Virus record (IMG/VR): IMGVR_UViG_3300046787_000286
Coordinates: 124,001 to 188,000 of that record
DNA length: 64,000 nucleotides
Strand: one strand, 5' to 3'
Part shown: one piece after another, positions 1 through 64,000 of the stretch
Numbering within the stretch: position 1 is the stretch's first letter
How the letters are laid out: each line of letters opens with the position of its first letter
The notes under the pieces: model-generated
What the model was told of the DNA's origin: nothing
Database searches by the model: none
What the model saw: the letters and a program-made list of their open reading frames with translations, nothing else
Program-made: the position numbers and the translations under genes

Positions 1-1
1 A

Positions 2-1729
2 ATCAAAGTGACGCTCAAACGGATGTCCTTTTAGTAAACTAAATGTAGTAAGTAGTTTACCTTTTATTTGTCCGGTAAGGCCGCCTCCGGTATACTTGCC
101 AACTTGAATACTACCGCGTGTGCTTACTGCACCTTTGTTACGTCCACCCGCTCTAGTCTCATAGTATGAGTAAAGCATTGTTGGGCCATACTCCATTGGG
201 TCGTGTGGAACAAAGCGGGCTTTGATTGTTGTCTTTACAACGTTTTCTACACAGTCGAAGTCTTTGGCTACAATTTGTTTTACTTGTTCAATGAATTCGG
301 GCCATGGAATAAACTTACGTGATCCACCACCTTCATCCGGAACAAATTCGGTTAAGTGGGCTTCGTTCATTTTACCATCACTACTAAATCCATAATATTT
401 CGCTACATCTTGTAAATCACTAGGACGGTACTTGTTGAGAAAGTCTGATATTAAATCGTGGATGTGTCCGGAGTTCCCTGCTTGGTCTAATGCACCGGGC
501 AAAGGTATTTCACCATATTTCCATCTAATATGCACACCACCAGGACTGTCTATGTACCAACGTCTTCCGTCCCAGTCTAAACCAAATTTATCTACTGTTA
601 CTTTTAGTTGTATGTCTTTGGCCGGAGTACCTGGCACAGTCTCGCACCATATGTCAAATTGATTGTTGCGTAGATATCTTGATTTGTATGGCTTGCCGAA
701 GTTTGGCGGCACATATCTGTCTCCATCATCGCCATTACCTGGAGCGAACTCGTTTAGTTGGTCAGCTAGTTGTTCTTCACTCCAGCCAATGTAGCTATCA
801 CTATCATCGTCGCCGATACGCATAACATACGCACCGCCTTCCTCGCTTTCAAGCTCGCCAATTTCCCAACCGACTTTGGCTAAGGCTTGTTCTACTCGAC
901 GTTGTGTAGCTACATCTGGGGCAGAATACCACATTTTAGCAAATCGAAGTAACACATCTTCGGGGTCATTTTCTCTGTCGTTACCACTGCCGGGTGCAAA
1001 TTCGTTTAGTTCTTCATCTTCAGTCATGCTAAAGTCCTTCTTCATGAAGTCCTTGGTTCTAGACACTGCTGGCTGTATTTTTTTAAGTTTAGGTGGCTTG
1101 CTTCTAAACATCACAGAACCTAGCATATTACTTTCGTCTAGCGTGGTACCCATGGCTGCGTCTAGCATTTTAACAACAGTAGCAGCAAGTTTAGGATTTA
1201 TTTGTGTTTTTGGGTACAAACTCATTACAAGAGCTGTCTTACGTCTAGTATCCAATGTGGGCCATGCTGTGCGTATTTCTGTAGCACTAGTCATACCAGG
1301 ACCAAACTCCACTGTGGGCAAGTAAGCCATGTAAGCATGCTTATTCATCGGAGCAAGTTCATCTTGTCCTTCATAAGGTTGCAAGTATGCAGGGTTGCCA
1401 TCTTTTTTAACGCCGCCTGCTTGTGGTGGTTTGTTTGCGTCCTTTTCCGAACGTACAAAAATTAATTGGGTGGTTTCGGGATCAAAGTGATCTGTAACTT
1501 CTCGTGCTTGAAACGGTGACTTAACTTGTATGAATTTACCAGGATTAACGCCTGCTAGTTTAGCAAGTTTTTCTTTAACAGCAAACGGGAATGGTCTAGC
1601 GGATGTGTCGTTGGTTGCAGCCACATAGACATCTGCGCCGGGGAAAGCATCTTGTGCTTGTTGGTATAGTGCGTAATGGCCAGCGTGGAACGGATGAAAT
1701 CCGCCTGGCATGATAATAACTTGCTTCAT
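2..1729 (-). CDS. HxGH nucleotidyltransferase-domain protein with C-terminal modules (polyprotein-like); runs off the left edge
   Basis: Absent from ORF track (no stop in window). Manual translation MKQVIIMPGGFHPFHAGHYALYQQAQDAFPGADVYVAATND...; later in-frame junctions TLDE, ELNE-FAPG, QLNE-FAPG, HLTE-FVPD; TAAATA 6 nt upstream of ATG. Confidence 0.8.
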   Translation of the reverse strand, partial: MKQVIIMPGGFHPFHAGHYALYQQAQDAFPGADVYVAATNDTSARPFPFAVKEKLAKLAGVNPGKFIQVKSPFQAREVTDHFDPETTQLIFVRSEKDANKPPQAGGVKKDGNPAYLQPYEGQDELAPMNKHAYMAYLPTVEFGPGMTSATEIRTAWPTLDTRRKTALVMSLYPKTQINPKLAATVVKMLDAAMGTTLDESNMLGSVMFRSKPPKLKKIQPAVSRTKDFMKKDFSMTEDEELNEFAPGSGNDRENDPEDVLLRFAKMWYSAPDVATQRRVEQALAKVGWEIGELESEEGGAYVMRIGDDDSDSYIGWSEEQLADQLNEFAPGNGDDGDRYVPPNFGKPYKSRYLRNNQFDIWCETVPGTPAKDIQLKVTVDKFGLDWDGRRWYIDSPGGVHIRWKYGEIPLPGALDQAGNSGHIHDLISDFLNKYRPSDLQDVAKYYGFSSDGKMNEAHLTEFVPDEGGGSRKFIPWPEFIEQVKQIVAKDFDCVENVVKTTIKARFVPHDPMEYGPTMLYSYYETRAGGRNKGAVSTRGSIQVGKYTGGGLTGQIKGKLLTTFSLLKGHPFERHFD

Positions 1730-1757
1730 AGCAAGTATTTAGTTTACATGGTTTCTA

Positions 1758-2123
1758 TTAGTACACGACTGTGATTGAATCAATTTGCCCGGCACTAAAG
1801 TCTGTAATTTTAACACGCAGCCAAGTATAGTTGCCAGTTAGTGACACAGGGTAAACACCTGACACAATAGTAGATGCATCGCCGAATGTGTTTACATCTA
1901 CCCAGTTTGCTACTTCCCAGTTTTGATCAAGCGTGGCTTGAACAGTAATCACACCCTGGAATCCAGTGATGCGTTGATAAACTGTTTGTATTGCACCCTG
2001 ACCGCGATAGTAGCCCACTCCTTTGACACCGTCAGAGTCAAAGTCTGTACTGGAGCCATCGTAGTTGCCCGAAGGAACTCCGTATTGAGTTAGTCCTAAA
2101 ATGGTCAAAGTATTAACTGACAT
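1758..2123 (-). CDS. hypothetical beta-rich protein, possibly virion structural
   Basis: 121 aa ORF rich in G/T/S/V, downstream of a late TAAATA box. Confidence 0.6.
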   Translation of the reverse strand: MSVNTLTILGLTQYGVPSGNYDGSSTDFDSDGVKGVGYYRGQGAIQTVYQRITGFQGVITVQATLDQNWEVANWVDVNTFGDASTIVSGVYPVSLTGNYTWLRVKITDFSAGQIDSITVVY

Positions 2124-2311
2124 TATGCTCTCACAACTTCCACAACAATACCTTGTCCTAGCAACTCTTCTGCAACTGATTGCAGCGCATCACAGATGTC
2201 ATTGGTAGCCATAAGATCGCCAGTGCTGCTGTTTGCAACAGCATCAACTTCTTTGTCCTTGATCAGTTTTGAGAGTTTGATCACAACTGCTTCTTCGTAT
2301 ATTTTTGCCAT
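2123..2311 (-). CDS. small hypothetical protein
   Basis: 62 aa, TAAATA 7 nt upstream, coupled to next gene. Confidence 0.7.
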   Translation of the reverse strand: MAKIYEEAVVIKLSKLIKDKEVDAVANSSTGDLMATNDICDALQSVAEELLGQGIVVEVVRA

Positions 2312-2317
2312 AGTGTA

Positions 2318-3001
2318 TTATTTAGCCACGATCTGCTTGGTCTGCCGTGTGATATTAGGCACAACCATGTTCAGGAACAACAGCTCGCCGTCATTGTTGT
2401 GATCAATGAAGAAGTGGGCATGTGTCCAGTTTATCCACCAATTCTTAGTAGGAGTGTTGACCCAGTCTTTTAATCCCGGGCCCATACGTACATTCTCACG
2501 TGCCTTCAAGTATTCAACTAGTGTATTACGTTGGGAATCGTCGATTGCTTTGGATCTAAAATAAGTCCTATGAGTCCATTTTGGATCGTATAACGCAATT
2601 GTGCCCACTGGGCAAATTTGATGTGCTTCCTGTATTTGTATCTTGTCAAGAGTTGGCAAGTAATACAGTGTTTTTACTAAATCAAAGTCATTGGTATAAA
2701 CATACCCACGATCATAGGAAACTACAAACTTTAGTTGCTCTTTGTGACGAACTAATAAGCGACACAACTCCTCAAGGTTCTGTTGCATTCCTGAATCAAT
2801 CCGATGCATTTGAAAGCTGCCGCCGTAAAGCTGTTTGTGTTCTGTCCGCCAGCGATTACGCTCCTGTACTAATTTATCGATCTTATCAGGGTTCAGTCCC
2901 CTGATAATCCCGAGCTCGCGCAAATCAAATCTAACACTGTATCTGTATTTCCCGAAGAAAGGTTGATTGGTTTCCACGGGTTTTACTTTAAGGTTGGACA
3001 A
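2318..3001 (-). CDS. hypothetical protein
   Basis: 227 aa ORF overlapping clpA stop. Confidence 0.75.
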   Translation of the reverse strand: MSNLKVKPVETNQPFFGKYRYSVRFDLRELGIIRGLNPDKIDKLVQERNRWRTEHKQLYGGSFQMHRIDSGMQQNLEELCRLLVRHKEQLKFVVSYDRGYVYTNDFDLVKTLYYLPTLDKIQIQEAHQICPVGTIALYDPKWTHRTYFRSKAIDDSQRNTLVEYLKARENVRMGPGLKDWVNTPTKNWWINWTHAHFFIDHNNDGELLFLNMVVPNITRQTKQIVAK

Positions 3002-5231
3002 TTGTCAAACCCTCGACGGAAGTTTCTACAGTTTCAAACGCAATATTGTCACCGTCTAAGTTAGCAACTACAGAGCAATCACGCAGGTTATCAAACAAGA
3101 TCTTCTTTGATAATGGCACACGGATCAACTCATCAATCTTGCGTGACAGTGGACGAGCACCCATCAGCGGATCGTAACCCTTGTCTGCTAGATAGTCAAC
3201 AACACTTTCGCTCAGTGTGAGTTTGATGTTCTTGGTGTTCAAGCTAGTTTGCAGTTCATCCACAAACTTAACAACAATCTTCTTGATAGCAAGTTTATCC
3301 AACTTGCCAAACTTACAGATCTTGTCAATACGGTTACGCAGTTCTGGACGGAAGAACTCTTTGAGAGCTTTGTCATCTTCGCCTGTTTTCTCTTGCCCAC
3401 CAAAACCAATGTTTAGACGTTCACTATCCTTGGCACCCAAGTTTGATGTCATGATAATGATTGTGTTCTTACAGCTCACAGTCTTACCATTTGAACTTGT
3501 GATGCGACCTTCGTCTAGCATTTGCAAGAAGATGTTGACCACATCAGGATGTGCTTTTTCAACTTCGTCAAACAACATAACAGCATAAGGGTTCTTGGTC
3601 AAGTCACTGATCAACTTGCCACCGCCTACGTTACCGTCTTCAAATCCCACATAGCCCGGAGGAGCACCAATCAAGCTACTAACTGTGTGACGCTCTTGAT
3701 ACTCACTCATATCGTAGCGTAACAGTGTCATGTCCAGATTATCTGCCAACAACTTAGCAAGTTCTGTTTTACCTGTACCTGTTGGGCCCAGGAACAAGAA
3801 GCTAGCAATAGGTTTCTTGTCGTTACCGATACCTGAATAGTTAATGTAAACACGTTCCAGCACTGTGTCCACAGCAGAGTCTTGTCCGTAGAGCTTTTGC
3901 TTGATGTTAGTTTCGAGCTCCGCAATGTTAGCAGAGCGCTCGTTTTGCAACTTGTCTAACGGAATACCCAAGATCTTGCTAACTTGCTCTTCGATCATGC
4001 TCTTGGTAACGGAAACGTTGCCTTGGTCCTTAACACGTTGTCTAGCACACGCACCATCGATGAGATCGATTGACTTATCGGGATTCTTTCGATCATGAAT
4101 ATATCGGCCCGATAGTTCCACTGCGGCGGTGATAGCTTCAGTTTCGATGAGGACATTATGAAAAGTTTCGAGTCGGGGAGAGAGCCCAATGAGAATCTGT
4201 TCTGTTGTACTAGGAGTTGGCTCATCAATGGCCACGCGATGGAACCTACGCATAAGGGCTCGATCTTTCTCAAAGCTCTCGTAATATTCTTCCCATGTAG
4301 TAGATGCAACAACTTTTAGGTTTCCTTTGGTAATTGCTGGCTTGAGCATGTTGGCAAAGTCTAACGAACTGTTATTGCCTGCACCTGCACCTTGCATGGT
4401 GTGAGCTTCGTCGATGAACAAGATGCAGTTTTTCTTTGCTTCCAACGCACCGATCACAGCACGGAACTTTTCTTCAAACTCGCCGCGATATTTAGATCCT
4501 GCAAGCAATGCAGAAATCTCAAGACTCCACACCTCGTGATTCTTCAAGAACTCAGGTACATTGTTATTGTTTACTTCTTGCGCAAGACCTTCAATGATAG
4601 CAGTTTTACCAACACCAGGATCGCCTACCATAAGCACGTTTGCTTTAAAACGTCGAGCCAACACAGTGATCATTTCTTCTAGCTCTTTGCTTCGACCGAT
4701 CATGGGCTCTAATCGATTTTCTTTAGCTAGTTTGGTTAAGTTAGTGCAGTGCTCACTCAAGATCTCACTTGCTTGATCTGGGCTCAACTTTTGAGCTTCT
4801 TCGTGTGCATAATGCTTTTGCCAGAATGCCACAAACTCACGGCTCTTGACACCGTACTTGAGCAAGAAATATTGTGCATGACTATTGTGTTCGGCCATGA
4901 TAGCCAAGTACAAGTCGATAGTAGTTAATGTAGTTCGGCCGGTAAAGGATACTTGTGTAAATGCGCGATTAATAACACGCACTAGAGCCTCAGTCTTCTT
5001 GGGCTTTGTAATGTCCATTTTAACTAGATTAACCAAGCTATCCAGGTAAGCACCAAGCTCTGATTCAAACTGCTCACTTGCTACGCCAAATTTATCTAGG
5101 CATTTTCTAAACGGGGCATGTTGTAGCATAGCCATTAACAAATGCTCTGTAAGCATGTATTCATGATTGCGAACATGCGCTAATTTAATAGCTGAGTCGA
5201 TGATTTGTTCAATTTCGGGATTGTTTTGCAT
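2988..5231 (-). CDS. clpA: ClpA-type AAA+ unfoldase
   Basis: Clp N-domain (EHLLMAML), Walker A GDPGVGKT and GPTGTGKT, Walker B LFIDEAH and LFDEVEKAH, IGF ClpP-docking loop, no ClpB middle domain. Confidence 0.93.
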   Translation of the reverse strand: MQNNPEIEQIIDSAIKLAHVRNHEYMLTEHLLMAMLQHAPFRKCLDKFGVASEQFESELGAYLDSLVNLVKMDITKPKKTEALVRVINRAFTQVSFTGRTTLTTIDLYLAIMAEHNSHAQYFLLKYGVKSREFVAFWQKHYAHEEAQKLSPDQASEILSEHCTNLTKLAKENRLEPMIGRSKELEEMITVLARRFKANVLMVGDPGVGKTAIIEGLAQEVNNNNVPEFLKNHEVWSLEISALLAGSKYRGEFEEKFRAVIGALEAKKNCILFIDEAHTMQGAGAGNNSSLDFANMLKPAITKGNLKVVASTTWEEYYESFEKDRALMRRFHRVAIDEPTPSTTEQILIGLSPRLETFHNVLIETEAITAAVELSGRYIHDRKNPDKSIDLIDGACARQRVKDQGNVSVTKSMIEEQVSKILGIPLDKLQNERSANIAELETNIKQKLYGQDSAVDTVLERVYINYSGIGNDKKPIASFLFLGPTGTGKTELAKLLADNLDMTLLRYDMSEYQERHTVSSLIGAPPGYVGFEDGNVGGGKLISDLTKNPYAVMLFDEVEKAHPDVVNIFLQMLDEGRITSSNGKTVSCKNTIIIMTSNLGAKDSERLNIGFGGQEKTGEDDKALKEFFRPELRNRIDKICKFGKLDKLAIKKIVVKFVDELQTSLNTKNIKLTLSESVVDYLADKGYDPLMGARPLSRKIDELIRVPLSKKILFDNLRDCSVVANLDGDNIAFETVETSVEGLTIVQP

Positions 5232-5280
5232 ATTTTCCAGTTTGAAAGTTATGTGTTAATTATACGCTACCCTGAAATAT

Positions 5281-6069
5281 TTAGCGACCTGTTTGTTGCC
5301 GAATTAGTGCTAATAGATCTTCGGGTATGTTTCGGGGAATTTCTGCTTGTAATCGAATCATCATGTCCCCGGGATTTCGGGATCGATCCGGTAAACCTCG
5401 CCCGCGACAACGAAGGATTTGACCTGGTTGTGTCATTGGCGGAATGGCAACGTTTAGTTCACGATTTAGGATATCCTTGACCATGATGTCACCACCTGCA
5501 ATCATGGTCCAAATATCAACCTTTTGGTCAGTGTACAGGTTGTACCCATCGCGTTGCCATTTTGGATTTGGGTGAATTCTAAATGTGACCACTAGATCTA
5601 CACCACCAGGTGCTAGCCCCGGGTACATTACCGACGCACCATCTTCTACGCCAGGCGGGATATCAATTTCTACAATTTGACTACCGGAATGACTGCCCAC
5701 ACTAACAGTTCGTTTTCCACCGGAAGCTACATCACTTAACTGAATCCATAAACTCATTCTAGCCTGGGCAGGCCGTCGTTGTTGGTTATGATTAAACTGT
5801 GCCCCAAACATGTTGAAGATGTTGTCAAAGTCAAATGGTTGCCCACCTGCTTGACGGAAACCAAATTGACCAAAGTCGGGACGCGGAGTATCGTGTGCTG
5901 CACGTTGCTCTGGGTCACTCAGTACACGATATGCTTCTTCAAGCTCTTGGAATTTGGCCGTGTCGCCGCCTTTGTCCGGATGAAATTTTGATGCCAGCCG
6001 TCTATACGCCTGCTTTATTTGTTCCGGAGTTGCAGACTTATCAACCCCAAGTGTTTCATAGTATTTCAT
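5281..6069 (-). CDS. dnaJ: DnaJ/CbpA-type J-domain chaperone lacking the zinc finger
   Basis: YYETLGV...HPDKGG J domain, G/F-rich linker, DnaJ C-terminal domain. Confidence 0.92.
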
Positions 6070-6680
6070 TTACTTTTACAATTATCAAAGTGGAATCGTT
6101 TCATATTGCTATTGCCACCTGTTTTCTGACAATGCGGACATTCTACTATCTTTTGTAGGCACGGCTTACCTATTTTAGCTAATGAGATTTTCTTACCTGT
6201 TTCCTTAGAAACTATTCTACCTTTATTTGACAAGGAGTTTTTTAATTTACTTTCCTCGCTTTGCGGCTTGCCTATTTTACCTTTTTTTGATCTAGAGATG
6301 TTTTTGTTATGTTCTGAACTGTTAGGTCCTTTTTGCCTACCCTTTAACGTAGCCGACCGCTTTGCATTGCTTTCCGGCGAATGTATTATTTTTGCCCCCG
6401 ATGATCCTTCCCCGCCGTCGGTCAGATTTCGTAGTATTCCAGTGTTGGTATTAATTCTTCCCCACCATTTTATTAATCTTCGTTCTAATGCTAGTGCTCC
6501 TATTTCGGACAAATTTTGTTCTAGCACAACAATGTATTTTCTATCCGTTGGAATACGTATTCCATGTTTTTCGTATAGTCTTCTTCCTTTGCCTTTACCT
6601 ATATAGTAAGGTGAACCTGCACACCCATTCTTAGAGCTTTGGCTCCTGATGTAAGCATAGACGTAATAACCTTTTAACAT
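6066..6680 (-). mobile_element. free-standing GIY-YIG-like homing endonuclease with NUMOD3-like repeats
   Basis: YYVYAYIR...PYYIGKG, NLTDGGEG, HSPESNAKRS/SEEHNKNIS-type repeats, C-terminal CPHC...MKRFHFDNC; start moved to ATG 5 nt after TAAATA. Confidence 0.8.
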
Positions 6681-6729
6681 AAAGTTATTTATCAAACTTA
6701 CCTTAGTCAGGGTGATGTTGGCAATGTAA

Positions 6730-7059
6730 TTATACTACTTGACCATGGGTTTCTACAAATTTTTTGAGTGCTCGGGATCTAGCAATGAGTAAACGAATCT
6801 TGACATAGTCACTTAGTTCATCTGATTCGTTGGGCTCTAGTTTAAAACGATAACGACGTTGCGGCATTATGTCTTCGTCGTCTACTGCGTCCCAGGGATC
6901 AACTCCAGCAAAGTTAATAGCAGTGTATCTGTGCGGGTTGCTACGAAGTAGTTTGGGCTTTTTAATTGTGGCTGTGTGTTTAGCGTCACTCACAGGCGAT
7001 GGTTTGGCCAGAGCCGAAAAAGATAAAGCAACAAAAAGGATAGCAACAATTATTCGCAT
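6730..7059 (-). CDS. hypothetical secreted protein
   Basis: N-terminal signal peptide MRIIVAILFVALSFSALA. Confidence 0.7.
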   Translation of the reverse strand: MRIIVAILFVALSFSALAKPSPVSDAKHTATIKKPKLLRSNPHRYTAINFAGVDPWDAVDDEDIMPQRRYRFKLEPNESDELSDYVKIRLLIARSRALKKFVETHGQVV

Positions 7060-7095
7060 AGTATATACAACGCCTTAGCCCAGGGTTACGCTGAC

Positions 7096-7120
7096 AAAAA
7101 AAGGCTCCGAAGAGCCTTTT
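7096..7120 (-). terminator. intrinsic terminator with cUUCGg loop
   Basis: ggctc-TTCG-gagcc hairpin followed by a T run on the minus strand. Confidence 0.85.
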
Positions 7121-7138
7121 GTTTTGCCAAATGAATAT

Positions 7139-7357
7139 TTATTTCTTTGGAGGAATTTCAGTTCCTTCGTGCTTTTTGTGAATCTTGATAATCTTACATG
7201 CTTGGCGCACAGAGCCATCTTTATTTTTAGCAGGCTTGCCATCCTTGCCAACCACGTCTTTACAAACTGTTTTGGTTGTTTTGGCTACTGGTGGTTCTTC
7301 TGCAGATGCTGTAATACACAGTGTTGCAAGTGATAGTGCGATTAATAATTGTTTCAT
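7139..7357 (-). CDS. small secreted Lys-rich protein
   Basis: MKQLLIALSLATLCITASA signal peptide; start corrected using upstream AAGGA RBS. Confidence 0.7.
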   Translation of the reverse strand: MKQLLIALSLATLCITASAEEPPVAKTTKTVCKDVVGKDGKPAKNKDGSVRQACKIIKIHKKHEGTEIPPKK

Positions 7358-7367
7358 TTTGTTTCCT

Positions 7368-7952
7368 TTAAATTTCTGGGTGATCGGGTTGTGCAGGACC
7401 TGGTTTGCCTGATGCACTTGTTGTTACCGCTGCGAACGCTGGCGTTGCAGGTGCGCTTCCAAAGCTGCTTGGAGCAGGGCTGATTGGCGCTGCTGATCCG
7501 AATCCTGGCGCACTAGGTGCTGCACTTGGTGTGCTAGCGCCGAAGTTCCCTGCTGGCGCAGAAACGCTAGGTGCTGGTTGTTGAGTGATTGACGATTGGC
7601 CATTTGCTGCTCCTAAGTCTGGGCTGGGCAAACCTGCTGGGGTTGCAGCTTGTCCTGCTAGTTTTTCTTGTGTTCTACCGTAAGCTGATACGCCTAACAC
7701 AGCACACATTGATACATGGAATAATCCGCCACCTTGTAGTGTAATAGGCACCCATTGACGGAATGCATCATTTGATGCTTGTTCTTCCCAGAACTGAACT
7801 ACTGTAAACATAATTGGGAAGATAGCAAAGTCTGACAAACAGCAGGTAATGTACATAAATGCTGCGCACGGACGCCAGTATTTTTGCATCCATTCGCCCT
7901 TGGTCATTGTTTCCACTGCCTGAGGTTTTTCTTTTTTCTTGTTATTAAACAC
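7368..7952 (-). CDS. 3TM holin-like membrane protein with Pro/Ala-rich tail
   Basis: WRP motif, hydrophobic segments, LGVSAYGRTQEK, as in GTA-type 3TM holins. Confidence 0.65.
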   Translation of the reverse strand: MFNNKKKEKPQAVETMTKGEWMQKYWRPCAAFMYITCCLSDFAIFPIMFTVVQFWEEQASNDAFRQWVPITLQGGGLFHVSMCAVLGVSAYGRTQEKLAGQAATPAGLPSPDLGAANGQSSITQQPAPSVSAPAGNFGASTPSAAPSAPGFGSAAPISPAPSSFGSAPATPAFAAVTTSASGKPGPAQPDHPEI

Positions 7953-8143
7953 GGAGACTCCTTTGTTGTTATTATTATGTGAGTATTTACCGTTTTAGAG
8001 TTTTAGATTGATCCACTTGGTTACAATTGCAACAACTAAAAAAATCAGCGTAGTAATAGCAGCCGATAATAAATTAAGCATTATTGCAGCAAACCATACC
8101 CCATTAGCTAAAAAGCTATTTAAAAATCTTCTAATCATTATTG

Positions 8144-8926
8144 TTATCGTCCTGTATACTGTTTGGGTAATGCTGCAATTCTACGTTGTTCTTCAGTCAT
8201 TGGTATCCACCCGTCTCCAAGGTGTGGATACTTTCGTATTCTATCTTCTACTACCAAAGCAAATGAAAGTCCTACACTTGCTGCCATTACTAGCCCAGTT
8301 ATACCCAGTGCTATTTCCACTCTGAGTCTTTCTAGGCGACGCCGTCTTCTAGCACGGGTAGCTTGTTGGTTGTCCATTTGGCGAGCAATAAGCACACGTT
8401 GAGTTTCTCCCATGTGTTTCATCATTGCTTCTACTTCTGTGTATAGTGCGCCCAGTTCCGGAGGCGATTGATACACCATTAGTTCACGCAAGTCTACACT
8501 CATCTGTTCTAGTTGCTTGCGCATTAGCACACGCTGTAGAGCACGTTTACCGAGACTTGCATCTCCAGTGTAAACTTCTTCTTCTGCACGACGTTCTTCT
8601 TCATCAAACACAGCCATGCACTTGTAGAAGTTGTCGTAGTACTCGCCCAGGTGATCGCCAATTTCTCTGTAGATGCCATCGTGCTGGCCTTCGTTGGCTT
8701 TTTTGTTTAGTTCCTTAACACGATTCTTTTCTTCAATGAACTGTTGCTTGGCTTCTATAGACGCAGGTTTTTCTGGAGGATGCAGCTTTTTAAACTGTTC
8801 GTCCATGTCTTTAAGGACGTCCTTGACCTCCCCGGCCGCGCCCTTGATATCTTTATATAACTTACAGCCAGCTTTTACGGCGTTGACCGCACCGTTCGCT
8901 AGCGCAAACAGCGTTAATGGATCCAT
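8144..8926 (-). CDS. coiled-coil membrane-anchored protein
   Basis: MDPLTLFALA N-terminus, helical body, C-terminal TM segment. Confidence 0.7.
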   Translation of the reverse strand: MDPLTLFALANGAVNAVKAGCKLYKDIKGAAGEVKDVLKDMDEQFKKLHPPEKPASIEAKQQFIEEKNRVKELNKKANEGQHDGIYREIGDHLGEYYDNFYKCMAVFDEEERRAEEEVYTGDASLGKRALQRVLMRKQLEQMSVDLRELMVYQSPPELGALYTEVEAMMKHMGETQRVLIARQMDNQQATRARRRRRLERLRVEIALGITGLVMAASVGLSFALVVEDRIRKYPHLGDGWIPMTEEQRRIAALPKQYTGR

Positions 8927-9016
8927 ATTCTTCTTCTTATTCTAGGATCGCTTTCGTGAAAAAGCCCCGTATTATTTACAGGGCCTTTGCGTTAGATTAA
9001 ACTGTCGCTTAATAAA

Positions 9017-9553
9017 TTAGAACCACAACCAAATACCTTGACTTAGTAACAGCACACCGATCACAGCTACTACTTCTGATACCTTGTACATTGTGTTATT
9101 CACAGCAATGATACTTGCAGATAACAAAACAATAGCAAGTTGGAATGCCATACTAGCAAATGTTAGCCATGGTGAATGCTTTGCAGCCTCGTCACGAGCT
9201 GCTTCAAACGCTTGTGCTTTTGCTAGTAACTCTTTCTTGCCTTCGCCTGACTTTGGGTCGCTTTCGTAACGCTCAATCTTGGCTTCTAGTTTTTCCGCAC
9301 GAGCCTTGTCACCTTTGGATCGAGCATCTTCCAGTTGACCTTCTGCAATAGAACCTTTGATACTCTTTGCTTGGAAGAAAGCGTATGTATCAGTTGCCTT
9401 TAACATATTCTTCATAACAGCGCCTGAGTGCGAGTTTGCAAAGTATGTAGTAATACCCATGAACAATGCCATGACTACAATTACCAAACCAGCTTTGTCT
9501 TTGATTTGTGCTTCACGTTCTGAACGTGTGAGGGGTTTCTTTTCTTCTGCCAT
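9017..9553 (-). CDS. membrane protein (DUF4337-like)
   Basis: TM - YAFFQAKSIK - coiled coil - two TM segments; GGAGG RBS. Confidence 0.7.
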   Translation of the reverse strand: MAEEKKPLTRSEREAQIKDKAGLVIVVMALFMGITTYFANSHSGAVMKNMLKATDTYAFFQAKSIKGSIAEGQLEDARSKGDKARAEKLEAKIERYESDPKSGEGKKELLAKAQAFEAARDEAAKHSPWLTFASMAFQLAIVLLSASIIAVNNTMYKVSEVVAVIGVLLLSQGIWLWF

Positions 9554-9574
9554 TGTGGCCTCCTTGTGAATTAT

Positions 9575-10561
9575 TTAACCGCGTTCTGGAAAATAGTCTA
9601 CAATACTACTTTGCCTGCGTATGTCTACTGTAATGCAGTGCATGCCGCCGTCCCAAAATCCACGACAACGGAATGGTACCCAATGCACTGTGATACCGCG
9701 TTCACTTAGTGTCTGCTCTAGTGCCCCATTATAGCCCAGCATCATTACAGTGGATTCGTTTATTACCAAACAGTTTAGTTCGAAGAATGTTTCTGTGTAA
9801 TCGCCTACCCAGTCTTGAGCATGCTTGATAACATGCTCGTTGAAACTGCGATTTAATTCAACGCCTTCTGCATAAAACTTACCATTGTATTCCCCGCCTA
9901 CAGGGGGTGTAGTTCTGTGATTCCAGTATGTGGATTCACTTAAAAAGATACATTCCCATCCTGGAAAATTACGTTCGTACCCATCATAGTAATGGTTAGC
10001 AATGATCAGTCCTGGCTTGAGAATAGCAAAGCAGCCGTCCATGTGGCCGCCATTCTTTTCCCAGGTGATTCTGTAGTCTTTAAAAAGATTTAAATTGAGC
10101 TCTGGTGCGTCAAATATATCAGTATCAATAACAATATCTTTGCCTAGTCGCACAACATTGGCGCCATTGATAACGTGATTTGCACCAGGTGCAGTTTGTT
10201 TGTTGTATAACGCTAACGTGCTACGCCACGCTGCGCCTGCGTTGTATGGCGTTAGTAATGTGTTGCCCACTGTTAGAAATGTATCTCTAGGACATATCTC
10301 AGGCTTAGTTAACACACCATTTGAGTCAACAAAATCATTTATGTTGAGGTATTCCGGACGGCGTACTGTGATACCAAATGATTCTAATTTGCTTTGTATT
10401 ACAGCCAGGTCCTGTTTTGTTATTTCAGTTATTTTATAAAATACATCACGCACAGCAGGATCTAAATGATCGTACCAGGAACTGGGGTATACATCTCCAA
10501 GCCAGACTTCTTCCAGTTGACTCCATGAATTGTGACTGTTAATCAATACAGGTCTTTCCAT
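9575..10561 (-). CDS. amidinotransferase (pentein fold; glycine/inosamine amidinotransferase-like)
   Basis: NSHNSWSQLEEVWLG, CPRD, HMDG, GGMHCITVDIRR motifs. Confidence 0.85.
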   Translation of the reverse strand: MERPVLINSHNSWSQLEEVWLGDVYPSSWYDHLDPAVRDVFYKITEITKQDLAVIQSKLESFGITVRRPEYLNINDFVDSNGVLTKPEICPRDTFLTVGNTLLTPYNAGAAWRSTLALYNKQTAPGANHVINGANVVRLGKDIVIDTDIFDAPELNLNLFKDYRITWEKNGGHMDGCFAILKPGLIIANHYYDGYERNFPGWECIFLSESTYWNHRTTPPVGGEYNGKFYAEGVELNRSFNEHVIKHAQDWVGDYTETFFELNCLVINESTVMMLGYNGALEQTLSERGITVHWVPFRCRGFWDGGMHCITVDIRRQSSIVDYFPERG

Positions 10562-11760
10562 TTATCTACTAGGTAGTTCTTTAGATCCACTGGGGTCTTT
10601 ATGTTGTTTTGGCGCATGAAGTTGTTGATCTTTGCAGCACTAGCGTAGTCTGCATTACCGGGCTTGCGGGCATTGCTTAGATCAACGCCTAACCCGTCGT
10701 CTTCATTTCTATAGCCCTGTCCGTACACTATAAGACTCTTTAGTTTGCGCTGAGCCGACGGAGTTAGTTCTGTCTTGGCTTTTTTATAGATCAATTCCAG
10801 CCAGTCTTCCAAATAGTTACGACTCGGACTAAATGATCTGCGAACCGGCTGCGCACCTTTTAGCAACTCGCCTGCTTGAGCTGGGCTAACTGCTTTTCTT
10901 TTATCCTGTAGTTTCCAAGCTGTTTCGTCTGTGTATAAGAACGCAGGAATACCTTGTTTCTTTGCTGATAGTAATACTGTGCGCACTTCTGGTGAACGAT
11001 TTTCCATTTGTTCTTTTAACAGCACATGAACTTCTCGAATGCTTTCTGCATTAGCAGGGATAGCAGGAGTTCGACTATACACACGGTCTTCTGCTTCTCT
11101 AGAACGTGTGCCATCTGAGTGCAGCCATGAACGATTCCAATAATCAATGGGCCTTGTTTTGTAGTTGTTGTTTAGCCAAGAGCCATTCAACACAAACATC
11201 GCAGCTGAACTGCCCACATAACGATTATGGTAGTCCCCTACTCGTGTTCTTGTGGTGCTTAGGAAATAAGGATAGCCAGGAATCTCATAGTCCTTTTCAG
11301 CTTGTGTTCCTGTAGAGCTTGCTAGTAGAAACTCTCCAGAAGTTAGGATACGTGCTGCTGCTGCGGTATTTGTATAGTGATACAAAATAGCCGACGCTGC
11401 TTCTGTTAATTGTTCTTCTTCCCACACACGTTCTTCACCGCGATGCTTGTCCCAGAAATTCGATCCAGCATCAGTTTGGTCAAAACTTCTGTTGATACGG
11501 TACCCGTGAGTTTTTACGAAATCATACATCACTCGAGCAACACCTTGCCCACGATACTGGTCTTTGATAAACAAATCTTGCGCTTCTAAATCATACATGT
11601 CAGTTACTTCGAAAGTAACATGGCCGATCTCTCTACGGCCAGATGGGTCATACACAGTTACAATGACTTCGTCATCGCCCTCGACTATTCTGAATCTAAG
11701 CCCACTAAACTCTTCAGTGGGTTGCTCTTTATATTCTACAATGAATTCTGCTGCTCTCAT
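10543..11760 (-). CDS. putative head-packaged protein: leader + GNAT acetyltransferase + ADP-ribosyltransferase-like domain
   Basis: Start MRAAEFIVE 5 nt after TAAATA; GNAT motif A YRGQGVA; linker EEQLTE; ART-like LYHYT...FLSTTR...EAEDRV. Confidence 0.7.
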   Translation of the reverse strand: MRAAEFIVEYKEQPTEEFSGLRFRIVEGDDEVIVTVYDPSGRREIGHVTFEVTDMYDLEAQDLFIKDQYRGQGVARVMYDFVKTHGYRINRSFDQTDAGSNFWDKHRGEERVWEEEQLTEAASAILYHYTNTAAAARILTSGEFLLASSTGTQAEKDYEIPGYPYFLSTTRTRVGDYHNRYVGSSAAMFVLNGSWLNNNYKTRPIDYWNRSWLHSDGTRSREAEDRVYSRTPAIPANAESIREVHVLLKEQMENRSPEVRTVLLSAKKQGIPAFLYTDETAWKLQDKRKAVSPAQAGELLKGAQPVRRSFSPSRNYLEDWLELIYKKAKTELTPSAQRKLKSLIVYGQGYRNEDDGLGVDLSNARKPGNADYASAAKINNFMRQNNIKTPVDLKNYLVDKWKDLY

Positions 11761-11768
11761 ATTAATAT

Positions 11769-12263
11769 TTAATTGCTTTGATAAGTTGCACCATAGCCAA
11801 CCCAAGCAGGTGCGGTGTATCCTTGGGGATATGCTTGAAGATGTTGTATAGTACGATGCCAACCTTCAATCAAGTCATACCCATTATTTAATTTAGCAAC
11901 AATAATAGGTTCTTCACTTACACCGGTTTGTTGAATCATTTTTAATTGCTGTGCGTGACGTTCTGCATCTTTTGGTACTTTATATGGATTAGCCAAACCG
12001 CCTTCGCGACTGTGAATCATTTGTTGTGTTTTGGGTGTAAAAATGTCTAGTGTGATAGGTAGCTTTTGTAAACGCCATTGTACTTGACCAAAGTCTTGTT
12101 TATTTCTTTTTAGAAAATCATCTAGTTCAGCTTGGCTTCTAATACCTTTTGCTTGTTGGTATAAAAAGTCTTTTAACACGTAATCAGGCCAGGTGGGAAA
12201 CTGTTGCTTGACATAAGCAAATAATGATCCCCTGGACTCTGTTAGGAATTCTTGTGCTCTCAT
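11769..12263 (-). CDS. putative head-packaged ParB/Srx-like domain protein
   Basis: Leader MRAQEFLTE; PIIV...YDLIEGWHR ParB-N motif. Confidence 0.7.
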   Translation of the reverse strand: MRAQEFLTESRGSLFAYVKQQFPTWPDYVLKDFLYQQAKGIRSQAELDDFLKRNKQDFGQVQWRLQKLPITLDIFTPKTQQMIHSREGGLANPYKVPKDAERHAQQLKMIQQTGVSEEPIIVAKLNNGYDLIEGWHRTIQHLQAYPQGYTAPAWVGYGATYQSN

Positions 12264-12264
12264 A

Positions 12265-12882
12265 TTACAACACCCAAGGATCGTTAATTACAGGCGTGCC
12301 ATTGGCTCGCATCATGATGTTGCCATCGTGCAAATCCCAGGCGTAGCCAGCACGGTCGCCTATAGCTTCAAGTTTCCGAGCAGTCTTTAAAAATTGTGTG
12401 ATACCCTCTACACCAAATTGCTTTATTAATTTGGCGTAGGTGTTGGGGTTTGTTTCTTGAACATGTCTAAGAGTAGTCTTTATTGAATCGTAGTCTATTA
12501 CGTCTGACACCATGCCCGATAACACAGTACCTACTGAACCTGAATCCTTTAGCGGCTCTGTGCGAATCATTAGATAGCGATGTTTTTCATCGTCGTCCCA
12601 GGGATGCCAAAAGAAACTTTCGTGTCCATAAAATCTTGGCAAGAACGGATTTGATTGATTCTTCTCGCAGAACTTGTACCATCTAAAGAACATTTTATGA
12701 TCTTGGCTGAACTGAGCTGTTTCGCCTGTGCCAAATATCTTTAAGACATGCCCTGTACCGGGTTCCATAAATGCAGTTTGGTCCACGCCTTGACCTAGGT
12801 ACTTGTAGCCTTTCTTTTTCAAGGCATTGATTACAGACTGGTCTGTTTCAGAATATTCGTCTAAAAATTCGTGAGATCTCAT
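12265..12882 (-). CDS. putative head-packaged protein-kinase-like enzyme
   Basis: Leader MRSHEFLDE; LGQG glycine loop, VLKIF, DLHDGNIM catalytic loop, INDP. Confidence 0.75.
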   Translation of the reverse strand: MRSHEFLDEYSETDQSVINALKKKGYKYLGQGVDQTAFMEPGTGHVLKIFGTGETAQFSQDHKMFFRWYKFCEKNQSNPFLPRFYGHESFFWHPWDDDEKHRYLMIRTEPLKDSGSVGTVLSGMVSDVIDYDSIKTTLRHVQETNPNTYAKLIKQFGVEGITQFLKTARKLEAIGDRAGYAWDLHDGNIMMRANGTPVINDPWVL

Positions 12883-13184
12883 TTCACACCTTCGAATATT
12901 CTTTTCTGTATCGCATACCATTCCTGCCACTGATCTACTTTTACAGCACATTCGTAATAGGTTGAATAGTTTGTAACTACTGTAGACGTTAGTCCACTTA
13001 GCTTCACGTCATTGGGGACGGTTTGTAGTTGTGGGCACTCACCTAGTCCTAGTCTAGGAGCATCAGGAAACTTTGCTGAGACAGGAACAGTTGTAGAACA
13101 ACCAGTAATAGCAAGTATTACCATGATAACTAGTGCAAAAATAATTACACTAGATACAATTTGTTGATCCTGTTGATTTTTCAT
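12879..13184 (-). CDS. lipoprotein, o-spanin (Rz1)-like
   Basis: Lipobox ITGC, Pro-rich periplasmic part with two further Cys; near i-spanin and endolysin. Confidence 0.65.
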   Translation of the reverse strand: MKNQQDQQIVSSVIIFALVIMVILAITGCSTTVPVSAKFPDAPRLGLGECPQLQTVPNDVKLSGLTSTVVTNYSTYYECAVKVDQWQEWYAIQKRIFEGVK

Positions 13185-13185
13185 A

Positions 13186-15126
13186 TTAGCAGTTCCAACG
13201 TCTACGTGCTTTACAAATTGCTTTGTCTGGAGTTTTAGCACATGAAATATTGTGCATGTTCATTTGACCTTTGGAGCGTGAGCAGTAGCTCTTTCTGCGT
13301 TTGCTTGCTTTAGAGCCCTTCTTTAGTTTAGAAGGCTTGGTAGTAACTGCTGTTTGCAGCTTTGATCCAGGATTTGCTCTGCGATATGCTTTTACAGCCT
13401 TGCGACTCATGCCGTCTGTTCTGTCACTCTTGTTGGCTTTTTGCCAGTCTTCGTTCAACTGAGAAGTCACGGCAAACACATACAGTTCATCGTGTGATAA
13501 AGATTCTAAATCTTCCCAAATCATTTCGGGATCTACGCCATTATGATCTGCAATTCGGTTAATAGAAGATTCAATTAAATCAAATTCTTCCGTTAATTCA
13601 GGATCTATACCTTGTGCTTTTTCGCTTTGTAGATAATCCCATACTGTCACAAGATAATCTTCAGCCAGGCTGATCTTTTCTTGACACCATTCAGGCAAGT
13701 TATCGCGATCGTCGATCACTTGTTGCAAGCCTTCTACAGCATTCTTTAGTGTGTGCAAGCTGCCGTGTGCCATGCCTGCTTCGTCATCGTACTCGGCATT
13801 GTAGTCTTCTGCTGCGCCTTGCTCTGTGATCCCACCGTCGCTGTCAAATCTTGGCTGAGTTCTTCCTGCCTGACCGCCTTGGGTCATATTACGCCCATTG
13901 CTTGGTATTCTTTTGGGTCCAATGGCTGGCGGCGATTTAAACGCACGGTTGCTTAGTTTAACAGTAGTACGACCTGGCACAGTGCGATCTATTGCAAGCC
14001 CAGTTTTTGGATCATGGGCAGCTCGCGCATAAAATGCAAGCTCGTCTCTAGTAAATCCGTCTTTTTCTTGGTGTGGCTCTGCTAGTGCCGCTAATTGATC
14101 TTTAATTCGTTGGCGTTCTGTGCTATTGTTAGTTGCGTGTAATTGCTTTTGCAACAGATGTCTCTGGTATATACGCTCATGCTCTTCATCATCGTCGTTT
14201 AAGCCTTCCGCCACACCTTCTTTAGTCTTTAAGCGTTTGAGAACAGCCATGTTCTCAGGCTTGCTCATGGTTTTCTTCAATGCGTCCAGCGCACGATCCT
14301 GTATGGCTTTGCTAGTCATCATACTATCTGGACCAATATGAATGTCTGGACCATTACTTGTATTGTGCTTGTCTCTTGACCCGTATGTGCTATGTCTCTT
14401 ACGATTGCTACCGTCACGTCCTGCACCGTCGCCGTCCATTTCTTTGATCTTATTGCCTTGTTGGTCAATGCCCGAGTTTGGTGGAAGATATACCTGCTTA
14501 CATGGCATGCATACTTGAACAGCATGTCCCTGGTACTTGCCACCTTGTAAGTCTCCGCCGCACTTGGGGCATGTGTGCATGTGGGAAATATCGCCGCGAT
14601 GCTTCTTTGGAAACTGTACAACTTCGCCTTCCTCTACAGATTCTTTTGGAACACAGTTATTAACTCGCACCCCACCCTTGACTTTGGTCTTGGGATTGCC
14701 AATTTTTTTGTTGTCCCAGCAAGCAGGATCCAAGCGAACTTTTTCTTCCGCTACACCTTGCTCAATGATGTCACCGCGAGCTTTAGCAACTTTAAACAAT
14801 GCAAACAAACTATCCCAGTCATGGGTGTTATTCATTTTGTCTTTGTATAGCTGTTGCTTTTCTGGTTTAATCTTAGCTAGGAACTTGTGCTTCATGCTGT
14901 GATTAGACGGAAATCCTGAGTAGTCATTGCCCAAATCTTTTACAGTGTAATCAAAGCCTTCGTCAATTGTTTTTAACTGACTGCGCAACTGATCTGCCAT
15001 TTTTAAATGATGATCACGTTTGATATCTTTGCTCTGCTTGGCAGCTTTTTCGTGAGCAGTAATTTGTGCCCATAATGCGTTTTGTTTACGCTGGTCTTTG
15101 TCTTCGTTGATTTCGTCGAATCTCAT
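13186..15126 (-). CDS. multi-module polyprotein-like putative internal head protein (646 aa)
   Basis: Start MRFDEINE; about 9 dissimilar modules separated by IDE, QGVAE, SVEE, IKE, EGVAE, QGAAE, LTE, LNE. Confidence 0.75.
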   Translation of the reverse strand: MRFDEINEDKDQRKQNALWAQITAHEKAAKQSKDIKRDHHLKMADQLRSQLKTIDEGFDYTVKDLGNDYSGFPSNHSMKHKFLAKIKPEKQQLYKDKMNNTHDWDSLFALFKVAKARGDIIEQGVAEEKVRLDPACWDNKKIGNPKTKVKGGVRVNNCVPKESVEEGEVVQFPKKHRGDISHMHTCPKCGGDLQGGKYQGHAVQVCMPCKQVYLPPNSGIDQQGNKIKEMDGDGAGRDGSNRKRHSTYGSRDKHNTSNGPDIHIGPDSMMTSKAIQDRALDALKKTMSKPENMAVLKRLKTKEGVAEGLNDDDEEHERIYQRHLLQKQLHATNNSTERQRIKDQLAALAEPHQEKDGFTRDELAFYARAAHDPKTGLAIDRTVPGRTTVKLSNRAFKSPPAIGPKRIPSNGRNMTQGGQAGRTQPRFDSDGGITEQGAAEDYNAEYDDEAGMAHGSLHTLKNAVEGLQQVIDDRDNLPEWCQEKISLAEDYLVTVWDYLQSEKAQGIDPELTEEFDLIESSINRIADHNGVDPEMIWEDLESLSHDELYVFAVTSQLNEDWQKANKSDRTDGMSRKAVKAYRRANPGSKLQTAVTTKPSKLKKGSKASKRRKSYCSRSKGQMNMHNISCAKTPDKAICKARRRWNC

Positions 15127-15584
15127 TTCAGTTCCTTGTTCTCTGCCGCAGCATTGTGTGCCTTTACTACTGCACCGGGTATAACACAACTGTTGTCATA
15201 TCGGGCAACTTCTCGATCCACATATTGTTTAATTATGACACCTTTTTCTCGGATAATCTTAATCTTTTCTTTTCCCTTAGCAGCCAGTTGTTCGTTAGCT
15301 GCTTGTGATTGTTGTTCAGCCAGTGCTACTCGAGCTTCCATTTCACGCACACGTTCACGCCAGGACATTTCTGAACTATATCCACCTTGGAAATAAACGC
15401 CCGATAAAAGAACTACTACAGATACTACCTGTGCAATCTTTATGTGCGGTGCCAGTGTGGGAATTAATCTGATCACATGCTTTAGTAAAAAGCAAGTTAA
15501 CACAGTGGCTAGTATACCTGCAATGAGAACTGCATCTACTACAAATGCTAGAAAAGAGTCAGGAAGTAGATGCAGAATAAACAT
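15123..15584 (-). CDS. i-spanin (Rz)-like inner membrane protein
   Basis: N-terminal TM helices, coiled coil, late Cys; directly downstream of endolysin. Confidence 0.65.
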   Translation of the reverse strand: MFILHLLPDSFLAFVVDAVLIAGILATVLTCFLLKHVIRLIPTLAPHIKIAQVVSVVVLLSGVYFQGGYSSEMSWRERVREMEARVALAEQQSQAANEQLAAKGKEKIKIIREKGVIIKQYVDREVARYDNSCVIPGAVVKAHNAAAENKELK

Positions 15585-15587
15585 TGA

Positions 15588-16202
15588 TTATGCTCCGAAT
15601 ACGTGTAAGGCGTGTTCGTAGTGCTTGATACGATCTTCTAAACCAATGTAGCCACCATTGATGACTTTGGTCATTGTTTTGATATCGCCTGCGTCGGCCC
15701 ACTTGTTTAGATTGTTTGTTTCCCAGAACCAGCAGCCTGATTGCACAGCGCCTTCAAATGTTCCCAGGTATTCACTTACTTCTTCCACGGCTGTTTCGAT
15801 AGAGTCAGCAAAGTTTTGATAGTTGTTTTTGCCTGTTAGCTGAATCAATCCACGTCCGCAGTAGCGATAGCCGTCACCTGACTCTTCGGGACCATTGCCC
15901 ATTCTATTGGCATACACTCTGTTAGCAATCTTTTCGCCTTTGTTGGCGTACTGTGCAGCCGTAGCATCGTCGGGGAAATACTTGGGGAATACTTTTCTTA
16001 AACTAGCTGCTTTGTAGTTTAGGTTTTCTTTCAAGAACACATAGTTGCCTGATTCGTGTGCAGTTTGTGCAATAAAAGCTGCCACACGCTGCGGTGTATC
16101 AATTTCGTATTCTGGAAGAATTTCGTTTAGGGCATGTACCCAGTAATCTAAGTAAGCGTTTTTGCCAATACAGCTTTGTAGTTGTTCTTTTGTGATGTTC
16201 AT
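15588..16202 (-). CDS. GH19 family endolysin
   Basis: AAFIAQTAHES, ENLNY, YCGRGLIQLTGKNNY, TKVINGGYIGLEDR. Confidence 0.92.
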   Translation of the reverse strand: MNITKEQLQSCIGKNAYLDYWVHALNEILPEYEIDTPQRVAAFIAQTAHESGNYVFLKENLNYKAASLRKVFPKYFPDDATAAQYANKGEKIANRVYANRMGNGPEESGDGYRYCGRGLIQLTGKNNYQNFADSIETAVEEVSEYLGTFEGAVQSGCWFWETNNLNKWADAGDIKTMTKVINGGYIGLEDRIKHYEHALHVFGA

Positions 16203-16237
16203 TGGGGCTCCTGATAATAATTGTTATCGGGTATTTA

Positions 16238-17023
16238 TTAATATTTCACCCCAATTTGGTCTAGTAGCTGCACTGGATGTAGTTGTATCCAATGCTCAAT
16301 GAGATTCGTCTGTGCTGTATTAACTGTGGGTATTAGATTTTTATCAACAAGTATGCTGCCACGACTATTAACCAGTTCTTGCAATGAAACACACTCGTCG
16401 GCAGCATTGATTAAATCAAATGTATGATTCAACACAGGAGTTTTTTGATATATTGTTGTATCATTGGCAACAATATAATCCTGCCAGGAATTACACCCAA
16501 CAAAGGATTGTGTGTATGGGTCCAGCAGTAGTTCTTGTTGTATACCCTGTGGTAGTGTGTTGATATGTCTAGGACTGCTACACCGTGGCCAATCTGGCGC
16601 TTTAACAGCGGTGTAGTGACTGTTCCACAGTGCCAAAAAGTGTCTATTGAGCCCAAATTGTGTACGGTTGTAATACCAGTGAGCATTTTTATATTGAGCT
16701 AGTGTGAGCTGACTGTTGACATCACTGTACAGCATGATCTTTTTAGCAGATCTCTGTGTGAATTCTTCCAAGTTGGGGTCGCAATAAAAGTAAATCTTAT
16801 TTGCAGAATTATCACACCCGCTGGTTTTATTATTATCGGGCCAGTATTCAGTGTGCTTCCACTCAGTGTGATTTTTGATATTCCATTGATTGGCTATTGC
16901 AGTTGGGATATCAACAGGCTTGACAAATTCTGCATGATACTGTTGGGTCAACAGCAGCAAATGAAATAATAAAAATCCACCACATGCTGGGGAATACCCC
17001 AAGGTGATGTCATTTTGTATCAT
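16238..17023 (-). CDS. hypothetical protein, possibly a degenerate sulfotransferase-like fold
   Basis: ORF at end of modification operon; YSPACGGFLL loop, YTAVKAPDWP motif. Confidence 0.55.
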   Translation of the reverse strand: MIQNDITLGYSPACGGFLLFHLLLLTQQYHAEFVKPVDIPTAIANQWNIKNHTEWKHTEYWPDNNKTSGCDNSANKIYFYCDPNLEEFTQRSAKKIMLYSDVNSQLTLAQYKNAHWYYNRTQFGLNRHFLALWNSHYTAVKAPDWPRCSSPRHINTLPQGIQQELLLDPYTQSFVGCNSWQDYIVANDTTIYQKTPVLNHTFDLINAADECVSLQELVNSRGSILVDKNLIPTVNTAQTNLIEHWIQLHPVQLLDQIGVKY

Positions 17024-17222
17024 TTCTTCCCCACTGTATATAATTCCACACACGCTCGTGGCCAAAGTAAAGAACTGTGTTAAACGTCAATTGAATTAGT
17101 GCAATAGTGCTGCTTATTGCAAAATCTCCTAGTATAGCATAGCTAATAGCAAATGTAGCCCCAGATCCGCACACACGCCAGCTTACTGTTTTGGCTATGC
17201 TTCTAGCAGTGGTTTCACTCAT
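17010..17222 (-). CDS. DUF2061-like small membrane protein
   Basis: RSIAKTVSWR...YFGHERVWNYIQWG. Confidence 0.8.
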   Translation of the reverse strand: MSETTARSIAKTVSWRVCGSGATFAISYAILGDFAISSTIALIQLTFNTVLYFGHERVWNYIQWGRNDTK

Positions 17223-17650
17223 TTGGAATCCAGGATAGTTTGTGCCACTAGCTCGCACCAGTAAGGCGCTTGTTGTGTTGTGATTCTAAAGTCCCAGTGG
17301 TCCGGCTGAACAAACATAGCATTGGTATCTTCGTAACGCCCGGCCGGGATAGTATCTACCCACACAGTCCAGTCTGCATGAAAGTTTGTGCGCATTTCGG
17401 GCAGTGGACAAACAAAGTCGCAGATAACATAGTCCATATCAGTCATTGCATCTGCTAGTTCACGCATTCTGTGTGACTGTCGTATGCGCCCTTCGTAACT
17501 GAAATCCCAGTCATTGTACTTTTCCCGCACAATATCAGCATTGAGCCAGCCTATCTTTTGATTGGCGTTTTGCAGTCGCTCTAGAACATACTGTGCCAGG
17601 TATGTTTTTCCAGCGCCTGGCAGTCCCATTACTAATATTCGTTGTGTCAT
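17219..17650 (-). CDS. adenylylsulfate (APS) kinase-like P-loop kinase
   Basis: GLPGAGKT, WLNADIVR, DFSYEGRIRQ, CDFVCP resemble CysC. Confidence 0.8.
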   Translation of the reverse strand: MTQRILVMGLPGAGKTYLAQYVLERLQNANQKIGWLNADIVREKYNDWDFSYEGRIRQSHRMRELADAMTDMDYVICDFVCPLPEMRTNFHADWTVWVDTIPAGRYEDTNAMFVQPDHWDFRITTQQAPYWCELVAQTILDSK

Positions 17651-18267
17651 TTCTTTTTCCGACTTGCGTGTTTAGTCACAGCATCTAATGGTTGTTCTGC
17701 CACTGAGTGAAAATACTTGGCGTTGGTATCTTCTTTTAGTATTTCATCAATTAAAGGATTGTTATAATCGATGGGGAATTCTAAATCTTTTTCCACTCTT
17801 TGTAGATACTGGCGCCCATATAAATGCAACAGTTCGTAACTTAAAAAGGTAGGCATTGCAAACTCTGAATATGCTGCTGTTGCTTGATCTAACGTAACAC
17901 CGCCGCGCACACGAGTTTCTTGATAATTGAGAATATTACGATCACGCCCTAGCACTGCGAATTTAACTCTGTGTCCTAGGTTCTGCACACCTGTTACAAA
18001 TGCTTTGAAATCAGGCACTGTAGGCGTGCCGTTATTCATGTAAGGCACACTCATTGAGGTAACGTGCCAGTCACTTACGCCCCACGGAGCAGACTTTAGA
18101 TCAGCAGGGTTTTGCCAGTAGTGTGCCCAAGGCTCTTCATCGTGGCCGATCCAGTAGTCAGAGTTTAAAGCACGCCAACCTAGAACTTGACGATGCAAAG
18201 CAAATATCTTGCTCCATAAATGATTTCCGGAACCTTGGGGACCTGTGAGAATTAATAGTGTTTTCAT
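17647..18267 (-). CDS. sulfotransferase-fold protein
   Basis: ILTGPQGSGNHLWS loop, AVLGRD, FLSYELL. Confidence 0.6.
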   Translation of the reverse strand: MKTLLILTGPQGSGNHLWSKIFALHRQVLGWRALNSDYWIGHDEEPWAHYWQNPADLKSAPWGVSDWHVTSMSVPYMNNGTPTVPDFKAFVTGVQNLGHRVKFAVLGRDRNILNYQETRVRGGVTLDQATAAYSEFAMPTFLSYELLHLYGRQYLQRVEKDLEFPIDYNNPLIDEILKEDTNAKYFHSVAEQPLDAVTKHASRKKK

Positions 18268-18920
18268 TATCTATAATTTAGCCACTGTATAAACTGTTCG
18301 GTTTTTTCTGTGCGAATTCCTGTTAATTGAAATGTTACTCTGGGATCATATCCTGCATTGGCTGTGCAGTGCGGAATATTCTGCCAATCAAATGTAGTAA
18401 TTTCTCCTGCACGCCATTGATTGTGATGATAATTTCCATATTCCCAAAACTGTCCAGGTTGCCAGTCTGTCAATTGAATCATTATTCGCATGACTGAGTC
18501 AGGATCTTCAGGAGCCCATTTGTACAGCTTGTCAATGTGCAAGTTCCATAACTCCCCGGGCAACTGCACATGTATACGATTCATACAGTTCTCTAGCCCA
18601 AAGCTGTCGGACAGCTTTTGCAATGAGTTTGGGATCTGCCAGTTTAGATGTGTAATAAGCATGTCAGTAGGGATTCCTACTCTGCTCATGTCGTATTCTT
18701 CAGCAGCTAATTCGTCAGGAGGTGCTTCGATTCCTTCACCTTTGTATCCACGTGTGGCCCAGGTAGCAGGTTTAGCGTTTGCAATAATGCCAGGCAAGTC
18801 TGCTTCCCAGTTAGGAGTAACATGCCCTAGATACTGTACCACATCCATTGGATTGTCTTTTCTACCTGAATTAAAGTGATAATCACTTTGTGCTCGCAAT
18901 GTTTCCCAATTTGATTTCAT
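18267..18920 (-). CDS. 2OG-Fe(II) dioxygenase (Asp/Asn beta-hydroxylase-like)
   Basis: LHID...PHCTAN...RVTFQLTG (HxD...H...R jelly-roll motif). Confidence 0.8.
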   Translation of the reverse strand: MKSNWETLRAQSDYHFNSGRKDNPMDVVQYLGHVTPNWEADLPGIIANAKPATWATRGYKGEGIEAPPDELAAEEYDMSRVGIPTDMLITHLNWQIPNSLQKLSDSFGLENCMNRIHVQLPGELWNLHIDKLYKWAPEDPDSVMRIMIQLTDWQPGQFWEYGNYHHNQWRAGEITTFDWQNIPHCTANAGYDPRVTFQLTGIRTEKTEQFIQWLNYR

Positions 18921-19549
18921 ATTACAGTTACCTTTATGTCGCTTTTGTTGTAGTTTTGTCTATATTCGCTGCCAGGGTATTGAATCCCAAGTGCATCGCA
19001 TAACTCTAGGTTGTTGCTTGGATGTTTTCTTGTGGATTTATAGTCCCAGATGGCATTTTGAATACTTTGATTTTGCCGATGTATAATTCCAGCCATGGTC
19101 TTGAAGTCTTGAAAATACTCGTGATAGTCCGGGTATGTGATATCAAAGTGCCCGCACTTTACCCACCAACCCAAGCAAGCATCATCGCCGCGATGTACCA
19201 TAACAACAGGAGTTTCAGGAAAGAGTTCTTTGAGATAGTGGATGTGATTTGAGAATACATGGCTTTTAATAATTCGTATACCTTGCGGTTCCGCAGATTG
19301 AAATGGTACAGCAAAGATGTTCTCCAGTTGTGCTTTGTTTAGCGTGGTTAAATCTTCGGGCAGTGAGCTGATCATTCCTGGGTCAAAATAAGCACCCAAA
19401 TGCATTAGTTCTCTTGTGCCCGAAGCGTCGTGATAATATGTCCACTCGTCCCTATAGTCCGAGCGGTCAATGTCCGACGAGTAATAAATGTTTTTCACAA
19501 CCGAGCTCCATTTAGAGCCCGGTGCGCCTGCTACAAAGACGTATTTCAT
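18917..19549 (-). CDS. sulfotransferase-fold protein
   Basis: VFVAGAPGSKWS, IIKSH, LKELFPETPVVMVHR. Confidence 0.65.
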   Translation of the reverse strand: MKYVFVAGAPGSKWSSVVKNIYYSSDIDRSDYRDEWTYYHDASGTRELMHLGAYFDPGMISSLPEDLTTLNKAQLENIFAVPFQSAEPQGIRIIKSHVFSNHIHYLKELFPETPVVMVHRGDDACLGWWVKCGHFDITYPDYHEYFQDFKTMAGIIHRQNQSIQNAIWDYKSTRKHPSNNLELCDALGIQYPGSEYRQNYNKSDIKVTVI

Positions 19550-20523
19550 TCTTTTGTCAAGTCAATTTTAGATAGCACAGGAATAAATGCAGCACGTAGC
19601 TCTGTCATGTGCTTGTACAAGCCTGCAGGAGTTAGTTCATCTTCTGCGTAGAAAATAACGTTGGCATCTGTGTATTCTTTATACTCAGGTGAACGAACTG
19701 CTGCTGCAAATTCCTTTTGATACCATGCTACAATATCTTTGTTAGTGCCTGGCGGCAATTGAATTGACCATGCAGCATACACGTTAATACCTGGAGCCAC
19801 AGTGTTTAGCAACGGAACCCGGGGAAACTGCGACATCTTTTGTGTGCCTGTAAACCCAATTGGCTTTACTTTACCTGCGTCGATCAGTGCCTTGGCAACT
19901 GCAATAGGCATGATACCAAATTCTGTGCCTACCTTGCCATCGTAGCTGGCAACTGATTGCACAGCTGGCATAGGACCGTTAAACTTAATGGGCTTTACTT
20001 GATCTCGATTACCACGGCCTTTTTCCATTAGGTATTCAAATGCAGTGCGATGTGCGCCACCGCCGATTGCTACATTAATAGGACTGGTTGCAGTGCGAAT
20101 TAAACGCACAAATTGTTCGGGTGTGTTAACATCGCTTTTGACTGATGCGACCAGCACCAAGGGTGATTTGCCCATGGTTAGTACATCTACGAAACTATCA
20201 AATTGGTATTTCTTTAAATTCTTTTCCCAAATATCATTTGTTACGTAGCTTGACATGTGCGATGGCAAGTTAATAGTGTGCCCATCATTAACTGCTTCTA
20301 GGAATTTATTATTGGCAATAACAGAGTCAGCTCCGGGAATGTTTTGCACAACATACACAAAGTTGGGGTTCTTTTTTTGCACAATTTCTGCTAGTTTTCT
20401 AAAGGCCATTTCATTGCCTGCACCGGGTGTGTTGCCAATGTACACAGTTACAGGCTTAGTGGGCTCCCAGGCAAATGCCAGCACAGGTACAAGCAGTGCA
20501 GCGATTAATAATTTTTTGATCAT
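19546..20523 (-). CDS. Bug/TctC tripartite tricarboxylate transporter substrate-binding protein
   Basis: Signal peptide, WEPTKPVTVYIGNTPGAG, VVQNIPGA, DGHT, GKVKPIG, FPRVP; 325 aa; AAGGAG RBS. Confidence 0.88.
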   Translation of the reverse strand: MIKKLLIAALLVPVLAFAWEPTKPVTVYIGNTPGAGNEMAFRKLAEIVQKKNPNFVYVVQNIPGADSVIANNKFLEAVNDGHTINLPSHMSSYVTNDIWEKNLKKYQFDSFVDVLTMGKSPLVLVASVKSDVNTPEQFVRLIRTATSPINVAIGGGAHRTAFEYLMEKGRGNRDQVKPIKFNGPMPAVQSVASYDGKVGTEFGIMPIAVAKALIDAGKVKPIGFTGTQKMSQFPRVPLLNTVAPGINVYAAWSIQLPPGTNKDIVAWYQKEFAAAVRSPEYKEYTDANVIFYAEDELTPAGLYKHMTELRAAFIPVLSKIDLTKE

Positions 20524-20577
20524 CGTTTAGTCTCCTTAAATAGTATTGAAAATCTAACGTATATATCAAAATTTCCT

Positions 20578-21297
20578 ATGAACACCAAAATTTTTAACCT
20601 TTTAACAAAAAATTTGCAGACTGCATTTAATTTGCCCAAGTATGCGAATATTTCTATCACGCCAGACACTGTGGTGCAGGACCTGCCCTGGACCCCTGCA
20701 CGTTATAGAAAGTTCAAAGACGCTGTGGAAGCAGAACTCAGCTTGCCCTGTGACTATGTGGGCTCACTGGCTTCTATAACACACGATCTAAGCGAGCGCT
20801 ACATACATAGATTCTTTGGGGAAATATGGAAACCCAGAACAAATGATTATGATTACACAGGTTGGCAATTAACAGATGAAATTAACGCTCTCAATCCTCG
20901 CAGTGTTCTTGATGTTGGCTGTGGCTATCATCCTTTTAAAGGTCGTATTCATAATCTTGTGGGCATTGATCCTTATAACAATTGTGCCGATTACATGGTT
21001 GATATTTTGGATTATGTTGGTAGTCATGATGTTGTTATTGCTCTAGGATCAATTAACTTTAATGATCGTGCAGAAATAGAATCACGCTTTGCAAAATGCG
21101 TAGATGTATTGGATAAAGGTGGGAAATTTTATCTACGTGCCAACCCTGGTATCACGCACAAAACAGGGCCGTATGTGGAAATCTTTAACTGGACGTTTGA
21201 AGTAGTTAAGGAATTTGGGGACAAATATAATTTACAGTTGGATACCTTTAAAAAGGACGCCAACGATAGATTGTATTTTGTTTACACCAAGTTGTAA
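20578..21297 (+). CDS. class I SAM-dependent methyltransferase with N-terminal ACP-like helical domain
   Basis: VLDVGCG motif I, GIDP, DVVIALGSINF, LDKGG; divergent from the Bug operon. Confidence 0.8.
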   Translation: MNTKIFNLLTKNLQTAFNLPKYANISITPDTVVQDLPWTPARYRKFKDAVEAELSLPCDYVGSLASITHDLSERYIHRFFGEIWKPRTNDYDYTGWQLTDEINALNPRSVLDVGCGYHPFKGRIHNLVGIDPYNNCADYMVDILDYVGSHDVVIALGSINFNDRAEIESRFAKCVDVLDKGGKFYLRANPGITHKTGPYVEIFNWTFEVVKEFGDKYNLQLDTFKKDANDRLYFVYTKL

Positions 21298-21944
21298 CTA
21301 TCAATTAGTCGGAATGCTGCATCGTGTGCAGCTTCTAAAGGATGCAGGGTCTGACTAATCTCAAACCCATTTTCTTTGCTCCACTCCAGTAGGTTTTTAT
21401 TGTCAAAGCGTGTCATGTAAGGTTCGCAATAGCCTTGCAGTGCTGACACAGCAGGAGTAGTATTCCATCTAGCATCAAACATTAGATCGTCCATGTAAGT
21501 CATAATAAACTTGTTGCCCGACGCCTTTAACGAATCTATTGCAGTTTTGACATTGATCAAGCTGGTGATTTTATCCCGCAATTCGCTATGATAATGTTTG
21601 TAGTATGTTTCGGCAGCAGGATCTGTATCAACTGGCATTACTGTTTGCCAAGGTGATCTCCACAACTTGTGTTCTTCTGTTGTGGTAAAACTAAACCTAT
21701 CAATCCAGCTCCAGCCTATTACATATACAGCTGGTTCTACATCAGTTAATTGACTCAACACACGCTCAGTAATTTCTAAATTACCAGCCCCGGGGCGGGC
21801 ATAGCATGTGTAATCCCAGTTGTGTTGTTTGGCCAACAGTGCAGGCCATGTGTAGTTGCTGTATGTGGCCTTGGCCAAATATCTACTGTCATCGTGTAAA
21901 TCAGTTCCGAAAATGAAACTGCATCCAAAACTCTTTAATTTCAT
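21282..21944 (-). CDS. SGNH-like hydrolase/acyltransferase
   Basis: FGCSF block I, ARPGAGN, VIGWSWIDR, C-terminal HPLEAAH. Confidence 0.7.
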   Translation of the reverse strand: MKLKSFGCSFIFGTDLHDDSRYLAKATYSNYTWPALLAKQHNWDYTCYARPGAGNLEITERVLSQLTDVEPAVYVIGWSWIDRFSFTTTEEHKLWRSPWQTVMPVDTDPAAETYYKHYHSELRDKITSLINVKTAIDSLKASGNKFIMTYMDDLMFDARWNTTPAVSALQGYCEPYMTRFDNKNLLEWSKENGFEISQTLHPLEAAHDAAFRLIDSYNLV

Positions 21945-21965
21945 AACGAAATTACTTAGCGAGTT

Positions 21966-22595
21966 TTAGTGACCGTTGTTATGTAACCAGGCGCCTTTGT
22001 TAAAGCTGTTGCTCCAGCTTGCTGCATCTGCTCCGCCTTTGCGTTGGCTCCATTCGTAGCCTGCACGGTGTCCTGAACAGTCCTTGGTGCATTGCGAACC
22101 GCGGAATGTTAGTTCGTTTAATTGTGATTCATCTAGTTCATTGCCACTAAACGCAACAACATCATACGGGCCCCATGGATTGCCAGTGCGGCTGTCAATA
22201 TCATTACCAGCATCGTCGTAATCACTATATTCGTAATGATCATCGCTTTGAATCTCTACACCGTCAAAATTAGCATTGTAGCCAATGCTGTATTTGCGTA
22301 CTTTGCCGTCGCCACAATGAATACCACGCTCTAAGATGCGTTCTATATCTTCTTGGCTTTTGATGCCTGCATGTAGATCGCCTGTGTTAAATGTATCATT
22401 ATACCAAGCTGATGCTAGTGCTTTTAAATAGTTCCCGCCGGAACTGCTGCCACCTGGGGAAAATTCCGTTAAATCTTCATTCTTTTTGCGTCCAGCACAG
22501 TGAGCTTTTTGACTAAAGCCTTTGGGACTGGCACAATTGATAGAGCGCTTGTATTTTGCACTCCACTCTTCTGAAATGAATTCCGTTGCTCGCAT
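21966..22595 (-). CDS. three-module polyprotein-like putative internal head protein
   Basis: Leader MRATEFISE; junctions DLTE-FSPG and QLNE-LTFR. Confidence 0.7.
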   Translation of the reverse strand: MRATEFISEEWSAKYKRSINCASPKGFSQKAHCAGRKKNEDLTEFSPGGSSSGGNYLKALASAWYNDTFNTGDLHAGIKSQEDIERILERGIHCGDGKVRKYSIGYNANFDGVEIQSDDHYEYSDYDDAGNDIDSRTGNPWGPYDVVAFSGNELDESQLNELTFRGSQCTKDCSGHRAGYEWSQRKGGADAASWSNSFNKGAWLHNNGH

Positions 22596-23167
22596 TAGAT
22601 AATTCCTGCGGCGCTTTGTAGCGTTTTCATTACATTGTCGCGCTCGTAAATTTGTTTGGTTTCTAAGCCTGCTGCAATACGCATTTCGTTCATGTCGGCT
22701 TCAAACTTCTTGCGATATTCTTTGGGGCTTAGTGGCACAATGCTATCAAATGTGTCACGAGAGAACGGATAGGACTTGTCACGATAGTGCATGGTCCAGT
22801 CGTCTTGCTTAAACTCTGTTAGGGTGCTGAGATCGTCTAGTAGCATTTCAACGTGGCCGCCGGCTGTGCTTCGTCTACGCATTTCGATATAAACTAGATA
22901 ACGATTGGGCTTGATCTCACCAGGTGATTTGTCTGCATCTAGCACAAAGTCATAGCCTTTTTCGAACCAGTTCATTAGGTCTTTTGCAGCTTGGTTATCA
23001 CGTACAAAAAAGCTCAGGGTAATGATATCGTCATCATCGCCCATTTTGGAACTGAATTCATCCACGTGAATAGTAGGCTTCATTAGCCCGTCTAGGTCCT
23101 TGTATTCCAAGCTCTCAAATAGCGGGAATGGCAGGAGGCTGGGCTGATTGTTGTTGTGCTTGTTCAT
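22595..23167 (-). CDS. hypothetical late protein
   Basis: 190 aa, in late operon; LFE site near N-terminus; start uncertain. Confidence 0.7.
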   Translation of the reverse strand: MNKHNNNQPSLLPFPLFESLEYKDLDGLMKPTIHVDEFSSKMGDDDDIITLSFFVRDNQAAKDLMNWFEKGYDFVLDADKSPGEIKPNRYLVYIEMRRRSTAGGHVEMLLDDLSTLTEFKQDDWTMHYRDKSYPFSRDTFDSIVPLSPKEYRKKFEADMNEMRIAAGLETKQIYERDNVMKTLQSAAGII

Positions 23168-23696
23168 CTTGTTGATACTCTTCTTTATCTAAATCTTGTT
23201 CGTATGCATCATCTAAGTCTGCTAGGTCAATGTCTTGATCTTCTAGTTCGATAGAACCAGTACGAATGTCGCTCATAAATGCTTTGGGAATAGTAATCTC
23301 TACTAGCCACACAGGTTTTTCGATAATTTTAGCTTTGTGTGTGCCAGGTGCGTAGTCAGAAGGGTCTTCGATCTTGACTGGGATTTTCATCTTTACTCGT
23401 TTGTAAAGCACATCGCAATCAAACGGTAACAAACGTCGTCCGCCACGTGGATCGGGCATGAGTTTTTCAGGCCACATAAATGTGCAGCTTACTTTGTACT
23501 TGCCAATTTCTGGCCCGGCTACTAGCTCGCCTAGTTCCCAGTTTTTAAATGCATACACATCTAGTTCGTCGAGCACACGCTCAAAGTCTAGTAAGGTAAG
23601 CAAACTACCTTCGCTCAAATAAATGTCGCGAATGTTGTCTGCTACTTGCCAGTAGTCAGAATGATCTTTAAAAAGTTCTTTGTCTCGTAGTCCCAT
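23115..23696 (-). CDS. hypothetical late protein with acidic tail
   Basis: 193 aa, TAAATA 5 nt upstream. Confidence 0.75.
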   Translation of the reverse strand: MGLRDKELFKDHSDYWQVADNIRDIYLSEGSLLTLLDFERVLDELDVYAFKNWELGELVAGPEIGKYKVSCTFMWPEKLMPDPRGGRRLLPFDCDVLYKRVKMKIPVKIEDPSDYAPGTHKAKIIEKPVWLVEITIPKAFMSDIRTGSIELEDQDIDLADLDDAYEQDLDKEEYQQDEQAQQQSAQPPAIPAI

Positions 23697-23734
23697 GTTA
23701 TTATTTAGCCAAGTGCGGGCATAGCGTGAGCAAA

Positions 23735-23760
23735 GAAAAACCCACCGAAGTGGGCAAAAA
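23735..23760 (-). terminator. intrinsic terminator with cUUCGg loop
   Basis: cccac-TTCG-gtggg followed by a T run. Confidence 0.8.
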
Positions 23761-23771
23761 TCTATTAGACA

Positions 23772-24008
23772 TTATACCGTGTGATGTTTTTGTATTAGTG
23801 CATCCACTTGTGGACCCGATAAGGTCACCCATATAATTTTGTTGTCTAACTCTGCATCATACCCTTGCTTCTGTAAAGCATCAACGAATGCGGGTTTGTT
23901 AATAGCACTCTGGGTTAGATAGTCTTCTTGTTTAATAGCATTTGCGATCTCCCAGAACCAGTTTTGTCCCCATGTAGTTCGTTTGTTTTCAAAAAAGTTT
24001 ATTTTCAT
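23772..24008 (-). CDS. hypothetical protein
   Basis: ATGA-coupled to upstream gene. Confidence 0.6.
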   Translation of the reverse strand: MKINFFENKRTTWGQNWFWEIANAIKQEDYLTQSAINKPAFVDALQKQGYDAELDNKIIWVTLSGPQVDALIQKHHTV

Positions 24009-24511
24009 TTCGTTTCTTCTAAAAAATAGTATCCTTTGACACCGTCTTTTTTCCACTTACTAAACTTCTTGTAGGCGTTTTTTAATAAGCCTTTCTCTTC
24101 TACATATCTAGCAGCTTCTGCTATGCTCGTAAACACACCATACTCGCCTGCGTGAAAAGGTCTATCACGTTTAGCTAACCCTGCTTTGTGTGCAGCCTCC
24201 CAATTTGGGTCGCCGGGCTTATTTGTCGTAGTGGCCTTTAGCGATGCTTTATGGGCGTCAGACTTTGGTTTACCTTTATGATTTTGACTATGTTTGGCCT
24301 TGACTTCAGGACGAGAATTTACTTCTGCTTGGTAAGTATTATCCCTGTTAGCAATACCAGCGTGAAGTTTTTCGTAGTATTCGTCATCACGTTCAGCGGC
24401 AATTTGTTTTACTTTATCACTGCGGACTTTTTTATCGTGATCTGTCAGAACAGGACTATAATGCTTATTAAGATCCCACCCGCTAGGTAGATTACTTTTG
24501 AAGTTTGTCAT
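24005..24511 (-). CDS. NUMOD3/NUMOD1-like DNA-binding protein
   Basis: KGKPKSDAHKASL, FTSIAEAARY motifs; no nuclease motif seen. Confidence 0.55.
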   Translation of the reverse strand: MTNFKSNLPSGWDLNKHYSPVLTDHDKKVRSDKVKQIAAERDDEYYEKLHAGIANRDNTYQAEVNSRPEVKAKHSQNHKGKPKSDAHKASLKATTTNKPGDPNWEAAHKAGLAKRDRPFHAGEYGVFTSIAEAARYVEEKGLLKNAYKKFSKWKKDGVKGYYFLEETK

Positions 24512-25397
24512 CTTTAACCTCAATGGAGTTAGCAATCAAACTCATCTGTATCCACTTGTCTGGGAAGCGATATCTGTTATGTGCTACTTTGGTAGCAAAC
24601 CGTGGAGTAATGCCAACTAATTTTGGATAATATTCTTCAAAGAAGTTTAACACATCCTGGATAACTTCTTCGTCATATCCATCTTTTTTACTTCGGCAGT
24701 TTTCCGCTAGCATACCTTTTTCTTGGATAAGATACCTAGTCCATAGATATTTGTCTTTTTTGTTCCAGTCTAAGATACCTGGAGTGAACCGACCACCTTC
24801 TCCAACTAATGCACCAAAGTGTCTTGCCGTCGATGGTTTCTTCAGTAGGTCTTCGGGACGATCGTTAGTGATCCAAATAATATTACCCCAATATTCAAAT
24901 TTTGAATCTATTTTATTTTCGATCATCATTTTATTCGGTGCAGCTTTGATCCAGGCAACTTCTCGGGGCTTGTATGTATTTTCTGTCGCTGCTTTTAGTA
25001 AGGCAATAATACCTTTTGCTTCAGATCCACCTTTAGTAAGGTCCACATCGTCTAGCACCAACACACGATGTTTTTGACGATTAAACCAAAGCAATCCATA
25101 AAAGCCTGCGGCACTAATATCAGCACCTTTGAGATACTCTACACTTGCCCCGGCATCGGTTAGTGCTTTAGTTACCATTTCTGTTTTGCCAATGCCAGGT
25201 GGCCCAAAAACAGCAAGTCCTTTGGATCCGTCTAAATCGCTGGCAAAGTTAGCAGTGATGTCGTAGATATTATCCATTTCAATCTGAAGGCGATCGATAT
25301 GGGCCTGCTCGGCGGCCTGCTCGGCCTCAAATTTCTTCTGGGGTGATGCGTATTCCAGATCGGAATCACGAGAGATAGATCGTAGTACTGTGGTCAT
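24492..25397 (-). CDS. AAA-type P-loop ATPase
   Basis: GPPGIGKT, VLVLDDVD, IIWITN; AGGAGG RBS. Confidence 0.85.
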   Translation of the reverse strand: MTTVLRSISRDSDLEYASPQKKFEAEQAAEQAHIDRLQIEMDNIYDITANFASDLDGSKGLAVFGPPGIGKTEMVTKALTDAGASVEYLKGADISAAGFYGLLWFNRQKHRVLVLDDVDLTKGGSEAKGIIALLKAATENTYKPREVAWIKAAPNKMMIENKIDSKFEYWGNIIWITNDRPEDLLKKPSTARHFGALVGEGGRFTPGILDWNKKDKYLWTRYLIQEKGMLAENCRSKKDGYDEEVIQDVLNFFEEYYPKLVGITPRFATKVAHNRYRFPDKWIQMSLIANSIEVKDDKLQK

Positions 25398-25478
25398 TTC
25401 AACCTCCTTAAAAGTTTACTAACAATGTTTAAGAGCTTTTGTATTAGGCCCAAAGACCTAATCTCTTATTATGCTAAT

Positions 25479-25507
25479 AGTATAGCATCGTCGTGAATGA
25501 TAGTCAA
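25479..25507 (-). promoter_or_regulatory. sigma70-type promoter
   Basis: TTGACT-N17-TATACT. Confidence 0.7.
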
Positions 25508-25651
25508 GTCTCAGTTTTACCAAACTTTTCTAGCAAAGCCAAATACTTAGTCCGTAGAAACAAGAAATCAACACCCATAGAATATCTTGTTGCTGGAGTC
25601 TAAATACTTGCGACAGAGGCATCTGTCAATCTCATGAAACGGAGTTAACAC

Positions 25652-26395
25652 TTGAGTAGAAACCGCGCTTTAAAAGCACAACAAACCCAAAGTCGTCGCA
25701 TGCCAGTAGAAACAGACAACAACGTCCTACAATTCCAAACCCGCAAAGTCGCAAATAAACCTGTAGACTTGATTCCTCGTTCGAAGAATCAGGAGAGTTT
25801 GGTATTGGCTCTACGAGATGCTTCGCAGCACATAGTAATCACAGCAGGCCCTGCAGGAACAGGTAAAACGTACCTGGCAATGCAAGCCGCTGTCAAAGCA
25901 CTTAAAGAAGGAGATTGTGATAGAATTATCTTGACACGCCCAGCGGTTGGTGTGGAAGGAGAGCAACATGGATTCTTACCCGGAAACCTTGTTGCAAAAA
26001 TGGAGCCCTGGACTAGACCATTGCTAGACGTATTACGTGAGTATTATCGTCCGCAAGAAATTGCAGCAATGATCGAAGATCAAGTAATAGAGATAGCACC
26101 TCTAGCATTCATGCGTGGAAGAACTTTCAAACACTCATGGATTATCGCTGATGAAATGCAAAACGCCACACCAGCACAAGTAAAAATGCTAATGACAAGA
26201 ATCGGATCAAACAGCAAGATCATTATCACCGGAGACGTGGAGCAGGCCGATCGCCAAAATGGCGACAATGGCTTAATGGACCTCTGCGAAAGGTTGCAGA
26301 AGGGAGGTGTTAATGGAATTGCTGTGTGCCACTTAGATGGCCGTGATATTCAGCGGCACAAGATCATTGGATCTGTGTTAAAGTTGTATCAGTAA
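25652..26395 (+). CDS. phoH: PhoH family ATPase
   Basis: GPAGTGKT, LTRPAV, GFLPG, FMRGRTF, DEMQN, TGDVEQAD; TTG start with GGAG RBS. Confidence 0.95.
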   Translation: MSRNRALKAQQTQSRRMPVETDNNVLQFQTRKVANKPVDLIPRSKNQESLVLALRDASQHIVITAGPAGTGKTYLAMQAAVKALKEGDCDRIILTRPAVGVEGEQHGFLPGNLVAKMEPWTRPLLDVLREYYRPQEIAAMIEDQVIEIAPLAFMRGRTFKHSWIIADEMQNATPAQVKMLMTRIGSNSKIIITGDVEQADRQNGDNGLMDLCERLQKGGVNGIAVCHLDGRDIQRHKIIGSVLKLYQ

Positions 26396-26966
26396 TTAAG
26401 TCATAGGCTTCGCGCCAATTTTTGACTACCGGATACGGGCACTCATGATTCATGTTGTGCCCGTGTTCCATTAATACGCTCCGTAAACCCATTGCATGGC
26501 CAACATCGGCATTTTCGGGCTTGTCCTCAAACCACCAACATCCTGATCCTGCATACTCTTCTAGTGCATAGTTCTTGTCTGCACCGGTATCCAAGCACAC
26601 AATTTTCTCAAATGCAGTAGCACCAAACAACTTGTTCAAGTTCATTTCACGCAGACGTTGTGCATTAATATCTCGGCTCAGACTTGTGATACAGTGAAAC
26701 ACATAGCCATGCTCTTCATGCAAGCGTTTGATGTAATACATTGCATCACGGTGCGGGGGAAGAAATCCAATTGCAGCTGATTCGTTAAACATACGGATCA
26801 GCTTCTTGGCCTGTGGTTTGTCGATGTTGTAACGTTCGCCAATATCGTAGATGAATTGGCCGCCTTCTATTTTAGAGAAGCCGTGCTCTTCCATCCAAAT
26901 AGCAAACGCATACTCCCAATTCAAACACACTCCGTCCGCGTCTACTAAGATTAATTTATTTTTCAT
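26364..26966 (-). CDS. HAD-family 5'(3')-deoxyribonucleotidase-like phosphatase
   Basis: ILVDADGV, CITS, FEDKPEN motifs. Confidence 0.8.
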   Translation of the reverse strand: MKNKLILVDADGVCLNWEYAFAIWMEEHGFSKIEGGQFIYDIGERYNIDKPQAKKLIRMFNESAAIGFLPPHRDAMYYIKRLHEEHGYVFHCITSLSRDINAQRLREMNLNKLFGATAFEKIVCLDTGADKNYALEEYAGSGCWWFEDKPENADVGHAMGLRSVLMEHGHNMNHECPYPVVKNWREAYDLITDTTLTQIQ

Positions 26967-27234
26967 TTTTTTCCAAGTTAACTTCGTAACCGTTTTCGTT
27001 AAACAATCGAGTGATAATGTTTTCGTAGTGTTGCATATAGTAAGCAACAATAGTATCAAAGTTCTTGACTACATCCAATCCGCTCATTGAGGCTTTGGTT
27101 ACTTCTAGCTTTTTAAAGTCCAAAATAACATTGGCAGTTTGGATGTCACGTGTTTTTAGATTTTTTGACACAGCCATTGCTTCGTCGATTTGACCGTTGG
27201 CTTTTTTATAATAAGTGATTACTAGATATCTCAT
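26956..27234 (-). CDS. hypothetical protein
   Basis: 92 aa coupled ORF. Confidence 0.7.
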   Translation of the reverse strand: MRYLVITYYKKANGQIDEAMAVSKNLKTRDIQTANVILDFKKLEVTKASMSGLDVVKNFDTIVAYYMQHYENIITRLFNENGYEVNLEKNEK

Positions 27235-28154
27235 TGTAGTTGGCTCAATTCAATTAATGTTGCACTAAGGTTGATCTCGGGGTCTGCAACCATAGTATTG
27301 TTTACTAAACCATTGCGAATAATCACAATAGCTTGGTCTTGTTGTTCAGTTGTTTTACCAAACAAGTTCACGTTGTCGTACATCCAACGGAACACATCTT
27401 CTGCTTCTTCGGGACTTGCGCTTTGGCACAATAACTTGCGAGCTTCTAGCACACGACCATGCTTGAACAAGTCCACACAGTCCAGTTTCCAGTCACGAGT
27501 GCTTCGGTCAGCTTCACTGGGAGGTACTAGTTTGTTACTCTGAGAGTTAAGTTGAATCAAATTCAAACACTTGCGCAAGTCTGGATAAGTTGCTTTGACA
27601 TAACTGTCTAGTGTATCTAAGTCAAACTCCACGCCTTCTGTTACTAACACAGTAGCAGCTCTAGCAGTAAATTCTGTTTGATCTGTTTTGGTAATGTGAA
27701 AGCCTTGACAACGTGAATGCAATGGCGGGATAATCTTGTTGGGATAGTTACAAGTTAGAATAAAACGCACACTCTGACTGTAGTCTTCCATCAAGTTACG
27801 CATGGCAGGCTGAACTGAGTTAGGGTTTAGATAGTCAGCTTCGTCAATCAGCACAACCTTGAACTTGCCAAACGGCATGGTTTGACAGAAGCTAATCAGC
27901 TTGTCTACCCATTCAATCTTGCGACCTTCTTTGGATCCGTTAGCAAACATGATATCATATTCGTCTACGCCCAATTCATTGATCAGCATCTTGGCAAGAG
28001 TTGTCTTGCCTGTGCCTGGCGATCCTGACAACAACAAATGCGGAATTGATCCGTCCTTGATCCAGCTTTGTACTTGATCTCTCTGTGCTTCGTCTACAAA
28101 CACATAACCGTCTACTGTGTTAGGACGGTACTTTTCTACCCATAATTCTTTCAT
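27231..28154 (-). CDS. sliding clamp loader ATPase subunit (T4 gp44/RFC-like)
   Basis: LWVEKYRP, GSPGTGKT, LIDEAD, SRC motif. Confidence 0.93.
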   Translation of the reverse strand: MKELWVEKYRPNTVDGYVFVDEAQRDQVQSWIKDGSIPHLLLSGSPGTGKTTLAKMLINELGVDEYDIMFANGSKEGRKIEWVDKLISFCQTMPFGKFKVVLIDEADYLNPNSVQPAMRNLMEDYSQSVRFILTCNYPNKIIPPLHSRCQGFHITKTDQTEFTARAATVLVTEGVEFDLDTLDSYVKATYPDLRKCLNLIQLNSQSNKLVPPSEADRSTRDWKLDCVDLFKHGRVLEARKLLCQSASPEEAEDVFRWMYDNVNLFGKTTEQQDQAIVIIRNGLVNNTMVADPEINLSATLIELSQLQ

Positions 28155-28402
28155 TGGTATCTGCTTCCTGGTTGTCCGGGGTCATTACTTCCGGTGCATG
28201 CTAAGTTATGATTAGTTGATTTGGGGCAACGCTTGTTGCCGCAATCTGGACACACAATAAACGTGGTGTAAGTTTTTTTCCACCCGTGTTCATCTGTAAT
28301 CTTGTTTAAACAATTATAACACCAACAGGTGTAATTGTTAACCTGCTGTGTTGCCAGATTGCTCTGTCCGATTAAATTCTTCCAAACGCTTTTGATATTC
28401 AT
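28151..28402 (-). CDS. small Cys-rich zinc-finger protein
   Basis: CWCYNC, CPDCGNKRCPK. Confidence 0.7.
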   Translation of the reverse strand: MNIKSVWKNLIGQSNLATQQVNNYTCWCYNCLNKITDEHGWKKTYTTFIVCPDCGNKRCPKSTNHNLACTGSNDPGQPGSRYQ

Positions 28403-28565
28403 CTTCTGTTAATCCGTGCCAACCAATACACTTGCCTGTTGGGCTGCGTCCGCAACCGCACTTGCCAAAATCTTCACCGTTGTCTTTTGTTCTTGGTGTC
28501 ATACGACTCTTTCTATTCATTCTTTCCAAACTATTACTAAATTCTTCTTTACTCATCTTCGTCAT
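28338..28565 (-). CDS. small Cys/His protein resembling a CDGSH-type metal-binding motif
   Basis: CGCGRSPTGKCIGWH. Confidence 0.55.
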   Translation of the reverse strand: MTKMSKEEFSNSLERMNRKSRMTPRTKDNGEDFGKCGCGRSPTGKCIGWHGLTEDEYQKRLEEFNRTEQSGNTAG

Positions 28566-28845
28566 CTATTACTTCTTCTAGCTCTTCGAAACCTTCGCAA
28601 TTGTGAAGATTGTATTCTATGTTGCCTACACGCCAACTCTCTGTCCATACGTGCTGATTGTTTGATTGCTCTCCGGGCCCTAATAAACGTAGCATGGTTA
28701 ACACTTGCTCACGTTCTTCGCCCTGAAGTGATCTACGCTTTTTAAGTAGTCCTAGCCCTTTTAAAAATCTTCTAGCTGTTTCGGGATCTTTTGTTACGTC
28801 TCTGGCAACGGCTCGAATCTGCTCTAAGTATTCTGCATGAGTCAT
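28549..28845 (-). CDS. hypothetical protein
   Basis: coupled ORF in gene string. Confidence 0.65.
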   Translation of the reverse strand: MTHAEYLEQIRAVARDVTKDPETARRFLKGLGLLKKRRSLQGEEREQVLTMLRLLGPGEQSNNQHVWTESWRVGNIEYNLHNCEGFEELEEVIDDEDE

Positions 28846-28846
28846 T

Positions 28847-29083
28847 TTATTCTTCGTATGCAGGGTTAGGGAATTCTAATTCAAACACATGCCATTTGGG
28901 CTTGGAGTTTCCTGATGTGGTATCTTTCAACAACTCTAGTGTACGGTTGTGTTCGGCTTCGTGCAAGGTGGAGTAAAATCCAACGCCGAGCGTTGCACCT
29001 ACTCCGCCGTAGCTAAATGTCAACCCAGTTTGCTTGACCAGTTGATACACTTTTAGTGTTTTAGGTGCCTTGATTGGTTCCAC
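28847..29083 (-). CDS. hypothetical protein
   Basis: coupled ORF in gene string. Confidence 0.65.
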   Translation of the reverse strand: MEPIKAPKTLKVYQLVKQTGLTFSYGGVGATLGVGFYSTLHEAEHNRTLELLKDTTSGNSKPKWHVFELEFPNPAYEE

Positions 29084-29552
29084 GTAACAGTTCCTTTTCT
29101 ACTTCGGCAGCAACCACACGCTTGCGAAGGCTTGAGCTGGAGAATGAGTGATCCCTGCCATTGAAAATAATTTCAATGCCGCGCTGCTTACATTCCCACA
29201 TTCCAGAGAAATCTTTATCTGCGTATTCTATTCCAAGCACACGAACATCCAAGGGCAGGATTAGCAGAAGGTCAACAAGATCTTGTTCTGTTTGATACAC
29301 AACAACTTCATCAACATAACGGCATGCGGAAAGCTGTATTTGTCGCTCAACAATAGATTGTATAGGGCGATTTTTAGTGTCAGGACGATCGATAGTTGGG
29401 TCTGTCTGGAGCCCACAGATGAGGTAGTCACAGTGATTCTTGGCTTCCGAGAGCATAGCAATGTGGCCCGCGTGGAGCATGTCAAAGGTTGAGAAAGTGA
29501 TGCCAATTCGTTTACCTTCTGACTTGAGTTTTTTAATGTGATTAAAAATCAT
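29061..29552 (-). CDS. cytidylyltransferase (TagD/RfaE-like)
   Basis: FSTFDMLHAGH, CRYVDEV, SSSSLRKR. Confidence 0.88.
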   Translation of the reverse strand: MIFNHIKKLKSEGKRIGITFSTFDMLHAGHIAMLSEAKNHCDYLICGLQTDPTIDRPDTKNRPIQSIVERQIQLSACRYVDEVVVYQTEQDLVDLLLILPLDVRVLGIEYADKDFSGMWECKQRGIEIIFNGRDHSFSSSSLRKRVVAAEVEKELLRGTNQGT

Positions 29553-29758
29553 AGGCTGAATTCACTTAGTGCTGCTTTGATGTTGGCAAGATCACTTGGC
29601 TCTAGGCACAAGTCAAAATGCACACGCTCATCTTCGGGATGTTTAGATCCATCATATGTAGTAGTGATTCGCAAATGAGTTAAGCCAGCTACAGCCTCAA
29701 CTGGTTTGATTTCCAGAAATGTGTTCATGCCGCCAGTGGTACTAATTAGTTTTTTCAT
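29549..29758 (-). CDS. hypothetical protein
   Basis: coupled ORF. Confidence 0.6.
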   Translation of the reverse strand: MKKLISTTGGMNTFLEIKPVEAVAGLTHLRITTTYDGSKHPEDERVHFDLCLEPSDLANIKAALSEFSL

Positions 29759-29987
29759 TTAGTCTTTTCCAAACAAGTTGTTTATCAAGTTGATCTATAA
29801 ACTCTTGTTCACCTTCAAACGTTGGTGAACCTCTTAGGAGTTCGTCTAACTGATATTTTACTATAAGCAAGTCTTGTTTGCAATGCCATTGGGTAAATCC
29901 GTCATTGTAATAGTTGTTCATGTTTGCCGAACAGGCAGAGAGTTGACGTTGAATGTCTCCAACGTCCCATCGCTTTTGGAAACCCAT
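29742..29987 (-). CDS. hypothetical protein
   Basis: coupled ORF. Confidence 0.65.
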   Translation of the reverse strand: MGFQKRWDVGDIQRQLSACSANMNNYYNDGFTQWHCKQDLLIVKYQLDELLRGSPTFEGEQEFIDQLDKQLVWKRLNEKTN

Positions 29988-29990
29988 TTG

Positions 29991-30368
29991 TTAGCCCGAA
30001 ACTGCGTTGGACATGGTGTCATCCACGCCCGGCTCTTCATCAGAAACTAGCAAAATGTCCTTGTGATCAATACGGCGAATAGTGTGTTCACCGGATTCGT
30101 CTTCTATTTCTACACCACGAGTCCATCGACCGTGTGCAACACAGATCCACTGACCTGTTTTGATTTCACTTTGGTCAGGGCCCACTGCATAAACTTGTGC
30201 CCAGCGTGGGCGAATACCGCCTGCTTTACCGTTGTCGTTGAGCATGATAATCCCCGAGCTTAGTTGACGCCCAGTAAAGTTCATATCCTTGACAATCACA
30301 TGATCGTTCAGTGGCTTGAATTGTTTCTTTTCAAATCGATGTGGTGCAAATGCAAGTTTTTGGGTCAT
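29991..30368 (-). CDS. groES: GroES-like co-chaperonin
   Basis: KPLNDHVIV, SSGIIM mobile loop, VYAVGP, IDHKDILLV. Confidence 0.8.
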   Translation of the reverse strand: MTQKLAFAPHRFEKKQFKPLNDHVIVKDMNFTGRQLSSGIIMLNDNGKAGGIRPRWAQVYAVGPDQSEIKTGQWICVAHGRWTRGVEIEDESGEHTIRRIDHKDILLVSDEEPGVDDTMSNAVSG

Positions 30369-30369
30369 A

Positions 30370-30795
30370 TTAAATCTTTTTCACTCCTGCGGATTTAGCA
30401 GCTTGTTTAGGTGGGGTTAGTTTAGTTTGTTGAACTGTTTTGGCTTTGGCGATGGCAGCAGCAAGGCCACCTTGTAATGCCGGTGCTTCTTCTTTGACAA
30501 AATCATTATCGTCAGGCAAATCAGTAAATGTATCCATTGGATCTACTGGCATTTCAACTTCTTGAGATTTAGTTGATTTTGTAACCTGTGGTTTGCTAGA
30601 CACATTAGTGTGCTTTTTATTTTGTCGTTTGATCTGTTGAGTCTTTTTGTCAATAACTTTGTTGGCGCTGTTTAATTTGTCACCTTTGGCATTAACATGC
30701 ATATTGCCAACTGCTCGCACGCCTTCGTTTTGAAGCATCAAGGCTCCCATATCAACAACTTTGCCCATTGCTGTTCGGTATTGTTTTCTAGTCAT
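30370..30795 (-). CDS. hypothetical late protein
   Basis: TAAATA and AGGAG upstream. Confidence 0.7.
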   Translation of the reverse strand: MTRKQYRTAMGKVVDMGALMLQNEGVRAVGNMHVNAKGDKLNSANKVIDKKTQQIKRQNKKHTNVSSKPQVTKSTKSQEVEMPVDPMDTFTDLPDDNDFVKEEAPALQGGLAAAIAKAKTVQQTKLTPPKQAAKSAGVKKI

Positions 30796-30815
30796 AATTT
30801 TCTCCTGTGTGGTAT

Positions 30816-31334
30816 TTAACGCAAGAACTCGTGTGGGTCTAAATCATAGAACATACTGTCAATGCGGTGTACTCCTAGCAAGTATAACACATAACTGGCT
30901 ACACTAGAGCCACGACCTACACCCCAGATAACATTATTTTCTTTTAGTACGTTAACCAAATAGTGCAGATAACGTAGTAAATTAAATAAGTCTCGTTCTT
31001 GATACAATAGTAGTTCTTCGCCTACCCGTTGTAGTTCTGCATCGGTTTTGCAAAGACCTAGAATGTGTTCTGCAATATCTAGGTCTTGGTATTGTTGTGG
31101 CATTTTCCAATTGTTTTGGCAACGGTGGTCAAAGTCTTCAGTTGAGCCCGACTCTGCCAATTCATTGTAACGAATAAACAACGGAACGTCTTCAATGATC
31201 GACACTGCAACTTCTAGATCTACAGTTTGATCTACAATTACATCTTTTAGTGCGGTAATGTCTCTGCCTTGCATTAGAAGATTACATAGGTCTTCCTCGG
31301 CAAAGATCATCTCACCATTAGTGTTTTGTCTCAT
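30816..31334 (-). CDS. dnaE: DNA polymerase III alpha (family C) fragment
   Basis: RVGEEL, GVGRGSSVASYVLYLLGVHRID; ends before the catalytic PDxD motif. Confidence 0.8.
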   Translation of the reverse strand: MRQNTNGEMIFAEEDLCNLLMQGRDITALKDVIVDQTVDLEVAVSIIEDVPLFIRYNELAESGSTEDFDHRCQNNWKMPQQYQDLDIAEHILGLCKTDAELQRVGEELLLYQERDLFNLLRYLHYLVNVLKENNVIWGVGRGSSVASYVLYLLGVHRIDSMFYDLDPHEFLR

Positions 31335-31938
31335 TCTCAGTATGTCCAAAATTAGCAAATACAACTTGGCCTAAGTCAGTTGTAACTTCTGCATGTGTCC
31401 AGCCTAATTCCTGATCTTCCCAATCTGTGTTGGCGCCAATAGATACAACATTTTCGGCACCCTCGTCGTCATCAAACTCAATGTTGCTATGAGAAAGGGT
31501 AGCATCATGCCACCAGCCTGTTTCGGGAAATAACTCAGTGTGTTCAGTCTCGTTGTGGAAGTATTCAATCCCATCGCCGGCTTCGCTACTCATTACTAGT
31601 TCAGTAATTTTCATTCTACCTTCCATGATGGCATTGAGCTTGTGGTATAGCATGATACAAACAACTTGATCAACTGGCTCTTCGGGCAATGTTGTAACAT
31701 TCAACCCAACGTCGGCAAATGCTTCTGCTCGCTCTACATCTGCTTGATTAATAAACACAGTGCTATGAAGTTCGTTAATCAAGAAATACTTAACACGATC
31801 GAGCGCAATGTTTTGATCTTGCGGGTCCAGAGTCTGTGTTAGAAAGTTAAGAGCTAACGTATAGTTGGTCATCATTAACTCATCGTCAAACCATACGGCG
31901 GCTGGAAAAGTAATATTGTATCGTAGTCTAACGTTCAT
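31318..31938 (-). CDS. hypothetical protein
   Basis: 206 aa acidic ORF. Confidence 0.75.
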   Translation of the reverse strand: MNVRLRYNITFPAAVWFDDELMMTNYTLALNFLTQTLDPQDQNIALDRVKYFLINELHSTVFINQADVERAEAFADVGLNVTTLPEEPVDQVVCIMLYHKLNAIMEGRMKITELVMSSEAGDGIEYFHNETEHTELFPETGWWHDATLSHSNIEFDDDEGAENVVSIGANTDWEDQELGWTHAEVTTDLGQVVFANFGHTENETKH

Positions 31939-32177
31939 TGTATGTTAATCTTATCGTTAAGATTTTTGCCAAGATCTTTGTTAGCAGCTTGGTAAATTTC
32001 TTGTAGTCGTTGGGAATGTTTTGCTTGATAACTTTCGATAGCCATTCTAATTTGATTGCAGAGATGGCCATTGCCCATGCTCTGGGCAATTCGAAGTTTG
32101 TTGTTTAGTTCAGAGATTTTAGCCCCCAACTCGTCAATTTTAAGTTCGTCGAGATTGGGGATTAGAGGATGTTCCAT
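31935..32177 (-). CDS. small coiled-coil protein
   Basis: 80 aa; TTGACA-N17-TAAACT 6 nt upstream. Confidence 0.7.
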   Translation of the reverse strand: MEHPLIPNLDELKIDELGAKISELNNKLRIAQSMGNGHLCNQIRMAIESYQAKHSQRLQEIYQAANKDLGKNLNDKINIQ

Positions 32178-32221
32178 GTATATAGTTTATAACATACACG
32201 AGATGTTGTCAATGCTTTTGG

Positions 32222-33136
32222 TTAGGCAAGTGTTGGGAATGTATCGCTTACACCTGGGCCAACACCAGTAACAAACCACTTTGAGTTAATATACATTAGG
32301 GTTGCAGTTTGACCAAACTCAGTAAATGTCACTGTACCTGTGCCCGAAGATTTCCAGCCAGCGTTTGTTACTGTAACAATTCGTGTGTCGCTTGAGTTGC
32401 CTTCGGCATAATACGCTAGCACTTTTACTTGACCGTTTACGCCAGCGGCTAGAGTGTTAGTTTCACCTGTGCCAGCTGTGGTAAAGTATTCGGTAGTCAG
32501 TGCCAAGTTAGATGCACCTGACGCTGCAATAGTTGCTGAACTGTTGTTAAATGGTGCAAGTTCTTTGTTTGATTCTACCACTGTAATAGTTGTGCCACCA
32601 TCGCTAGTGATGAATTGGAACAGATATGTTCCAGTAGCAGCAAAAGTAATTACGTTAGTTGACGTATTAAGACCTTGAATACCTTGAGCATTTACGCTAA
32701 CGGCCGAAGGTAATGTCAGTGTGTAACTTGTGCTAGCTACTCCGACTTGAACATACACAATACCCACTGTGCCAGCAGCTGGGAAATTACTAAATCCCAA
32801 GCTAACCGATGCACCAGTTGTTAGTGTATGAAAATGCCCTAGTGCATAGTTAATAGTTTGGCTACCGCTAACAGTGCCAAGTGCAACTCTAGAAAGTCCA
32901 AAGTCTGCTATAACACCATTGTATACCAAACTACCGAGCATGTTGTTGTCTAAAGTAGTTCCGGCAAGTGCTGCCTTGAGAATTGCGTTTGATTGCAAAT
33001 CTGTAATTTCGTCAGATGCATACTGGAAATTGGTTTTTGTGTTTGTGAAATTATCACGGAACCCTTGTGAGTTATTGTCCTGCCCTGCTACTGGGTAGGT
33101 TCCGTCGATGTTATTCGGGTTAATATTACTTGTCAT
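32222..33136 (-). CDS. virion structural protein (baseplate/tail-associated)
   Basis: T/G/S/N-rich beta composition, N-terminal YPVAGQDNNSQGFRDNF, in structural operon. Confidence 0.7.
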   Translation of the reverse strand: MTSNINPNNIDGTYPVAGQDNNSQGFRDNFTNTKTNFQYASDEITDLQSNAILKAALAGTTLDNNMLGSLVYNGVIADFGLSRVALGTVSGSQTINYALGHFHTLTTGASVSLGFSNFPAAGTVGIVYVQVGVASTSYTLTLPSAVSVNAQGIQGLNTSTNVITFAATGTYLFQFITSDGGTTITVVESNKELAPFNNSSATIAASGASNLALTTEYFTTAGTGETNTLAAGVNGQVKVLAYYAEGNSSDTRIVTVTNAGWKSSGTGTVTFTEFGQTATLMYINSKWFVTGVGPGVSDTFPTLA

Positions 33137-33139
33137 AGT

Positions 33140-36013
33140 TTATCCTAAAATTGTTTGTTTGGGAAATACAAGATATTTATCGTATATCTGTGTATTGGTA
33201 TACATATCTACCGGCGCAATGAATCTCACGCTTTGGCCGTCGAACGTTGTTTCATCTTCGCCGACTACTTCTATATCCCAGGTAGCCCCAGAACCTGTAC
33301 CAGTAACGTTTGTGCCGGCTATGTTGTAATAGACATTGCCTACACTAAACATCGGTGCAGTTCCTTGGCAAAATACTTGCTCAATAGTTCCGTTTGTGTC
33401 AACTACTGCCACAGTTAATGTTATATCGTTTAGCGTATTAGTGCCGCCCACTTGCGATCCGTTGATGCGAATGACATCACCAACTGCATATCCTGTTCCG
33501 CCGACAAATACAAAACTTGAATCATTTGGCACAGGTAATTGATAGTGTGCATTGTAATCGAATGTGGTTTCTGCAGGGGTCGGTTCCCAGGCACCAGTAC
33601 TGCTGTCAGCAATCGGATCCCAATTCTTGCTGAGCAAGCGGTCTAACTCATATCTATCAACTTCAAAATCAATTAGGTTCAAACGCTCACCAAACTTGGT
33701 TTTGATATAATAAGCTATCTGATCGCCTTTGCCTGGCTTGGCATAAGCTAATACCCAAGAAGGAGTGAACCCGAGCACTTTTCCGTCGGCTTGTTTTGAT
33801 GTCATCCACAATGGTAATACATCGTCGACTTCGCCAACTGTATCAATAACTTGATCTCTCATGTTGATCAGGCTGTTTGGGTAAACTACAGATACTTCTG
33901 TAGAATCATCTTCGTTAATCGGGTATGGCAACGTAACTTGCTTGCTAACGCTTTCGCCTTCGTTGTTTAATAAATTGTCAATCACACGGCTGTAAATTAC
34001 TTCGTAAATCACTACGCCTGCTGTGTTGCGAGCTTGGGCAACACTAACTTCGCCTAGTGTTAGATTTTTCCAGTAATGATTTTCATACAGGCTGCTAACA
34101 TATTCGTCGTATGTGGCTGCTGTTAATCCAAACGCATGATCATAAACAACTTTTGTAGCTCTTCCAAAATTTGGATCGGTGGGGCGATACAATAAGTCAG
34201 GCTGGAATATGTCTGCATTCTGTAATAAATCTTGTATTAACGCACGATCATTTTCTGGTGGCATTGCCTCAATGTAAAGATTATCGTAAGGCTCGTTATA
34301 CAAGCGTTTTACTGTGACACTAAATTCTTTAGATACATTTACCAATCCATTTGAACTAAATGCTCGAACTGTGAACACATGGGTCATGTCAAATGTTGTT
34401 TCAGTGTCTTGTCCTGTGATTGACAAGTCGTTCATGGTAACGTCGAATGTTGTTGTGCCTAAGTCCAGTGCAAATGTATCAAAGCTCACACGACCTGCAA
34501 TATCGCCCGAAGGCAATAACGCTAATCCTTGTGGCAAACTTGATGTACTTCCGTTTAGCAATTCATATTGCAACGGAATACCGGCTGTGTTATAAGCAGC
34601 GACATATAGTGTGCTGGTTGCGCCATTAACAATAGTGCCCAAATCTGCGTCAACTAGCCAGGTAATTTCTGTATCAACTGCACCAATGATTGACAGGCTG
34701 TAGCTATATTCGTTGCTAATCAGCGGATCAATGTCTTTGCTAATTCTAACACTAAATGTATATTCACGTTCGGTTAATCCCAAGTTTGGAATATATCCGT
34801 ATAACCATCCAGAGTTTTGATCTAGTGTGAGCCCAGGGATGCCCGAACTGTCGCCTGCATCGTATATCAATTCAAAATCAACTTGGTCGCCGTCAAGGTC
34901 GAGCCCGATGAATTGATAAGCGAACCAGTTGTCATTTCTAACTGTGCCAATTGTTCCTTCGGGGTTGGTAATAATTGGTGGGCGAATTGGTGTTACGTCT
35001 GCTGTGACAAAAGTGTTGTCAGCAGTGATATCTGTAGTATCTGCACTCAAGCTATCCTTGCTGTAAACGTAGATACTAAAGGTTCGTAAATCACTATATA
35101 CCCCGTCAGAGATTTCCAATGTAAATTCGTAATTGGAATTGTAACTCATGGTGCTAAAGTCGAAACTATATTCGTCGTAACCTTGCCCATCGCGGCCAAA
35201 CCCAGCTTCTGCATCGTTTGATGCAAGTGGTGTAATGAACCCTGAAATTAACCCCGTGCTCGATATACCAAGACCTTTGGGTAAAGTTCCACCTACTAGT
35301 TTAACAACTACTTCGGCATTGGGGTCCACATCAGTATATTCAATTTGTAAACCTGCAACTAAACTGCCGTCGTAGTATTGTGCAATTTGCCCACTAGGTG
35401 TGGTAAACTCAGGAGGATTAGGTCCTGTAACAGTTAATGTAAATGTTCTATCACGGATTTGATCTACAACGTAATTGCTGCCGACATATTTTTTTGTATA
35501 AGCTCTAACAGTAAACTTGCTAGTTACGTCTACTGCAACTTGTGTAGGGACGCCCTGAATACTTGCAACAGCTTTTGGTGTGCCGATAATTAACCCGTTA
35601 TCAGCTACTTGAATTCCAGAAGGAAGCTGACCAGCTTGTAGATTAAAAAGAATGTGCTGTTTAAATTCTGCAGGCATTGTGCCCGATGCAGTTGTTAGCG
35701 TAATTGGGGTAGTTGTAAATTCTGATGTTGTAATGGAAAATTGTGTGCTGTTGTACACATCCAGCACAAAGTATCTTGTTAGGGCACTTATGCCACCGTA
35801 CACTAACCCGGTGGTTCCGCCAAACATTACGTTTAGCCCAGGGTAAATATTTGCTGTACTATCACACGTGATTCTGTTTGTAGTACCGCTTGTGGCTGTG
35901 CAAGTTACATTAGCTACAACAGGTGTGTCGGCCAACATGGCCAGCTGATAAAACACCCCTTCCGGGATGCTACCTAAAGTGCCTGCGGGCGTGATCCAGA
36001 CCGGTTGCGACAT
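33140..36013 (-). CDS. large baseplate-associated protein with Ig-like repeats
   Basis: 957 aa; repeated GxLPxGL...GxISG Ig-like units. Confidence 0.7.
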   Translation of the reverse strand: MSQPVWITPAGTLGSIPEGVFYQLAMLADTPVVANVTCTATSGTTNRITCDSTANIYPGLNVMFGGTTGLVYGGISALTRYFVLDVYNSTQFSITTSEFTTTPITLTTASGTMPAEFKQHILFNLQAGQLPSGIQVADNGLIIGTPKAVASIQGVPTQVAVDVTSKFTVRAYTKKYVGSNYVVDQIRDRTFTLTVTGPNPPEFTTPSGQIAQYYDGSLVAGLQIEYTDVDPNAEVVVKLVGGTLPKGLGISSTGLISGFITPLASNDAEAGFGRDGQGYDEYSFDFSTMSYNSNYEFTLEISDGVYSDLRTFSIYVYSKDSLSADTTDITADNTFVTADVTPIRPPIITNPEGTIGTVRNDNWFAYQFIGLDLDGDQVDFELIYDAGDSSGIPGLTLDQNSGWLYGYIPNLGLTEREYTFSVRISKDIDPLISNEYSYSLSIIGAVDTEITWLVDADLGTIVNGATSTLYVAAYNTAGIPLQYELLNGSTSSLPQGLALLPSGDIAGRVSFDTFALDLGTTTFDVTMNDLSITGQDTETTFDMTHVFTVRAFSSNGLVNVSKEFSVTVKRLYNEPYDNLYIEAMPPENDRALIQDLLQNADIFQPDLLYRPTDPNFGRATKVVYDHAFGLTAATYDEYVSSLYENHYWKNLTLGEVSVAQARNTAGVVIYEVIYSRVIDNLLNNEGESVSKQVTLPYPINEDDSTEVSVVYPNSLINMRDQVIDTVGEVDDVLPLWMTSKQADGKVLGFTPSWVLAYAKPGKGDQIAYYIKTKFGERLNLIDFEVDRYELDRLLSKNWDPIADSSTGAWEPTPAETTFDYNAHYQLPVPNDSSFVFVGGTGYAVGDVIRINGSQVGGTNTLNDITLTVAVVDTNGTIEQVFCQGTAPMFSVGNVYYNIAGTNVTGTGSGATWDIEVVGEDETTFDGQSVRFIAPVDMYTNTQIYDKYLVFPKQTILG

Positions 36014-36016
36014 GAT

Positions 36017-36283
36017 TTACCAAGGTGTGGTGTCAAACGCCACACGTCTCCAAATTTCAGTTGATGTATCGTAGTTCGACAAACATACGTACAAATACTG
36101 ATCATCAAACGCAATCATTCCTGCTGCGTCGCCGTTGGTTCCGGCAGGGCTAGCAGGTGGTGCTTCTTGAACTCGGCTGTAAAGTTCGGCGAAATTGTCG
36201 TTACATTTAATGTAGGCTGTGCGTATTGCATCGCCTTGCCCGTCATTTGGGGTAGTTCCTACATTGATTACTTGTAATGTCAT
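36017..36283 (-). CDS. mini fibre/baseplate-anchor protein
   Basis: INVGTTPNDGQGDAIRTAYIKCNDNF matches the N-terminus of the 59542 fibre. Confidence 0.7.
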   Translation of the reverse strand: MTLQVINVGTTPNDGQGDAIRTAYIKCNDNFAELYSRVQEAPPASPAGTNGDAAGMIAFDDQYLYVCLSNYDTSTEIWRRVAFDTTPW

Positions 36284-36329
36284 TATTGAATCCTCTGGCA
36301 AGTATTTACCAGAAATTCAAAAGGACAAG

Positions 36330-36872
36330 TTACAGACGTTCGTTGCAAACGTCCCAGTTGATAATTTTCCAGATATTATCTAGGTACTTTTCTTTATCGC
36401 TTTGGTAGTCTAGCGCCCAGGCATGCTCCCACCAGTCTACTAGCACTGCAATATCTGTGCGAACTTGGTGATTTGGGATTGTTTTGATAGCACCACTAGT
36501 GCTCAAGTAGACCCACCCGGAACCTTGGATTTTCATTGCTTCTTCTTTGAACGCAATCTTGAAATCTTCGTAGGTTTTAAAGTGCTCTTCGATTAGCGTG
36601 AGTATTGCACCACGGGGTTTGTTTGCGCCCTTAGGAGCCCTAAGCTGAGGGAAGAACTTATTGTGTAAAAAACTGCCAGCACGATTAAAATTCGCATTAC
36701 CTTCTCCTGCGTTATAACGTTTTGCATAGCCCTTGGCTAGATGCTCATAGTGATAGTCAATTGTTTCTGCGCTCATTACAGGGTCAAGGTCTTTGACACC
36801 GTAGGGCAGGGGAGTGGTTTCCAGTTTTGCTGGACGGGTACTTGCTTCGATTAAGTCAATTTGTTCACGCAT
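36330..36872 (-). CDS. sod: Fe/Mn superoxide dismutase
   Basis: LPYGVKDLDP, HYEH, LHNKFF, QGSGWVYL, DWWEHAWALDY. Confidence 0.9.
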   Translation of the reverse strand: MREQIDLIEASTRPAKLETTPLPYGVKDLDPVMSAETIDYHYEHLAKGYAKRYNAGEGNANFNRAGSFLHNKFFPQLRAPKGANKPRGAILTLIEEHFKTYEDFKIAFKEEAMKIQGSGWVYLSTSGAIKTIPNHQVRTDIAVLVDWWEHAWALDYQSDKEKYLDNIWKIINWDVCNERL

Positions 36873-36879
36873 CTAATAT

Positions 36880-37098
36880 TTAGCGTCTACGTGTAATACG
36901 CCCTTTAGTAAGGTCGTAAGGTGAAAATTCTAGCTCAACTCGATCGCCCAAAAGGACTTTAATGTTGTGTTTTCTCATGCGGCCCGATAAGTGGGCTAAC
37001 ACCAATGTTTCTACGTTATCTAATTTTACACGAAACATAGTAGCGGGTAGCACCTCAAGGATCTTGCCCTCCATGTTAATAATATCTTCTTTTGCCAT
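36880..37098 (-). CDS. infA: translation initiation factor IF-1
   Basis: [11 protein letters not shown]...AHLSGRMR...[21 protein letters not shown]. Confidence 0.95.
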
Positions 37099-37104
37099 AA
37101 GCAA

Positions 37105-37482
37105 TTACTTAGTCTCAAAAGAGATAGAAGCTCCGACTTTTTGCAGTCGATCAAAGCGGAAACTGCGCCACTCGTTTTTGTCTAAATCGAATACACGGAT
37201 ACTTTCGGGATCCGGTGCTTTACGCTGTTTGCTTTCCTTTACAATCCCGTCCACTGGACCAGTTGGCACAGGAGGTGGCGGCAGTTTGTCGGGATTTAGT
37301 GTGCAACGCATTTCGCGCACAGTGCCATCTGCTTTTGTAAATTCTACATTTACTTCAGTAACGTGCAACAAACTCTTTACCCAGTCCCGGATAATAACTT
37401 TGTTCACATCATCAGCTTCCTGATAGCTAGTACCAGGTTTGTTTTTAAGAATACGAAATACTTCTTGTTGTTCCCATGTCAT
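37105..37482 (-). CDS. WYL-like/SH3 beta-barrel protein
   Basis: VEFTKADGTVREMRCT...FDLDKNEWRSFRFD. Confidence 0.7.
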   Translation of the reverse strand: MTWEQQEVFRILKNKPGTSYQEADDVNKVIIRDWVKSLLHVTEVNVEFTKADGTVREMRCTLNPDKLPPPPVPTGPVDGIVKESKQRKAPDPESIRVFDLDKNEWRSFRFDRLQKVGASISFETK

Positions 37483-37495
37483 GATATTTTTCCTT

Positions 37496-37963
37496 TTAAC
37501 TAATACGATTCATTGCTGCCCACATGTCAATCTGCTCTTTGAGTTTGTCATTTTGCTTTTTGACTTGATTAATTTCTTCTTGAGCTTGTTGCACTTTGGC
37601 AGTGGCACTTTTCTTTTCCTGCCACACTTCTTGCACAAAGTCCATGATACTTCGAGTTTTAAGTTCGTTGTATTTGTCTTCGAGCTCGTGGTGATCGTCT
37701 TGCAACCAGCTAAGGGTTGATTGAACTTCCTCAAGATCACCACGAAGCTTTTGAATGTAGTCCCCTGGATACATACTCTGCCAGTCAGTTTCGAACTGCC
37801 AGGTATGTGGGTCCATGCCTGCTGCTTCGAGATCAGTGATTAGACCACCGCGAGTGTTTGATAAAAAGTTAACTAGTCTACGTATTACCGGATCTTCTGA
37901 GTGGAGATCCAGATAGTGCAGTAGCTCAAAATCTGTCATTGAGTTATAGTTCACATCAGCCAC
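37496..37963 (-). CDS. coiled-coil protein
   Basis: heptad-rich C-terminus; start estimated at a GTG. Confidence 0.65.
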   Translation of the reverse strand: MADVNYNSMTDFELLHYLDLHSEDPVIRRLVNFLSNTRGGLITDLEAAGMDPHTWQFETDWQSMYPGDYIQKLRGDLEEVQSTLSWLQDDHHELEDKYNELKTRSIMDFVQEVWQEKKSATAKVQQAQEEINQVKKQNDKLKEQIDMWAAMNRIS

Positions 37964-38348
37964 GGCGCATCTTTGAAATTTCGATTGCTTCTTCGTCACT
38001 GAACACAGGCACAGCGTTTGACTTGTGCATGGTTGCAATGCCTTTTACTTTGGTACCAGTGTATACTTTTGGTGCTGCCATTGTAGCGTTACCACCTGTA
38101 TTCACACTTGGGATATGATGCGTGTTGCTACGACCAACCGGTGTGGTCAGTTTGTATTGCAACGGTTCGGCTTTCATAGCACGGCTACGGCGCTTTTCGT
38201 CAGCATCCACTTCCCACTTCTTTTGCAGTTCTTTCCAGGCAGCATCAAGCTCACGTGCTTTCTTTGCTTCTTCTGCATTACGGAATTTAACTTTGCCCTT
38301 GCGCTTGCCGTTGTAGCTCAAGCTAGGGTGATGTAAGTGCATGCTCAT
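37956..38348 (-). CDS. basic hypothetical phage protein
   Basis: C-terminal GIATMHKSNAVPVF. Confidence 0.7.
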   Translation of the reverse strand: MSMHLHHPSLSYNGKRKGKVKFRNAEEAKKARELDAAWKELQKKWEVDADEKRRSRAMKAEPLQYKLTTPVGRSNTHHIPSVNTGGNATMAAPKVYTGTKVKGIATMHKSNAVPVFSDEEAIEISKMRRG

Positions 38349-38581
38349 TGTAGTGTGCGAGGTTCGTTGTTGAGTGTTTGTTTGAGGATCTCGATTTCCT
38401 CTTCAGAGAGATTGTCCCAGTCAACTGGCTTGCTCGCGGCTTCAAGTTCTTCAGGGCTCATGTTACTAAACATGTCCATGATTTCTGCCATCATCTGATC
38501 AAGCTCTTCTTGCGTTCCATCAAAATGATCAAACGCACCAGGTGCAAATTCTATTTCTAACGGTTTTTTAGTATCAGTCAT
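38345..38581 (-). CDS. small acidic protein
   Basis: coupled ORF. Confidence 0.7.
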   Translation of the reverse strand: MTDTKKPLEIEFAPGAFDHFDGTQEELDQMMAEIMDMFSNMSPEELEAASKPVDWDNLSEEEIEILKQTLNNEPRTLQ

Positions 38582-38802
38582 TTCTTCATTAACTCCCAGG
38601 TGTATTCTTCGTTACGTAAGTTAGCAACAGGCTGGACCCAACCCTTGGCAATAGCAAAGTTAACCTTGTCACGTATCTCGGCAGGGCATTGTTCCAAGAT
38701 CTCAACATGAGCTCGTGGAACAACACTGATACCGTCGGGACAAAACATAAAGTTATCTTGTCCGCGGTATATAGAAACATACGATCGATTTTGCTTGAAC
38801 AT
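38578..38802 (-). CDS. hypothetical protein
   Basis: ATG 6 nt after TATAAT. Confidence 0.7.
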   Translation of the reverse strand: MFKQNRSYVSIYRGQDNFMFCPDGISVVPRAHVEILEQCPAEIRDKVNFAIAKGWVQPVANLRNEEYTWELMKK

Positions 38803-38808
38803 GAGTGT

Positions 38809-38837
38809 ATTATAGCAGATTAGGATTTATTGGTCAA
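38809..38837 (-). promoter_or_regulatory. sigma70-type early promoter
   Basis: TTGACC-N17-TATAAT with extended -10 TG. Confidence 0.85.
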
Positions 38838-39226
38838 TAGTAAGACAATGCCTCTAGCGGCTCGCCTTTAAGGATCATCCAAGTTTCTTGCTCTTCGGAA
38901 AAGACAAGATCCCGCTCTACTAAAAATTTTCGGCGGTCGTCGTCTCTCATTTTCATCCAAGCATTAACCTTTTCATAACTGCCCTTGGCTGATACGGGCA
39001 TGCAGTTAAGCATCCATTTGGATAGATCTTTGAGAGATTGAACTGCGTTAGCAGGATGACTATGAATGATTGCCATAGCATCACCAGCATACCATCCTTT
39101 AAAGAAGCTACCGGGCTCAATCCCAAACACTAGGTAGTTATACATAGGATCTGCAAAGTCTTTGGCCACACGCCAATGGGCCATTGACTTCCGTAAACGG
39201 TGTTCACTGTATGTTGATAGCTTCAT
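38834..39226 (-). CDS. hypothetical protein
   Basis: GGAGG RBS, 130 aa. Confidence 0.7.
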   Translation of the reverse strand: MKLSTYSEHRLRKSMAHWRVAKDFADPMYNYLVFGIEPGSFFKGWYAGDAMAIIHSHPANAVQSLKDLSKWMLNCMPVSAKGSYEKVNAWMKMRDDDRRKFLVERDLVFSEEQETWMILKGEPLEALSYY

Positions 39227-39237
39227 GCTACCTCCGA

Positions 39238-39747
39238 TTAGTCGTTGAACAGTTTCACTAGTTCTTGTGCTAGGGCGTTGTTGCCCAGCACAGGGCTGAG
39301 TGCGGAATGTTCGTCTCGGTACATGTTGTATAAACCCATTTTCTTTTCTGCTTTAGAAGCACTTGCATTCGAAAGACGGTCTGCTGACTTCACAAAGTCT
39401 GCACCCGGAGTACGAGCAATTTTTTCAATTACATTGGACATTTTTTCAGCACGGTCGCTGCCGTGTGCTGTTACAGCCCAAACCATGTCTGCTACATTAG
39501 TGCCGAACATTTTGCGGATGTCGTCAATTGTGACTTCCGGGCTGTCTTCTACTGTGTCGTGCAACCAGGCAGCGGCAATAATTTCAGGGTCGTCGGTGAT
39601 TTGCTTCACACGGCGCACCACATCTTCCAAGTGAACTGAGTATGGCTGCTCGCCATACTTTTGATCTTTGTGTGCGGCACGAGCAACAAGCTCGGCGCGA
39701 TGGACTAGACTGTTACCAATAGTTGCGTTTACTTCGTTAATTTTCAT
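39238..39747 (-). CDS. HD-domain hydrolase (SpoT/Mesh1-like small alarmone hydrolase)
   Basis: AHKDQ...PYSVHL, AAWLHDTVED, VKSADRLSN. Confidence 0.85.
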   Translation of the reverse strand: MKINEVNATIGNSLVHRAELVARAAHKDQKYGEQPYSVHLEDVVRRVKQITDDPEIIAAAWLHDTVEDSPEVTIDDIRKMFGTNVADMVWAVTAHGSDRAEKMSNVIEKIARTPGADFVKSADRLSNASASKAEKKMGLYNMYRDEHSALSPVLGNNALAQELVKLFND

Positions 39748-39775
39748 GGTGCCCTTTTTTTTACTCTATGTACAT

Positions 39776-39804
39776 ATTATAGCAAAAGGGCAATAATTGG
39801 TCAA
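39776..39804 (-). promoter_or_regulatory. sigma70-type early promoter
   Basis: TTGACC-N17-TATAAT. Confidence 0.85.
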
Positions 39805-39814
39805 CCAGTAAAAA

Positions 39815-39832
39815 GTAGTACTCAAGTATTAC
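39815..39832. promoter_or_regulatory. 18-bp palindromic operator-like site
   Basis: GTAGTACT-CA-AGTATTAC; related copies at 49900 and 52273. Confidence 0.55.
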
Positions 39833-40167
39833 AGTTGATCGGGCCAGTCACGGAACAGTGCATGCTGGATATCCCCTGCTACAAACTGGTTGAACGACTT
39901 GTGTTTTGTTTCGAGCTCGCCTTCTAGTGGTGCAACACGTTTGAACGCAGAGTCCATTTGCGCCATGTCCTTGAATTCCATGAGTATCATCCATTCAGGC
40001 ATGTCAGCAATCGAACGGAATCCCATTTTGCATCTTGTGATACGATAGCTTTCCATACGACCTTCGGATACCAAATGATCAAAGAATCCCTTCATGCCAT
40101 TTACCCACTCGAGGTCAGAAATGTCGCCTTGTTTATTTGCCCAAATTGTATAAATGTCCATTAGCAA
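39829..40167 (-). CDS. dimeric alpha/beta-barrel-like protein (DUF6614-like)
   Basis: YRITRCKMGF...PEWMILMEF...MDSAF. Confidence 0.6.
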   Translation of the reverse strand: MLMDIYTIWANKQGDISDLEWVNGMKGFFDHLVSEGRMESYRITRCKMGFRSIADMPEWMILMEFKDMAQMDSAFKRVAPLEGELETKHKSFNQFVAGDIQHALFRDWPDQL

Positions 40168-40589
40168 GGTCCCAGTAGTTCGTAGCCGTCAAATTGTGCT
40201 TTGTAGTTGGCACTTTCGCCCAGGTACAAATACTTGTATCCTGATGATTTGTAATATGCACACTCATGTTCCAAGCTACGGCGACCTAGTTCCAGACTAG
40301 GGGTCTGATAGTCCCATGCAAATTGCATGCTCTCTACGTTGTATTCATCCCAGCGACGACATAAACTCCATGCAACAATTTGATCGTTGTGATAGTAAAT
40401 GTGAATATCGTTTGCTTTGTCTTGAAACTGACTCAAGAAAAGTGGCATCACACTCATAAATTGTTTGTGAGCACAATACTGCCTATAAATCTGCTCAAAC
40501 GGTTCTACACTAGATGCCCAGGTCCATCTAGCTGTTTCAGGGTACTCATTATAGTTTGTATGAGCTAGTTTAATTCTACAAAATTTCAT
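40161..40589 (-). CDS. ATE1/Bpt aminoacyl-tRNA-protein transferase C-terminal-like GNAT domain
   Basis: FAWDY...LGRRSLEHEC...GYKYLYLG...YKAQF. Confidence 0.65.
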   Translation of the reverse strand: MKFCRIKLAHTNYNEYPETARWTWASSVEPFEQIYRQYCAHKQFMSVMPLFLSQFQDKANDIHIYYHNDQIVAWSLCRRWDEYNVESMQFAWDYQTPSLELGRRSLEHECAYYKSSGYKYLYLGESANYKAQFDGYELLGPC

Positions 40590-41083
40590 TTTTCATAACG
40601 CCAAGTAACTACATCGTCTAGAGACTTTTGATCCCATGTATCATAGTAGCCTTGCGATTTTAATTTGTCTGCGGCATTATTTAACTTGCTTAATTTCTGA
40701 ATTACTAAAAGCCCGCACAAACCAAAATTCATGTTTACTCGGTTAACATACTCTGGCGCATCGGGATGGTCTTCGAGTATAACATAGTTTATGGGTATTA
40801 GTGTTTGATTCATGTTACTAACCCATTCCTGCAAGGATACTGGATCAATTGTGCGGTGATCAAAACACACTACTACAACATCTTTATGTTCTAGCATGCT
40901 AATACTTTCACGAATTACATCTGAGAATTCAAACACTTCGCAAAATATTGTACTGATCATGTCAGACAGTCTTGCAGCTCGAGCATACGGACAAGGTGCC
41001 CAGTTGGCCAGATCAGGATGTTCGACTTCTACAAACTCGATCATCCATTGATCAAGTTCTGCCTTGATTTTTACTTGGTCCAT
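40586..41083 (-). CDS. DUF1415-like protein
   Basis: WMIEFVE...PCPYAR, DHPD, LLVIQ. Confidence 0.55.
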   Translation of the reverse strand: MDQVKIKAELDQWMIEFVEVEHPDLANWAPCPYARAARLSDMISTIFCEVFEFSDVIRESISMLEHKDVVVVCFDHRTIDPVSLQEWVSNMNQTLIPINYVILEDHPDAPEYVNRVNMNFGLCGLLVIQKLSKLNNAADKLKSQGYYDTWDQKSLDDVVTWRYEK

Positions 41084-41397
41084 TACTTAAACAATATCAA
41101 TGCCATGCAACTAGCTTGTAGAATAAACCCAATACCGATTGTAATAATGTTAAGCATGTCTTTGAGTACAACTGCTCGCATAAACAACAAAATCAACCCA
41201 CCCCAGAGAAACAGGATCATGTCTAGGCCAGGAGTCTTGTCGCTTAGACCCGACATCAGTGCTAGGAAGCTAGGCAGTGTTGCACAATGCAACACAATTG
41301 CTGATAGCCATCCCAGTGTGTCTGCTGAAAGTTTAGCAAGGCTGTCTGTAAGGAATTCACGGATAGCAATAATTGTCATTGGAAATTTAAAAGGCAT
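41083..41397 (-). CDS. small multi-TM membrane protein
   Basis: three hydrophobic helices. Confidence 0.7.
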   Translation of the reverse strand: MPFKFPMTIIAIREFLTDSLAKLSADTLGWLSAIVLHCATLPSFLALMSGLSDKTPGLDMILFLWGGLILLFMRAVVLKDMLNIITIGIGFILQASCMALILFK

Positions 41398-41399
41398 TG

Positions 41400-41972
41400 T
41401 TATGCTCCGTAAAAAATGTGACGACCAATTTTATCAATCTTGGGCTTTTTCCAACCTGGACTGACATAATCCGCATGGTAAAATAATGCTTCTTTAAGTC
41501 CCGGCAGTCGGAAGTTTTCTAGCAAAACTTTTTTAGCCACTTCCTCAGACTCTCGCCATAGTGGTGTATGCACTGGACGAACTTTATGTGTAGTTTCGCA
41601 TACCCAGCTAAACTGACAGATCAGTTTTTCATATATAACATTCTTTTGATAAACAACTCCGCACACTGAATCAGCAAAGCGGCCGGATTCAACTCGGTTC
41701 ATTGTTACCTGGGCTACAGCTACTTTGCCTTCGAATGATTCCGATGCAGCTTCCCAATAAATGTTTCGTGTCAAGCAATCAAGTTGCTTGATTTTCTCTG
41801 TTGTACTGACATAACCCGCGGGCATGCTTTCGATGTCAGAACGAAGATCGTTGAGTTTGTGGTTACTAACAGCAATAACTGCTAGTGCCACTAACCAAAG
41901 TCCGGCAGCTTTTAATGCTCGCGAACTCCACGTTGTAATTTGATTATTAATGTAGTTTACTTGTGCTTTCAT
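41400..41972 (-). CDS. SleB/Hydrolase_2 cell wall hydrolase
   Basis: CLTRNIYWEA, VAVAQVTMNRV, CQFSW, FYHADYVSPGW, IGRHIFY. Confidence 0.9.
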   Translation of the reverse strand: MKAQVNYINNQITTWSSRALKAAGLWLVALAVIAVSNHKLNDLRSDIESMPAGYVSTTEKIKQLDCLTRNIYWEAASESFEGKVAVAQVTMNRVESGRFADSVCGVVYQKNVIYEKLICQFSWVCETTHKVRPVHTPLWRESEEVAKKVLLENFRLPGLKEALFYHADYVSPGWKKPKIDKIGRHIFYGA

Positions 41973-42052
41973 GGTAGTTTTACTTACTCAATTGGACTAC
42001 GAACCAGTGAGTTACTGGTTCAAACGAATGCTTTTTGTCGTTATGTTAGCCG

Positions 42053-42445
42053 TTAACGGTTATCTTTGTCTTGAGCTTGAAGTTTGTTCCAAGTTTCAAG
42101 TTTATCCTTGATTCGTTGTTCCAACTCACGATATTGGTTGCCCAACTCCCGGAGTTCTTCCCACTCAGATTCAAGTTTGTGATTTACCGTTAAGAGATTG
42201 ATGCGCTCTTCGATGCGCTTTAACATTGTTACAAGGCTCTCGCCGTTGATCTCAATGTCGGCACCCTCGCCCTGCAAACTTATTTTACCTGATGGATTTA
42301 CATTGAGTGGCGAGCTAATTCTATAGTCGACTCCAGAGGTAACCCAAGGCGATGCCATTGTGTATGATGTGCTTGACGCAGAACCTATTGTTAGATTAGC
42401 GTCAAGACTTGAGAGCGATACTGTTGGTGATACAGTATAAGTCAT
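42053..42445 (-). CDS. hypothetical protein
   Basis: S/T-rich N-terminus, coiled-coil C-terminus. Confidence 0.7.
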   Translation of the reverse strand: MTYTVSPTVSLSSLDANLTIGSASSTSYTMASPWVTSGVDYRISSPLNVNPSGKISLQGEGADIEINGESLVTMLKRIEERINLLTVNHKLESEWEELRELGNQYRELEQRIKDKLETWNKLQAQDKDNR

Positions 42446-42646
42446 TTACTTTGCAGCCAATGCCTCTTTTTCAGCAGTGATTTCTTTGCGGCGTTCTTTA
42501 ATGCCCTTGCTCATTTCTTGAAGAGCTTTGCGAGCGCGAGCTGCCGATGCCTTTACACCTTTTGCTGTAAACTTTTCGTTTTCGGCAATGTATGTTTCGT
42601 AAGCGGTAACAATTTGTTCGTGTTGTGTAGGTGTTGGTGATGTCAT
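42446..42646 (-). CDS. Hc1-like small basic helical protein
   Basis: ENEKFTAKGVKASAARARKALQEM; AAGGAG RBS. Confidence 0.7.
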   Translation of the reverse strand: MTSPTPTQHEQIVTAYETYIAENEKFTAKGVKASAARARKALQEMSKGIKERRKEITAEKEALAAK

Positions 42647-42672
42647 AATATTCTCCTTGATAGACAAAAGTA

Positions 42673-42700
42673 ATTATAACACTTTCCGCACACTTGTCAA
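42673..42700 (-). promoter_or_regulatory. sigma70-type promoter
   Basis: TTGACA-N16-TATAAT. Confidence 0.7.
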
Positions 42701-42706
42701 ATTTCT

Positions 42707-42949
42707 TTAGTCCAGATAGATATGACGTCTGCTCCAGGTGTCCCAGATCGTGACGTTACTCCAGCTTCCATTCCAAGTTACTTGAAAAAGATTTAGGCTG
42801 TTCTGACTATAAAGACTCATCTTGTTGTTGGCCAAATGAACGTCCTGCTTGTTCTTGGTTGCCCAATTTTTTAGTAGTGCGTTGGCTTGTGAGTCTCGAA
42901 GAATTATAATATACAGGGCTTCGCCTGACTTCGAATGGTATGTACTCAT
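42707..42949 (-). CDS. hypothetical protein
   Basis: 80 aa; TAAGTA box upstream. Confidence 0.6.
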   Translation of the reverse strand: MSTYHSKSGEALYIIILRDSQANALLKNWATKNKQDVHLANNKMSLYSQNSLNLFQVTWNGSWSNVTIWDTWSRRHIYLD

Positions 42950-42988
42950 TGTTTTTATTTTACTTAGCACACTCAATTAAAAAGGCCA

Positions 42989-43013
42989 AAAGAAAAGCGG
43001 CCGAAGCCGCTTT
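42989..43013 (-). terminator. intrinsic terminator with cUUCGg loop
   Basis: gcggc-TTCG-gccgc followed by a T-rich run. Confidence 0.85.
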
Positions 43014-43033
43014 GTAGAAGAAGCACAAGCTGA

Positions 43034-43378
43034 TTAGGCTTTTGCGGCCTCGAGCACTTGCTCGGCAGTAACTTCTTTCTTGGCAGGCTTGGATGCCTTG
43101 ACCTTGACTTCGCCCTTCTTAGCGAGCTTGGCTTTTTCTGCCAACTTGTTGGCAACAGCAAAACCTGCATCACCTTCGGTGATACCTTGCTCTGTTAGAT
43201 ACTGGAGACATTCCAGCTTGGTCATTGCATGTGGCAACTCAACCAAGTTAATATCAGTGCAACCTGCTTTGTTGAGGATCTTAATACGAGCTACCAGGTC
43301 GTTTGCAAAACGTGCCTTAACGGTGCCATCGGAGTTTTTAGCGGTACCAGCCACGGTAAAAGTTTTTTCTGCTGTCAT
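43034..43378 (-). CDS. Lys/Ala-rich protein, possibly DNA-binding
   Basis: 114 aa with own promoter and terminator. Confidence 0.75.
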   Translation of the reverse strand: MTAEKTFTVAGTAKNSDGTVKARFANDLVARIKILNKAGCTDINLVELPHAMTKLECLQYLTEQGITEGDAGFAVANKLAEKAKLAKKGEVKVKASKPAKKEVTAEQVLEAAKA

Positions 43379-43446
43379 TTTGTGTTGCCTTAAAAGTTGA
43401 TTTAGAGAGTTAAAAAATGTTTTGCATTACTGCTCAACATATCAAT

Positions 43447-43475
43447 ATTATAGCAAAAGATGATATTTAGGTCAA
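43447..43475 (-). promoter_or_regulatory. sigma70-type early promoter
   Basis: TTGACC-N17-TATAAT. Confidence 0.85.
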
Positions 43476-43512
43476 CCATTTTCTGCAATAATTTTGATTT
43501 GGTTTGCCCGTT

Positions 43513-43641
43513 TTACTGGGCGAGTTCTTTGCTTTGCGTTTGGATCGTTTGGACACCTTTGTCCATAATGCGAGCAATTCCTGAGAAGCCCACGGTAGTG
43601 ACTACTACACCTAAAACAAACCCAATAACTAGATTACGCAT
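43513..43641 (-). CDS. 42-aa single-TM peptide (not in ORF track)
   Basis: MRNLVIGFVLGVVVTTVGFSGIARIMDKGVQTIQTQSKELAQ; AAGGA RBS; promoter TTGACG-N17-TATAAT at 43672-43700. Confidence 0.7.
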   Translation of the reverse strand: MRNLVIGFVLGVVVTTVGFSGIARIMDKGVQTIQTQSKELAQ

Positions 43642-43735
43642 TCGATTTCCTTTTGCAGTTTTGATAAGTTAATTATACCAGATTTAGGGTTTTTCGTCAA
43701 CCGTTTTTGTATAGAAAAAAGTTAGTACTTAACAC

Positions 43736-45262
43736 TTACTTGTTGATCAGGTGTCGCACAGCTTCTAATTCAGGAATGTAGTCACCAAGTTGACTGTTTC
43801 TGGCTGCGTCCAATTTATCATTGAATTCAAAAAACTTACGCAACTTCTCTACATCAAAGGTAGGATTTGTTTTGTAATACTCGTACATAGAATCAATTGC
43901 GCTCTTGTTAGATTTGCCATCGCTCATGTACATATTGGTTTTCATACACCTAGACAAACTGTCTAACGCCATCTCAACATTGGGATGGATAAACGGGCTT
44001 TGATGTTCGACATAATTTATCTGTACGTACACCGAAGTGTCTGGCAATTCTCGATCTAAAAATTCATAAAGCAAATGTAAGTTCGTAACATTGTAAATTC
44101 CTGGAACACAGTTGATAGATATACGATGCCCATGGCTTTTTAATAATTTTATATTTTTAATAATAGTATCAAAGTTACTGCCCCAACGCCAATAATCGTT
44201 CACACGCCCGTATCCGTCTAAACTTATGCTGAAATTTACTACAGAAAAGTGATTGCACAGATTTAAAAAGCGTTGACTAATTTTTTGTCCGTTTGTGCCA
44301 AACGTGAGTTCAAAATCTGTTTTGTTTGCTGCTATACATCTTTCCATGAAAGTGAGAACTTCCGGGATAACAGTTGGATCGCCACCGGTCAAGTATATCC
44401 GTGACAATGGTGACAATGTATTGATGTCGATCCTATCAATATTGGAATATTGGTACTGCTCGGTATCATTTACCCACTTACTAAAAGTGATGTTGTGCTG
44501 TTTAAATTCAGCTTCAATCCGATGACTGTATGCTGGACGGCAACCTCTGCACATTAGATTGCACTTGTTGCTCAGTCGCAATTCATATAGATAAGGATGA
44601 GTAATCTTGTCGAGATCCTCAAACGATTGGATGTTTAATTTATTAATCCAATCCCGAGTTTCAAATTGCCGATAGCTCTCAATACCTTTATCTTCGTATT
44701 CTTCGTAGCAAAACCCGCAGTGCTCAGGTATGCGTTCTCCTGCTAACATTTTTTGTCTAATAGCCTGATAATCAGGATTGGTCTTCCAGTCAACAATTTT
44801 ATCAGGGGTTGTTACATTTGCCCTGGCTCTGGGACAAAGGCGTGTGGTGCCATTTTCCTCAGTGAAATTTATCCATGGGTAAATGCAAAAACTTTTATTC
44901 TCGGTTGTTAGTTTGTCAATTGAGTGAGCAGCTAGCACATTGGCATTGTCTTTGTATACTACATCATAGCCGCGTTGGTCAATCTCTTCCATGATCTTTA
45001 TAGTACTCAACAATGGCTTCCAATTAGTCCATTGACTAATCGGCTGATCTAATAGAACAATTTGATCAAAGTAATCAGCCAACTTGACTATAGCGCCAAA
45101 CGGTATGTCTAAAACAGTAGTATGATAAAATCCATCATGGGCAGGCACAAAGTCTGCCTGACTAATAAGACCGTGATTAATTGTGTTATGCGTTGCGGCC
45201 AACACACTTACACGACGATCGGTATCTTCATCGTTGTTTCCTAAATATAAAACTTTGTTCAT
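43736..45262 (-). CDS. radical SAM protein with N-terminal twitch/SPASM-like Cys cluster
   Basis: CNLMCRGC, LTGGDP, TNG, SISLDG; FCIYPW...CGFC. Confidence 0.88.
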   Translation of the reverse strand: MNKVLYLGNNDEDTDRRVSVLAATHNTINHGLISQADFVPAHDGFYHTTVLDIPFGAIVKLADYFDQIVLLDQPISQWTNWKPLLSTIKIMEEIDQRGYDVVYKDNANVLAAHSIDKLTTENKSFCIYPWINFTEENGTTRLCPRARANVTTPDKIVDWKTNPDYQAIRQKMLAGERIPEHCGFCYEEYEDKGIESYRQFETRDWINKLNIQSFEDLDKITHPYLYELRLSNKCNLMCRGCRPAYSHRIEAEFKQHNITFSKWVNDTEQYQYSNIDRIDINTLSPLSRIYLTGGDPTVIPEVLTFMERCIAANKTDFELTFGTNGQKISQRFLNLCNHFSVVNFSISLDGYGRVNDYWRWGSNFDTIIKNIKLLKSHGHRISINCVPGIYNVTNLHLLYEFLDRELPDTSVYVQINYVEHQSPFIHPNVEMALDSLSRCMKTNMYMSDGKSNKSAIDSMYEYYKTNPTFDVEKLRKFFEFNDKLDAARNSQLGDYIPELEAVRHLINK

Positions 45263-46041
45263 TAAATAATGCTTACGCGATTGAGTTGGGTTTTGCCATC
45301 TTTGTGAGATTTAACAGTTCCTATAACTGTATGTTTCGACCCATTTGATAGCTCTGGGCGATAACTGAAAAATACAGCATGGTTGTCAGGGGTGATTGCA
45401 GTTACAAAATTTACGTTCCAGTTTTTACTAAACACGGTTTGGATAACTTCGATATCCAGTTTAATTTTGTCGCCTATGTTGCTGATGTATTTACCTGTGG
45501 TCTCTGCAAGCCGGTCTTGAACAGTCTCGCGAGTTTTTGCTCTAAAGAAGGAGTTGGGCAAGGCAGCGATTACAGCAAGTTCGTAACGATGTCCCACTGA
45601 GTAGAATTTGTCCTTTACAGCAAGACATTTCTGTGCCGCTGAGTCAAATTCAGTGAGTTGGCTTTTAAGGGCACGGAACGTCAAGTCATTGTTTAGCCAG
45701 CGCCGAAGCTCTTCGCCGGTTTCAACATCGCCTACTGTGAGCCGGTCAGGATTTTGTAAAAACTCCAACATAACATCTCGATTTCGAAGTTGCACACTTA
45801 ACACCCGCCCAGGATTTTCAGGATCTGCAATAGGTTTAGTTTCTTTTCGATATTCGCCGTTTACACGGTGCGCGGCACAGGCTGCGGCCCACACATCGCT
45901 TACAGAGTAGCCAACTTGATGTACAGGATGTGAGGTTTTACGGAAACCATAACGTTGTGGCTCCTCATCATAGTCATCGGCATGGCCCATGCGTCGAACT
46001 TCTTCGCTTGTCATATTTGATACGTCAACAAAACCAGGCAT
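45262..46041 (-). CDS. hypothetical protein with probable C-terminal OB fold
   Basis: C-terminal GTVKSH...TQLNRV. Confidence 0.65.
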   Translation of the reverse strand: MPGFVDVSNMTSEEVRRMGHADDYDEEPQRYGFRKTSHPVHQVGYSVSDVWAAACAAHRVNGEYRKETKPIADPENPGRVLSVQLRNRDVMLEFLQNPDRLTVGDVETGEELRRWLNNDLTFRALKSQLTEFDSAAQKCLAVKDKFYSVGHRYELAVIAALPNSFFRAKTRETVQDRLAETTGKYISNIGDKIKLDIEVIQTVFSKNWNVNFVTAITPDNHAVFFSYRPELSNGSKHTVIGTVKSHKDGKTQLNRVSII

Positions 46042-46050
46042 AACGATTCC

Positions 46051-46404
46051 TTAGACCAGCACAGAGGACATGTTGCTGGAGTAGCTAGCAATGAAATTTT
46101 CGCCAACATCCAGGCTCACATAAGTGTCGCCTTGCATGCCTTGCTCAGAGTAGCCAACATCGCTATCGTCAAGGCCCATGGCAGTCAACAATTCTTTCAA
46201 GTCTTTTTCAAATTGACGATCTGTATAAATCAATCCGTCTTTGTTTACGTCCCAAGACTTGGTGTCAAAGTAAACACGGAGTTCGCCAAAGTCTTGCTCG
46301 TCATTAACATACGCTAGGTTAATGCCAGTGACCTTAACGTCCTTGGCAACTTCTGACCAGTAGCCGCATCCGTTTGTGGACAAAATTGCAGTGACTTTAC
46401 GCAT
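46051..46404 (-). CDS. hypothetical early protein
   Basis: AAGGAG RBS, directly after promoter cassette. Confidence 0.75.
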   Translation of the reverse strand: MRKVTAILSTNGCGYWSEVAKDVKVTGINLAYVNDEQDFGELRVYFDTKSWDVNKDGLIYTDRQFEKDLKELLTAMGLDDSDVGYSEQGMQGDTYVSLDVGENFIASYSSNMSSVLV

Positions 46405-46405
46405 T

Positions 46406-46513
46406 CGAACTCCTTTTGTTTCTGTATGTGTATATTATAGCAAATTGGGCAATTCTGGTCAACCAAAAAAATACCCTGCCAACTAGCAGGGTTTTGTAAC
46501 ACTTTGGGTTTAA
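46406..46513 (-). repeat. operator-terminator-promoter-RBS cassette, copy 1
   Basis: Near-identical to 49540-49601 and 49829-49917; TTGACC-N17-TATAAT at 46434-46462; ccctgc/gcaggg hairpin. Confidence 0.85.
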
Positions 46514-46881
46514 TCTGTAAACTGCTGATTTTGCAGTTGTTGCCCTAGACTCTTTTGGGTTTTGATGTTGGCGTTGTTGCCTGTGCCCGAGTCCTTGTGA
46601 CTAAAAATACCATACAAATTAAACACAGTTGGATCTCTACCGCTGAGTGTGTAAAACACCGAAAGGTCTTGTGTTAGGTGAGCATGCTTGATACCGGGCA
46701 CAGCTCTACCTAATGGGCCAGCTGATACCATTTGAGTATCACTTTTGCCAAACTGCTGGATTGGATTGTTAGTTTTAGTACCAACAAAATCTGCAAACTT
46801 TGCAGCCAGTCCCGGAACTGCCTGAGTCTTTTCAGCATAAGTTTTTTTAAACAACGGGCTCATCATGAACCGAACACTCAC
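46510..46881 (-). CDS. YafQ/RelE-like mRNA interferase
   Basis: SPLFKKTY, KHAHLTQDLSVFY, LYGIFSH; GTG start overlapping upstream TGA, GGAG RBS. Confidence 0.65.
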   Translation of the reverse strand: MSVRFMMSPLFKKTYAEKTQAVPGLAAKFADFVGTKTNNPIQQFGKSDTQMVSAGPLGRAVPGIKHAHLTQDLSVFYTLSGRDPTVFNLYGIFSHKDSGTGNNANIKTQKSLGQQLQNQQFTD

Positions 46882-47051
46882 TTTAGACTCTCCAGTAATT
46901 GTTCGCCTGTCATGGGCTCGCTCCATTCATTGGCTTGATGGGTGCGAACTACCTTAACTAAATCTTCAGTTAGGTAGCCGGTGTTGTTTTCAGCATCAAT
47001 GCTTTCAAACAATGCTCGATCAGATGGTTGTTGGACTTCGTTAATACGCAT
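46878..47051 (-). CDS. 57-aa acidic protein, putative antitoxin with capsid-targeting-like leader (not in ORF track)
   Basis: MRINEVQQPSDRALFESIDAENNTGYLTEDLVKVVRTHQANEWSEPMTGEQLLESLK; TAAATA 4 nt upstream; GTGA overlap with the toxin gene. Confidence 0.7.
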   Translation of the reverse strand: MRINEVQQPSDRALFESIDAENNTGYLTEDLVKVVRTHQANEWSEPMTGEQLLESLK

Positions 47052-47054
47052 CAG

Positions 47055-47456
47055 TTATTTACTCTTTTTGGCTGCTTTGTTTTCTGCGTCTGAGGACTTT
47101 AGCACACGCATCATTTCTGCTTGCTCAATTTCCTTTTTAACTTTGGCTTGGTATGCACGAACTTTAACTTCGCACTTTTCACGCTTGTTCTTGTCGGACA
47201 CTTTGATCAAGAAGTCGTAGTCACGTGCCCACTTTACACCAGCCAGCCATTGCTGGAGCTCTGTAATAGAACCGTTGAACAACATAGCATCTCGTGCGTA
47301 GGCAGGCAGTTCTTCGTCCTGGGGGAACACAGCTACAGTATCGCCGAATTTGCCGTCGCCCCAGCTGCCATGCTTGTCGTAGCCCCAACGCATGCCCAAG
47401 TCATGCAGTTGCTTTTCCAAGGCTTGGATTTTGAGAATTAGTGCATATCCGCTCAC
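47055..47456 (-). CDS. hypothetical protein
   Basis: coupled ORF. Confidence 0.7.
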   Translation of the reverse strand: MSGYALILKIQALEKQLHDLGMRWGYDKHGSWGDGKFGDTVAVFPQDEELPAYARDAMLFNGSITELQQWLAGVKWARDYDFLIKVSDKNKREKCEVKVRAYQAKVKKEIEQAEMMRVLKSSDAENKAAKKSK

Positions 47457-47680
47457 GACAACAAATCTTTCATAATATTGATCCCCTCTGGTGGCAAGTT
47501 AACCAGGAGATACATCATTTGCGATTCTTCAACAACCACTTCTTCGTCGGGCCCGTTGGGATTAGATGCAATCTTTTCGTTGATAAACTTTGCCTGTACA
47601 CTTTCTTCACCAAAGAAGATGTTGCACAGTTTCAAGTAACTGCCCAGGGTAGAGGGCTGACCGGTGCTGAGAGTAATCAT
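47453..47680 (-). CDS. hypothetical protein
   Basis: coupled ORF. Confidence 0.65.
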   Translation of the reverse strand: MITLSTGQPSTLGSYLKLCNIFFGEESVQAKFINEKIASNPNGPDEEVVVEESQMMYLLVNLPPEGINIMKDLLS

Positions 47681-47988
47681 AATGTTTCCTTGTATTCAGG
47701 GTGAGAGGATTTGGCTTTTTCTGCACGCCAAGATTCTTGTTGTTCTTCATATTCACGAGTGGTACGAGCAATCGTTAGTTCCACCCAGAGCCATGTGCCA
47801 GATGCAACGATAAGCATCACTGCCAGGCTCTGCAAGAAAAAGTGAGCCATAAGGTACACTACTGTGCCTAACACAGCAAGACCTACTACCGTTGCGGTTG
47901 CTACTTTGACTGCCATGATTGCAAAAAATACAATACCGTGCCCAATTTCTTTGAGTGCAAGTTTCAAATCCTGTTTGGTAAATGTCAT
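47677..47988 (-). CDS. membrane protein
   Basis: two to three TM segments. Confidence 0.65.
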   Translation of the reverse strand: MTFTKQDLKLALKEIGHGIVFFAIMAVKVATATVVGLAVLGTVVYLMAHFFLQSLAVMLIVASGTWLWVELTIARTTREYEEQQESWRAEKAKSSHPEYKETL

Positions 47989-48176
47989 TCTGTGTAGTCC
48001 TTTTTCAATGCTGTCCACGTTGCATTGTGCTGTTCTGCGATGTAATGTTGTGCCACTTTGAGCATAAACACAGCATGTTCATAACTTACTGGTATCACAA
48101 CTTTATCGCCGCACTCGATTTCTTTAAGAAGCTCAAGACGTTCCCAATCAGTATGAGGGAGCATTATTTGCCCCAC
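47985..48176 (-). CDS. hypothetical protein
   Basis: coupled ORF. Confidence 0.6.
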   Translation of the reverse strand: MGQIMLPHTDWERLELLKEIECGDKVVIPVSYEHAVFMLKVAQHYIAEQHNATWTALKKDYTE

Positions 48177-48400
48177 AACAGTAAAAAGCGCCAGATTACG
48201 ATTTCATACATGGTCTGACCCTTCATGTTACGCACTTTACCAAAGTGCAAGTAGTCAGTCTTTTCATTTTCACGATCTGTAATATGCGTCCAACAATCGT
48301 TGGCCCAGTTTACTGAAAACAAGTAACCAAACAGGGTAAAGTACTTGGGTTCGTTAGGACATGGATATGTTTTGAAATATTCTCTTGCTCGTTCACTCAT
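48164..48400 (-). CDS. hypothetical protein
   Basis: coupled ORF. Confidence 0.6.
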   Translation of the reverse strand: MSERAREYFKTYPCPNEPKYFTLFGYLFSVNWANDCWTHITDRENEKTDYLHFGKVRNMKGQTMYEIVIWRFLLLWGK

Positions 48401-48630
48401 TCTTCAACTCCGAAATGTTTTAAAATATCAATACCAGCCCAAGAGCGACCTGAATTGTAATCTGAAGTATCACCATCTTCTTTTTGCACGGCGACTCGGA
48501 AACATTCTTTCACAATCAACTCGGCGAACTTTTCCATTAATTCGTGAAGTTGTTTGGCTTCTTCCATCTTAAATGTGTAGCCTATATCTTTATTAGCCTT
48601 ATTAGCAAGGGATAGAATTTGTTCGTTCAT
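48397..48630 (-). CDS. hypothetical phage protein
   Basis: EKFAELIVKEC...ILKHFGVEE. Confidence 0.7.
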   Translation of the reverse strand: MNEQILSLANKANKDIGYTFKMEEAKQLHELMEKFAELIVKECFRVAVQKEDGDTSDYNSGRSWAGIDILKHFGVEE

Positions 48631-48854
48631 TTTTGTTGCAGTAAAAAAGCAGTTAAATCCGGGCCTTCAACTTTTACAAGTTGCGAACCTTCTTGAAGCA
48701 GGGTTTGCCATTTGTGCTCTCCCCAGCGAATACGAGCTTTGCCCGACTCAGTGAATGCGTAGATCTTTGCCAGGCGGAGTCGGCGATAGTGTTGTTCCAT
48801 AAACACCACATGGTCGTCAATTTCTAGCGGGCGGAGCAAATAGTCTTTGGTCAT
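48627..48854 (-). CDS. hypothetical protein
   Basis: coupled ORF. Confidence 0.65.
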   Translation of the reverse strand: MTKDYLLRPLEIDDHVVFMEQHYRRLRLAKIYAFTESGKARIRWGEHKWQTLLQEGSQLVKVEGPDLTAFLLQQK

Positions 48855-49324
48855 TCTGCAGCCACCGACATTTCATTTTGCTCAATCACTTCGTCGGCAA
48901 GTGCTTCTGCCAACAGCACCAACTTGCCACCCAGCTTGTCATCGGAACCGTATGTAGTGCCCACATACCACTCACCGTCTTTCATGATGTAGTAATACTC
49001 GGCACCGCAGTCATCACATAGATTGATGAACTCTTCAAAAGTAGAAGTTGTTTTCCACTCAGTGCCAGTCTCGCCACGATCGCGACCGTAAAAAACACAG
49101 ATGTCTTCTGCTGGCTTTTCAAATGAGTGCTCAACACCTTCTGCAACAAGCACATCAGGACGCAGGCTACTCAAGTCACCTAGTGCCACAAGGAAGTTGG
49201 CTTTGGTGCTGTCGTAGTGCTCTAACAAGAGACGACCGTTAAAGTCCAAATAACCATCCCAGTGACAATAAACACTTTTGCAGTTGCTACCGTGCATAAC
49301 GCCAATACGTGAACGAGTTCCCAT
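48851..49324 (-). CDS. conserved-looking phage early protein
   Basis: MGTRSRIG...YCHWDGY; AAGGAG RBS fixes the start. Confidence 0.75.
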   Translation of the reverse strand: MGTRSRIGVMHGSNCKSVYCHWDGYLDFNGRLLLEHYDSTKANFLVALGDLSSLRPDVLVAEGVEHSFEKPAEDICVFYGRDRGETGTEWKTTSTFEEFINLCDDCGAEYYYIMKDGEWYVGTTYGSDDKLGGKLVLLAEALADEVIEQNEMSVAAE

Positions 49325-49334
49325 GTTTTTCTCC

Positions 49335-49538
49335 TTAAGCAGTAAAGTCGTAAGCAAATTCGTCGCCCACTTTGCTTGGGCTAACTTTGAAGTCGTATTC
49401 TTTGCAGAGCATAGAGAACACTCGGCGAGCTTGTTTTTCTTCCGCCTGGACAAACAATGTACCTTGGAAGAAATATGCTTGTGTGCCAGTTTTAAGAACA
49501 GTTGCAACCTTGTCGAGCACTACTTTTTCAAACGCCAT
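49335..49538 (-). CDS. small early protein
   Basis: MAFEKVVLDK after cassette RBS. Confidence 0.7.
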   Translation of the reverse strand: MAFEKVVLDKVATVLKTGTQAYFFQGTLFVQAEEKQARRVFSMLCKEYDFKVSPSKVGDEFAYDFTA

Positions 49539-49539
49539 T

Positions 49540-49601
49540 TCAAACTCCTTTTGTTTCTTTATGTGTATATTATAGCAAATCGGGCAATTTTGGTCAACCA
49601 A
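49540..49601 (-). repeat. promoter-RBS cassette, copy 2
   Basis: about 60 bp nearly identical to 46406-46467; TTGACC-N17-TATAAT at 49569-49597. Confidence 0.85.
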
Positions 49602-49830
49602 ATGCTTTAACTAATCCTGTGAGTCCAAGTCCCAAGGCCACAAGATTCACTGCCATTTGTGGTTTATTTGCAACACGAACAGTCCATGTCAGGAACAATA
49701 TTGTGCCTACAAAAAATGCAAGAATATTGTAAGGATAGGCTGCAGGTCCCACAGCGTTGAGACTGTGCCCTGCTATGATAAACACAGCACCGGCCCACTG
49801 TAAAATTTCGTTTGTATCTAATTTCTTCAT
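49594..49830 (-). CDS. small multi-TM membrane protein
   Basis: MKKLDTNE, ATG 6 nt after TATAAT. Confidence 0.7.
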   Translation of the reverse strand: MKKLDTNEILQWAGAVFIIAGHSLNAVGPAAYPYNILAFFVGTILFLTWTVRVANKPQMAVNLVALGLGLTGLVKAFG

Positions 49831-49917
49831 GTGTATATTATAGCAAATCGGGCAATTTTGGTCAACCAAAAAAATACCCCGCATTTCTGCAGGGTTAATG
49901 TAACACTTGAGTATTAC
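49829..49917 (-). repeat. operator-terminator-promoter cassette, copy 3
   Basis: promoter 49837-49865, hairpin 49876-49895, palindrome GTAACACT-TG-AGTATTAC at 49900-49917. Confidence 0.85.
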
Positions 49918-50123
49918 TTTTTAAACTCGTGTTCCACGTAGTACTTGACTAGGCTTTGCTGGCACATAGTAATCAAGTCACCGTGGGAGTCCGGCACAAT
50001 GAAACGATATGGGCATCGTCCCCAAGTGCCATGTTTTGTAAATTGCGAATACCAACGTCGATGTTCTTTGTTGGCAGGATCAAATACTGTCCAGGGACGG
50101 GCTTTGAAATGCAATACGCTCAT
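49914..50123 (-). CDS. hypothetical protein
   Basis: AAGGAG RBS, 69 aa. Confidence 0.7.
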   Translation of the reverse strand: MSVLHFKARPWTVFDPANKEHRRWYSQFTKHGTWGRCPYRFIVPDSHGDLITMCQQSLVKYYVEHEFKK

Positions 50124-50131
50124 GCTACTCC

Positions 50132-50692
50132 TTAGTTGATTACAAGATGTTTAAAATATTCAAAATGTTGTTCTAGTGTCCATGTTTCTGGGTCAATGGC
50201 GGTACCGTCATGTGTTTCAAACTTGGCCTCAAACACTTGACTGTATCGACGGAATGGCAACCACATGTCTGGTGTATGACTTGCCCAACCTGCTTCCTTG
50301 AGTTGTGCATGTTTTGCACGGCTCAATTTCACCGTAGGAGCGTTCAGTGCTTGCTCTACAGAGATAACACCGGCCAACAAAAGGTCACGGATACGTGCGG
50401 CAGGAATTAGATGCTCAAAATCTGTTTCTGCGTCTGCACCTTGCTCATGATAGTGAGCGCCCATGCTGTCACGTTGCTTGATGCAGTACTCGTGATATCG
50501 ACGAAGTTTTTCGTCAATGTCGTTGCGAAGCTCTCGCAACAGTTGCTGATCATTGCGCACAGCCTTGTATTCATCAACCAAGCGAGTTAGATGATTGGTA
50601 CAGTGTTGAGACACAGTTTTGTATGTAGCAGTACTGCGTTGAGTCTTGCCGTACACAGGAGCAGTAAATTGTTGGAGAGATTCTTTTAACAT
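50132..50692 (-). CDS. hypothetical protein with EHxxP (His-Me nuclease-like) motif
   Basis: TDFEHLIP...PFRRY. Confidence 0.55.
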   Translation of the reverse strand: MLKESLQQFTAPVYGKTQRSTATYKTVSQHCTNHLTRLVDEYKAVRNDQQLLRELRNDIDEKLRRYHEYCIKQRDSMGAHYHEQGADAETDFEHLIPAARIRDLLLAGVISVEQALNAPTVKLSRAKHAQLKEAGWASHTPDMWLPFRRYSQVFEAKFETHDGTAIDPETWTLEQHFEYFKHLVIN

Positions 50693-51108
50693 TAGATAAC
50701 CTCAAAAAGATTTGGGTCCAGGTCAACAACATTTGAATAACGATTGTGTTGATGCCCACTGTCTACTGTTACACGAGCATGGCATACTCGGCACAAACAT
50801 TCAATGTTACTAGGATCAGTATTCATCTTATTGCCATCAATGTGATTCACGTCAATTTGAGAAGGATGAGTAATTGTAGTAGTGCAAGCAAATCCATGAT
50901 GCGTGTCTCGATTCTCGCAACCACGCTTTAATTTCCAAGCATCAAACTCTGCTTTACGAGCTCCTCGATGGTCAGGGCAAGCCTGCATCCATTTAAAGCC
51001 GGGTCCTCCGTGGTTTAACTTAGAATACTTTTTATGGTAAGATACAAGATTATTGCATCCATCCATGACACATTTTGGTGCCCAGTTCTTTGAAATAGTT
51101 GCCTTCAT
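50692..51108 (-). CDS. HNH endonuclease
   Basis: DVNHIDGNKMNTDPSNIECLCRVCH plus zinc-binding Cys. Confidence 0.85.
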   Translation of the reverse strand: MKATISKNWAPKCVMDGCNNLVSYHKKYSKLNHGGPGFKWMQACPDHRGARKAEFDAWKLKRGCENRDTHHGFACTTTITHPSQIDVNHIDGNKMNTDPSNIECLCRVCHARVTVDSGHQHNRYSNVVDLDPNLFEVI

Positions 51109-51109
51109 G

Positions 51110-52156
51110 TTACGCCTCAGGGAAAAGACCGTCTGCAATATTGCCAGCCTCGACACCCATTTTAGCACCTTCGCCGTGGTAGGGCAAGTTCAATGAGCCA
51201 CCGTTGCGTAAATGCAACTCACGCAAGAAGTTTGCCATTGCGCTGGGCGCTGACCAAGTTGCACCTGGGTTCACGTGTTCCCACTGTACTTTGGCTTTGG
51301 CGTGGATCAAGGCACTTGACTTGAATGTGGGCTTGATGCTTTCCAGCAAAGTCTTCATCCAACCTGCAGGCAGTTTTTCGTTGGGGTTTGTGCTAGAGAT
51401 GCGGTGCAACTCATACAAGCCAATAAAACAACCCTGATCAATTTCTTCTTGCAGTGGGAAAGTGTCTTTGATTGCGCTGAGAATGTTGAACAGCACTGTG
51501 CCGCTTTCGTCTACTTCGATGCCTTTTTGTGCATACTTAAAGTGACTCATAAAGTAGTCATTGTCGCCACGCAGGTTGTCACTAGCACGAGAGCCTTTGT
51601 CTTGTAAGTCAATGCCGCAAGCATCAAATTGATCTTGCATTGTGCGAGCACGAACGTTTTTAATGTCACGGCTACCGTTTTTATAGCGCACCAGAGCATT
51701 ACGATGCAAATCGCCAGGGCCTAAGCGTTTGACGCCGGTGTCGTTGAGCATTTCGAATGCATAACTTGCAAAGTTAGGGTCGTTAGTTTCCACCACAGCA
51801 CAAGGAACTTCCGCAAAGCCCAGGATAGCCGAGGCAATAGTACGATGTTGACCATCATATGTATCCGTTTGCTTTTTACCGTTCAGGCGGCATGCGCTTA
51901 CAGGTGAGCAGATACGTGGATCCCACTTTTTCATGATGTTGATAATATGCTTGTGCAATACATCACGTTGAACTTCGTAGTCAATACTCAGTTCATCAAT
52001 AGGAACCATTGCAGTATTAGGGAAGGCAAACTTGCTGGCTTTGGCTGCTGCTCGCCATGTATCGAGTTCTTTTTGTGTCACACCATAGTGTGCTTTGAGC
52101 TGGGCTTCAACTTCGCGAGCCACATCAATGAGTTTACGAGTAAGGCGTTTTGCCAT
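51110..52156 (-). CDS. ParB-like DGQHR domain protein
   Basis: LSIDYEVQR, YDGQHRTIA. Confidence 0.75.
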   Translation of the reverse strand: MAKRLTRKLIDVAREVEAQLKAHYGVTQKELDTWRAAAKASKFAFPNTAMVPIDELSIDYEVQRDVLHKHIINIMKKWDPRICSPVSACRLNGKKQTDTYDGQHRTIASAILGFAEVPCAVVETNDPNFASYAFEMLNDTGVKRLGPGDLHRNALVRYKNGSRDIKNVRARTMQDQFDACGIDLQDKGSRASDNLRGDNDYFMSHFKYAQKGIEVDESGTVLFNILSAIKDTFPLQEEIDQGCFIGLYELHRISSTNPNEKLPAGWMKTLLESIKPTFKSSALIHAKAKVQWEHVNPGATWSAPSAMANFLRELHLRNGGSLNLPYHGEGAKMGVEAGNIADGLFPEA

Positions 52157-52232
52157 GATAATTTCCTTTTAAATGATGCACAATGCATCGGGTTGTAAGC
52201 TGCCTAGTACCATACTTGGCTTGCTTATGAGT

Positions 52233-52261
52233 ATTATATAGCAAATACCCTATGCTGTCAA
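52233..52261 (-). promoter_or_regulatory. consensus sigma70 promoter
   Basis: TTGACA-N17-TATAAT; palindrome GTAGTACT-AT-CGTATTAC at 52273-52290. Confidence 0.85.
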
Positions 52262-52278
52262 CCTCTAAATGTGTAGTA

Positions 52279-52641
52279 CTATCGTATTACACGTTCAGTA
52301 GTTTCTCTGTGGCTCACATACATGTGGCCAATACGTCGAATTGTGTCTGCGGCATTTTGCGGGTCTGCTTCGAACATATCACGTATGTGATCTTCGCTGA
52401 TACCCGGTGTGGCAGTAATGATGTAGATTTCGTAGTTGCGTTGAGGATTGAAACGTGCTCGCAGTTCCCACATGTTGATGTTAGGCATTGCTGGTGGCTC
52501 AACCCCTTTTAGCAGTGCAAAGGTGGTGTCAGCAGGGTCGGGACATCGTGCCACGGCTTCAAGTCCGTTGCAGTCCCACATGATAGCGAACATGCCATTG
52601 CGGCGATCTTCTGCTTCTTCGTCGTCCCAGTCTTCAATCAT
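52279..52641 (-). CDS. hypothetical protein
   Basis: MIEDWDDEE start, ATGA-coupled. Confidence 0.7.
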   Translation of the reverse strand: MIEDWDDEEAEDRRNGMFAIMWDCNGLEAVARCPDPADTTFALLKGVEPPAMPNINMWELRARFNPQRNYEIYIITATPGISEDHIRDMFEADPQNAADTIRRIGHMYVSHRETTERVIR

Positions 52642-52802
52642 TTTGGAACTCCAACTGCTACACAATGTTGATCTCGCGGTAATGATTTTTCACAATGTTT
52701 AATTGCCTGCCGATACTTTTCAGCATCGGCAAACGGCATGGTGTGTAGTATAGAACAGATAAAGAATCCCAACACAATGCACCACATGTTGTCTTTTGTC
52801 AT
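52638..52802 (-). CDS. 54-aa membrane-anchored peptide (not in ORF track)
   Basis: MTKDNMWCIVLGFFICSILH...CEKSLPRDQHC; fills the gap with ATGA overlaps on both sides. Confidence 0.65.
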   Translation of the reverse strand: MTKDNMWCIVLGFFICSILHTMPFADAEKYRQAIKHCEKSLPRDQHCVAVGVPK

Positions 52803-53023
52803 AACATGAACTTTTTCAATACTAAATTGGCTTCAGTAAGGTCTGAATCTTCAAGTGCATCCAACAATTCTTGTTCCTGGATTATGTTTAGCAGTCGTGC
52901 GGCTTGAATGAGCTCAATTGCATACTTGATGTCGTCGCTGGGAAGGCTCATGGCCCAGGCGTCAAACTCCTGGTCCGAAAGACTCATGATAAAGTTTAGT
53001 TGATCTTGATCATACGGGTTCAT
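52799..53023 (-). CDS. small acidic early protein
   Basis: AAGGAG RBS after promoter. Confidence 0.7.
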   Translation of the reverse strand: MNPYDQDQLNFIMSLSDQEFDAWAMSLPSDDIKYAIELIQAARLLNIIQEQELLDALEDSDLTEANLVLKKFML

Positions 53024-53049
53024 TGCTACACTCCTTAGAACATAGCCAT

Positions 53050-53078
53050 ATTATAGCAAATGATTAATTAATGGTCAA
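53050..53078 (-). promoter_or_regulatory. sigma70-type early promoter
   Basis: TTGACC-N17-TATAAT. Confidence 0.85.
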
Positions 53079-53314
53079 CCGCCCCATTTTAGCAGAAAAG
53101 CACAGTAATCACGCTCGTTGTCGAAGTAAAATAGGTAGCGACCATCTGCGTGATCCGAACTAACTTGTATCAATTGCCAACGCCATTCGCCTTGCATTTC
53201 TGATTCCTTGCACCAGGCGATCACTGAGTCCAGGCCGCCAAATGGTTGATGGATTTCGACTGCATGTTTAAAACTATCTTTTGCTCTTACAACTAGGTTG
53301 TCTAAAACATTCAT
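53075..53314 (-). CDS. small protein of the FxL[KR]W-ending family
   Basis: ends DYCAFLLKWGG. Confidence 0.7.
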   Translation of the reverse strand: MNVLDNLVVRAKDSFKHAVEIHQPFGGLDSVIAWCKESEMQGEWRWQLIQVSSDHADGRYLFYFDNERDYCAFLLKWGG

Positions 53315-54135
53315 AAGTTAGGGGTTAGTTCCATTTCTGGTAGCTGGTTATCTATAACATGATTATACATAACCTTCTCAACTGTGCGTATACGGTCTTG
53401 TTTTGTTTGGGACCCTAATACCACAATAATGTATTGTTGTTGCTTTTGTTCAACTACTAATCCCAAACAAAAACCTGCTCGAGACGTGAATCCAGTTTTG
53501 CTCACAACAATGTTATCAAACTCAAACAGCAACGGAGAATTTGTATTTTTTAAATTTACAGTTCTAACACGTTTTTTAAATTGAGCTTCAACAGCCACTT
53601 GCTTGCGTGTGGTTACTTCTTGAATAATCCAATATCCTGAAGCAGTTTCCATCATGCTAACAACTTCTGTTGCTGTACTTATATTGTTAGCACTGAGGCC
53701 AGTAGGATCTTCGAATCGAGTGTTCTTCATGCCCCATTCACGGGCTTGTTGATTCATTGCTGCAATAAACGCAGATCTCCCGCCTGGGTAATCGTTTGCT
53801 AGTGTTTCAGCCGCAGCATTGTCCGATCTAACCAGCATGGCTTGTAGCAGTTGCCAGCGATTATAAGTTTGTTTGGGCAAATGACTGCCCACACGACCAT
53901 CTAACTTTAACCTGCGTTGTAGATTTTTATCGTAGTCCAACGCAACCATTGCGGTCATAATTTTAGTCACTGATGCAATTGGGCGAACTGCATCTTTGTT
54001 ATGCGAGTATTCAATACGATCTTTTGCCGAATTGTAAACAATTACACTGGGTTCTGCTTTTTGAACTCGAGGTTTTGCTACTGCTGTGCCTGCTACTAAA
54101 ATTAGTGTTATGAAGAAATATTTTATTATGCCCAT
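53311..54135 (-). CDS. peptidase S11 D-Ala-D-Ala endo/carboxypeptidase (PBP7-like)
   Basis: signal peptide, SVTK (SxxK), SDN, KTG. Confidence 0.9.
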   Translation of the reverse strand: MGIIKYFFITLILVAGTAVAKPRVQKAEPSVIVYNSAKDRIEYSHNKDAVRPIASVTKIMTAMVALDYDKNLQRRLKLDGRVGSHLPKQTYNRWQLLQAMLVRSDNAAAETLANDYPGGRSAFIAAMNQQAREWGMKNTRFEDPTGLSANNISTATEVVSMMETASGYWIIQEVTTRKQVAVEAQFKKRVRTVNLKNTNSPLLFEFDNIVVSKTGFTSRAGFCLGLVVEQKQQQYIIVVLGSQTKQDRIRTVEKVMYNHVIDNQLPEMELTPNL

Positions 54136-54353
54136 TTTAACCTGTAAAAACTAGCCATAGCTGGATCTGCAAACTCAAATATAACTTGGCTATCAGATTC
54201 CGGGGTCGAGCTAAAACTATCGCTGTATTTAACGGGCTGAAATCTCCATGTATAATCCTGATCTACTACTAGACCTGTCCGATCCAGATCTATCTTTAAT
54301 GCAATAGCTTCAGCAGCGGATAGTTTAGTAATAGTAAGAGAGTTCAGTGTCAA
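54126..54353 (-). CDS. small protein of the FxL[KR]W-ending family
   Basis: ends MASFYRLKWA; start estimated at a TTG. Confidence 0.55.
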   Translation of the reverse strand: MTLNSLTITKLSAAEAIALKIDLDRTGLVVDQDYTWRFQPVKYSDSFSSTPESDSQVIFEFADPAMASFYRLKWA

Positions 54354-54741
54354 AATCTTGTACCAAATGATCAAACGGTTGATTGAAATATCTATACACA
54401 GAACGAATGTCATCCACATAACACTTGCTAGGGTTGCCTTCGCGAAAGGATGCCATTTCGTAAAAGAAAAACTTTTGCTTGCTTTGGCGCATTTGGCGCT
54501 TGGTGTAGTAAGATGGAAAACCTTCAAACGAATCCAGTGAGCGCTCGCATTCAGGAGTAATATCCCACAGGATTCCCCAAACAGATTCGCCAGGGCTAGG
54601 CTCCACTGTTGCATGAGAGTAGAACTTTAGTTTCCAGCCTTGCAAAACAAACGGGCGTGGATTAGTGGCACCAGGGCAACGGCGTGCCATGCTAGCTTGA
54701 CTCATATTTGCCCCGTAGGCAAAATACAATTTCTTGGTCAT
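54325..54741 (-). CDS. gamma-glutamylcyclotransferase (AIG2-like) fold protein
   Basis: LYFAYGANM, VWGILWDI, LDSFEG. Confidence 0.85.
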   Translation of the reverse strand: MTKKLYFAYGANMSQASMARRCPGATNPRPFVLQGWKLKFYSHATVEPSPGESVWGILWDITPECERSLDSFEGFPSYYTKRQMRQSKQKFFFYEMASFREGNPSKCYVDDIRSVYRYFNQPFDHLVQDFDTELSYYY

Positions 54742-55433
54742 ACTAATCTTAAATTTCCCAGTTGTATGTAATTGAATCCTCGACGACCTTGCATGCCTTT
54801 GTAGTAAGCAGTGGCTGTGAATTCTCTAGGTGTTGTTAATACACTTTCTACTAGTGATCGTAATACGTCGTCGGACTTGGCTACCAGCTTGTAAAGATAT
54901 GGGGATCCTTCTTGCTTTAACCAGTAATAGTAATACTCGCCGTTGCGACGACTTCGCAACATTCTTTTATGCAAAGAGAACACACCCCGGAGTTCTTTGT
55001 TTACTGATACTTCCACGCTTTTGAATTCTGATACCATTTGATCAAGTGCAAGATCTTCTTCGTACAAATACGGTAGTCGATGCAACAAACCAATATCGTC
55101 TTTGGTATACTCGTGACAGCCTGTGGCAATAGCATAGAGCTTTTGTCTAAATGTTGTTTTAATTCCTGTGCCTTTAAGTGCAGCAAAGGTCATTTGACCA
55201 GCGTAGTATTTTCTCAACTCATTGGCACGAACTCTATCTTCATCTTGTGCAGTTGTGTTCTCCAAGTCGGTCCAGCGAATTCCTGTGTGCAACCAAATAC
55301 GATAACTGGCCATTGCCAGTGCCACTGGATCGTCGGGCAGTTTCAGCGGCACTGATTCAGGCTTGGGTCGGTTTGCTAACCAAGCTCCAAAGTCAAACTC
55401 GTCGTTAGATTCTATAATATTCACAGTTGTCAT
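54738..55433 (-). CDS. hypothetical protein
   Basis: 231 aa ORF. Confidence 0.7.
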   Translation of the reverse strand: MTTVNIIESNDEFDFGAWLANRPKPESVPLKLPDDPVALAMASYRIWLHTGIRWTDLENTTAQDEDRVRANELRKYYAGQMTFAALKGTGIKTTFRQKLYAIATGCHEYTKDDIGLLHRLPYLYEEDLALDQMVSEFKSVEVSVNKELRGVFSLHKRMLRSRRNGEYYYYWLKQEGSPYLYKLVAKSDDVLRSLVESVLTTPREFTATAYYKGMQGRRGFNYIQLGNLRLV

Positions 55434-55477
55434 GTTAATCCCATAGTCCTTTATACGTTAAAATCATAAATAAAAGT

Positions 55478-56047
55478 ATGATACCATACACATACTTGAT
55501 CGGTTGGAGTAAAGAAAATAAATTTTATTACGGAGCGAGATGGGCAAAAAATTGCCACCCCTCTGATCTGTGGAAAACATACTTTACCTCTTCAACACAT
55601 GTTAAAAAATATCGCAATCTCTACGGTGATCCTGATATTATTCAAATTAGAAAAACATTTAGTGACGTCGATCAGTGCAGAATTTATGAGCAAAAAACTC
55701 TACGTCGAATTAATGTATTATACAATAATAAATGGTTAAACAAGAACATAAACGGAAGATTCCTTCCGTATGGTCCTCAAACAGAAGAACACAAAGCTGC
55801 GAGATCGATTGCCCTTAAAGGCCATGCACCAACATTCACTAGAAAACATTCAGCAGAATCCTTAGAAAAAATGCGTTTAGCTCAACTTGGAAAACCTAAG
55901 TCTGCGGAGCATATCCTTGCTATGCGTAGCCGTCCTCAAGATACTGCGAAACTTGTTTGTCCACATTGTGGTAAAGAAGGCGATTATAAGAATATGAAAC
56001 GTTGGCATATGGACAGGTGCAAACATCAATCCCAGAGGCCGGAATAA
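55478..56047 (+). mobile_element. free-standing GIY-YIG (Seg-like) homing endonuclease
   Basis: YTYLIGW...FYYGAR, YFTSS, NUMOD3 RKHSAESLEKM, CPHC...MKRWHMDRC; opposite strand to neighbours, own TAAATA. Confidence 0.8.
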
Positions 56048-56652
56048 TATTTTCCGAACAATCGATATCCGTTTGCCTTACGTGCAGTGTGGGCATCTAG
56101 ACCTGCACGATCAACTTTCATCTGGTTAATTTGTTGATTGAGACTGGCACCAGATTGAACTCCGGAATGATCGTAAAACTGAGCATCATCGTCGTCTTTG
56201 AGTTTTTGTTCAAATGCCCAGATCATTTCGTCCATGATCCAGTTCCAGCGATCATGCACAGTTTCGTCATCGTAATTGTTGTGAGGACCAGGTGCCACCT
56301 TGGGGTGCAGATGTTCAGGAGTATCTTCAAGGTCTGTCATGGGACTGCCATGTTTGGTAGCCTTGAGCTGCTTTAGCATAGGCACAATAATATGTGCCAG
56401 GGTATGATCCATGCTCCATGTGTCGTGGTAGTCGACCTTGACATATCTGAGGGGAGGATGAATCCAATCCAAGAAGTCACGCAACTTTTCACAAACAGGC
56501 GCTAAACGAAGGGCCCACTTTTCAATCCAGGGATCATCTTCAAAACTTTCATTATCGTCGTCACGCGGAATCACTCGCCAAAAACACACACGCTGAAGGA
56601 TAGTGTATGGCGAGATCCAGTGGTCGCGATAAGGTGATAGATATACTTTCAT
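56026..56652 (-). CDS. hypothetical phage protein
   Basis: DTWSMDHTLA...LFGKYYSGLWD. Confidence 0.75.
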   Translation of the reverse strand: MKVYLSPYRDHWISPYTILQRVCFWRVIPRDDDNESFEDDPWIEKWALRLAPVCEKLRDFLDWIHPPLRYVKVDYHDTWSMDHTLAHIIVPMLKQLKATKHGSPMTDLEDTPEHLHPKVAPGPHNNYDDETVHDRWNWIMDEMIWAFEQKLKDDDDAQFYDHSGVQSGASLNQQINQMKVDRAGLDAHTARKANGYRLFGKYYSGLWD

Positions 56653-56888
56653 TTTACAGGTTGCATGCTTTCTGTTGTATAGTCAAGGAAATCGCCAGCT
56701 TCACTGCGGATAAAAGCAGCATGTGGATCGATAATTACTACTTCGCAATCGTGGTTGGTAATTTCGTAATCTGTAAACGAATGATCCTTGGACCCTTCGT
56801 GATATACACGAAACCAAATCTCGTTGTCAAGCCCGCGAATTAAAAATCCTCGTTGTCCGATTGCGAGAGCTTCTTCCGTATTTCCCAT
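56649..56888 (-). CDS. hypothetical protein
   Basis: GGAG RBS, 79 aa. Confidence 0.6.
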   Translation of the reverse strand: MGNTEEALAIGQRGFLIRGLDNEIWFRVYHEGSKDHSFTDYEITNHDCEVVIIDPHAAFIRSEAGDFLDYTTESMQPVK

Positions 56889-57028
56889 GTACCGTCTCCT
56901 CTGTCATACCATTCTAAATTATCGCCAGGTTTCCAGCCCACTTCGTCTAGCATTTCCTGGGGAAAGGGAAGAATTAAATCTTCGCCTTCCTCTTCGATCA
57001 TTACACTCCATGTTTTGACTTTTGTCAT
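56840..57028 (-). CDS. AbrB/MazE-like DNA-binding protein
   Basis: LILPFPQEMLDEVGWKPGDNLEW. Confidence 0.7.
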   Translation of the reverse strand: MTKVKTWSVMIEEEGEDLILPFPQEMLDEVGWKPGDNLEWYDRGDGTWEIRKKLSQSDNEDF

Positions 57029-57909
57029 ACTTCCACCGTTAGCAGTTCAAAGTCAATAGCACGTTGTTCATGTCCAGTGTAGCCACGTGGGTTGCAAACA
57101 ACTCGAGTTTCCCCAACCATATAATCAAACACATGATGAGTATGGCCGTGTGTCCACAATTTAATTTGCGGGTGATCCACAATAAACTCGTCTAGGTCTG
57201 AACTATATCCGCCGTTCATGATAGTGTCATCGGCATACATTGGATGTGTTGACTGCTTGCTGGGTGAGTGATGGCCGCACACAACAAACTTTTGATCAAA
57301 CTTGCCTTCAACAATTTGCTGAATATAGCCCTTCATCTTTACATGCTCTTCAAACGCATCCTCGGGCTGAAACTTAGCTGTACGAGTTTTAAAGATTGGC
57401 TTTTCACGATTGTCGACACCGTTGATTTGTTCGTAAGCCTTGTAGTTTACAACACGGTTAGAGTTTTCGACAACACGGAAATCGTTCATCATAGCTTTCA
57501 TATGATATAAAGTTAACGTGTCACCGTTGTTCATGTCAGTCCACAATGTGCCACCGATAAACGTAACATCATCGATAACTTTGACTTCCTTTTCCAACAC
57601 GTACACATTCTTCAAGTAGCCAAGCACATCCTTCAAGTGTGTTTCTGTCTTGGCAAAGTCGCCGTTGTAGTGTTCGTGGTTGCCCATCACGTAGATAACA
57701 TGTGGGAACAGGGCAGAGCAGCGTTGCATAAAATCATGGTAACGATTACTACGATACTCTGTGCCCATTACGCCGTAAGGGTCACGCTGTGTTATATCTC
57801 TAGCAACAAGAATGTCGCCTGATAAAATTAAAACGTCTGCTTGATCGGTGTTGTTGATTTCTAAGTCGCCAAACTCAAGATGCAGATCCGATGCTATTGC
57901 TATTTTCAC
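57025..57909 (-). CDS. calcineurin-like metallophosphoesterase
   Basis: SDLH, GD, GNHE, HH, HGHTH, NPRGY. Confidence 0.92.
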   Translation of the reverse strand: MKIAIASDLHLEFGDLEINNTDQADVLILSGDILVARDITQRDPYGVMGTEYRSNRYHDFMQRCSALFPHVIYVMGNHEHYNGDFAKTETHLKDVLGYLKNVYVLEKEVKVIDDVTFIGGTLWTDMNNGDTLTLYHMKAMMNDFRVVENSNRVVNYKAYEQINGVDNREKPIFKTRTAKFQPEDAFEEHVKMKGYIQQIVEGKFDQKFVVCGHHSPSKQSTHPMYADDTIMNGGYSSDLDEFIVDHPQIKLWTHGHTHHVFDYMVGETRVVCNPRGYTGHEQRAIDFELLTVEV

Positions 57910-58294
57910 GATTGTCTTTCAGTTGTTGTCGCAGTACTGCTAATGCAGCCTCGTCGCCGGAATTAAAAAATGCGTTGAGTCCCGGGAAACGTTGTTGAAA
58001 CTGATCAGTAAGTTCTTTTACATCTGATCCTTGACAAACAAATTGGTTTGTATTGCTATTATAGCAGTAATACAAATTGTTTTCAACCTCTACGGTTAGT
58101 GGGATAATCTTGTCCGAAGCAAGTGCTTGTTCTTTGGACACCGAAGTTGTGGTTTTTCCAGACTCATCTGCTAATGCTTCTTCTAGCAACACTCGAAGAC
58201 GCTCTGCCCACCGGCGAACAAAGATCGCCATGACCCAAACAGCAACGACCATTCCAACTACAAATGCCAAAAACAATTCGCCCCATCCAAACAT
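57875..58294 (-). CDS. membrane-anchored hypothetical protein
   Basis: N-terminal TM segment. Confidence 0.7.
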   Translation of the reverse strand: MFGWGELFLAFVVGMVVAVWVMAIFVRRWAERLRVLLEEALADESGKTTTSVSKEQALASDKIIPLTVEVENNLYYCYNSNTNQFVCQGSDVKELTDQFQQRFPGLNAFFNSGDEAALAVLRQQLKDNRENSNSIGSAS

Positions 58295-58295
58295 A

Positions 58296-58586
58296 TTAAC
58301 CTCGCATTGCTTCTAAAGTGATCAACTTGCCCAACTCGCGCTCAAAATCCCGATCATCTGGGATAAGGTAAACTTGATTGTTACTGCGGTCACTTTTACG
58401 ATCGTATTTACGAAACGTTACAATACGCCCGCCGTGTGCCGAGTGAACTTGGATATTGAGTCCATCGCCCCAGTCACTTTCGGGTGACATACTGACTTTG
58501 GCACTTGACATGCTTCGATCATATAGTTCAGGCTCATTACCGATGTCACGCATCTTTTTAAACAAATAACGCCAAATAAACTTCAT
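58296..58586 (-). CDS. hypothetical protein
   Basis: ATGA-coupled. Confidence 0.65.
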   Translation of the reverse strand: MKFIWRYLFKKMRDIGNEPELYDRSMSSAKVSMSPESDWGDGLNIQVHSAHGGRIVTFRKYDRKSDRSNNQVYLIPDDRDFERELGKLITLEAMRG

Positions 58587-59047
58587 ACTTTTGCCTTTCG
58601 ATTTTTTAAATAATCTTCCCACTGCACCCACTTGTTTTTAACAAGGAATCCCCAGTCACGTTGTTTAGCGCCTGGCATGAACAAGGTCCAGCATGTTACT
58701 TCGGGGTCGAGCTCAATACGGTGGAGGCTTTTCGCCCCAGCCATCCGGAAGCTGCCCGGACCGCACCACCGAGCAATCTCGCCAATTTTCTTTCCATCGC
58801 TCCCAAACTGCGGAGTCCATTCATAGTAGCCACCTTTTAAAATAAGTGTAGCAAAGGGCCAGGGATGATCGTGTAAGTCATCAACATCTGATTTCAAAAA
58901 CTTGTGCAGGAACACGTTAAACGGAAAGTTCTCTCGATCTTTAAGAAACAAGTAGTACCGTTCCAGATATGGTTCATTGTCTACACGGTCATAAACAATG
59001 CGTTTACGCCCACGGGCTTCCAAAAACTTTAGAAATTTTGAGAACAT
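58583..59047 (-). CDS. cupin-fold protein
   Basis: LHDHPW, GGYYE, LHRIEL. Confidence 0.75.
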   Translation of the reverse strand: MFSKFLKFLEARGRKRIVYDRVDNEPYLERYYLFLKDRENFPFNVFLHKFLKSDVDDLHDHPWPFATLILKGGYYEWTPQFGSDGKKIGEIARWCGPGSFRMAGAKSLHRIELDPEVTCWTLFMPGAKQRDWGFLVKNKWVQWEDYLKNRKAKV

Positions 59048-59067
59048 GCTAACTCCTTTACACCTGT

Positions 59068-59096
59068 ATTATACAGGGTTTTTATTTGCTGGTCAA
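59068..59096 (-). promoter_or_regulatory. sigma70-type promoter
   Basis: TTGACC-N17-TATAAT. Confidence 0.8.
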
Positions 59097-59100
59097 GAGA

Positions 59101-59121
59101 AACCCGCCACTTGGGCGGGTT
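59101..59121 (-). terminator. hairpin, probable terminator
   Basis: aacccgcc-acttg-ggcgggtt inverted repeat. Confidence 0.65.
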
Positions 59122-59146
59122 AATACTTTGGGTTGACCTAAGTAAC

Positions 59147-59428
59147 TTAGACCAAGCCCATTGCCAAAGCGCGATAGCCTGCGGCGATCAACTTGCGTGA
59201 TGGCTTGCCAATTTGGTACTCGGTGACCTTGACACCGTTGCCTGCAACGCGGCTGTTGGAGTAAACGCAGAAACCAGCAGCGCGAACGCGACTGACTTCA
59301 GCACTCAAGTTACCAACGCCGAAACGCTTTTTGGCTTCAGATGGGGTTAAAGTTTCGCCATTGTGCAAGGCTGTAAAGACTTTAAAAGTTTTGGATTTAG
59401 GATTAAAACGCATAATATTACCTTTCAT
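59147..59428 (-). CDS. winged-HTH DNA-binding protein
   Basis: LTPSEAKKRFGVGNLSAEVSRVRAAG; promoter TTGCAT-N17-TACAAT at 59461-59489. Confidence 0.7.
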   Translation of the reverse strand: MKGNIMRFNPKSKTFKVFTALHNGETLTPSEAKKRFGVGNLSAEVSRVRAAGFCVYSNSRVAGNGVKVTEYQIGKPSRKLIAAGYRALAMGLV

Positions 59429-59541
59429 GTAAGTTAGCTGTTTGCGTACAGCATATGACTATTGTATGCGAGTATAACACAAAATGCAACGGCTTTTGGA
59501 TGCAGTTTAGCCATAAATAACAAAAAAGGTAGAGTTCTCAC

Positions 59542-62500
59542 ATGGCAAACCAAATTAACATTGATATCGGTGCAGCAGCAAATGACGGCACAGGCGATCC
59601 GTTACGCACCGCGTTTAATTACGTAAACAACAACTTTTCTAACGTTTGGAATACAGGATTACCTAACTCAAACGTTCAATTTTCTGACAATAGAATTTTA
59701 ACAGTTAACACCAACGCTAACTTGGTGTTGGCACCTAATGGCATTGGCAAAGTTGCATCCAACGTTGATATTGTGCCTAACACAGCTAATGTATTTGCGC
59801 TAGGTGGGGCAAGTCGTCGTTGGAACACAGTTTACGGACAGTATTTAGATTTATCGCACAATGCAGTTATTGGCGGGAATTTAGTTGTTACAGGTAACTT
59901 ATCAGCAGGGAATATCAGTTACACATCTAATGTATTTGTTGGCGACCTAGAAGGATCAGTGTTCGACGGTGCTAGTTCGATTGTGTTGGATGTAATTGAC
60001 AGTACCATTTACGTAGACAACTATCGTTATGCAAATGGCGTTCCTGTTTCTTTTGGCGGCAATTATAGCAATGCAAACGTGGCAGCATATTTGCCAACTT
60101 ACACTGGCAATCTCAGTGCTAATAATATCACAGCTGGCAATGTGTTCACTGCACAGACAGTAACAGCAAATGATGCATACATTAACACTGGCACCTTTGC
60201 CGGGGATGAGAATACCGGAGACGCTGCAATGTACGTTGGATCGCCAACGTTTACTAACCTGGGCTCAGATATCATGGCCCAGTTTACAGGCAACGTAACA
60301 ACCTACGCTCAAATCAACTTGCAGAACTGGAGTAATGCTGCCACTGCATCCGGCGATTACATTTTAACAGCAGACAACGGCAACGACTCTACTCACTTCC
60401 TGGATATGGGTATAACCAGTTCTACCTGGGACGGTACACAAACAAACGTCTTAACCGGTCTCAATCCAAACAACGGTTACTTGTATGTACAAGATGGCAA
60501 CTTAACACTGGGCACAAGAGCAGGCAACGTAAGTTATAGCTGGAAGTTTGATACCACAGGCAACTTAACTGTGGCCGGAAACGTTATCCCCACAGGCAAC
60601 AACACACAGAGTTTAGGTAGTGCAACCCAGCAATGGAATGACTTGTATTTGTCCAATGCTACAATTTACATGAACTCTGTGCCGATCAGTTTGACTGCCG
60701 ACAATGTGCTCACAGTCAATGGTGCAGATGTTGTAACAACCAACAGTGAAGGACAGGCAAACATTGGTAACCTTGACATCAACGGCACTGTTATTCAAAT
60801 TGCAGAAGGTGCTTCAGAAACTCTAATCAATATTACTCCTAGTGGACCTACCGCAGGTTGGGCATATTTACAACTTCCCACAAATGGCACTGCAAATACA
60901 GCCAACACACGCTTGCATAACGATGCCGGCAATATAGAATTTGGTACAGGAGATTTTTCAACAGGTAGCACCAACTATACTTGGACATTTAACAACACCG
61001 GAACCTTGGTTTTTCCTGCCAACCCTAATGGTCAAATCTATGGTGGCCAAGACAACGATTTTATCATCACCACCTCCAATGCCAATGCTGCCACATACTA
61101 TTTTACTTTCAGTCAGTTAGGCGATCTCACAGTTCCTATCAATCTCAATGTGTCGGGCAATGTCTATACAAATGATATTGTAGGAGCAGGAGCTGGCAAC
61201 ATCACAATCACAGCTAACACACAGTCATGGTTATTTGATGACACTGGCATGTTGACTTTGCCCAGCGAGGGTCAGATTAGATCTGTGGCCAACACTGGCA
61301 TGAGACTCAGTGCTGGTGCCAGCGATGTCACTGGCTTGTTGTTAAACAACACTGGCGATGCTGAACTCTATGCTAATGCCAATGTATCCGTATACACTGA
61401 CTCTGGAAACACCGGCTGGACGTTTGACACTGCTGGTAATCTAACACTTCCTGGTAACGCTGGTGCAAACAATGCAAGCATTTCAGCAACAGTCAATGGT
61501 AGTATTCTAGGCCTAAACAGTCAGGCTAATGGTTCAGTAAGATTGAGAGCATATGGCAGTGCTGCCAACCTGGTTGCTGGCATGGCTGTGTTTGGTGAAG
61601 ACGGTGAAGTTGATCGTGTTCAAATCAGCACTTATAACCCTGGCATTGATGATAACAACGCTTGGGTATTTAACACTAGTGGCGATTTAACCACGCCAGA
61701 TGGTAACATATTCTTTGGCACAGGCGCTAATAGTGCTGTTATTGTGCCAGCAGGTAATTCTGTTAAAATAGCCGCAGATCGCGGAAATACTTCAAAAAAT
61801 TATATTGATATAACCAGCAGTGGAATAACCATTGATGCACTAGGTGGTTCCACTGCTGACATTAGAATAAGAGCCGCAGATGATATTTTTGTGCAAGGCG
61901 GGGACAAAACAAGTGCTCCGGGACAACGCGGTGGTGATATCAATATTGATGGTGGCCAAGGTGGCCCAGACAATGGTGTCAATGCAGGCGACGGCGGCGA
62001 CATTGCCATTCAAGGTGGCCTGGGCGGCGAGATATTAGCAGGTGGATCAGGCGACGGCGGCGATGTGACACTGCTTGGTGGTACAGGTAGCACCGCCAAC
62101 GTTGCTAATTTACTAGGGGCAGGCCGCGGCGGCCTGGTGGTGATACAAGGTGGTCAAGGTGGCGATCAAGCAGGCAACACTTCTCTATCAGAGCGCGGCG
62201 GCAACGTTGACATCTACGGCGGCCAAGGCAGTTTTGACTTTGCGAACACTTTGCCAAGTGGTCTTCCAGGCCATGTTAACCTCTATGGTGGCAACTGGGG
62301 ATTTGTCAATGCTCCAAGTGGCAACATCTATCTCAATACCTATGACGGAACAAACTTCAAGACATTGACCTACGATACTGCTGGCAATGTCACAATGGCC
62401 GCTGGTGGTGCATTAAACATGGTGGGATCAAGTTCGGGCATTGTTCAATCGCCAAACAATGATTTGATTGTCACAGTTCAAGATGATGACAATGACGATT

Positions 62501-63546
62501 GGGCATTATACAATCGAATCACTGACACTGGCGCAACATTGGGCGAAACAAGACTACGCCGTGGCGATTTTCGAATTGATTTTCCTGGTGTGTCAAAGAC
62601 CTTTACCTTTGATGATAGTGGTGTACTTAGTTTACCCGGTGATATTGCTTCTAGCACTCAAGGCGGAGATATCAGTCTTTATGCAATCGACGATGGCGAC
62701 AGTGGATCTGCAGAGATAAAAACTATCAGTTTTGCTGGTAGTACGCTAGGTAGTAATGTCAGAGTAACCCAAAGCAACGCCACTATTTCGACCAGTAACG
62801 CTGCATACACCTGGACATTTGATAACACTGGTAATCTAACAGTTCCAGGAAACACCATTGTTTCCACAGCCAATGCCACAGGCGGTCTAGGTGGTAAGAG
62901 CGTAAGCATTACTGCTGGCGCCAGTGACGCAGTTACTTGGAATTCAAACCCAGGTGGCAATGTAAACATCACAGGCGGATACGGCTCGTTTGGCGGCGGC
63001 GGCGGCGGTCCTGGTGGTAATGTTAATATCACAAGTGGTGGTAGTTCAGATAGCCATGCAGGCAATGTAACTATCAATTCCGGCGCTAATGCATGGAACT
63101 TTGATTACACCGGTAATTTAGACGCCCCGGGTAATATTACATCCACTAACTTTGTCGGCAACGGCGCAGCATTGACCAATGTTGCTACACAAGTAACAGG
63201 TTCCTGGACATTAGCCGCAGGGACAAACACTGCAAATATTACAGTTCCGCCAAACGGTACTTACACAATCTGGGTCAATGGAAACATTCCAAACGGTATT
63301 GCAGTATGGAACGCTACTGTAACTATTACCAACAATAACGTGCCAGTAATTGGACAACAATTTGCTTGGAATTATTCTGGTAATGCGTTGGTGATTACTT
63401 CAATTCCATCACAGATCATTGGAACAGCAGGTGCTATTAGTAATGCATCACCGGCTGTTGGCACAACTACCAATGTGTTTGAGTTCAGCATTGACAACAA
63501 CAGTGGTAATAGTCAGACTGTGGACTACGGATGGACTAAACTTTAA
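59542..63546 (+). CDS. long tail fibre / receptor-binding protein
   Basis: 1334 aa, G/N/T-rich; anchor GAAANDGTGDPLRTAF; about 10 W/FxFDxxGxLTxP repeats; GGxVxIxGG repeats; TAAATA upstream. Confidence 0.85.
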   Translation: MANQINIDIGAAANDGTGDPLRTAFNYVNNNFSNVWNTGLPNSNVQFSDNRILTVNTNANLVLAPNGIGKVASNVDIVPNTANVFALGGASRRWNTVYGQYLDLSHNAVIGGNLVVTGNLSAGNISYTSNVFVGDLEGSVFDGASSIVLDVIDSTIYVDNYRYANGVPVSFGGNYSNANVAAYLPTYTGNLSANNITAGNVFTAQTVTANDAYINTGTFAGDENTGDAAMYVGSPTFTNLGSDIMAQFTGNVTTYAQINLQNWSNAATASGDYILTADNGNDSTHFLDMGITSSTWDGTQTNVLTGLNPNNGYLYVQDGNLTLGTRAGNVSYSWKFDTTGNLTVAGNVIPTGNNTQSLGSATQQWNDLYLSNATIYMNSVPISLTADNVLTVNGADVVTTNSEGQANIGNLDINGTVIQIAEGASETLINITPSGPTAGWAYLQLPTNGTANTANTRLHNDAGNIEFGTGDFSTGSTNYTWTFNNTGTLVFPANPNGQIYGGQDNDFIITTSNANAATYYFTFSQLGDLTVPINLNVSGNVYTNDIVGAGAGNITITANTQSWLFDDTGMLTLPSEGQIRSVANTGMRLSAGASDVTGLLLNNTGDAELYANANVSVYTDSGNTGWTFDTAGNLTLPGNAGANNASISATVNGSILGLNSQANGSVRLRAYGSAANLVAGMAVFGEDGEVDRVQISTYNPGIDDNNAWVFNTSGDLTTPDGNIFFGTGANSAVIVPAGNSVKIAADRGNTSKNYIDITSSGITIDALGGSTADIRIRAADDIFVQGGDKTSAPGQRGGDINIDGGQGGPDNGVNAGDGGDIAIQGGLGGEILAGGSGDGGDVTLLGGTGSTANVANLLGAGRGGLVVIQGGQGGDQAGNTSLSERGGNVDIYGGQGSFDFANTLPSGLPGHVNLYGGNWGFVNAPSGNIYLNTYDGTNFKTLTYDTAGNVTMAAGGALNMVGSSSGIVQSPNNDLIVTVQDDDNDDWALYNRITDTGATLGETRLRRGDFRIDFPGVSKTFTFDDSGVLSLPGDIASSTQGGDISLYAIDDGDSGSAEIKTISFAGSTLGSNVRVTQSNATISTSNAAYTWTFDNTGNLTVPGNTIVSTANATGGLGGKSVSITAGASDAVTWNSNPGGNVNITGGYGSFGGGGGGPGGNVNITSGGSSDSHAGNVTINSGANAWNFDYTGNLDAPGNITSTNFVGNGAALTNVATQVTGSWTLAAGTNTANITVPPNGTYTIWVNGNIPNGIAVWNATVTITNNNVPVIGQQFAWNYSGNALVITSIPSQIIGTAGAISNASPAVGTTTNVFEFSIDNNSGNSQTVDYGWTKL

Positions 63547-63767
63547 GCCCACCGTAAGTTAAACCAGGCACGGTCTTGGTCGTTGAGCACTCGCCACACG
63601 TCAAAACCACCAAGTGTGCCTTGGTATTCAATTGTGATGCTATTCTCACCTGCCCACTCATACACTTCTTGACGCTTTGAGTACGGTGTTGCAATATCAC
63701 GAGCATCACTCATGAACACATATCCACGATCGTCACGAGCAAACTCTTTGAGTGCCATTACTGCCAC
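63543..63767 (-). CDS. small protein of the FxL[KR]W-ending family
   Basis: ends DRAWFNLRWA. Confidence 0.7.
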   Translation of the reverse strand: MAVMALKEFARDDRGYVFMSDARDIATPYSKRQEVYEWAGENSITIEYQGTLGGFDVWRVLNDQDRAWFNLRWA

Positions 63768-63985
63768 CTCATTGCAAACACTGCGGCTTTTTTAGAGCAG
63801 TCGAATTTCCACTCTGGATTACCGATCCATCGCGGATCGTGCCATCCGTCGTCTACACAAGGGCCAAAGTTCTTTTGACACCATTCAAACATCTCCATGT
63901 AGTGGTGCCAGTCTCGTGTGGGTACATTAATAATGTATTTCCACTTTCGTCGATCTTTTCTACGTTGATGACTATTCATTTCCAT
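63758..63985 (-). CDS. small protein of the FxL[KR]W-ending family
   Basis: ends KAAVFAMRWQ. Confidence 0.7.
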   Translation of the reverse strand: MEMNSHQRRKDRRKWKYIINVPTRDWHHYMEMFEWCQKNFGPCVDDGWHDPRWIGNPEWKFDCSKKAAVFAMRWQ

Positions 63986-64000
63986 CTCAGCAAGAACATT

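What the first reader, a model, noticed from the sequence alone, without database searches (positions are those of the whole stretch)
2..1729. Unlisted ORF: nucleotidyltransferase followed by a module array with repeated LNE-FAPG junctions
Seen: a reading frame of about 576 codons runs off the window. An HxGH (FHAGH) nucleotidyltransferase domain is followed by TLDE, ELNE-FAPG (about 990-1012), QLNE-FAPG (about 737-760) and HLTE-FVPD (about 335-360). The sequence after each junction differs. The same junction type (DLTE-FSPG) occurs in the gene at 21966-22595. Inference: the junction is a conserved cleavage and recombination tag heading exchangeable cargo modules.
Basis: partly seen in the sequence, partly recalled or inferred. 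Interest (0 to 1): 0.72.

Follow-up and report, generated by a model that had tools for sequence, protein, structure and literature searches.

The report
Cargo polyprotein with protease-site junctions
A giant T4-related phage encodes an enzyme fused to a string of swappable small protein modules, each headed by a short tag that looks like the signal phage T4 uses to cut and load proteins into its head, pointing to a large untapped pool of proteins that are probably injected.

Summary
An intact 667-codon minus-strand gene (window 1729 to 2, running 275 nt past the left edge) encodes an HxGH nucleotidyltransferase followed by dissimilar modules separated by LNE-FAPG, LNE-FAPG and LTE-FVPD.

- **Chance:** it is excluded. 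Three hits are seen; two or more never occurred in 20,000 shuffles.
- **Structure:** AlphaFold2 places every junction in a disordered linker between compact folds, so this is not a repeat domain.
- **Shuffling:** thousands of metagenomic relatives keep the N-domain at 70-90% identity but shuffle the modules. Homology breakpoints pile up at the junctions.
- **Ownership of the tag:** the tag travels with the downstream module and also forms the N-terminus of stand-alone module genes.
- **Level of selection:** its codons vary synonymously, so selection acts on the peptide, not the DNA.
- **Universal feature:** [LIVM]-x-E ends nearly every module. This matches the L/I-x-E cleavage rule of the T4 prohead protease gp21.
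- **Lineage:** near-complete 350-kb relatives encode gp21 and gp23 homologues. Neighbouring genes start with MRAxEF[LIV]xE, mirroring the T4 capsid-targeting sequence MKTYQEFIAE.

Best reading: a polyprotein of head-packaged, injected cargo that is cut by the prohead protease. Neither cleavage nor packaging has been shown. I rate it a new variant of a known kind.

The parts
2..1729 (-). Codons 1-576 of an intact 667-codon gene. The remaining 91 codons and the stop lie left of the window (genome 123726-124000).
1145..1729 (-). N-terminal HxGH-class nucleotidyltransferase domain (aa 1-195). It carries GGFHPFHAGH and a SATEIR second motif, and its fold is nearest to NaMN/NMN adenylyltransferase (NadD) and PPAT.
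   Evidence: Pfam CTP_transf_like E 0.004, below the cut-off. PDB profile PPAT E 0.012. AF2 pLDDT 75-95. Foldseek NadD E 1e-4, target TM 0.5-0.6. 70-90% identical in thousands of relatives.
1133..1141 (-). L197-D198-E199. This [L]xE delimiter ends the enzyme domain, at the place where relatives carry ELNEFAP.
   Evidence: 106 of 109 N-domains are followed by [LIVM]xE within 16 aa
1010..1132 (-). Module L (aa 200-240), a basic segment predicted to be disordered. It recurs at other positions in 21 relatives.
992..1009 (-). Junction 1: L241-N-E-F-A-P246, in a disordered linker.
761..970 (-). Module A folded core (aa 254-323; two helices and a small sheet). It is found in about 60 of the 120 top relatives and in many other proteins.
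740..757 (-). Junction 2: L325-N-E-F-A-P330. The model becomes disordered from aa 329.
356..739 (-). Module B (aa 331-458). It is rare among close relatives but is found in dozens of other proteins, including stand-alone ones. No structure was modelled.
338..355 (-). Junction 3: L459-T-E-F-V-P464, followed by DEGGGS.
2..304 (-). Module C1 (aa 476-592; the window holds it to aa 576). It is the commonest module and shows a weak E2/UBC-like fold resemblance. Beyond the window lie the linker with V604-A-E606, module C2 (aa 611-653) and the tail EDYVDEKK.
21966..22595 (-). A 209-aa gene with three parts: a CTS-like leader MRATEFISE (22569-22595), a basic Cys/His motif, then the junction L42-T-E-F-S-P47 (22455-22472) heading a module shared with other array proteins.
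10543..11760 (-). Gene starting MRAAEFIVE (CTS-like leader), with a weak GNAT match.
11769..12263 (-). Gene starting MRAQEFLTE (CTS-like leader).
12265..12882 (-). Gene starting MRSHEFLDE (CTS-like leader).
13186..15126 (-). A 646-aa gene starting MRFDEINE, with a C-terminal DUF6321.

Best explanation
The gene encodes a polyprotein of head-packaged cargo in a T4-related jumbo phage of about 350 kb.

An NMN/NaMN-adenylyltransferase-like enzyme is followed by small, unrelated, independently folding modules. Each module carries its own N-terminal tag: [LIV]-x-E, then F-A-P, then an acidic, glycine-rich spacer. The tag is the internal form of the short N-terminal leader seen on stand-alone module genes, which resembles the T4 capsid-targeting sequence.

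Inferred steps, none of them shown:
1. The precursor is built into the prohead core.
2. The phage's gp21-type prohead protease cuts after the Glu of each [LIV]-x-E.
3. The enzyme and the modules are released as separate proteins.
4. They leave the head with the DNA at infection and act early in the host. Probable roles are counter-defence or takeover, as for T4 IPI and Alt.

Shown here: the modular anatomy, the disordered junctions, peptide-level conservation, module shuffling, and T4-type head genes in the lineage.
For: **Lineage.** Four of five near-complete relatives that carry the gene encode Peptidase_S77/gp21 (E 1e-23 to 1e-28) and Gp23 (E about 1e-98), in T4 gene order. The part of relative G004 that has no counterpart in our 62%-complete contig (80-160 kb) is the part that holds these genes.

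**Protease specificity.** The relatives' capsid proteins keep L-x-E just before the conserved mature N-terminus, although the sequence there differs: QLLAE|S and YLKE|N.

**Delimiters.** [LIVM]xE follows 97% of N, 81% of A, 95% of C1 and 96% of C2 module ends, against 23% of random windows. It is present even where FAP is replaced by G or A, as in GVAE|G. gp21 cuts after L/I-x-E (PMC9026906).

**Leaders.** Six genes in this genome start MR[AS]xEF, and five of them continue [LIV]xE. Distant homologues start MNLFELFE and similar. T4 IPII and IPIII start MKTYQEFIAE and Alt starts MELITELFDE, read here from NC_000866.

**Stand-alone modules.** Some start MRLNEFAP... or MNLQDLFEFAPDEG.... Fused and separate forms would therefore give the same mature product.

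**Structure.** Junctions and the tail lie in low-pLDDT linkers between folded modules.

**Peptide, not DNA.** Junction codons vary freely at synonymous sites.

**Precedent.** T4 internal proteins are diverse and share only the CTS (PMC3012670). Alt is processed at both ends (PMC9026906).
Against: - No cleavage or virion data exist for this uncultured lineage.
- The target protein has no N-terminal leader, because its first residues form the first strand of the enzyme. How it would reach the prohead is unexplained. The conserved tail DY[LIV]xE is only a guess.
- gp21 and gp23 were not found on this contig itself.
- One 99%-complete relative (G005) gave no S77 or Gp23 match.
- The strong conservation of F-A-P after the Glu is not explained by the known gp21 rule.
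- In relative G004 the full junction occurs only once in 349 kb, so it is not a general head-protein site.
- The protease-peptide complex prediction gave no answer.
Confidence: 0.55

Rival explanations
1. The protein is an uncleaved multi-domain protein. The junction is a flexible linker that carries a short linear motif (EFAP plus an acidic tract). The motif docks each module to a common partner or simply insulates the domains, and the protein works as one chain, like the 'polyvalent proteins' of phages.
For: - Junctions lie in disordered linkers.
- F-A-P is more conserved than a bare protease site needs.
- The neighbours are large multi-domain proteins with Amidoligase_2, NTP_transf_2 and LysM domains.
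- N4 vRNAP-type polyvalent proteins are packaged unprocessed (PMC5512222).
Against: - The universal feature at module ends is [LIVM]xE, even where EFAP is absent.
- The same tag sits at the extreme N-terminus of stand-alone modules, where a linker is pointless.
- The leaders match the T4 CTS, which is removed by cleavage (PMC7411985).
Confidence: 0.2
2. The polyprotein is cut in the cytoplasm by a protease other than the prohead protease. The new N-terminal Phe then serves as an N-degron, read by the phage's own ClpS with ClpA and ClpP, which gives the released modules a set lifetime.
For: - The phage and four relatives tested encode ClpS.
- The phage also has a ClpA-like ATPase (window 2988-5231).
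- It has an ORF whose N-terminus I read, from my own knowledge, as ClpP-like.
- P1' is an invariant Phe followed by an unstructured tract.
- It is established that ClpS recognises N-terminal Phe, Leu, Trp and Tyr (own knowledge).
Against: - No candidate cytoplasmic protease was identified.
- Acidic residues next to the Phe should weaken ClpS binding (own knowledge).
- Other delimiters expose Gly, Ala, Ser or Asn rather than a degron residue.
- Phage-encoded ClpS is already known in other jumbo phages with no such link (PMC7824862).
Confidence: 0.1
3. The junction is a DNA-level recombination signal, meaning a short conserved sequence at which cassettes are exchanged.
For: Homology breakpoints concentrate at the junctions. 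T4-type phages are known to shuffle genes between conserved flanks (own knowledge).
Against: Sixteen junctions give 16 different 18-mers, with synonymous codons used about as in the genome at large. Only 18 nt are involved, which is too short and too variable for homologous or site-specific exchange.
Confidence: 0.03

Closest known systems
T4 internal proteins IPI, IPII, IPIII and Alt, with their capsid-targeting sequence (CTS) and gp21 processing
   Same: - A short leader with an aromatic residue followed by [LI]-x-E (T4: QEFIAE and TELFDE; here: xEF[LIV]xE and xELFE).
- Diverse, fast-changing small cargo proteins that share only the tag.
- A gp21/gp23-type head module in the lineage.
- An enzyme among the cargo (Alt in T4; a nucleotidyltransferase here).
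   Different: - Here the tags are also internal and string several cargo modules into one polypeptide.
- The tag is extended by F-A-P plus an acidic, glycine-rich spacer.
- The array protein itself has no N-terminal leader but has a conserved C-terminal tail.
- Nothing has been shown experimentally.
Ejection and inner-body proteins of phiKZ-like giant phages (phiKZ, 201phi2-1, SPN3US), processed by gp21-like proteases
   Same: Many head proteins are cut after Glu at a three-residue motif, and large amounts of protein are injected (PMC9026906, PMC7411985).
   Different: - The motif there is S/A/G-x-E or A-x-E, with long propeptides of 110-130 aa.
- The papers read here describe no shuffled module arrays with a conserved six-residue delimiter.
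Polyvalent proteins of phages and conjugative elements (Iyer et al. 2017, PMC5512222)
   Same: They are multi-domain, mosaic proteins that are probably injected and combine enzymes with small domains. Release of the domains by proteolysis has been proposed.
   Different: - Those proteins usually carry their own zincin-like MPTase or other signature domains (ArdC-N, DarB-like). None was detected here.
- No conserved inter-domain delimiter was described for them.
Viral polyproteins cut at conserved sites by a viral protease (for example picornavirus 3C sites)
   Same: One translation product yields several proteins through short conserved sites in flexible linkers.
   Different: - The genome is dsDNA rather than RNA.
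- The modules are accessory and interchangeable rather than a fixed set.
- The protease is a capsid-maturation enzyme.

Membership tests
T4-type CTS-tagged, gp21-processed internal head (ejection) proteins | The phage encodes a gp21-type (Peptidase_S77) prohead protease and a gp23-type capsid protein. | tested here: inconclusive
   Neither is found on this 62%-complete contig. Both are present in 4 of 5 near-complete relatives that carry the gene. The head module lies in the part of relative G004 that has no counterpart in our contig.
T4-type CTS-tagged, gp21-processed internal head (ejection) proteins | An N-terminal leader of about 10 aa, with an aromatic residue and ending in [LI]-x-E. | tested here: not met
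   The target protein starts MKQVIIMPGGFHPF, which is the first strand of the enzyme. The feature is met by the gene at 21966-22595, by four neighbouring genes in the window, and by stand-alone module genes elsewhere.
T4-type CTS-tagged, gp21-processed internal head (ejection) proteins | [LI]-x-E sites in accessible regions at the points of processing. | tested here: met
   LDE199, LNE243, LNE327, LTE461 and VAE606 all lie in low-pLDDT linkers. [LIVM]xE follows module ends in 81-97% of instances for N, A, C1 and C2 and in 56% for B, against 23% at random.
T4-type CTS-tagged, gp21-processed internal head (ejection) proteins | Actual cleavage after Glu, and presence in the virion. | not testable with these tools
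   There is no isolate and no proteome. The complex prediction of protease with junction peptide gave no answer.
HxGH nucleotidyltransferases (NadD/NMNAT, PPAT, cytidylyltransferases) | An (H/T)xGH motif at the end of strand 1 and an ISxTxxR-type second motif. | tested here: met
   FHAGH at aa 14-18 and SATEIR at aa 148-153 are invariant or nearly so in 50 relatives.
HxGH nucleotidyltransferases (NadD/NMNAT, PPAT, cytidylyltransferases) | A significant match to the family model or fold. | tested here: inconclusive
   Pfam PF01467 scores 17.8 bits, below the cut-off of 21. The PDB profile search gives E 0.012. Foldseek gives E 1e-4 and target TM 0.5-0.6 to NadD and PPAT. The fold class is supported; the substrate is unknown.
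Polyvalent proteins (Iyer et al. 2017) | Two to 15 unrelated domains in one phage polypeptide, with mosaic architectures. | tested here: met
   Relatives add HD, GNAT and TonB_C modules.
Polyvalent proteins (Iyer et al. 2017) | Signature domains of that class (MPTase, ArdC-N, DarB-type helicase or methylase, LPD families). | tested here: not met
   Pfam finds none in this protein or in 10 long relatives. The only trace is a weak Atlas lead to LPD11 at score 0.53.

The most novel reading that the evidence does not exclude
The invariant Phe after the cut site is a built-in N-degron. Cleavage at [L]xE|FAP would give every released module an N-terminal Phe on a flexible arm. The phage's own ClpS, ClpA-like ATPase and ClpP-like protease (or the host's ClpS and ClpAP) would read this, so injected or early cargo proteins would be destroyed on a timer. 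That would be a virus-encoded N-end-rule circuit coupled to capsid-protease processing.
Probability: 0.1. Interest if true: 0.85.

Novelty: new variant of a known kind. Interest (0 to 1): 0.62.

Why it matters
If the junctions are prohead-protease sites, this lineage of uncultured ~350-kb T4-related phages packs strings of interchangeable small proteins into its heads and injects them.

- **Discovery:** the tag x[LIV]xEFAP, and the leaders MRAxEF and MxxFELFE, would then be a simple sequence handle for pulling hundreds of unknown injected proteins out of metagenomes. Such proteins are likely anti-defence or host-takeover factors.
- **Scope of T4 biology:** it would extend the T4 capsid-targeting principle from single proteins to natural multi-cargo polyproteins.
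- **Application:** that is also of practical interest for protein delivery by phage capsids.
- **Enzyme function:** the highly conserved nucleotidyltransferase head is a testable candidate for an injected nucleotide or NAD-metabolism enzyme.

Tried and rejected
- **Folded repeat domain: rejected.** The modules do not resemble each other and the junctions are disordered.
- **Missed stop codon: rejected**.
- **DNA recombination site: rejected** on synonymous variation.
- **Close relatives among isolates:** a megablast of the region and a tblastn of the protein against 50,697 phage genomes gave nothing close. The ClpA-like gene reaches only about 40% identity to isolates, so the lineage is uncultured.
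- **First alignment attempt:** a MAFFT alignment of module fragments to the whole protein mis-stretched the fragments and was discarded. Collinear sub-alignments were used instead.
- **Head genes on this contig:** three PHROG scans, two of them aimed at possible structural regions, found no head genes. They found radical-SAM paralogues and metabolic genes instead.
- **T4 late promoter:** TATAAATA is rare here and uninformative.
- **General N-terminal leader regex:** it is not enriched proteome-wide. Only the specific MR[AS]xEF class stands out.
- **Module function:** Atlas and AlphaFold DB cluster searches with module C1 (alone, or with C2) gave no function. PDB Foldseek gave only a weak E2/UBC-like lead.
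- **Protease docking:** the complex prediction of protease with junction peptide gave no answer.
- **Literature:** a full-text search for the motif string found nothing relevant.
Full report
**What is in the sequence.**
The window is bases 124001-188000 of a 214,006-bp IMG/VR virus contig. The contig is linear and CheckV rates it 62% complete. On the minus strand a frame opens at window 1729 and is still open at base 2. In the contig it ends at genome 123726, giving an intact gene of 667 codons.

- FHAGH at aa 14-18.
- TLDE at aa 196-199.
- ELNEFAPG from aa 240 (L241 at window 1009).
- QLNEFAPG from aa 324 (L325 at window 757).
- HLTEFVPD from aa 458 (L459 at window 355).
- DLTEFSPG at window 22455-22472, in the gene at 21966-22595.

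The pattern [LI]xEF[AVS]P occurs three times in this protein. Only 0.34% of 20,000 shuffles had one hit and none had two. The whole predicted proteome has four hits against 0.17 expected.

**Anatomy.**
An AlphaFold2 model of aa 1-335, built on 50 collinear relatives, shows these regions:
- A folded N-domain, aa 1-195, with pLDDT 75-95.
- A disordered stretch, aa 196-253, with pLDDT about 30. It holds LDE199, the basic module L and junction 1.
- A small alpha/beta module A, aa 254-323.
- Disorder again from aa 329, at junction 2.

A second model, of aa 455-667 on 48 relatives, shows these regions:
- Junction 3 and its glycine tract at low confidence.
- A folded module C1, aa ~476-592.
- A linker with pLDDT below 50 at aa 601-607, which contains V604-A-E606.
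- A folded module C2, aa 611-653.
- A disordered tail, DEDYVDEKK.

The modules do not resemble each other or anything else in the contig. The refuting condition 'part of a folded repeat domain' is therefore not met.

The N-domain has both signature motifs of HxGH nucleotidyltransferases. Its sequence matches are weak: Pfam PF01467 is below the cut-off and the PDB profile search finds PPAT at E 0.012. Its fold is nearest to NaMN/NMN adenylyltransferases and PPAT (Foldseek E 1e-4, target TM 0.5-0.6). The substrate is unknown.

**A very large family with shuffled modules.**
A word-indexed search found 2,189 relatives among only the 8,000 candidates scored. The first ~200 residues are 70-90% identical, but total lengths run from 367 to 1,157 aa. 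In 87 of the 120 best hits the motif [LIVMF]xEFxP occurs one to four times, at different positions. The consensus is (E/Q/G)(E/Q/G/S)-L-N-E-F-A-P-(D/P/G/S), followed by a tract rich in Asp and Gly.

Each module of our protein is found elsewhere at other positions and in other orders, at 40-95% identity. Relatives insert other modules, including HD, GNAT and TonB-C domains.

An exhaustive HMMER search with aa 244-667 found 454 proteins, 77-1,601 aa long, in which A, B, C1 and C2 hit independently. Among the 141 new proteins in its listed hits, 104 carry at least one junction.

Internal homology breakpoints fall within 10 aa of a junction in 27% (starts) and 20% (ends) of cases, against 5.6% for random positions.

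In 80 related IMG/VR loci the gene product ranges from 207 to 1,102 aa. It nearly always ends in DY[LIVM][DE]E plus 0-4 residues, or in a basic Cys/His motif ...FSQRAHCAGRKK. The modules are thus inserted between a constant enzyme and a constant tail.

**The tag belongs to the downstream module and is a peptide signal.**
When anchored on the conserved start of C1, all 47 distinct contexts read x-[LIV]-x-E-F-A-P-D-E-G-G-G-S, whatever module lies upstream. Stand-alone genes begin MNLQDLFEFAPDEG..., MRAKDFLKEFAPNDE... or MGSEELNEFAPDEG.... Others begin MRLNEFAP, MRLREFAP or MKEFAP. The internal junction is therefore the same element as the N-terminal leader of single-module genes.

The two LNEFAPG junctions of our gene differ at five synonymous sites. 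Sixteen junctions from this and related genomes have 16 different 18-mers. Selection is on the peptide.

**Why a T4-type cleavage and targeting tag is the best reading.**

1. *The lineage has T4-type head genes.* Related IMG/VR contigs reach 343-364 kb and are 97-100% complete. Four of the five tested encode Peptidase_S77/gp21 and Gp23. In G004 the order is acidic core protein, protease, coiled-coil scaffold, capsid protein. Our contig shares 109 ORFs with G004 at a mean 48% identity. They map to G004 positions 20-76 kb and 160-340 kb, and none maps to 80-160 kb, where the head genes lie. The absence of these genes from our contig is therefore best explained by its incompleteness.

2. *The protease rule fits.* gp21 cuts after Glu in L/I-x-E (PMC9026906). 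The relatives' capsid proteins keep L-x-E immediately before the conserved mature N-terminus even though the residues differ: QLLAE|SSAG and YLKE|NAS.

3. *[LIVM]xE is the universal delimiter.* It follows the end of the module core within 16 aa as follows, against 23% of random windows:

| Module | Instances followed by [LIVM]xE |
|---|---|
| N | 106 of 109 |
| A | 85 of 105 |
| B | 20 of 36 |
| C1 | 55 of 58 |
| C2 | 24 of 25 |

   Where FAP is missing, the site reads GVAE|G, ELDE|G or EVTE|A. The invariant part is therefore the protease-type motif, not EFAP.

4. *The leaders match the T4 CTS.* Six genes in this genome start MR[AS]xEF, and five continue [LIV]xE: MRANEFVVE, MRAAEFIVE, MRAQEFLTE, MRSHEFLDE and MRATEFISE. 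Three more start MRFDEINE, MRWREIVE and MRQFEINE. Beyond the leader these genes are unrelated to each other. Distant homologues start MNLFELFE, MYAHELFE or MFIDQLFE. Read from NC_000866, T4 IPIII and IPII start MKTYQEFIAE|A and Alt starts MELITELFDE|D. In T4 the first 10 residues suffice for packaging. Residues 4 and 7 govern targeting, and residues 8 and 10 govern processing (PMC9026906). The T4 internal proteins are diverse and share only the CTS (PMC3012670).

5. *The neighbourhood looks like a cargo island.* It holds a 1,652-aa protein with NTP_transf_2 and Amidoligase_2, a leader-tagged Nudix hydrolase, a 1,214-aa LysM protein with weak transglycosylase and endolysin matches, and a 282-aa protein with QLDEFLPALG and the tail ADYIEEA.

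**What remains unexplained or against.**
- Nothing shows cleavage or packaging.
- The array protein has no N-terminal leader. The conserved tail (aromatic-[LIV]-x-E, like the core of the T4 CTS) might target it, and T4 Alt is trimmed at both ends (PMC9026906), but this is a guess.
- The conservation of F-A-P is not accounted for by the gp21 rule.
- In G004 the full junction occurs only once in the genome.
- G005 gave no S77 or Gp23 match.
- The complex prediction of a relative's protease with a junction peptide returned 'no answer' and is not evidence either way.

**Rivals.**
- An uncleaved linker with a docking motif remains possible (0.2).
- A more speculative reading links the invariant Phe to the N-end rule. 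The phage and four relatives encode ClpS. The phage also encodes a ClpA-like ATPase and a DnaJ, and an ORF that I read as ClpP-like from its N-terminus. However, other delimiters expose non-degron residues, and phage-encoded ClpS is already known in jumbo phages (PMC7824862).
- A DNA recombination signal is essentially excluded.

**Cargo function.**
It is unknown. Module C1 has only a weak E2/UBC-like fold match (Atg10, E 3e-3, TM 0.23-0.32). The Atlas search (C1 alone) and the AlphaFold DB cluster search (the C1-C2 model) gave nothing.

**Verdict.**
'Cleavage' is well motivated but inferred, and 'recombination tag' holds only in the sense that junctions are the joints.

Relative to what is known, this works like the T4 CTS and gp21 system and like the processed ejection proteins of giant phages. 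It is a new variant in three ways:
- The tags are internal and concatenate modules into polyproteins.
- The tag has a longer conserved form.
- The family is very large and uncharacterised.

Noticed in passing
window 2988-5231 and 5281-6069; genome 108552-109154 and 212366-212602 (outside the window): The phage carries a set of protein-quality-control genes: a ClpA/ClpB-type ATPase, a DnaJ, an ORF with a ClpP-like N-terminus (read by eye only) and ClpS. ClpS is also present in four relatives. The DnaJ-ClpA block lies just upstream of the array gene in relatives too.
   Followed up: partly
genome 21878-32279 (L004), window 43736-45262, genome 193829-195100: At least nine radical-SAM paralogues were found, seven of them in one plus-strand block next to a Nol-like carbamoyltransferase (genome 33404-34885). 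This looks like a biosynthetic or modification cluster.
   Followed up: no
genome 1239-15566 (L003): A single open reading frame of 4,775 codons lies near the contig start. It was not analysed.
   Followed up: no
window 21966-22595 (aa 11-38), and the C-termini of about half of the relatives: A basic Cys/His motif, WSxKYKxSINCxxPKGFSQ(K/R)AHCAGRKK, is the C-terminal end of many array proteins. Here it sits internally, directly before a junction. It may bind zinc or DNA.
   Followed up: partly
C-terminus of the target protein (genome 123729-123752) and of the ORF at genome 113807-114655: A conserved tail, (E)DY[LIVM][DE]E followed by 0-4 residues, ends most array proteins, including minimal forms of 207-247 aa that have no modules. 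Its core (aromatic-[LIV]-x-E) resembles the T4 CTS core.
   Followed up: partly
proteins P0221, P0270, P0280 and others returned: In more distant module proteins a second delimiter type appears at both ends: MSNILKGL... at the N-terminus and ...SAILKGLKL at the C-terminus.
   Followed up: no
genome 114657-115100 (L009), in the same gene cluster: A Dps/ferritin-like gene lies in the cluster. It matches PF00210 in the syntenic position of relatives. From my own knowledge, E. coli Dps is a classical ClpS N-end-rule substrate, which may be a coincidence.
   Followed up: no
window 38345-38581: A 78-aa ORF starts MTDTKKPLEIEFAPGAFD. This is a junction-like EFAPG close to the N-terminus.
   Followed up: no
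window 59542-63546 (+): A 1,334-aa ORF lies on the opposite strand to most genes and has no PHROG match.
   Followed up: no
proteins P0041, P0050, P0052, P0146 and P0147: A second, different HxGH-type head (MKRTGNSKIAVVGWGRGMGHTGHM...) is fused to the same modules. Nucleotidyltransferase heads have therefore been recruited to such arrays more than once.
   Followed up: no

Follow-up and report, generated by a model that had tools for sequence, protein, structure and literature searches.

The locus raises the question of why a phage should join an acetyltransferase of the GNAT type and an ADP-ribosyltransferase (ART)-like domain in one polypeptide chain, behind a short leader and on either side of a tripeptide that resembles a protease site, and where such a protein would act. 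The gene lies in a window of 64,000 nucleotides (the whole stretch of DNA that was analysed, positions 124,001 to 188,000 of the IMG/VR record IMGVR_UViG_3300046787_000286). It is a 405-aa ORF on the minus strand (P0001, 11760..10543) that starts with the ATG at 11760 and ends in a stop codon at 10545-10543; the whole feature (10543..11760) comprises a leader, a mini-GNAT, a linker, an ART-fold domain, and a helical tail. The ATG is separated from the stop of the upstream gene by an 8-nt spacer that lacks a Shine-Dalgarno sequence, and at its 3' end the gene shares 19 nt with the following one. A longer version starting with TTG at 11862 was rejected, because it overlaps the upstream gene and lacks the support of homologues. 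All strings listed in the initial annotation are present in P0001, namely the leader, the GNAT motif, WEEEQLTE (residues 113-120), LYHYT (126-130), FLSTTR (166-171), and EAEDRV (222-227), and its proposal that a GNAT and an ART-fold domain share a single chain is borne out by domain and structure comparisons. P0001 is a small acetyltransferase and a DarT/Tpt1-like ART-fold domain in one jumbo-phage chain. Megablast found no match to the locus among 50,697 phage records, and the phage homologues of the protein are all annotated as "hypothetical". No description of the ART-fold family, or of a capsid-targeting sequence (CTS) in Rak2-like phages, was found in the literature searched.

The N-terminal module is a truncated, acidic GNAT (residues 10-115; 11416..11733, minus strand; pI 4.8). 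The segment LFIKDQYRGQGVARVMY contains GNAT motif A in the form R-x-x-G-x-A; the motif, which binds acetyl-CoA (Q/R-x-x-G-x-G/A, beta4-alpha3 unit), occupies residues 69-75 (Y-R70-G-Q-G73-V-A75), with G73 and A75 unchanged in all 16 homologues. P0001 itself reaches 23.4 bits against Acetyltransf_7, which is under the Pfam cut-off of 27; of its homologues, 15/16 match curated models with E-values of 0.01 or lower (Acetyltransf_1 gave the best, 4.2e-7), and for three that stand alone, matches to PF00583/PF13508 are precomputed. The fold is not complete, as the N-terminal alpha1-alpha2 arm of canonical GNATs is missing from P0001, and the module could serve in CoA binding or regulation.

The ART-fold core (about residues 121-287; 10900..11400, minus strand) has the split beta-sheet of the ART fold and a catalytic triad on strands 1, 2, and 5, the arrangement of H-Y-E or R-S-E enzymes. 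Placement of the triad and the residue equivalences were derived from secondary structure and alignment ranges. Among 134 diverse copies of the domain, the His of H128-x-T130 on strand 1 is kept in 132, the next core strand carries Y165 (Y/F in 132/134) and S168 (133/134), and E224, which begins the strand after an ARTT-like loop, is present in all 134, with the equally invariant E222 two residues before it. The motif E222-x-E224-D225-R226 thus marks the start of the ARTT-side strand. Further conserved residues of the core are Y165-F-L-S168-T-T-R171, Y177-H178, D206-Y-W208, H245, and R260. The complete invariance of R171, E222, E224, and R226 and the 98-99% conservation of H128 and S168 across these copies indicate that the sequence features are not due to chance. 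The H / S-T / E-x-E layout noted previously is therefore real and conserved, and the outcome that would have spoken against it, a C-terminal domain unlike ARTs, was not seen, since structure comparison returned an ART fold.

The relationship is evident at the level of structure. The nearest structures are DarT and Tpt1, and MbcT and Tne2 are also among the structural matches. At the sequence level, no ART family was matched above threshold: residues 116-405 had no hits in Pfam, PHROGs, NCBIfam, or PADLOC, a profile of the 134 copies retrieved no ART from the PDB, and neither P0001 nor any of the 134 members matched the DarT model PF14487 at E<=1. The features of the R-S-E clade, a strand-1 Arg and similarity to Alt, ModA, and ModB, were not found. 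Domains that remove ADP-ribose (Macro and ARH) were not detected in the genome.

An ART fold need not imply modification of a macromolecule. The domain might instead be a Tpt1-like RNA 2'-phosphotransferase or an enzyme of RNA repair, an NADase that depletes NAD+ or counters its depletion, or an inert binding module. ART-fold NADases and NAD+ phosphorylases do exist (PMC9503650), and MbcT and Tne2 appear among the matches named above; the frequent fusion of the domain to NUDIX partners would also fit a role in the metabolism of soluble ADP-ribose. By contrast, the invariant E-x-E together with S-T-T-R is the signature of a transferase, and the conservation of the polar set in more than 1,400 clusters argues against a pseudo-enzyme. 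A Tpt1-like activity is also at odds with the invariant Glu of E-x-E-D-R, at a position that is hydrophobic in the H-H-h clade, of which Tpt1 is a member, and with the lack of the N-terminal RNA-binding lobe that such an activity needs, given that the domain begins 5 residues before strand 1. On balance, these alternatives appear improbable.

The preferred interpretation of the domain is that of a transferase, which leaves the nature of its target. The initial annotation spoke of two protein-modifying enzymes; this description may not fit the ART half, because its nearest structures, DarT and Tpt1, act on DNA and RNA. Given the closeness to these enzymes and the basic helical tail, the target is no less likely to be a nucleic acid than a protein. 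The tail (residues 288-405; 10546..10899, minus strand; pI 9.7) is missing from the homologues of T4-like Vibrio phages. Its structural neighbours, integrase SAM-like and HTH domains, are weak (TM 0.37-0.47) and serve as a lead at most, and an Atlas feature search with residues 288-405 gave no usable match. T4 RpbA, the single candidate that the profile search of the PDB yielded (E 0.057, to the tail), was rejected because hhalign assigned it a probability of only 6.7%.

The two modules are separated by an acidic linker (residues 107-120, EERVWEEEQLTE; 11401..11442, minus strand) that appears disordered in the full-length structure model (pLDDT <50) and ends in a predicted internal prohead-protease site between LTE and AASA. 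L118-T119-E120 is encoded at nt 11409-11401, exactly where it had been placed originally. An [LI]-x-E tripeptide precedes the ART-fold domain in 163/171 copies overall; at the boundary itself, E120 is kept in 131/133 and L/I118 in 130/133 copies. The earlier view that QLTE splits two domains holds insofar as a flexible acidic linker with a conserved [LI]-x-E lies between them, but the motif is better read, from the sequences of its relatives, as the remnant of a second N-terminal leader from a formerly separate gene, because the close relatives are mostly stand-alone genes that start with MRAQEFLTE, followed by AASA and, further on, YHYT. Common descent, or a structural function at the N-terminus of the domain, could also account for the conservation of [LI]-x-E.

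The same modules recur in many other arrangements. The ART-fold family counts 1,431 clusters when grouped at 50% identity; in roughly half of them (78/150 representatives) the domain is joined to other conflict domains, in proteins of up to 1,708 aa that contain NUDIX, ParB_N, lysozyme (GH19), NTase, and ART-PolyVal domains; LysM/SLT domains are further partners, and NUDIX is frequent. GNAT is the commonest partner, in agreement with its typical position beside ARTs in injected polyvalent proteins (PMC5512222). With two such domains, P0001 lies within the range of 2-15 conflict-related domains per polypeptide that characterizes polyvalent proteins. An embedded peptidase (MPTase) is not present in P0001, and only 1/90 flanking segments matched a putative metallopeptidase (DUF6782). 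Both modules also exist on their own, the ART as a separate 294-aa gene in most close relatives (up to 95% identity) and the GNAT as a 114-aa gene that ends with WEE and a stop codon. The recurrence of the GNAT-ART pair in fused and unfused form and in both orders (an ART-GNAT fusion was also found) hints at a functional link between the enzymes.

The existence of separate GNAT genes and the predominance of stand-alone ART genes among the close relatives would be expected if a sequencing error had joined two neighbouring genes in the assembly or annotation. Such an artefact is very improbable, because the frame is open across the junction and the GNAT-linker-ART order recurs in no fewer than five independent metagenomic proteins, whose linkers are not identical (WEEEQLTE, WEEDLTE, WEEELTE, WEAEQLTE, and WEESELTE). 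Moreover, a syntenic relative encodes a GNAT-GNAT-ART fusion, and the junction lacks the MRAxEF of a second leader, which argues against simple read-through of a stop codon.

The leader proper, MRAAEFIVE (residues 1-9; 11734..11760, minus strand), conforms to the pattern M-[RK]-x-x-E-[FI]-[LIV]-x-E of a T4 CTS-like sequence, with predicted cleavage after E9. Five ORFs in the window start with MRxxEF[LIV]xE and encode unrelated domains (kinase, ParB-like, GNAT-ART, and unknown), as does a NUDIX protein located outside the window in the same genome. The pattern M-R-x-x-E-F-h-x-E occurs five times in the phage's own genome and two to four times in each of four relatives; the reversed control pattern does not occur at all, which indicates that the leader is not a chance feature. 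Its codons show synonymous variation and the DNA upstream of the leader genes is not conserved, suggesting that selection acts on the peptide and not on the DNA. A leader of about ten residues that combines an aromatic residue with [LI]-x-E and is common to otherwise unrelated proteins is characteristic of T4-type internal proteins. In the CTS of T4 (MKTYQEFIAE), the F, I/L, and E positions, which are the same in P0001, are experimentally required for targeting and processing (PMC9026906). Replacement of the Glu by Asp in T4 abolishes processing but leaves targeting intact. By analogy, the concept of a capsid-targeting sequence may extend to Rak2/Atu_ph07-like jumbo phages.

The phage belongs to this group by its polB. 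A gp21-type protease (Peptidase S77) is present in the phages Phosso, Atu_ph07, GAP32, SCTP-2, and Vibrio K566. Of five close relatives by polB (82-83% identity), three encode one as well, and one of these genomes is 97% complete; another relative, which is 99% complete, gave no S77 match. In the close relative G003, whose S77 protease lies at 84747-85190, an acidic core protein adjoining the protease begins with MNRFEQLIEY. Leader-bearing homologues occur in cultured phages, such as the KVP40-like Vibrio phages K566 and 6E35.1a and Salicola SCTP-2. The two phages that lack S77 (Dickeya JA13 and Lu11) have homologues with a different leader or none. Neither an S77 protease nor a gp23-type capsid protein was found in the 214 kb of the phage's own genome, and tblastn searches of these 214 kb with the protease, the acidic core protein, and the scaffold of a relative gave no matches. 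As the genome is 62% complete, the missing head genes are taken to reflect missing sequence rather than absence. The precedent of T4 for the delivery of such enzymes, invoked at the outset, appears apt in view of the resemblance of the leader to the CTS and the gp21-type proteases of the phage's relatives. The ART domain was not found in the five close relatives by polB, which marks it as an accessory gene.

The interpretation favoured here, to which we assign a probability of roughly 0.55, is that P0001 is an internal protein, or mini-polyvalent effector, made by a Rak2/Atu_ph07-like jumbo phage, whose two modules are packaged in the head and released by a protease. The leader would recruit the precursor to the prohead core, where a gp21-type protease would cut after the Glu of each [LI]-x-E, that is, after E9 and E120. 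In the mature head, the acidic mini-GNAT and the basic ART-fold enzyme would then be separate molecules, both of which would enter the host with the DNA. There, the ART module would use NAD+ to ADP-ribosylate a host macromolecule via its DarT-like H-x-T ... R ... E-x-E site, and the GNAT would use acetyl-CoA on a host target or in the same pathway. Such an injected enzyme pair would be a variation on an already known phage strategy.

Alternatively, P0001 may be an unprocessed bifunctional enzyme of the infected cell, not packaged and never cleaved, that acts in early host takeover or anti-defence; the leader would then be a signature of the lineage with another role (translation initiation or coupling, stability, or localisation), and LTE would be a relic of the fusion. 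The neighbours of the gene cluster are non-structural, with no head module nearby in the 214 kb, and kinases of the T7 gp0.7 type, which resemble the product of a neighbouring gene, are early cytoplasmic proteins (PMC5512222). No Shine-Dalgarno sequence precedes several of the leader genes, which directly adjoin the gene before them, so that their first codons could influence translation. Against this reading, the synonymous variation of the codons points to selection on the peptide, and 30/32 internal junctions, at which an N-terminal role does not apply, have also kept an [LI]-x-E motif. Further evidence against a purely cytoplasmic protein comes from the agreement of the leader with the experimentally defined CTS of T4 at its functional positions, from the co-occurrence of leader and S77 protease in the few genomes tested, and from fusion partners such as lysozyme, LysM, and SLT, which are typical of virion-delivered proteins. 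A cytoplasmic protein is accordingly the less probable explanation, though one that deserves consideration.

A broader and more tentative proposal follows the same lines: the M-[RK]-x-x-E-[FI]-[LIV]-x-E leaders and the internal [LI]-x-E linkers may constitute a general, portable "load and release" code by which T4-superfamily jumbo phages fill their heads with chains of exchangeable enzymes that the prohead protease then separates, and whose cargo would include a large, previously unnamed family of injected DarT-like ARTs that modify host nucleic acid and not protein. The propeptide or the GNAT fusion would possibly keep the enzyme inactive until maturation. Should this be true, the phage ART would be an offensive equivalent of the DarT toxin that bacteria use in defence; a DNA or RNA target would already make it a phage counterpart of that toxin. 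No phage molecules act earlier in an infected cell than head-packaged effectors, such as T4 Alt, the internal proteins, and polyvalent proteins, and few have been characterised. The present analysis provides candidate catalytic residues for a large ART-fold family that lacks annotation in four libraries. An [LI]-x-E at module boundaries would be a simple rule by which multi-enzyme precursors could separate without an embedded peptidase, and the leader might be used for loading foreign proteins into jumbo-phage capsids.

Among known systems, the internal proteins of T4 offer the closest parallel in delivery. Both Alt and IPI-III of T4 and the P0001 family have a short leader that ends with [LI]-x-E (MKTYQEFIAE in T4; MRAQEFLTE or MRAAEFIVE in the P0001 family); for the latter, a gp21-type protease is predicted to remove it, as in T4 (PMC9026906, PMC3012670). 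In both cases, a variable set of unrelated small effectors shares only the leader and includes an ART among its cargo, and the mature module is basic. Unlike T4, the phage is a jumbo phage outside Tevenvirus, and its precursor combines two modules with an internal [LI]-x-E between them. The ART of P0001 is of the H-type and groups with DarT and Tpt1 in the superfamily, not with Alt in the R-S-E clade, and its packaging is predicted from sequence, whereas Alt is head-packaged.

In its ART-fold domain, P0001 resembles DarT (DUF4433, PF14487), the toxin of DarTG that ADP-ribosylates thymidine or guanosine in ssDNA. The strand-1 motif [YF]-H-x-T is common to both, and H128/T130 fall on H13/T15 of DarT; both also have an invariant Arg after strand 2 (R171, cf. 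R51) and a Glu in the catalytic position (E224, cf. E160). The similarity is structural only, and P0001 differs by a shorter ARTT region with E-x-E-D-R and by its helical C-terminal extension. It also has no DarG-like macrodomain partner and is encoded by a phage, not by a bacterial toxin-antitoxin system. The other structural relative is the C-lobe of the RNA 2'-phosphotransferase Tpt1/KptA, which binds NAD+. In Tpt1/KptA, the N-terminal RNA-binding lobe carries the Arg-His-Arg of the catalytic tetrad. The P0001 family lacks this lobe and has an invariant Glu where Tpt1, a member of the H-H-h clade, has a hydrophobic residue.

With the polyvalent proteins of phages and conjugative elements (Iyer et al. 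2017, PMC5512222), P0001 and its relatives share a repertoire of ART, GNAT, kinase, ParB, NUDIX, NTase, and lysozyme domains, the occurrence of ART relatives in multi-domain proteins of 600-1,700 aa, and a predicted delivery together with the DNA. The ART family is different; ART-PolyVal (PF18760) is present as a domain of its own in these proteins. Release is predicted to take place via [LI]-x-E sites and not by an embedded MPTase metallopeptidase. Unlike in polyvalent proteins, the modules of this phage are mostly unbundled into tandem genes, each with a leader of its own.

The 405-aa chain P0001 is encoded on the minus strand as a single open frame, from an ATG at 11760 to a stop codon at 10545–10543. 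All sequence strings quoted in the initial annotation are found in it, with L118-T119-E120 of the QLTE site at nucleotides 11409–11401 as reported, and the combination of a GNAT and an ART-like half in one chain is real. The gene lies 8 nt behind the stop codon of the upstream gene, where a Shine-Dalgarno sequence is absent. A longer version initiated at a TTG (11862) was rejected, because it overlaps the upstream gene and is supported by none of the homologues. At its 3' end, the gene overlaps by 19 nt with a 328-aa ORF (9575–10561, minus strand) that has no leader, a weak match to the arginine deiminase/amidinotransferase fold (PF02274, E 0.046), and a match to phrog_25854 (6.5e-12). This ORF is always located directly downstream of the ART gene, both in the window and in the syntenic loci L009, L019, and L020, and the recurrent overlap of about 19 nt points to coupled translation or to a functional connection.

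Residues 10–115 represent a truncated GNAT, which in the predicted full-length model is missing the N-terminal helices of the complete fold. Pfam Acetyltransf_7 matches P0001 under its cut-off (E 8e-5); GNAT models match 15 of 16 homologues of the domain (best E 4.2e-7), among which the motif A residues Y-R-G-Q-G-V-A are conserved. The same mini-GNAT also occurs alone, as a 114-aa gene product ending in RVWEE.

Residues 116–405 have no matching models in Pfam, PHROG, NCBIfam, or PADLOC; an exhaustive HMMER search yielded 1,431 homologue clusters (50% identity) with E ≤ 1e-3, including 837 with E ≤ 1e-10. The only recurrent Pfam signal among 134 diverse domain copies is a weak one to Tox-ART-HYD1 (nine members, best E 0.008). 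An AlphaFold2 model based on the alignment of these copies (pLDDT 94.8, pTM 0.90) places an ART fold at residues 118–287. Foldseek ranks DarT and Tpt1 highest, at weak E-values (about 1e-3). The proposed ART-like nature of the domain was borne out by an unbiased search of 48,161 PDB representatives, where about 46 of the best 50 matches belong to the ADP-ribosyltransferase superfamily (Tpt1/KptA, DarT, CC0527, TreX, Scabin, pierisin, PARPs, pertussis, cholera, LT and diphtheria-like toxins, Tne2, MbcT, and SpvB).

Residues conserved across the 134 copies comprise [YF]127-H128-[YF]129-T130 on strand 1, [YF]165-[FY]166-L-S168-T-T-R171, G175-x-Y177-H178, D206-Y207-W208, R219...E222-x-E224-D225-R226, H245, and R260; R171, E222, E224, and R226 are invariant. 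In the model, E224 begins the strand after the ARTT-like loop and E222 precedes it by two residues, forming an E-x-E arrangement. The structural alignment with Thermus DarT pairs residues 123–284 with chain residues 8–209, so that H128 and T130 fall on H13 and T15; in DarT, these two residues bind NAD+ at its adenine-proximal ribose (PMC9967889). The unusual catalytic R51 of DarT may have its counterpart in R171. A basic helical tail (residues 288–405, pI 9.7) is missing from homologues of T4-like Vibrio phages. The DarT/Tpt1 neighbourhood, the invariant arginines, and the basic tail make a nucleic acid at least as plausible a target as a protein. The initial reading of two protein-modifying enzymes delivered together is supported in part. 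That the domain is instead an ART-fold NADase, an RNA-repair enzyme, or a binding module seems rather unlikely.

Close relatives of the ART half (up to 95% identical) are mostly stand-alone proteins of 294 aa that start with MRAQEFLTE followed by AASA..YHYT. The window junction, WEEEQLTE followed by AASAILYHYT, is therefore what is left of an earlier N-terminal leader, in which the end of the GNAT gene has taken the place of M-R-A-x-E-F. The fusion recurs, with a variable linker (WEEDLTE, WEEELTE, WEAEQLTE, WEESELTE), in five or more further metagenomic proteins, which excludes an assembly artefact; an artefactual fusion is very improbable. The syntenic locus L009 encodes a GNAT-GNAT-ART protein (528 aa) and has neither the kinase nor the ParB-like gene found upstream in the window; L019 and L020 encode the ART alone, immediately preceded by a different GNAT-like ORF, and one family representative has the reverse order, ART-GNAT. 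Another independent GNAT/ART pairing is present on an unrelated phage contig (L010), where a gene at 3249–3989 (leader MRITEIITE; a GNAT-like segment and a second, different 'AYHITT' domain) lies directly upstream of a stand-alone ART gene (MRATEFIIE). Ahead of the hhYHYT anchor, Glu occupies the fifth position in 167 of 171 copies and Leu or Ile the seventh in 163; [LI]-x-E is kept in 30 of 32 internal copies, where the upstream sequence is otherwise unrelated. Residues 107–120 are disordered in the full-length model (pLDDT below 50).

Five ORFs in the window, all on the minus strand, start with M-R-x-x-E-[FI]. Besides the GNAT-ART protein, they encode a DUF6321 protein of 646 aa (13186–15126; MRFDEINE; phrog_727) with a zinc-ribbon-like segment and C-terminal DUF6321 (E 1e-7), a T7 gp0.7-type protein kinase of 205 aa (12265–12882; MRSHEFLDE; phrog_15752, E 8.6e-10), a ParB-like protein of 164 aa (11769–12263; weak phrog_3264, E 0.007), and a 209-aa protein (21966–22595; MRATEFISE). 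The leader of the ParB-like protein, MRAQEFLTE, is that of the stand-alone ART genes; ParB domains are typical modules of polyvalent proteins. The kinase gene is absent from L009 and so has the appearance of a cassette insertion into an effector locus of variable content. The DUF6321 gene keeps its place upstream of this locus in both L009 and L019. Outside the window (genome 116185–117686, minus strand), a NUDIX + DUF6934 protein (NUDIX E 4.5e-16) starts with MRAHEF without a downstream [LIV]-x-E, and a 156-aa protein starts with MRANEFVVE. Among the fusion partners of the ART domain, too, NUDIX ranks second in frequency.

The stricter DNA pattern M-R-x-x-E-F-h-x-E, which leaves out the DUF6321 protein and takes in the 156-aa protein, has five occurrences in the genome and two to four per genome in four close relatives, all of them on the coding strand; the reversed control pattern does not occur. 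Synonymous codon variation and a lack of conservation in the DNA upstream show that the signal resides in the peptide. Among close relatives, the leader system is conserved and the cargo variable. The motif resembles the capsid targeting sequence of T4 (MKTYQEFIAE), in which targeting depends on Tyr4 and Phe7 and processing by gp21 on Ile8 and Glu10 (PMC9026906); F6, [LIV]7, and E9 are equivalent to F7, I8, and E10 of T4.

The window spans bases 124001–188000 of its IMG/VR virus record. The closest relatives of the family-B DNA polymerase are those of Sinorhizobium phage Phosso (52% identity), Agrobacterium phage Atu_ph07 (46%), and the GAP32/121Q/Rak2-like group (about 43%), three jumbo-phage groups that all belong distantly to the T4 replication superfamily. 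Five contigs with 82–83% identical polymerases (G003–G007, behind loci L043, L051, L061, L079, and L076) have no ART domain; leader-bearing genes, two to four each, are present in all four contigs scanned (G003, G004, G006, and G007). Peptidase_S77, the gp21-type prohead protease, was not found in the 214 kb of the source record (estimated completeness 62%). S77 is present above the Pfam cut-off in three of the five large contigs with 82–83% identical polymerases, one of them 97% complete with an acidic core protein (MNRFEQLIEY) adjoining the protease, and in Phosso, Atu_ph07, GAP32, SCTP-2, and the T4-like Vibrio phage K566. ART homologues of S77-bearing phages carry leaders ending in Glu (K566, MKKFNEFANELAE before AVND; SCTP-2, MNLNE before SLSA). 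Dickeya phage JA13 and Pseudomonas phage Lu11 have no S77 match; the JA13 homologue is leaderless (MKPLYHFT), and the three Lu11 paralogues (L021 4908–5822, 5992–6939, and 8136–9017) all start with MKIQLA, which hints at lineage-specific targeting peptides. In this small sample, leader type and S77 presence correlate in the expected direction, and the homologues of the two phages with no S77 match show that the ART fold itself needs no [LI]-x-E. Cleavage on the C-terminal side of Glu, within a short motif, is common to prohead proteases of the T4, phiKZ, and SPN3US types (PMC5694885).

The most likely mechanism, held with a confidence of 0.55, is loading via the leader, cleavage by S77, and co-injection of mini-GNAT and ART. 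The leader would bring the precursor into the prohead core, where the protease would cut after E9 and E120; the free mini-GNAT and the free basic ART would enter the host together with the DNA, and the ART would then move ADP-ribose from NAD+ onto a host macromolecule. The analysis establishes the folds, the motifs, the modular history, and the distribution of the protease, whereas all later steps are inferred. An uncleaved, cytoplasmic bifunctional enzyme is a less probable reading. A giant 4,775-aa ORF, three consecutive radical-SAM-like ORFs, and an aminotransferase outside the window (genome 1239–15566, 21878–28696, and 86761–88080; L004, L006) may together hypermodify DNA or nucleotides; such a pathway would be relevant if unmodified host DNA were the target of the injected ART.

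Fusions to other segments account for 78 of 150 representatives of the ART family; the remaining 72 stand alone. Out of 90 flanking segments, 9–10 match GNAT, seven NUDIX, six DUF5661, three each ART-PolyVal, GH19 lysozyme, NTP_transf_2, and ParB_N, two each LysM and dCMP deaminase, and one each SLT, RegB, and PARP. This repertoire is that of the polyvalent proteins, for which embedding in the virion and injection have been predicted (Iyer et al. 2017; PMC5512222). The concept of a packaged ART is already known, because polyvalent proteins have been described and head-packaged ARTs beyond T4 were anticipated (PMC9503650). What appears to be new is the unannotated ART family, distinct from ART-PolyVal, and the presence of a CTS-like leader in the Rak2/Atu_ph07-like jumbo-phage lineage. 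Whereas polyvalent proteins contain an embedded MPTase, the ART family has predicted protease-type [LI]-x-E boundaries in its place, which likewise appear to be new.

Follow-up and report, generated by a model that had tools for sequence, protein, structure and literature searches.

A T4-like N-terminal leader with predicted glutamate cut sites on candidate host-modifying enzymes of an uncultivated huge phage

The internal proteins IPII and IPIII of phage T4 start with MKTYQEFIAE, which is cut off in front of an Ala. This capsid-targeting sequence (CTS) of 10 residues is cleaved by the protease gp21 and is sufficient to package foreign proteins, the targeting being carried by its N-terminal part. 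The N-terminus of T4 gp24 reads MAKINELLRE, and the genes ipIII and ipII are located directly after the endolysin gene e. The giant phages phiKZ, 201phi2-1 and SPN3US also process head-internal proteins after Glu with a gp21-related protease; N-termini are conserved between paralogues, and the propeptides of the ejection and inner-body proteins have multiple cut sites. In phage P1, which has no separate T4-type scaffolding core, an N-terminal signal in DarB, of which the first 30 residues suffice, sends the anti-restriction enzyme and reporters into the head. For the polyvalent proteins of phages and conjugative elements, delivery along with the DNA has been predicted and self-processing by a zincin-like metallopeptidase domain has been proposed (Iyer et al. 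2017, PMC5512222). Injected proteins are known for few cultured phages because virion proteomics is required.

We analysed a stretch of 64,000 nucleotides (the window; positions 124,001 to 188,000 of IMG/VR record IMGVR_UViG_3300046787_000286), in which the pattern M-R-x-x-E-F-[I/L]-x-E opens four unrelated minus-strand genes, here called A, B, C and E (Table 1). The leaders reported in the first-pass annotation were all found at exactly the positions it gave, all on the minus strand, and the corrected starts that it proposed agree with the JGI gene calls for both genes covered (405 aa at 11760; 164 aa at 12263, clipped at the locus end). Among the 126 ORF starts of the window, M[RK]xxEF[ILV]xE was observed 4 times against an expectation of 0.0005. 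In the long ORFs of the window and 79 related loci we counted 83 copies of the core EF[ILVF]x[ED], and M[RK] is placed exactly at -4/-3 in 23 of these, with about 0.2 expected. The tag far exceeds chance expectation and is restricted to N-termini, and all strict copies lie inside 29 kb surrounding the endolysin/spanin string. MRINEV at 47051, which had also been taken for a leader, belongs to an early-promoter unit and has no hydrophobic-x-Glu end, and the same is true of another loose form starting at 39747.

Table 1. Positions of leaders, predicted cut sites and selected genes in the window.
Feature	Position	Strand	Description
ClpA-like double-AAA ATPase	2988-5231
DnaJ	5281-6069
Protein A	10543..11760	-	405 aa; leader, GNAT-like half-domain, disordered linker, ART-fold domain and helical tail
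Internal junction of A	11401..11421	-	EEEQLTE/AASA; predicted second cut, after Glu120
Leader of A	11734..11760	-	MRAAEFIVE; predicted cut after Glu9
Protein B	11769..12263	-	164 aa; leader MRAQEFLTE (12237-12263) and ParB/Srx-fold domain
Protein C	12265..12882	-	205 aa; leader MRSHEFLDE (12856-12882) and T7 gp0.7-like protein kinase domain
o-spanin-like lipoprotein gene	12879..13184	-	phrog_456; lipobox LAITGC
Protein D	13186..15126	-	646 aa; loose leader MRFDEINE (15103-15126); modular, basic; C-terminal DUF6321 (13195-13425)
Third, weaker site of D	13807-13818	-	EQGAAED
GVAE linker 2 of D	14206..14217	-	residues 304-307, KEGVAEG; predicted internal cut site
GVAE linker 1 of D	14746..14757	-	residues 124-127, EQGVAEE; predicted internal cut site
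i-spanin-like gene	15123..15584	-	Rz-like spanin PHROGs
Endolysin	15588..16202	-	GH19 type; phrog_181, E 5e-75
Protein E	21966..22595	-	209 aa; leader MRATEFISE (22569-22595) and basic Cys-containing module
Fe/Mn superoxide dismutase (SOD)	36330..36872	-	15-residue N-terminal extension (36828-36872) ending ..DLIE/AST
Strict leaders	starts 11760, 12263, 12882, 22595	-	MRAAEFIVE, MRAQEFLTE, MRSHEFLDE, MRATEFISE
Looser leaders	starts 15126, 47051, 36872	-	MRFDEINE, MRINEV, MREQIDLIE

The endolysin is the first gene of a tightly packed string that includes tagged genes; along it, between 16202 and 9575, the stop codon of one gene overlaps or almost touches the start codon of the next, and gene D sits between the i-spanin-like and o-spanin-like genes. 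The region 3' of the endolysin is very different among relatives, with evident domain shuffling. In the 79 related loci, the tag opens proteins of at least 15 unrelated families, many of them basic (pI 9-11) like the T4 internal proteins, and the tagged proteins of relatives include a second GH19 lysozyme-like protein. The consensus nine-residue N-terminus is M-[R/K]-[A/I]-x-E-[F/I/L]-[I/L/V]-x-E; of the 194 leaders in a logo, 188 have I, L or V at position 7 and 190 have E at position 9. Homologues retain the tag irrespective of their domain architecture. In the literature collection that we searched, neither the tag nor the GVAE linker described below gave any relevant hit.

As in T4, we find a short N-terminal peptide shared by otherwise unrelated proteins, with a basic residue 2, an E-F-[I/L]-x-E core and an [L/I]-x-Glu end right before the predicted mature protein, which begins with Ala or Ser. 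The predicted cargo likewise includes basic proteins and a putative ADP-ribosyltransferase, and the tagged genes adjoin the endolysin gene on its downstream side. Unlike in T4, the tag has 9 residues rather than 10, the predicted cargo is much wider (kinase, GNAT, ParB/Srx, nucleotidyltransferase, GH19, NUDIX-like and SOD), fusions and polyproteins retain predicted cut sites within the chain and have a specialised GVAE linker, and the lineage is one of PA5oct-related huge phages outside the Straboviridae. The propeptides of phiKZ, 201phi2-1 and SPN3US are different in kind, being mostly >100 residues with the motif Ala/Ser/Gly-x-Glu, whereas the tag here spans 9-19 residues with a hydrophobic P3 as in T4. 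No likeness in sequence to DarB is evident.

The suggestion that host-modifying enzymes here carry a T4-like leader with a Glu-specific cut site agrees with every sequence test that we ran, and we consider it probable (about 0.65) that the N-terminal nine residues are a T4-type capsid-targeting propeptide on packaged, protease-matured cargo. Late in infection, the tagged proteins would bind via the tag to the scaffolding core of the assembling prohead, where a prohead protease of the T4 gp21 family would remove the tag by cutting after the Glu of hydrophobic-x-Glu and would split fusions and polyproteins at the retained junctions (..LTE/AASA in A, GVAE linkers in D). The mature modules, a GNAT, a DarT-like ADP-ribosyltransferase, a ParB/Srx protein, a gp0.7-like kinase, basic DNA-associated modules and probably the SOD, would stay beside the DNA inside the head and accompany it into the next cell. 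Binding to the core, cleavage, virion retention, injection and action on the host are steps that we infer. The claim that many mini-proteins are also loaded into the head finds nothing in this window to support it.

The domain calls made earlier (GNAT, putative ART fold, kinase, ParB/Srx and an SOD with an added N-terminal extension) hold. Protein A consists of a GNAT-like part (residues 12-90), a linker (91-120) and a putative ART-fold domain with a helical tail (121-405). Pfam yielded a weak GNAT match and no ART domain match in A itself. The AlphaFold model has a pLDDT of 77.6, with residues 1-11 and 91-120 below 50, suggesting that tag and linker are disordered. With Foldseek, the N-domain matched GNATs and the C-domain DarT ADP-ribosyltransferases (E 2.6e-3, TM 0.44-0.48), and His128, Ser168..Arg171 and Glu222/Glu224 are invariant. 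The leader opens 99 of 120 homologues. A predicted cut at Glu120 would part the GNAT and ART-like modules. This residue is invariant across 40 aligned homologues, and in standalone relatives of 294 aa the equivalent Glu is leader residue 9: the standalone ART-like proteins read MRAQEFLTE, cut point, AASAxVYHYT, and the GNAT-ART fusions keep ..LTE/AASA internally. Other relatives contain tandem units, such as MRAxEFITE-xx[IL]xE.

The top Foldseek matches of B were all sulfiredoxin, ParB, Noc or PadC, none at E < 0.001 (best 1.1e-2, TM up to 0.63), and E133, G134, H136 and R137 are invariant, as expected for the conserved G-x-H/R-R pocket; judged by the modelled fold (pLDDT 89.4), B belongs to the ParB/Srx superfamily. 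In the model, the tag of B runs on into helix 1 and is not free, a point against reading it as a capsid tag. The leader opens 72 of 150 cluster representatives of the family, whose members reach 1852 aa among relatives, and in front of 80 internal copies of the domain stands a linker of the form (Q)GVAEG..hydrophobic-x-E. No match to B was obtained with tblastn against cultured phages, nor to the region with megablast. Protein C matched phrog_15752 (E 8.6e-10), and 54 of its 78 homologues open with the leader; in many, 2-3 hydrophobic-x-E units follow one another in tandem ahead of the domain start [YFW]S. Sequence searches of PDB with B and with C yielded nothing. Kinase and ART functions would equally suit early cytoplasmic expression, a point against packaging.

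Protein D matches Pfam DUF6321 and phrog_727, and its C-terminal module is 64-68% identical to T4-like cyanophage proteins. Residues 1-41 of E resemble small basic proteins that T4-like cyanophages encode between their terminase genes, and modules of both D and E are found in a protein encoded there. Of the motif G[VIL]AE, 46,000 aa of the contig contain no more than 3 copies, two of them in D. Multi-domain proteins of the B family are enriched in it about 30-fold, with the copies at domain junctions. In the SOD, the Pfam domains start at residue 20; the best 120 homologues listed all have the extension, varied in length, with [IL]-[DN]-L-[IVL]-E/AST before the canonical start.

New here is a hydrophobic-x-Glu junction whose Glu is invariant immediately ahead of the fold of the predicted mature domains, also inside fusion proteins. 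Hydrophobic-x-Glu is short and often present by chance within proteins, a point against reading it as a cut site. The invariant junction Glu and the GVAE linkers prove a constraint on the junctions, not where cutting occurs, and they would equally be expected if a cytoplasmic Glu-specific protease, not necessarily that of the prohead, processed products that are never packaged. We walked the contig (214,006 nucleotides) from 31,225 to 206,992 by exact-protein look-ups and a viral scan. All that we found in these 176 kb were genes for replication, for the metabolism of nucleotides and sugars, for Clp and for lysis, and small early genes; the prohead protease gene, the finding of which had been proposed as a check on the leaders, was not found in them, nor were portal and major capsid genes, an absence that fits processing outside the head. 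The portal, protease and capsid proteins of PA5oct likewise had no match in a local tblastn against part of the walked loci. Related contigs are as long as 340-364 kb, so that this one is probably incomplete.

Because the protease was not found in the examined part of the contig, its presence here is inferred from relatives. The nearest cultured relative is PA5oct (clamp loader 53% identical), the head genes of which are in T4 order with a protease 38% identical to T4 gp21, and PA5oct-like relatives encode both a gp21-family protease and a scaffolding core. Between portal and protease, PA5oct encodes a 73-aa virion protein, supported by mass spectrometry according to the record annotation, that starts with MKINDIITE and is the sole carrier of the leader format in the first 110 kb of that genome. 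In 99 metagenomic head modules, the analogous proteins begin with MRAAELLVEF, MRATELLVEY, MKAKDLLVEF or MRSDEFLKEN. The flanks of the head loci contained no accessory tagged genes, and none of 200 head-module loci was on the contigs listed for the endolysin or for a 110-aa protein. Processing alone leaves unexplained this occurrence of the format on a virion protein encoded amid the head genes, as well as the conservation of the whole nine residues (M, basic, A, E5, F6) and the match to the T4 CTS, and we regard it as unlikely.

The phage also encodes a ClpA-like ATPase and DnaJ in the window and two ClpP homologues elsewhere on the contig, which would suit a tag serving as an N-terminal degron or adaptor signal for phage Clp machinery that times the destruction or unfolding of the enzymes. 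Such a signal would have no need to be retained at internal junctions or to come as tandem hydrophobic-x-E units, and the stable virion protein of PA5oct has the same format, leaving this explanation a slim chance.

At the DNA level, codon 2 is the sole biased codon of the leader (AGA or AAA in 28 of 30 leaders, with AGA making up 21% of Arg codons), which, together with the variable region downstream of the endolysin and its domain shuffling, might suggest a translation-initiation context or cassette recombination site with the peptide as by-product; this is very improbable, since at A3, E5, F6 and E9 the choice among synonymous codons is as variable as elsewhere in the genome, positions 7 and 8 keep their chemical class while their codons vary, the DNA upstream of tagged genes is unrelated, and internal junctions hold the peptide motif without a start codon. 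The likeness of the leaders is one of peptides. TAAATA, described earlier as a late box directly before three of the leaders, does sit 10-11 nt upstream of these starts, the TAA being the stop codon of the upstream gene; its frequency on the strand of the tagged genes is that of chance (27 observed vs 28 expected) and we rejected it as a late promoter signal. The window has no copy of the T4 late box TATAAATA. Of 22 sigma70-type early promoters on the contig, none lies within the 29-kb region of strict tags, and a generic sigma70 and terminator scan of 9-23.5 kb gave matches only at chance level. The transcription timing of the tagged genes is suggested by gene position only.

If the tag acts like the T4 CTS, candidate injected effectors (kinases, ADP-ribosyltransferases, acetyltransferases, ParB-type nucleases and lysozymes) could be listed without virion proteomics for hundreds of uncultivated huge freshwater phages, and a second natural tag to load foreign proteins into capsids would be available. 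The conserved junctions predict exact mature N-termini, which can be checked by mass spectrometry.

A capsid-targeting role would also offer a concrete alternative to the self-processing of polyvalent proteins. Like these, the tagged proteins include ART-PolyVal, ParB, Pol-beta nucleotidyltransferase, GNAT and lysozyme domains in variable order; A and its relatives combine at least two effector-type domains, and fusion relatives join ART-PolyVal or a nucleotidyltransferase to a kinase. Unlike polyvalent proteins, they have the leader and Glu-ended linkers instead of a peptidase, and most of those in the window are single-domain. Tentatively, and at somewhat less than even odds, we suggest that in this very large clade of uncultivated huge phages a nine-residue address tag and Glu-ended linkers (hydrophobic-x-E and GVAE) serve to load single enzymes and long polyproteins into the prohead and to have the prohead protease cut them into separate effectors, replacing metallopeptidase self-processing; were this two-part code true, the injected set, antioxidant enzyme included, could be read straight from the sequence. 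Pfam identified no peptidase family, zincin-like metallopeptidases included, in A-E or the scanned fusion relatives. A weak metallopeptidase-like match was seen in one single-domain tagged protein of a relative.

Four unrelated minus-strand genes, encoding proteins A, B, C and E (starts at 11760, 12263, 12882 and 22595), are headed by the strict leader M-R-x-x-E-F-[I/L]-x-E, against an expectation of about 0.0005 for the 126 ORF starts. The core of the first-pass annotation, a shared N-terminal leader on unrelated genes, is thereby confirmed. The JGI gene caller gave the same corrected starts for A and B, the two genes within the JGI listing. A scan of 157 kb of the contig added one strict leader, MRANEFVVE on a 156-aa protein immediately left of the window, and a partial one, MRAHEFTDQ on a 344-aa NUDIX protein with a basic, Cys-containing tail; the strict leaders were all confined to 29 kb around the lysis genes. 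The 156-aa and 344-aa proteins are encoded back to back and come after a 1652-aa protein that weakly matches amidoligase.

In related loci anchored on the endolysin (n = 79), many unrelated ORFs open with the leader, which in each case lies at the start of the ORF on its coding strand; with the window included, M[RK] stood at exactly -4/-3 of the core EF[ILVF]x[ED] in 23 of 83 occurrences (about 0.2 expected). The DNA upstream of the leader genes showed no relation from gene to gene. Synonymous codons at A3, E5, F6 and E9 matched genome usage, with a bias at codon 2 only, toward AGA/AAA, indicating that selection acts on the leader peptide. GAATTC, an EcoRI site, encodes Glu-Phe in three of the four strict leaders, which is probably no more than a by-product of codon choice.

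Coordinates of the features discussed
Feature	Window	Contig or locus	Strand
Protein A	10543-11760		-
Protein B	11769-12263		-
Protein C	12265-12882		-
o-spanin-like lipoprotein	12879-13184		-
Protein D (646 aa)	13186-15126		-
i-spanin-like gene	15123-15584		-
Protein E	21966-22595		-
Fe/Mn superoxide dismutase (SOD)	36330-36872		-
ClpA-like double-AAA ATPase (747 aa) and adjoining DnaJ	2988-6069		-
GAATTC in leaders	11743-11748, 12246-12251, 22578-22583		
Perfect promoters (8)	38809-59096		-
Repeat copies with promoter (~75 nt)	46419-46493, 49554-49628, 49822-49896		
1334-aa ORF	59542-63546		+
156-aa and 344-aa tagged pair		~116.2-117.7 kb (L208:9534-11035)	
ClpP homologue		~107.5 kb (L208:18072-18668)	
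ClpP homologue		~198.6-199.1 kb (L222:7915-8424)	
Gene-poor segment		~68.9-75.9 kb (L212:14000-21000)	
Synechococcus phage S-SRM01 gp206 (609 aa)		L380:2795-4624	

The leader stands at the start of 99 of 120 homologues of A. Most are 294 aa long, with the leader directly abutting the C-terminal domain (MRAQEFLTE/AASAxVYHYT, the slash marking the junction). In the 405-aa GNAT fusions, including A itself, ..EEEQLTE/AASA precedes the same domain internally; Glu120 of A, at this junction, is invariant across the alignment, and the AlphaFold model of A has disorder at residues 1-11 and 91-120. Some homologues carry two successive units (MRAxEFITE-xx[IL]xE/), and variant leaders include MFVHDLFE and MKINEVLLE. 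Homologues of the kinase C have between one and three hydrophobic-x-E units in tandem, and the last of these always runs straight up to the [YFW]S with which the domain starts. The B domain is present in 387 proteins; among 150 listed representatives, spanning 123-1852 aa, 72 start with the leader and 80 internal domain copies are preceded by a conserved linker, (Q)GVAEG..hydrophobic-x-E/. B-domain proteins show an enrichment of about 30-fold for the motif G[VIL]AE, which occurs three times in the contig, twice within D. In the literature searched, neither the tag nor the GVAE linker was described. A Glu-specific processing site would be expected to leave just this pattern, hydrophobic-x-Glu kept at each domain boundary, and processing is predicted at these positions, among them Glu9 and Glu120 of A and the GVAE sites of D; sequences predicted to follow the junction Glu include AASA.., YSETD.. 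and ASTRPAK...

In T4, internal proteins IPII and IPIII start with MKTYQEFIAE/A. This capsid-targeting sequence, about 10 residues long, is removed by the prohead protease gp21; its N-terminal part serves targeting and residues 8 and 10 processing, and it is alone enough to package foreign proteins. A Glu-to-Asp change at the cut site (E9D in the nine-residue tag) prevents cleavage in T4 but leaves targeting intact. T4 gp24 starts with MAKINELLRE. The T4 genes directly downstream of the endolysin gene e are ipIII and ipII, and nudE lies upstream; likewise, in the window the endolysin and spanins are followed by the tagged genes in a single tightly packed string. D separates the two spanin-like genes from each other, and stop and start codons in this trio overlap or abut.

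Among cultured phages the closest is the Pseudomonas jumbo phage PA5oct (clamp loader, 53% identity); none gave a nucleotide match to the window. PA5oct has its head genes in T4 order (portal, small protein, acidic protein, protease, scaffold, capsid), with a protease 38% identical to gp21. The 73-aa protein after its portal starts MKINDIITE and is annotated in the record as detected in virions. Its analogues, from 99 metagenomic head modules, begin with MRAAELLVEF, MRATELLVEY, MKAKDLLVEF, MRSDEFLKEN, MILRELFYFD or MFIAELFEP; for comparison, A begins with MRAAEFIVEY. The modules of D and E form the C- and N-terminal ends, respectively, of a 609-aa protein of a T4-like cyanophage, encoded between the small and large terminase genes, and a related cyanophage protein starts MKTLKQFLKE. 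This points to an ancient set of basic head-associated modules common to very different T4-related lineages.

T4-like capsid targeting with cleavage after Glu, as the first-pass annotation proposed, is the best available interpretation, and it is strengthened by the junction analysis. Tagged proteins would be packaged, cleaved and injected. The system would be a variant of the known T4 mechanism in a new, very large phage lineage, differing from T4 by a much wider cargo range and a polyprotein twist. That the tagged proteins are processed in the cytoplasm and never packaged is unlikely. Still less probable is that the leader acts as a degron, a reading for which the phage's own ClpA-like, ClpP and DnaJ proteins speak; these possibly make up a full set of Clp protease and chaperone encoded by the phage.

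A combines a GNAT-like domain with a putative ART-fold domain nearest to DarT, the latter with weak Foldseek E-values and invariant catalytic-type residues. B has a ParB/Srx fold, C is a T7 gp0.7-like kinase, D is modular and basic, with a Zn-ribbon-like segment and DUF6321, and E has a basic, Cys-containing module. Relatives contribute fusions of ART-PolyVal or of a nucleotidyltransferase with a kinase, a tagged GH19 enzyme, DUF6267, a cytidylyltransferase-like protein and many small proteins with pI 9-11. This repertoire is that of the polyvalent proteins predicted by Iyer et al. to be delivered with DNA, although, unlike those, A-E and the fusion relatives scanned with Pfam showed no metallopeptidase domain. 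The looser assignment of SOD to the cargo is plausible, since its homologues have an added N-terminal extension of varying length that ends in [IL]-[DN]-L-[IVL]-E/AST before the canonical start (120 of 120 listed).

Perfect TTGACC-N17-(TGC)TATAAT promoters number eight in the window (38.8-59.1 kb), against 0.04 expected, and are often paired with a terminator inside a repeated cassette. Three sit in repeat copies, two of which open with a GC hairpin and T-run terminator. The contig holds 22 perfect TTGACC-N17-TATAAT promoters, with none between contig positions 93,739 and 162,837, home of all strict tags. They resemble early promoters read by the host RNA polymerase, and 38.8-59.1 kb would then be an early region. 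MRINEVQQP (47051), previously proposed as a loose leader, and MKINEVNAT (39747) lie in early-promoter units and lack a hydrophobic-x-E end, and are therefore not counted as cargo. Nor did the proposed TAAATA late box before leaders hold: it occurs at chance frequency, its TAA being the stop codon of the upstream gene. The T4 late box, TATAAATA, was absent from the window.

The parent contig (IMG/VR UViG_3300046787_000286, JGI Ga0485269_000016) is metagenomic and 214 kb long, with the window at its positions 124,001-188,000, and related contigs reach 340-364 kb. No protease, portal or capsid genes were found in the 176 kb examined, and the contig is probably a fragment of a larger genome; we infer a prohead protease for this lineage from relatives, whose head modules sit on other contigs. 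The minus strand carries nearly all window genes. The 1334-aa ORF, alone on the opposite strand amid early-type genes, matched no PHROG, and the JGI gene listing records no Pfam hit for it. Elsewhere on the contig, about 7 kb with very few called genes, where tRNA or other RNA genes could sit, adjoins small SutA-like, RF-1-like and RNA polymerase Rpb6-like proteins.
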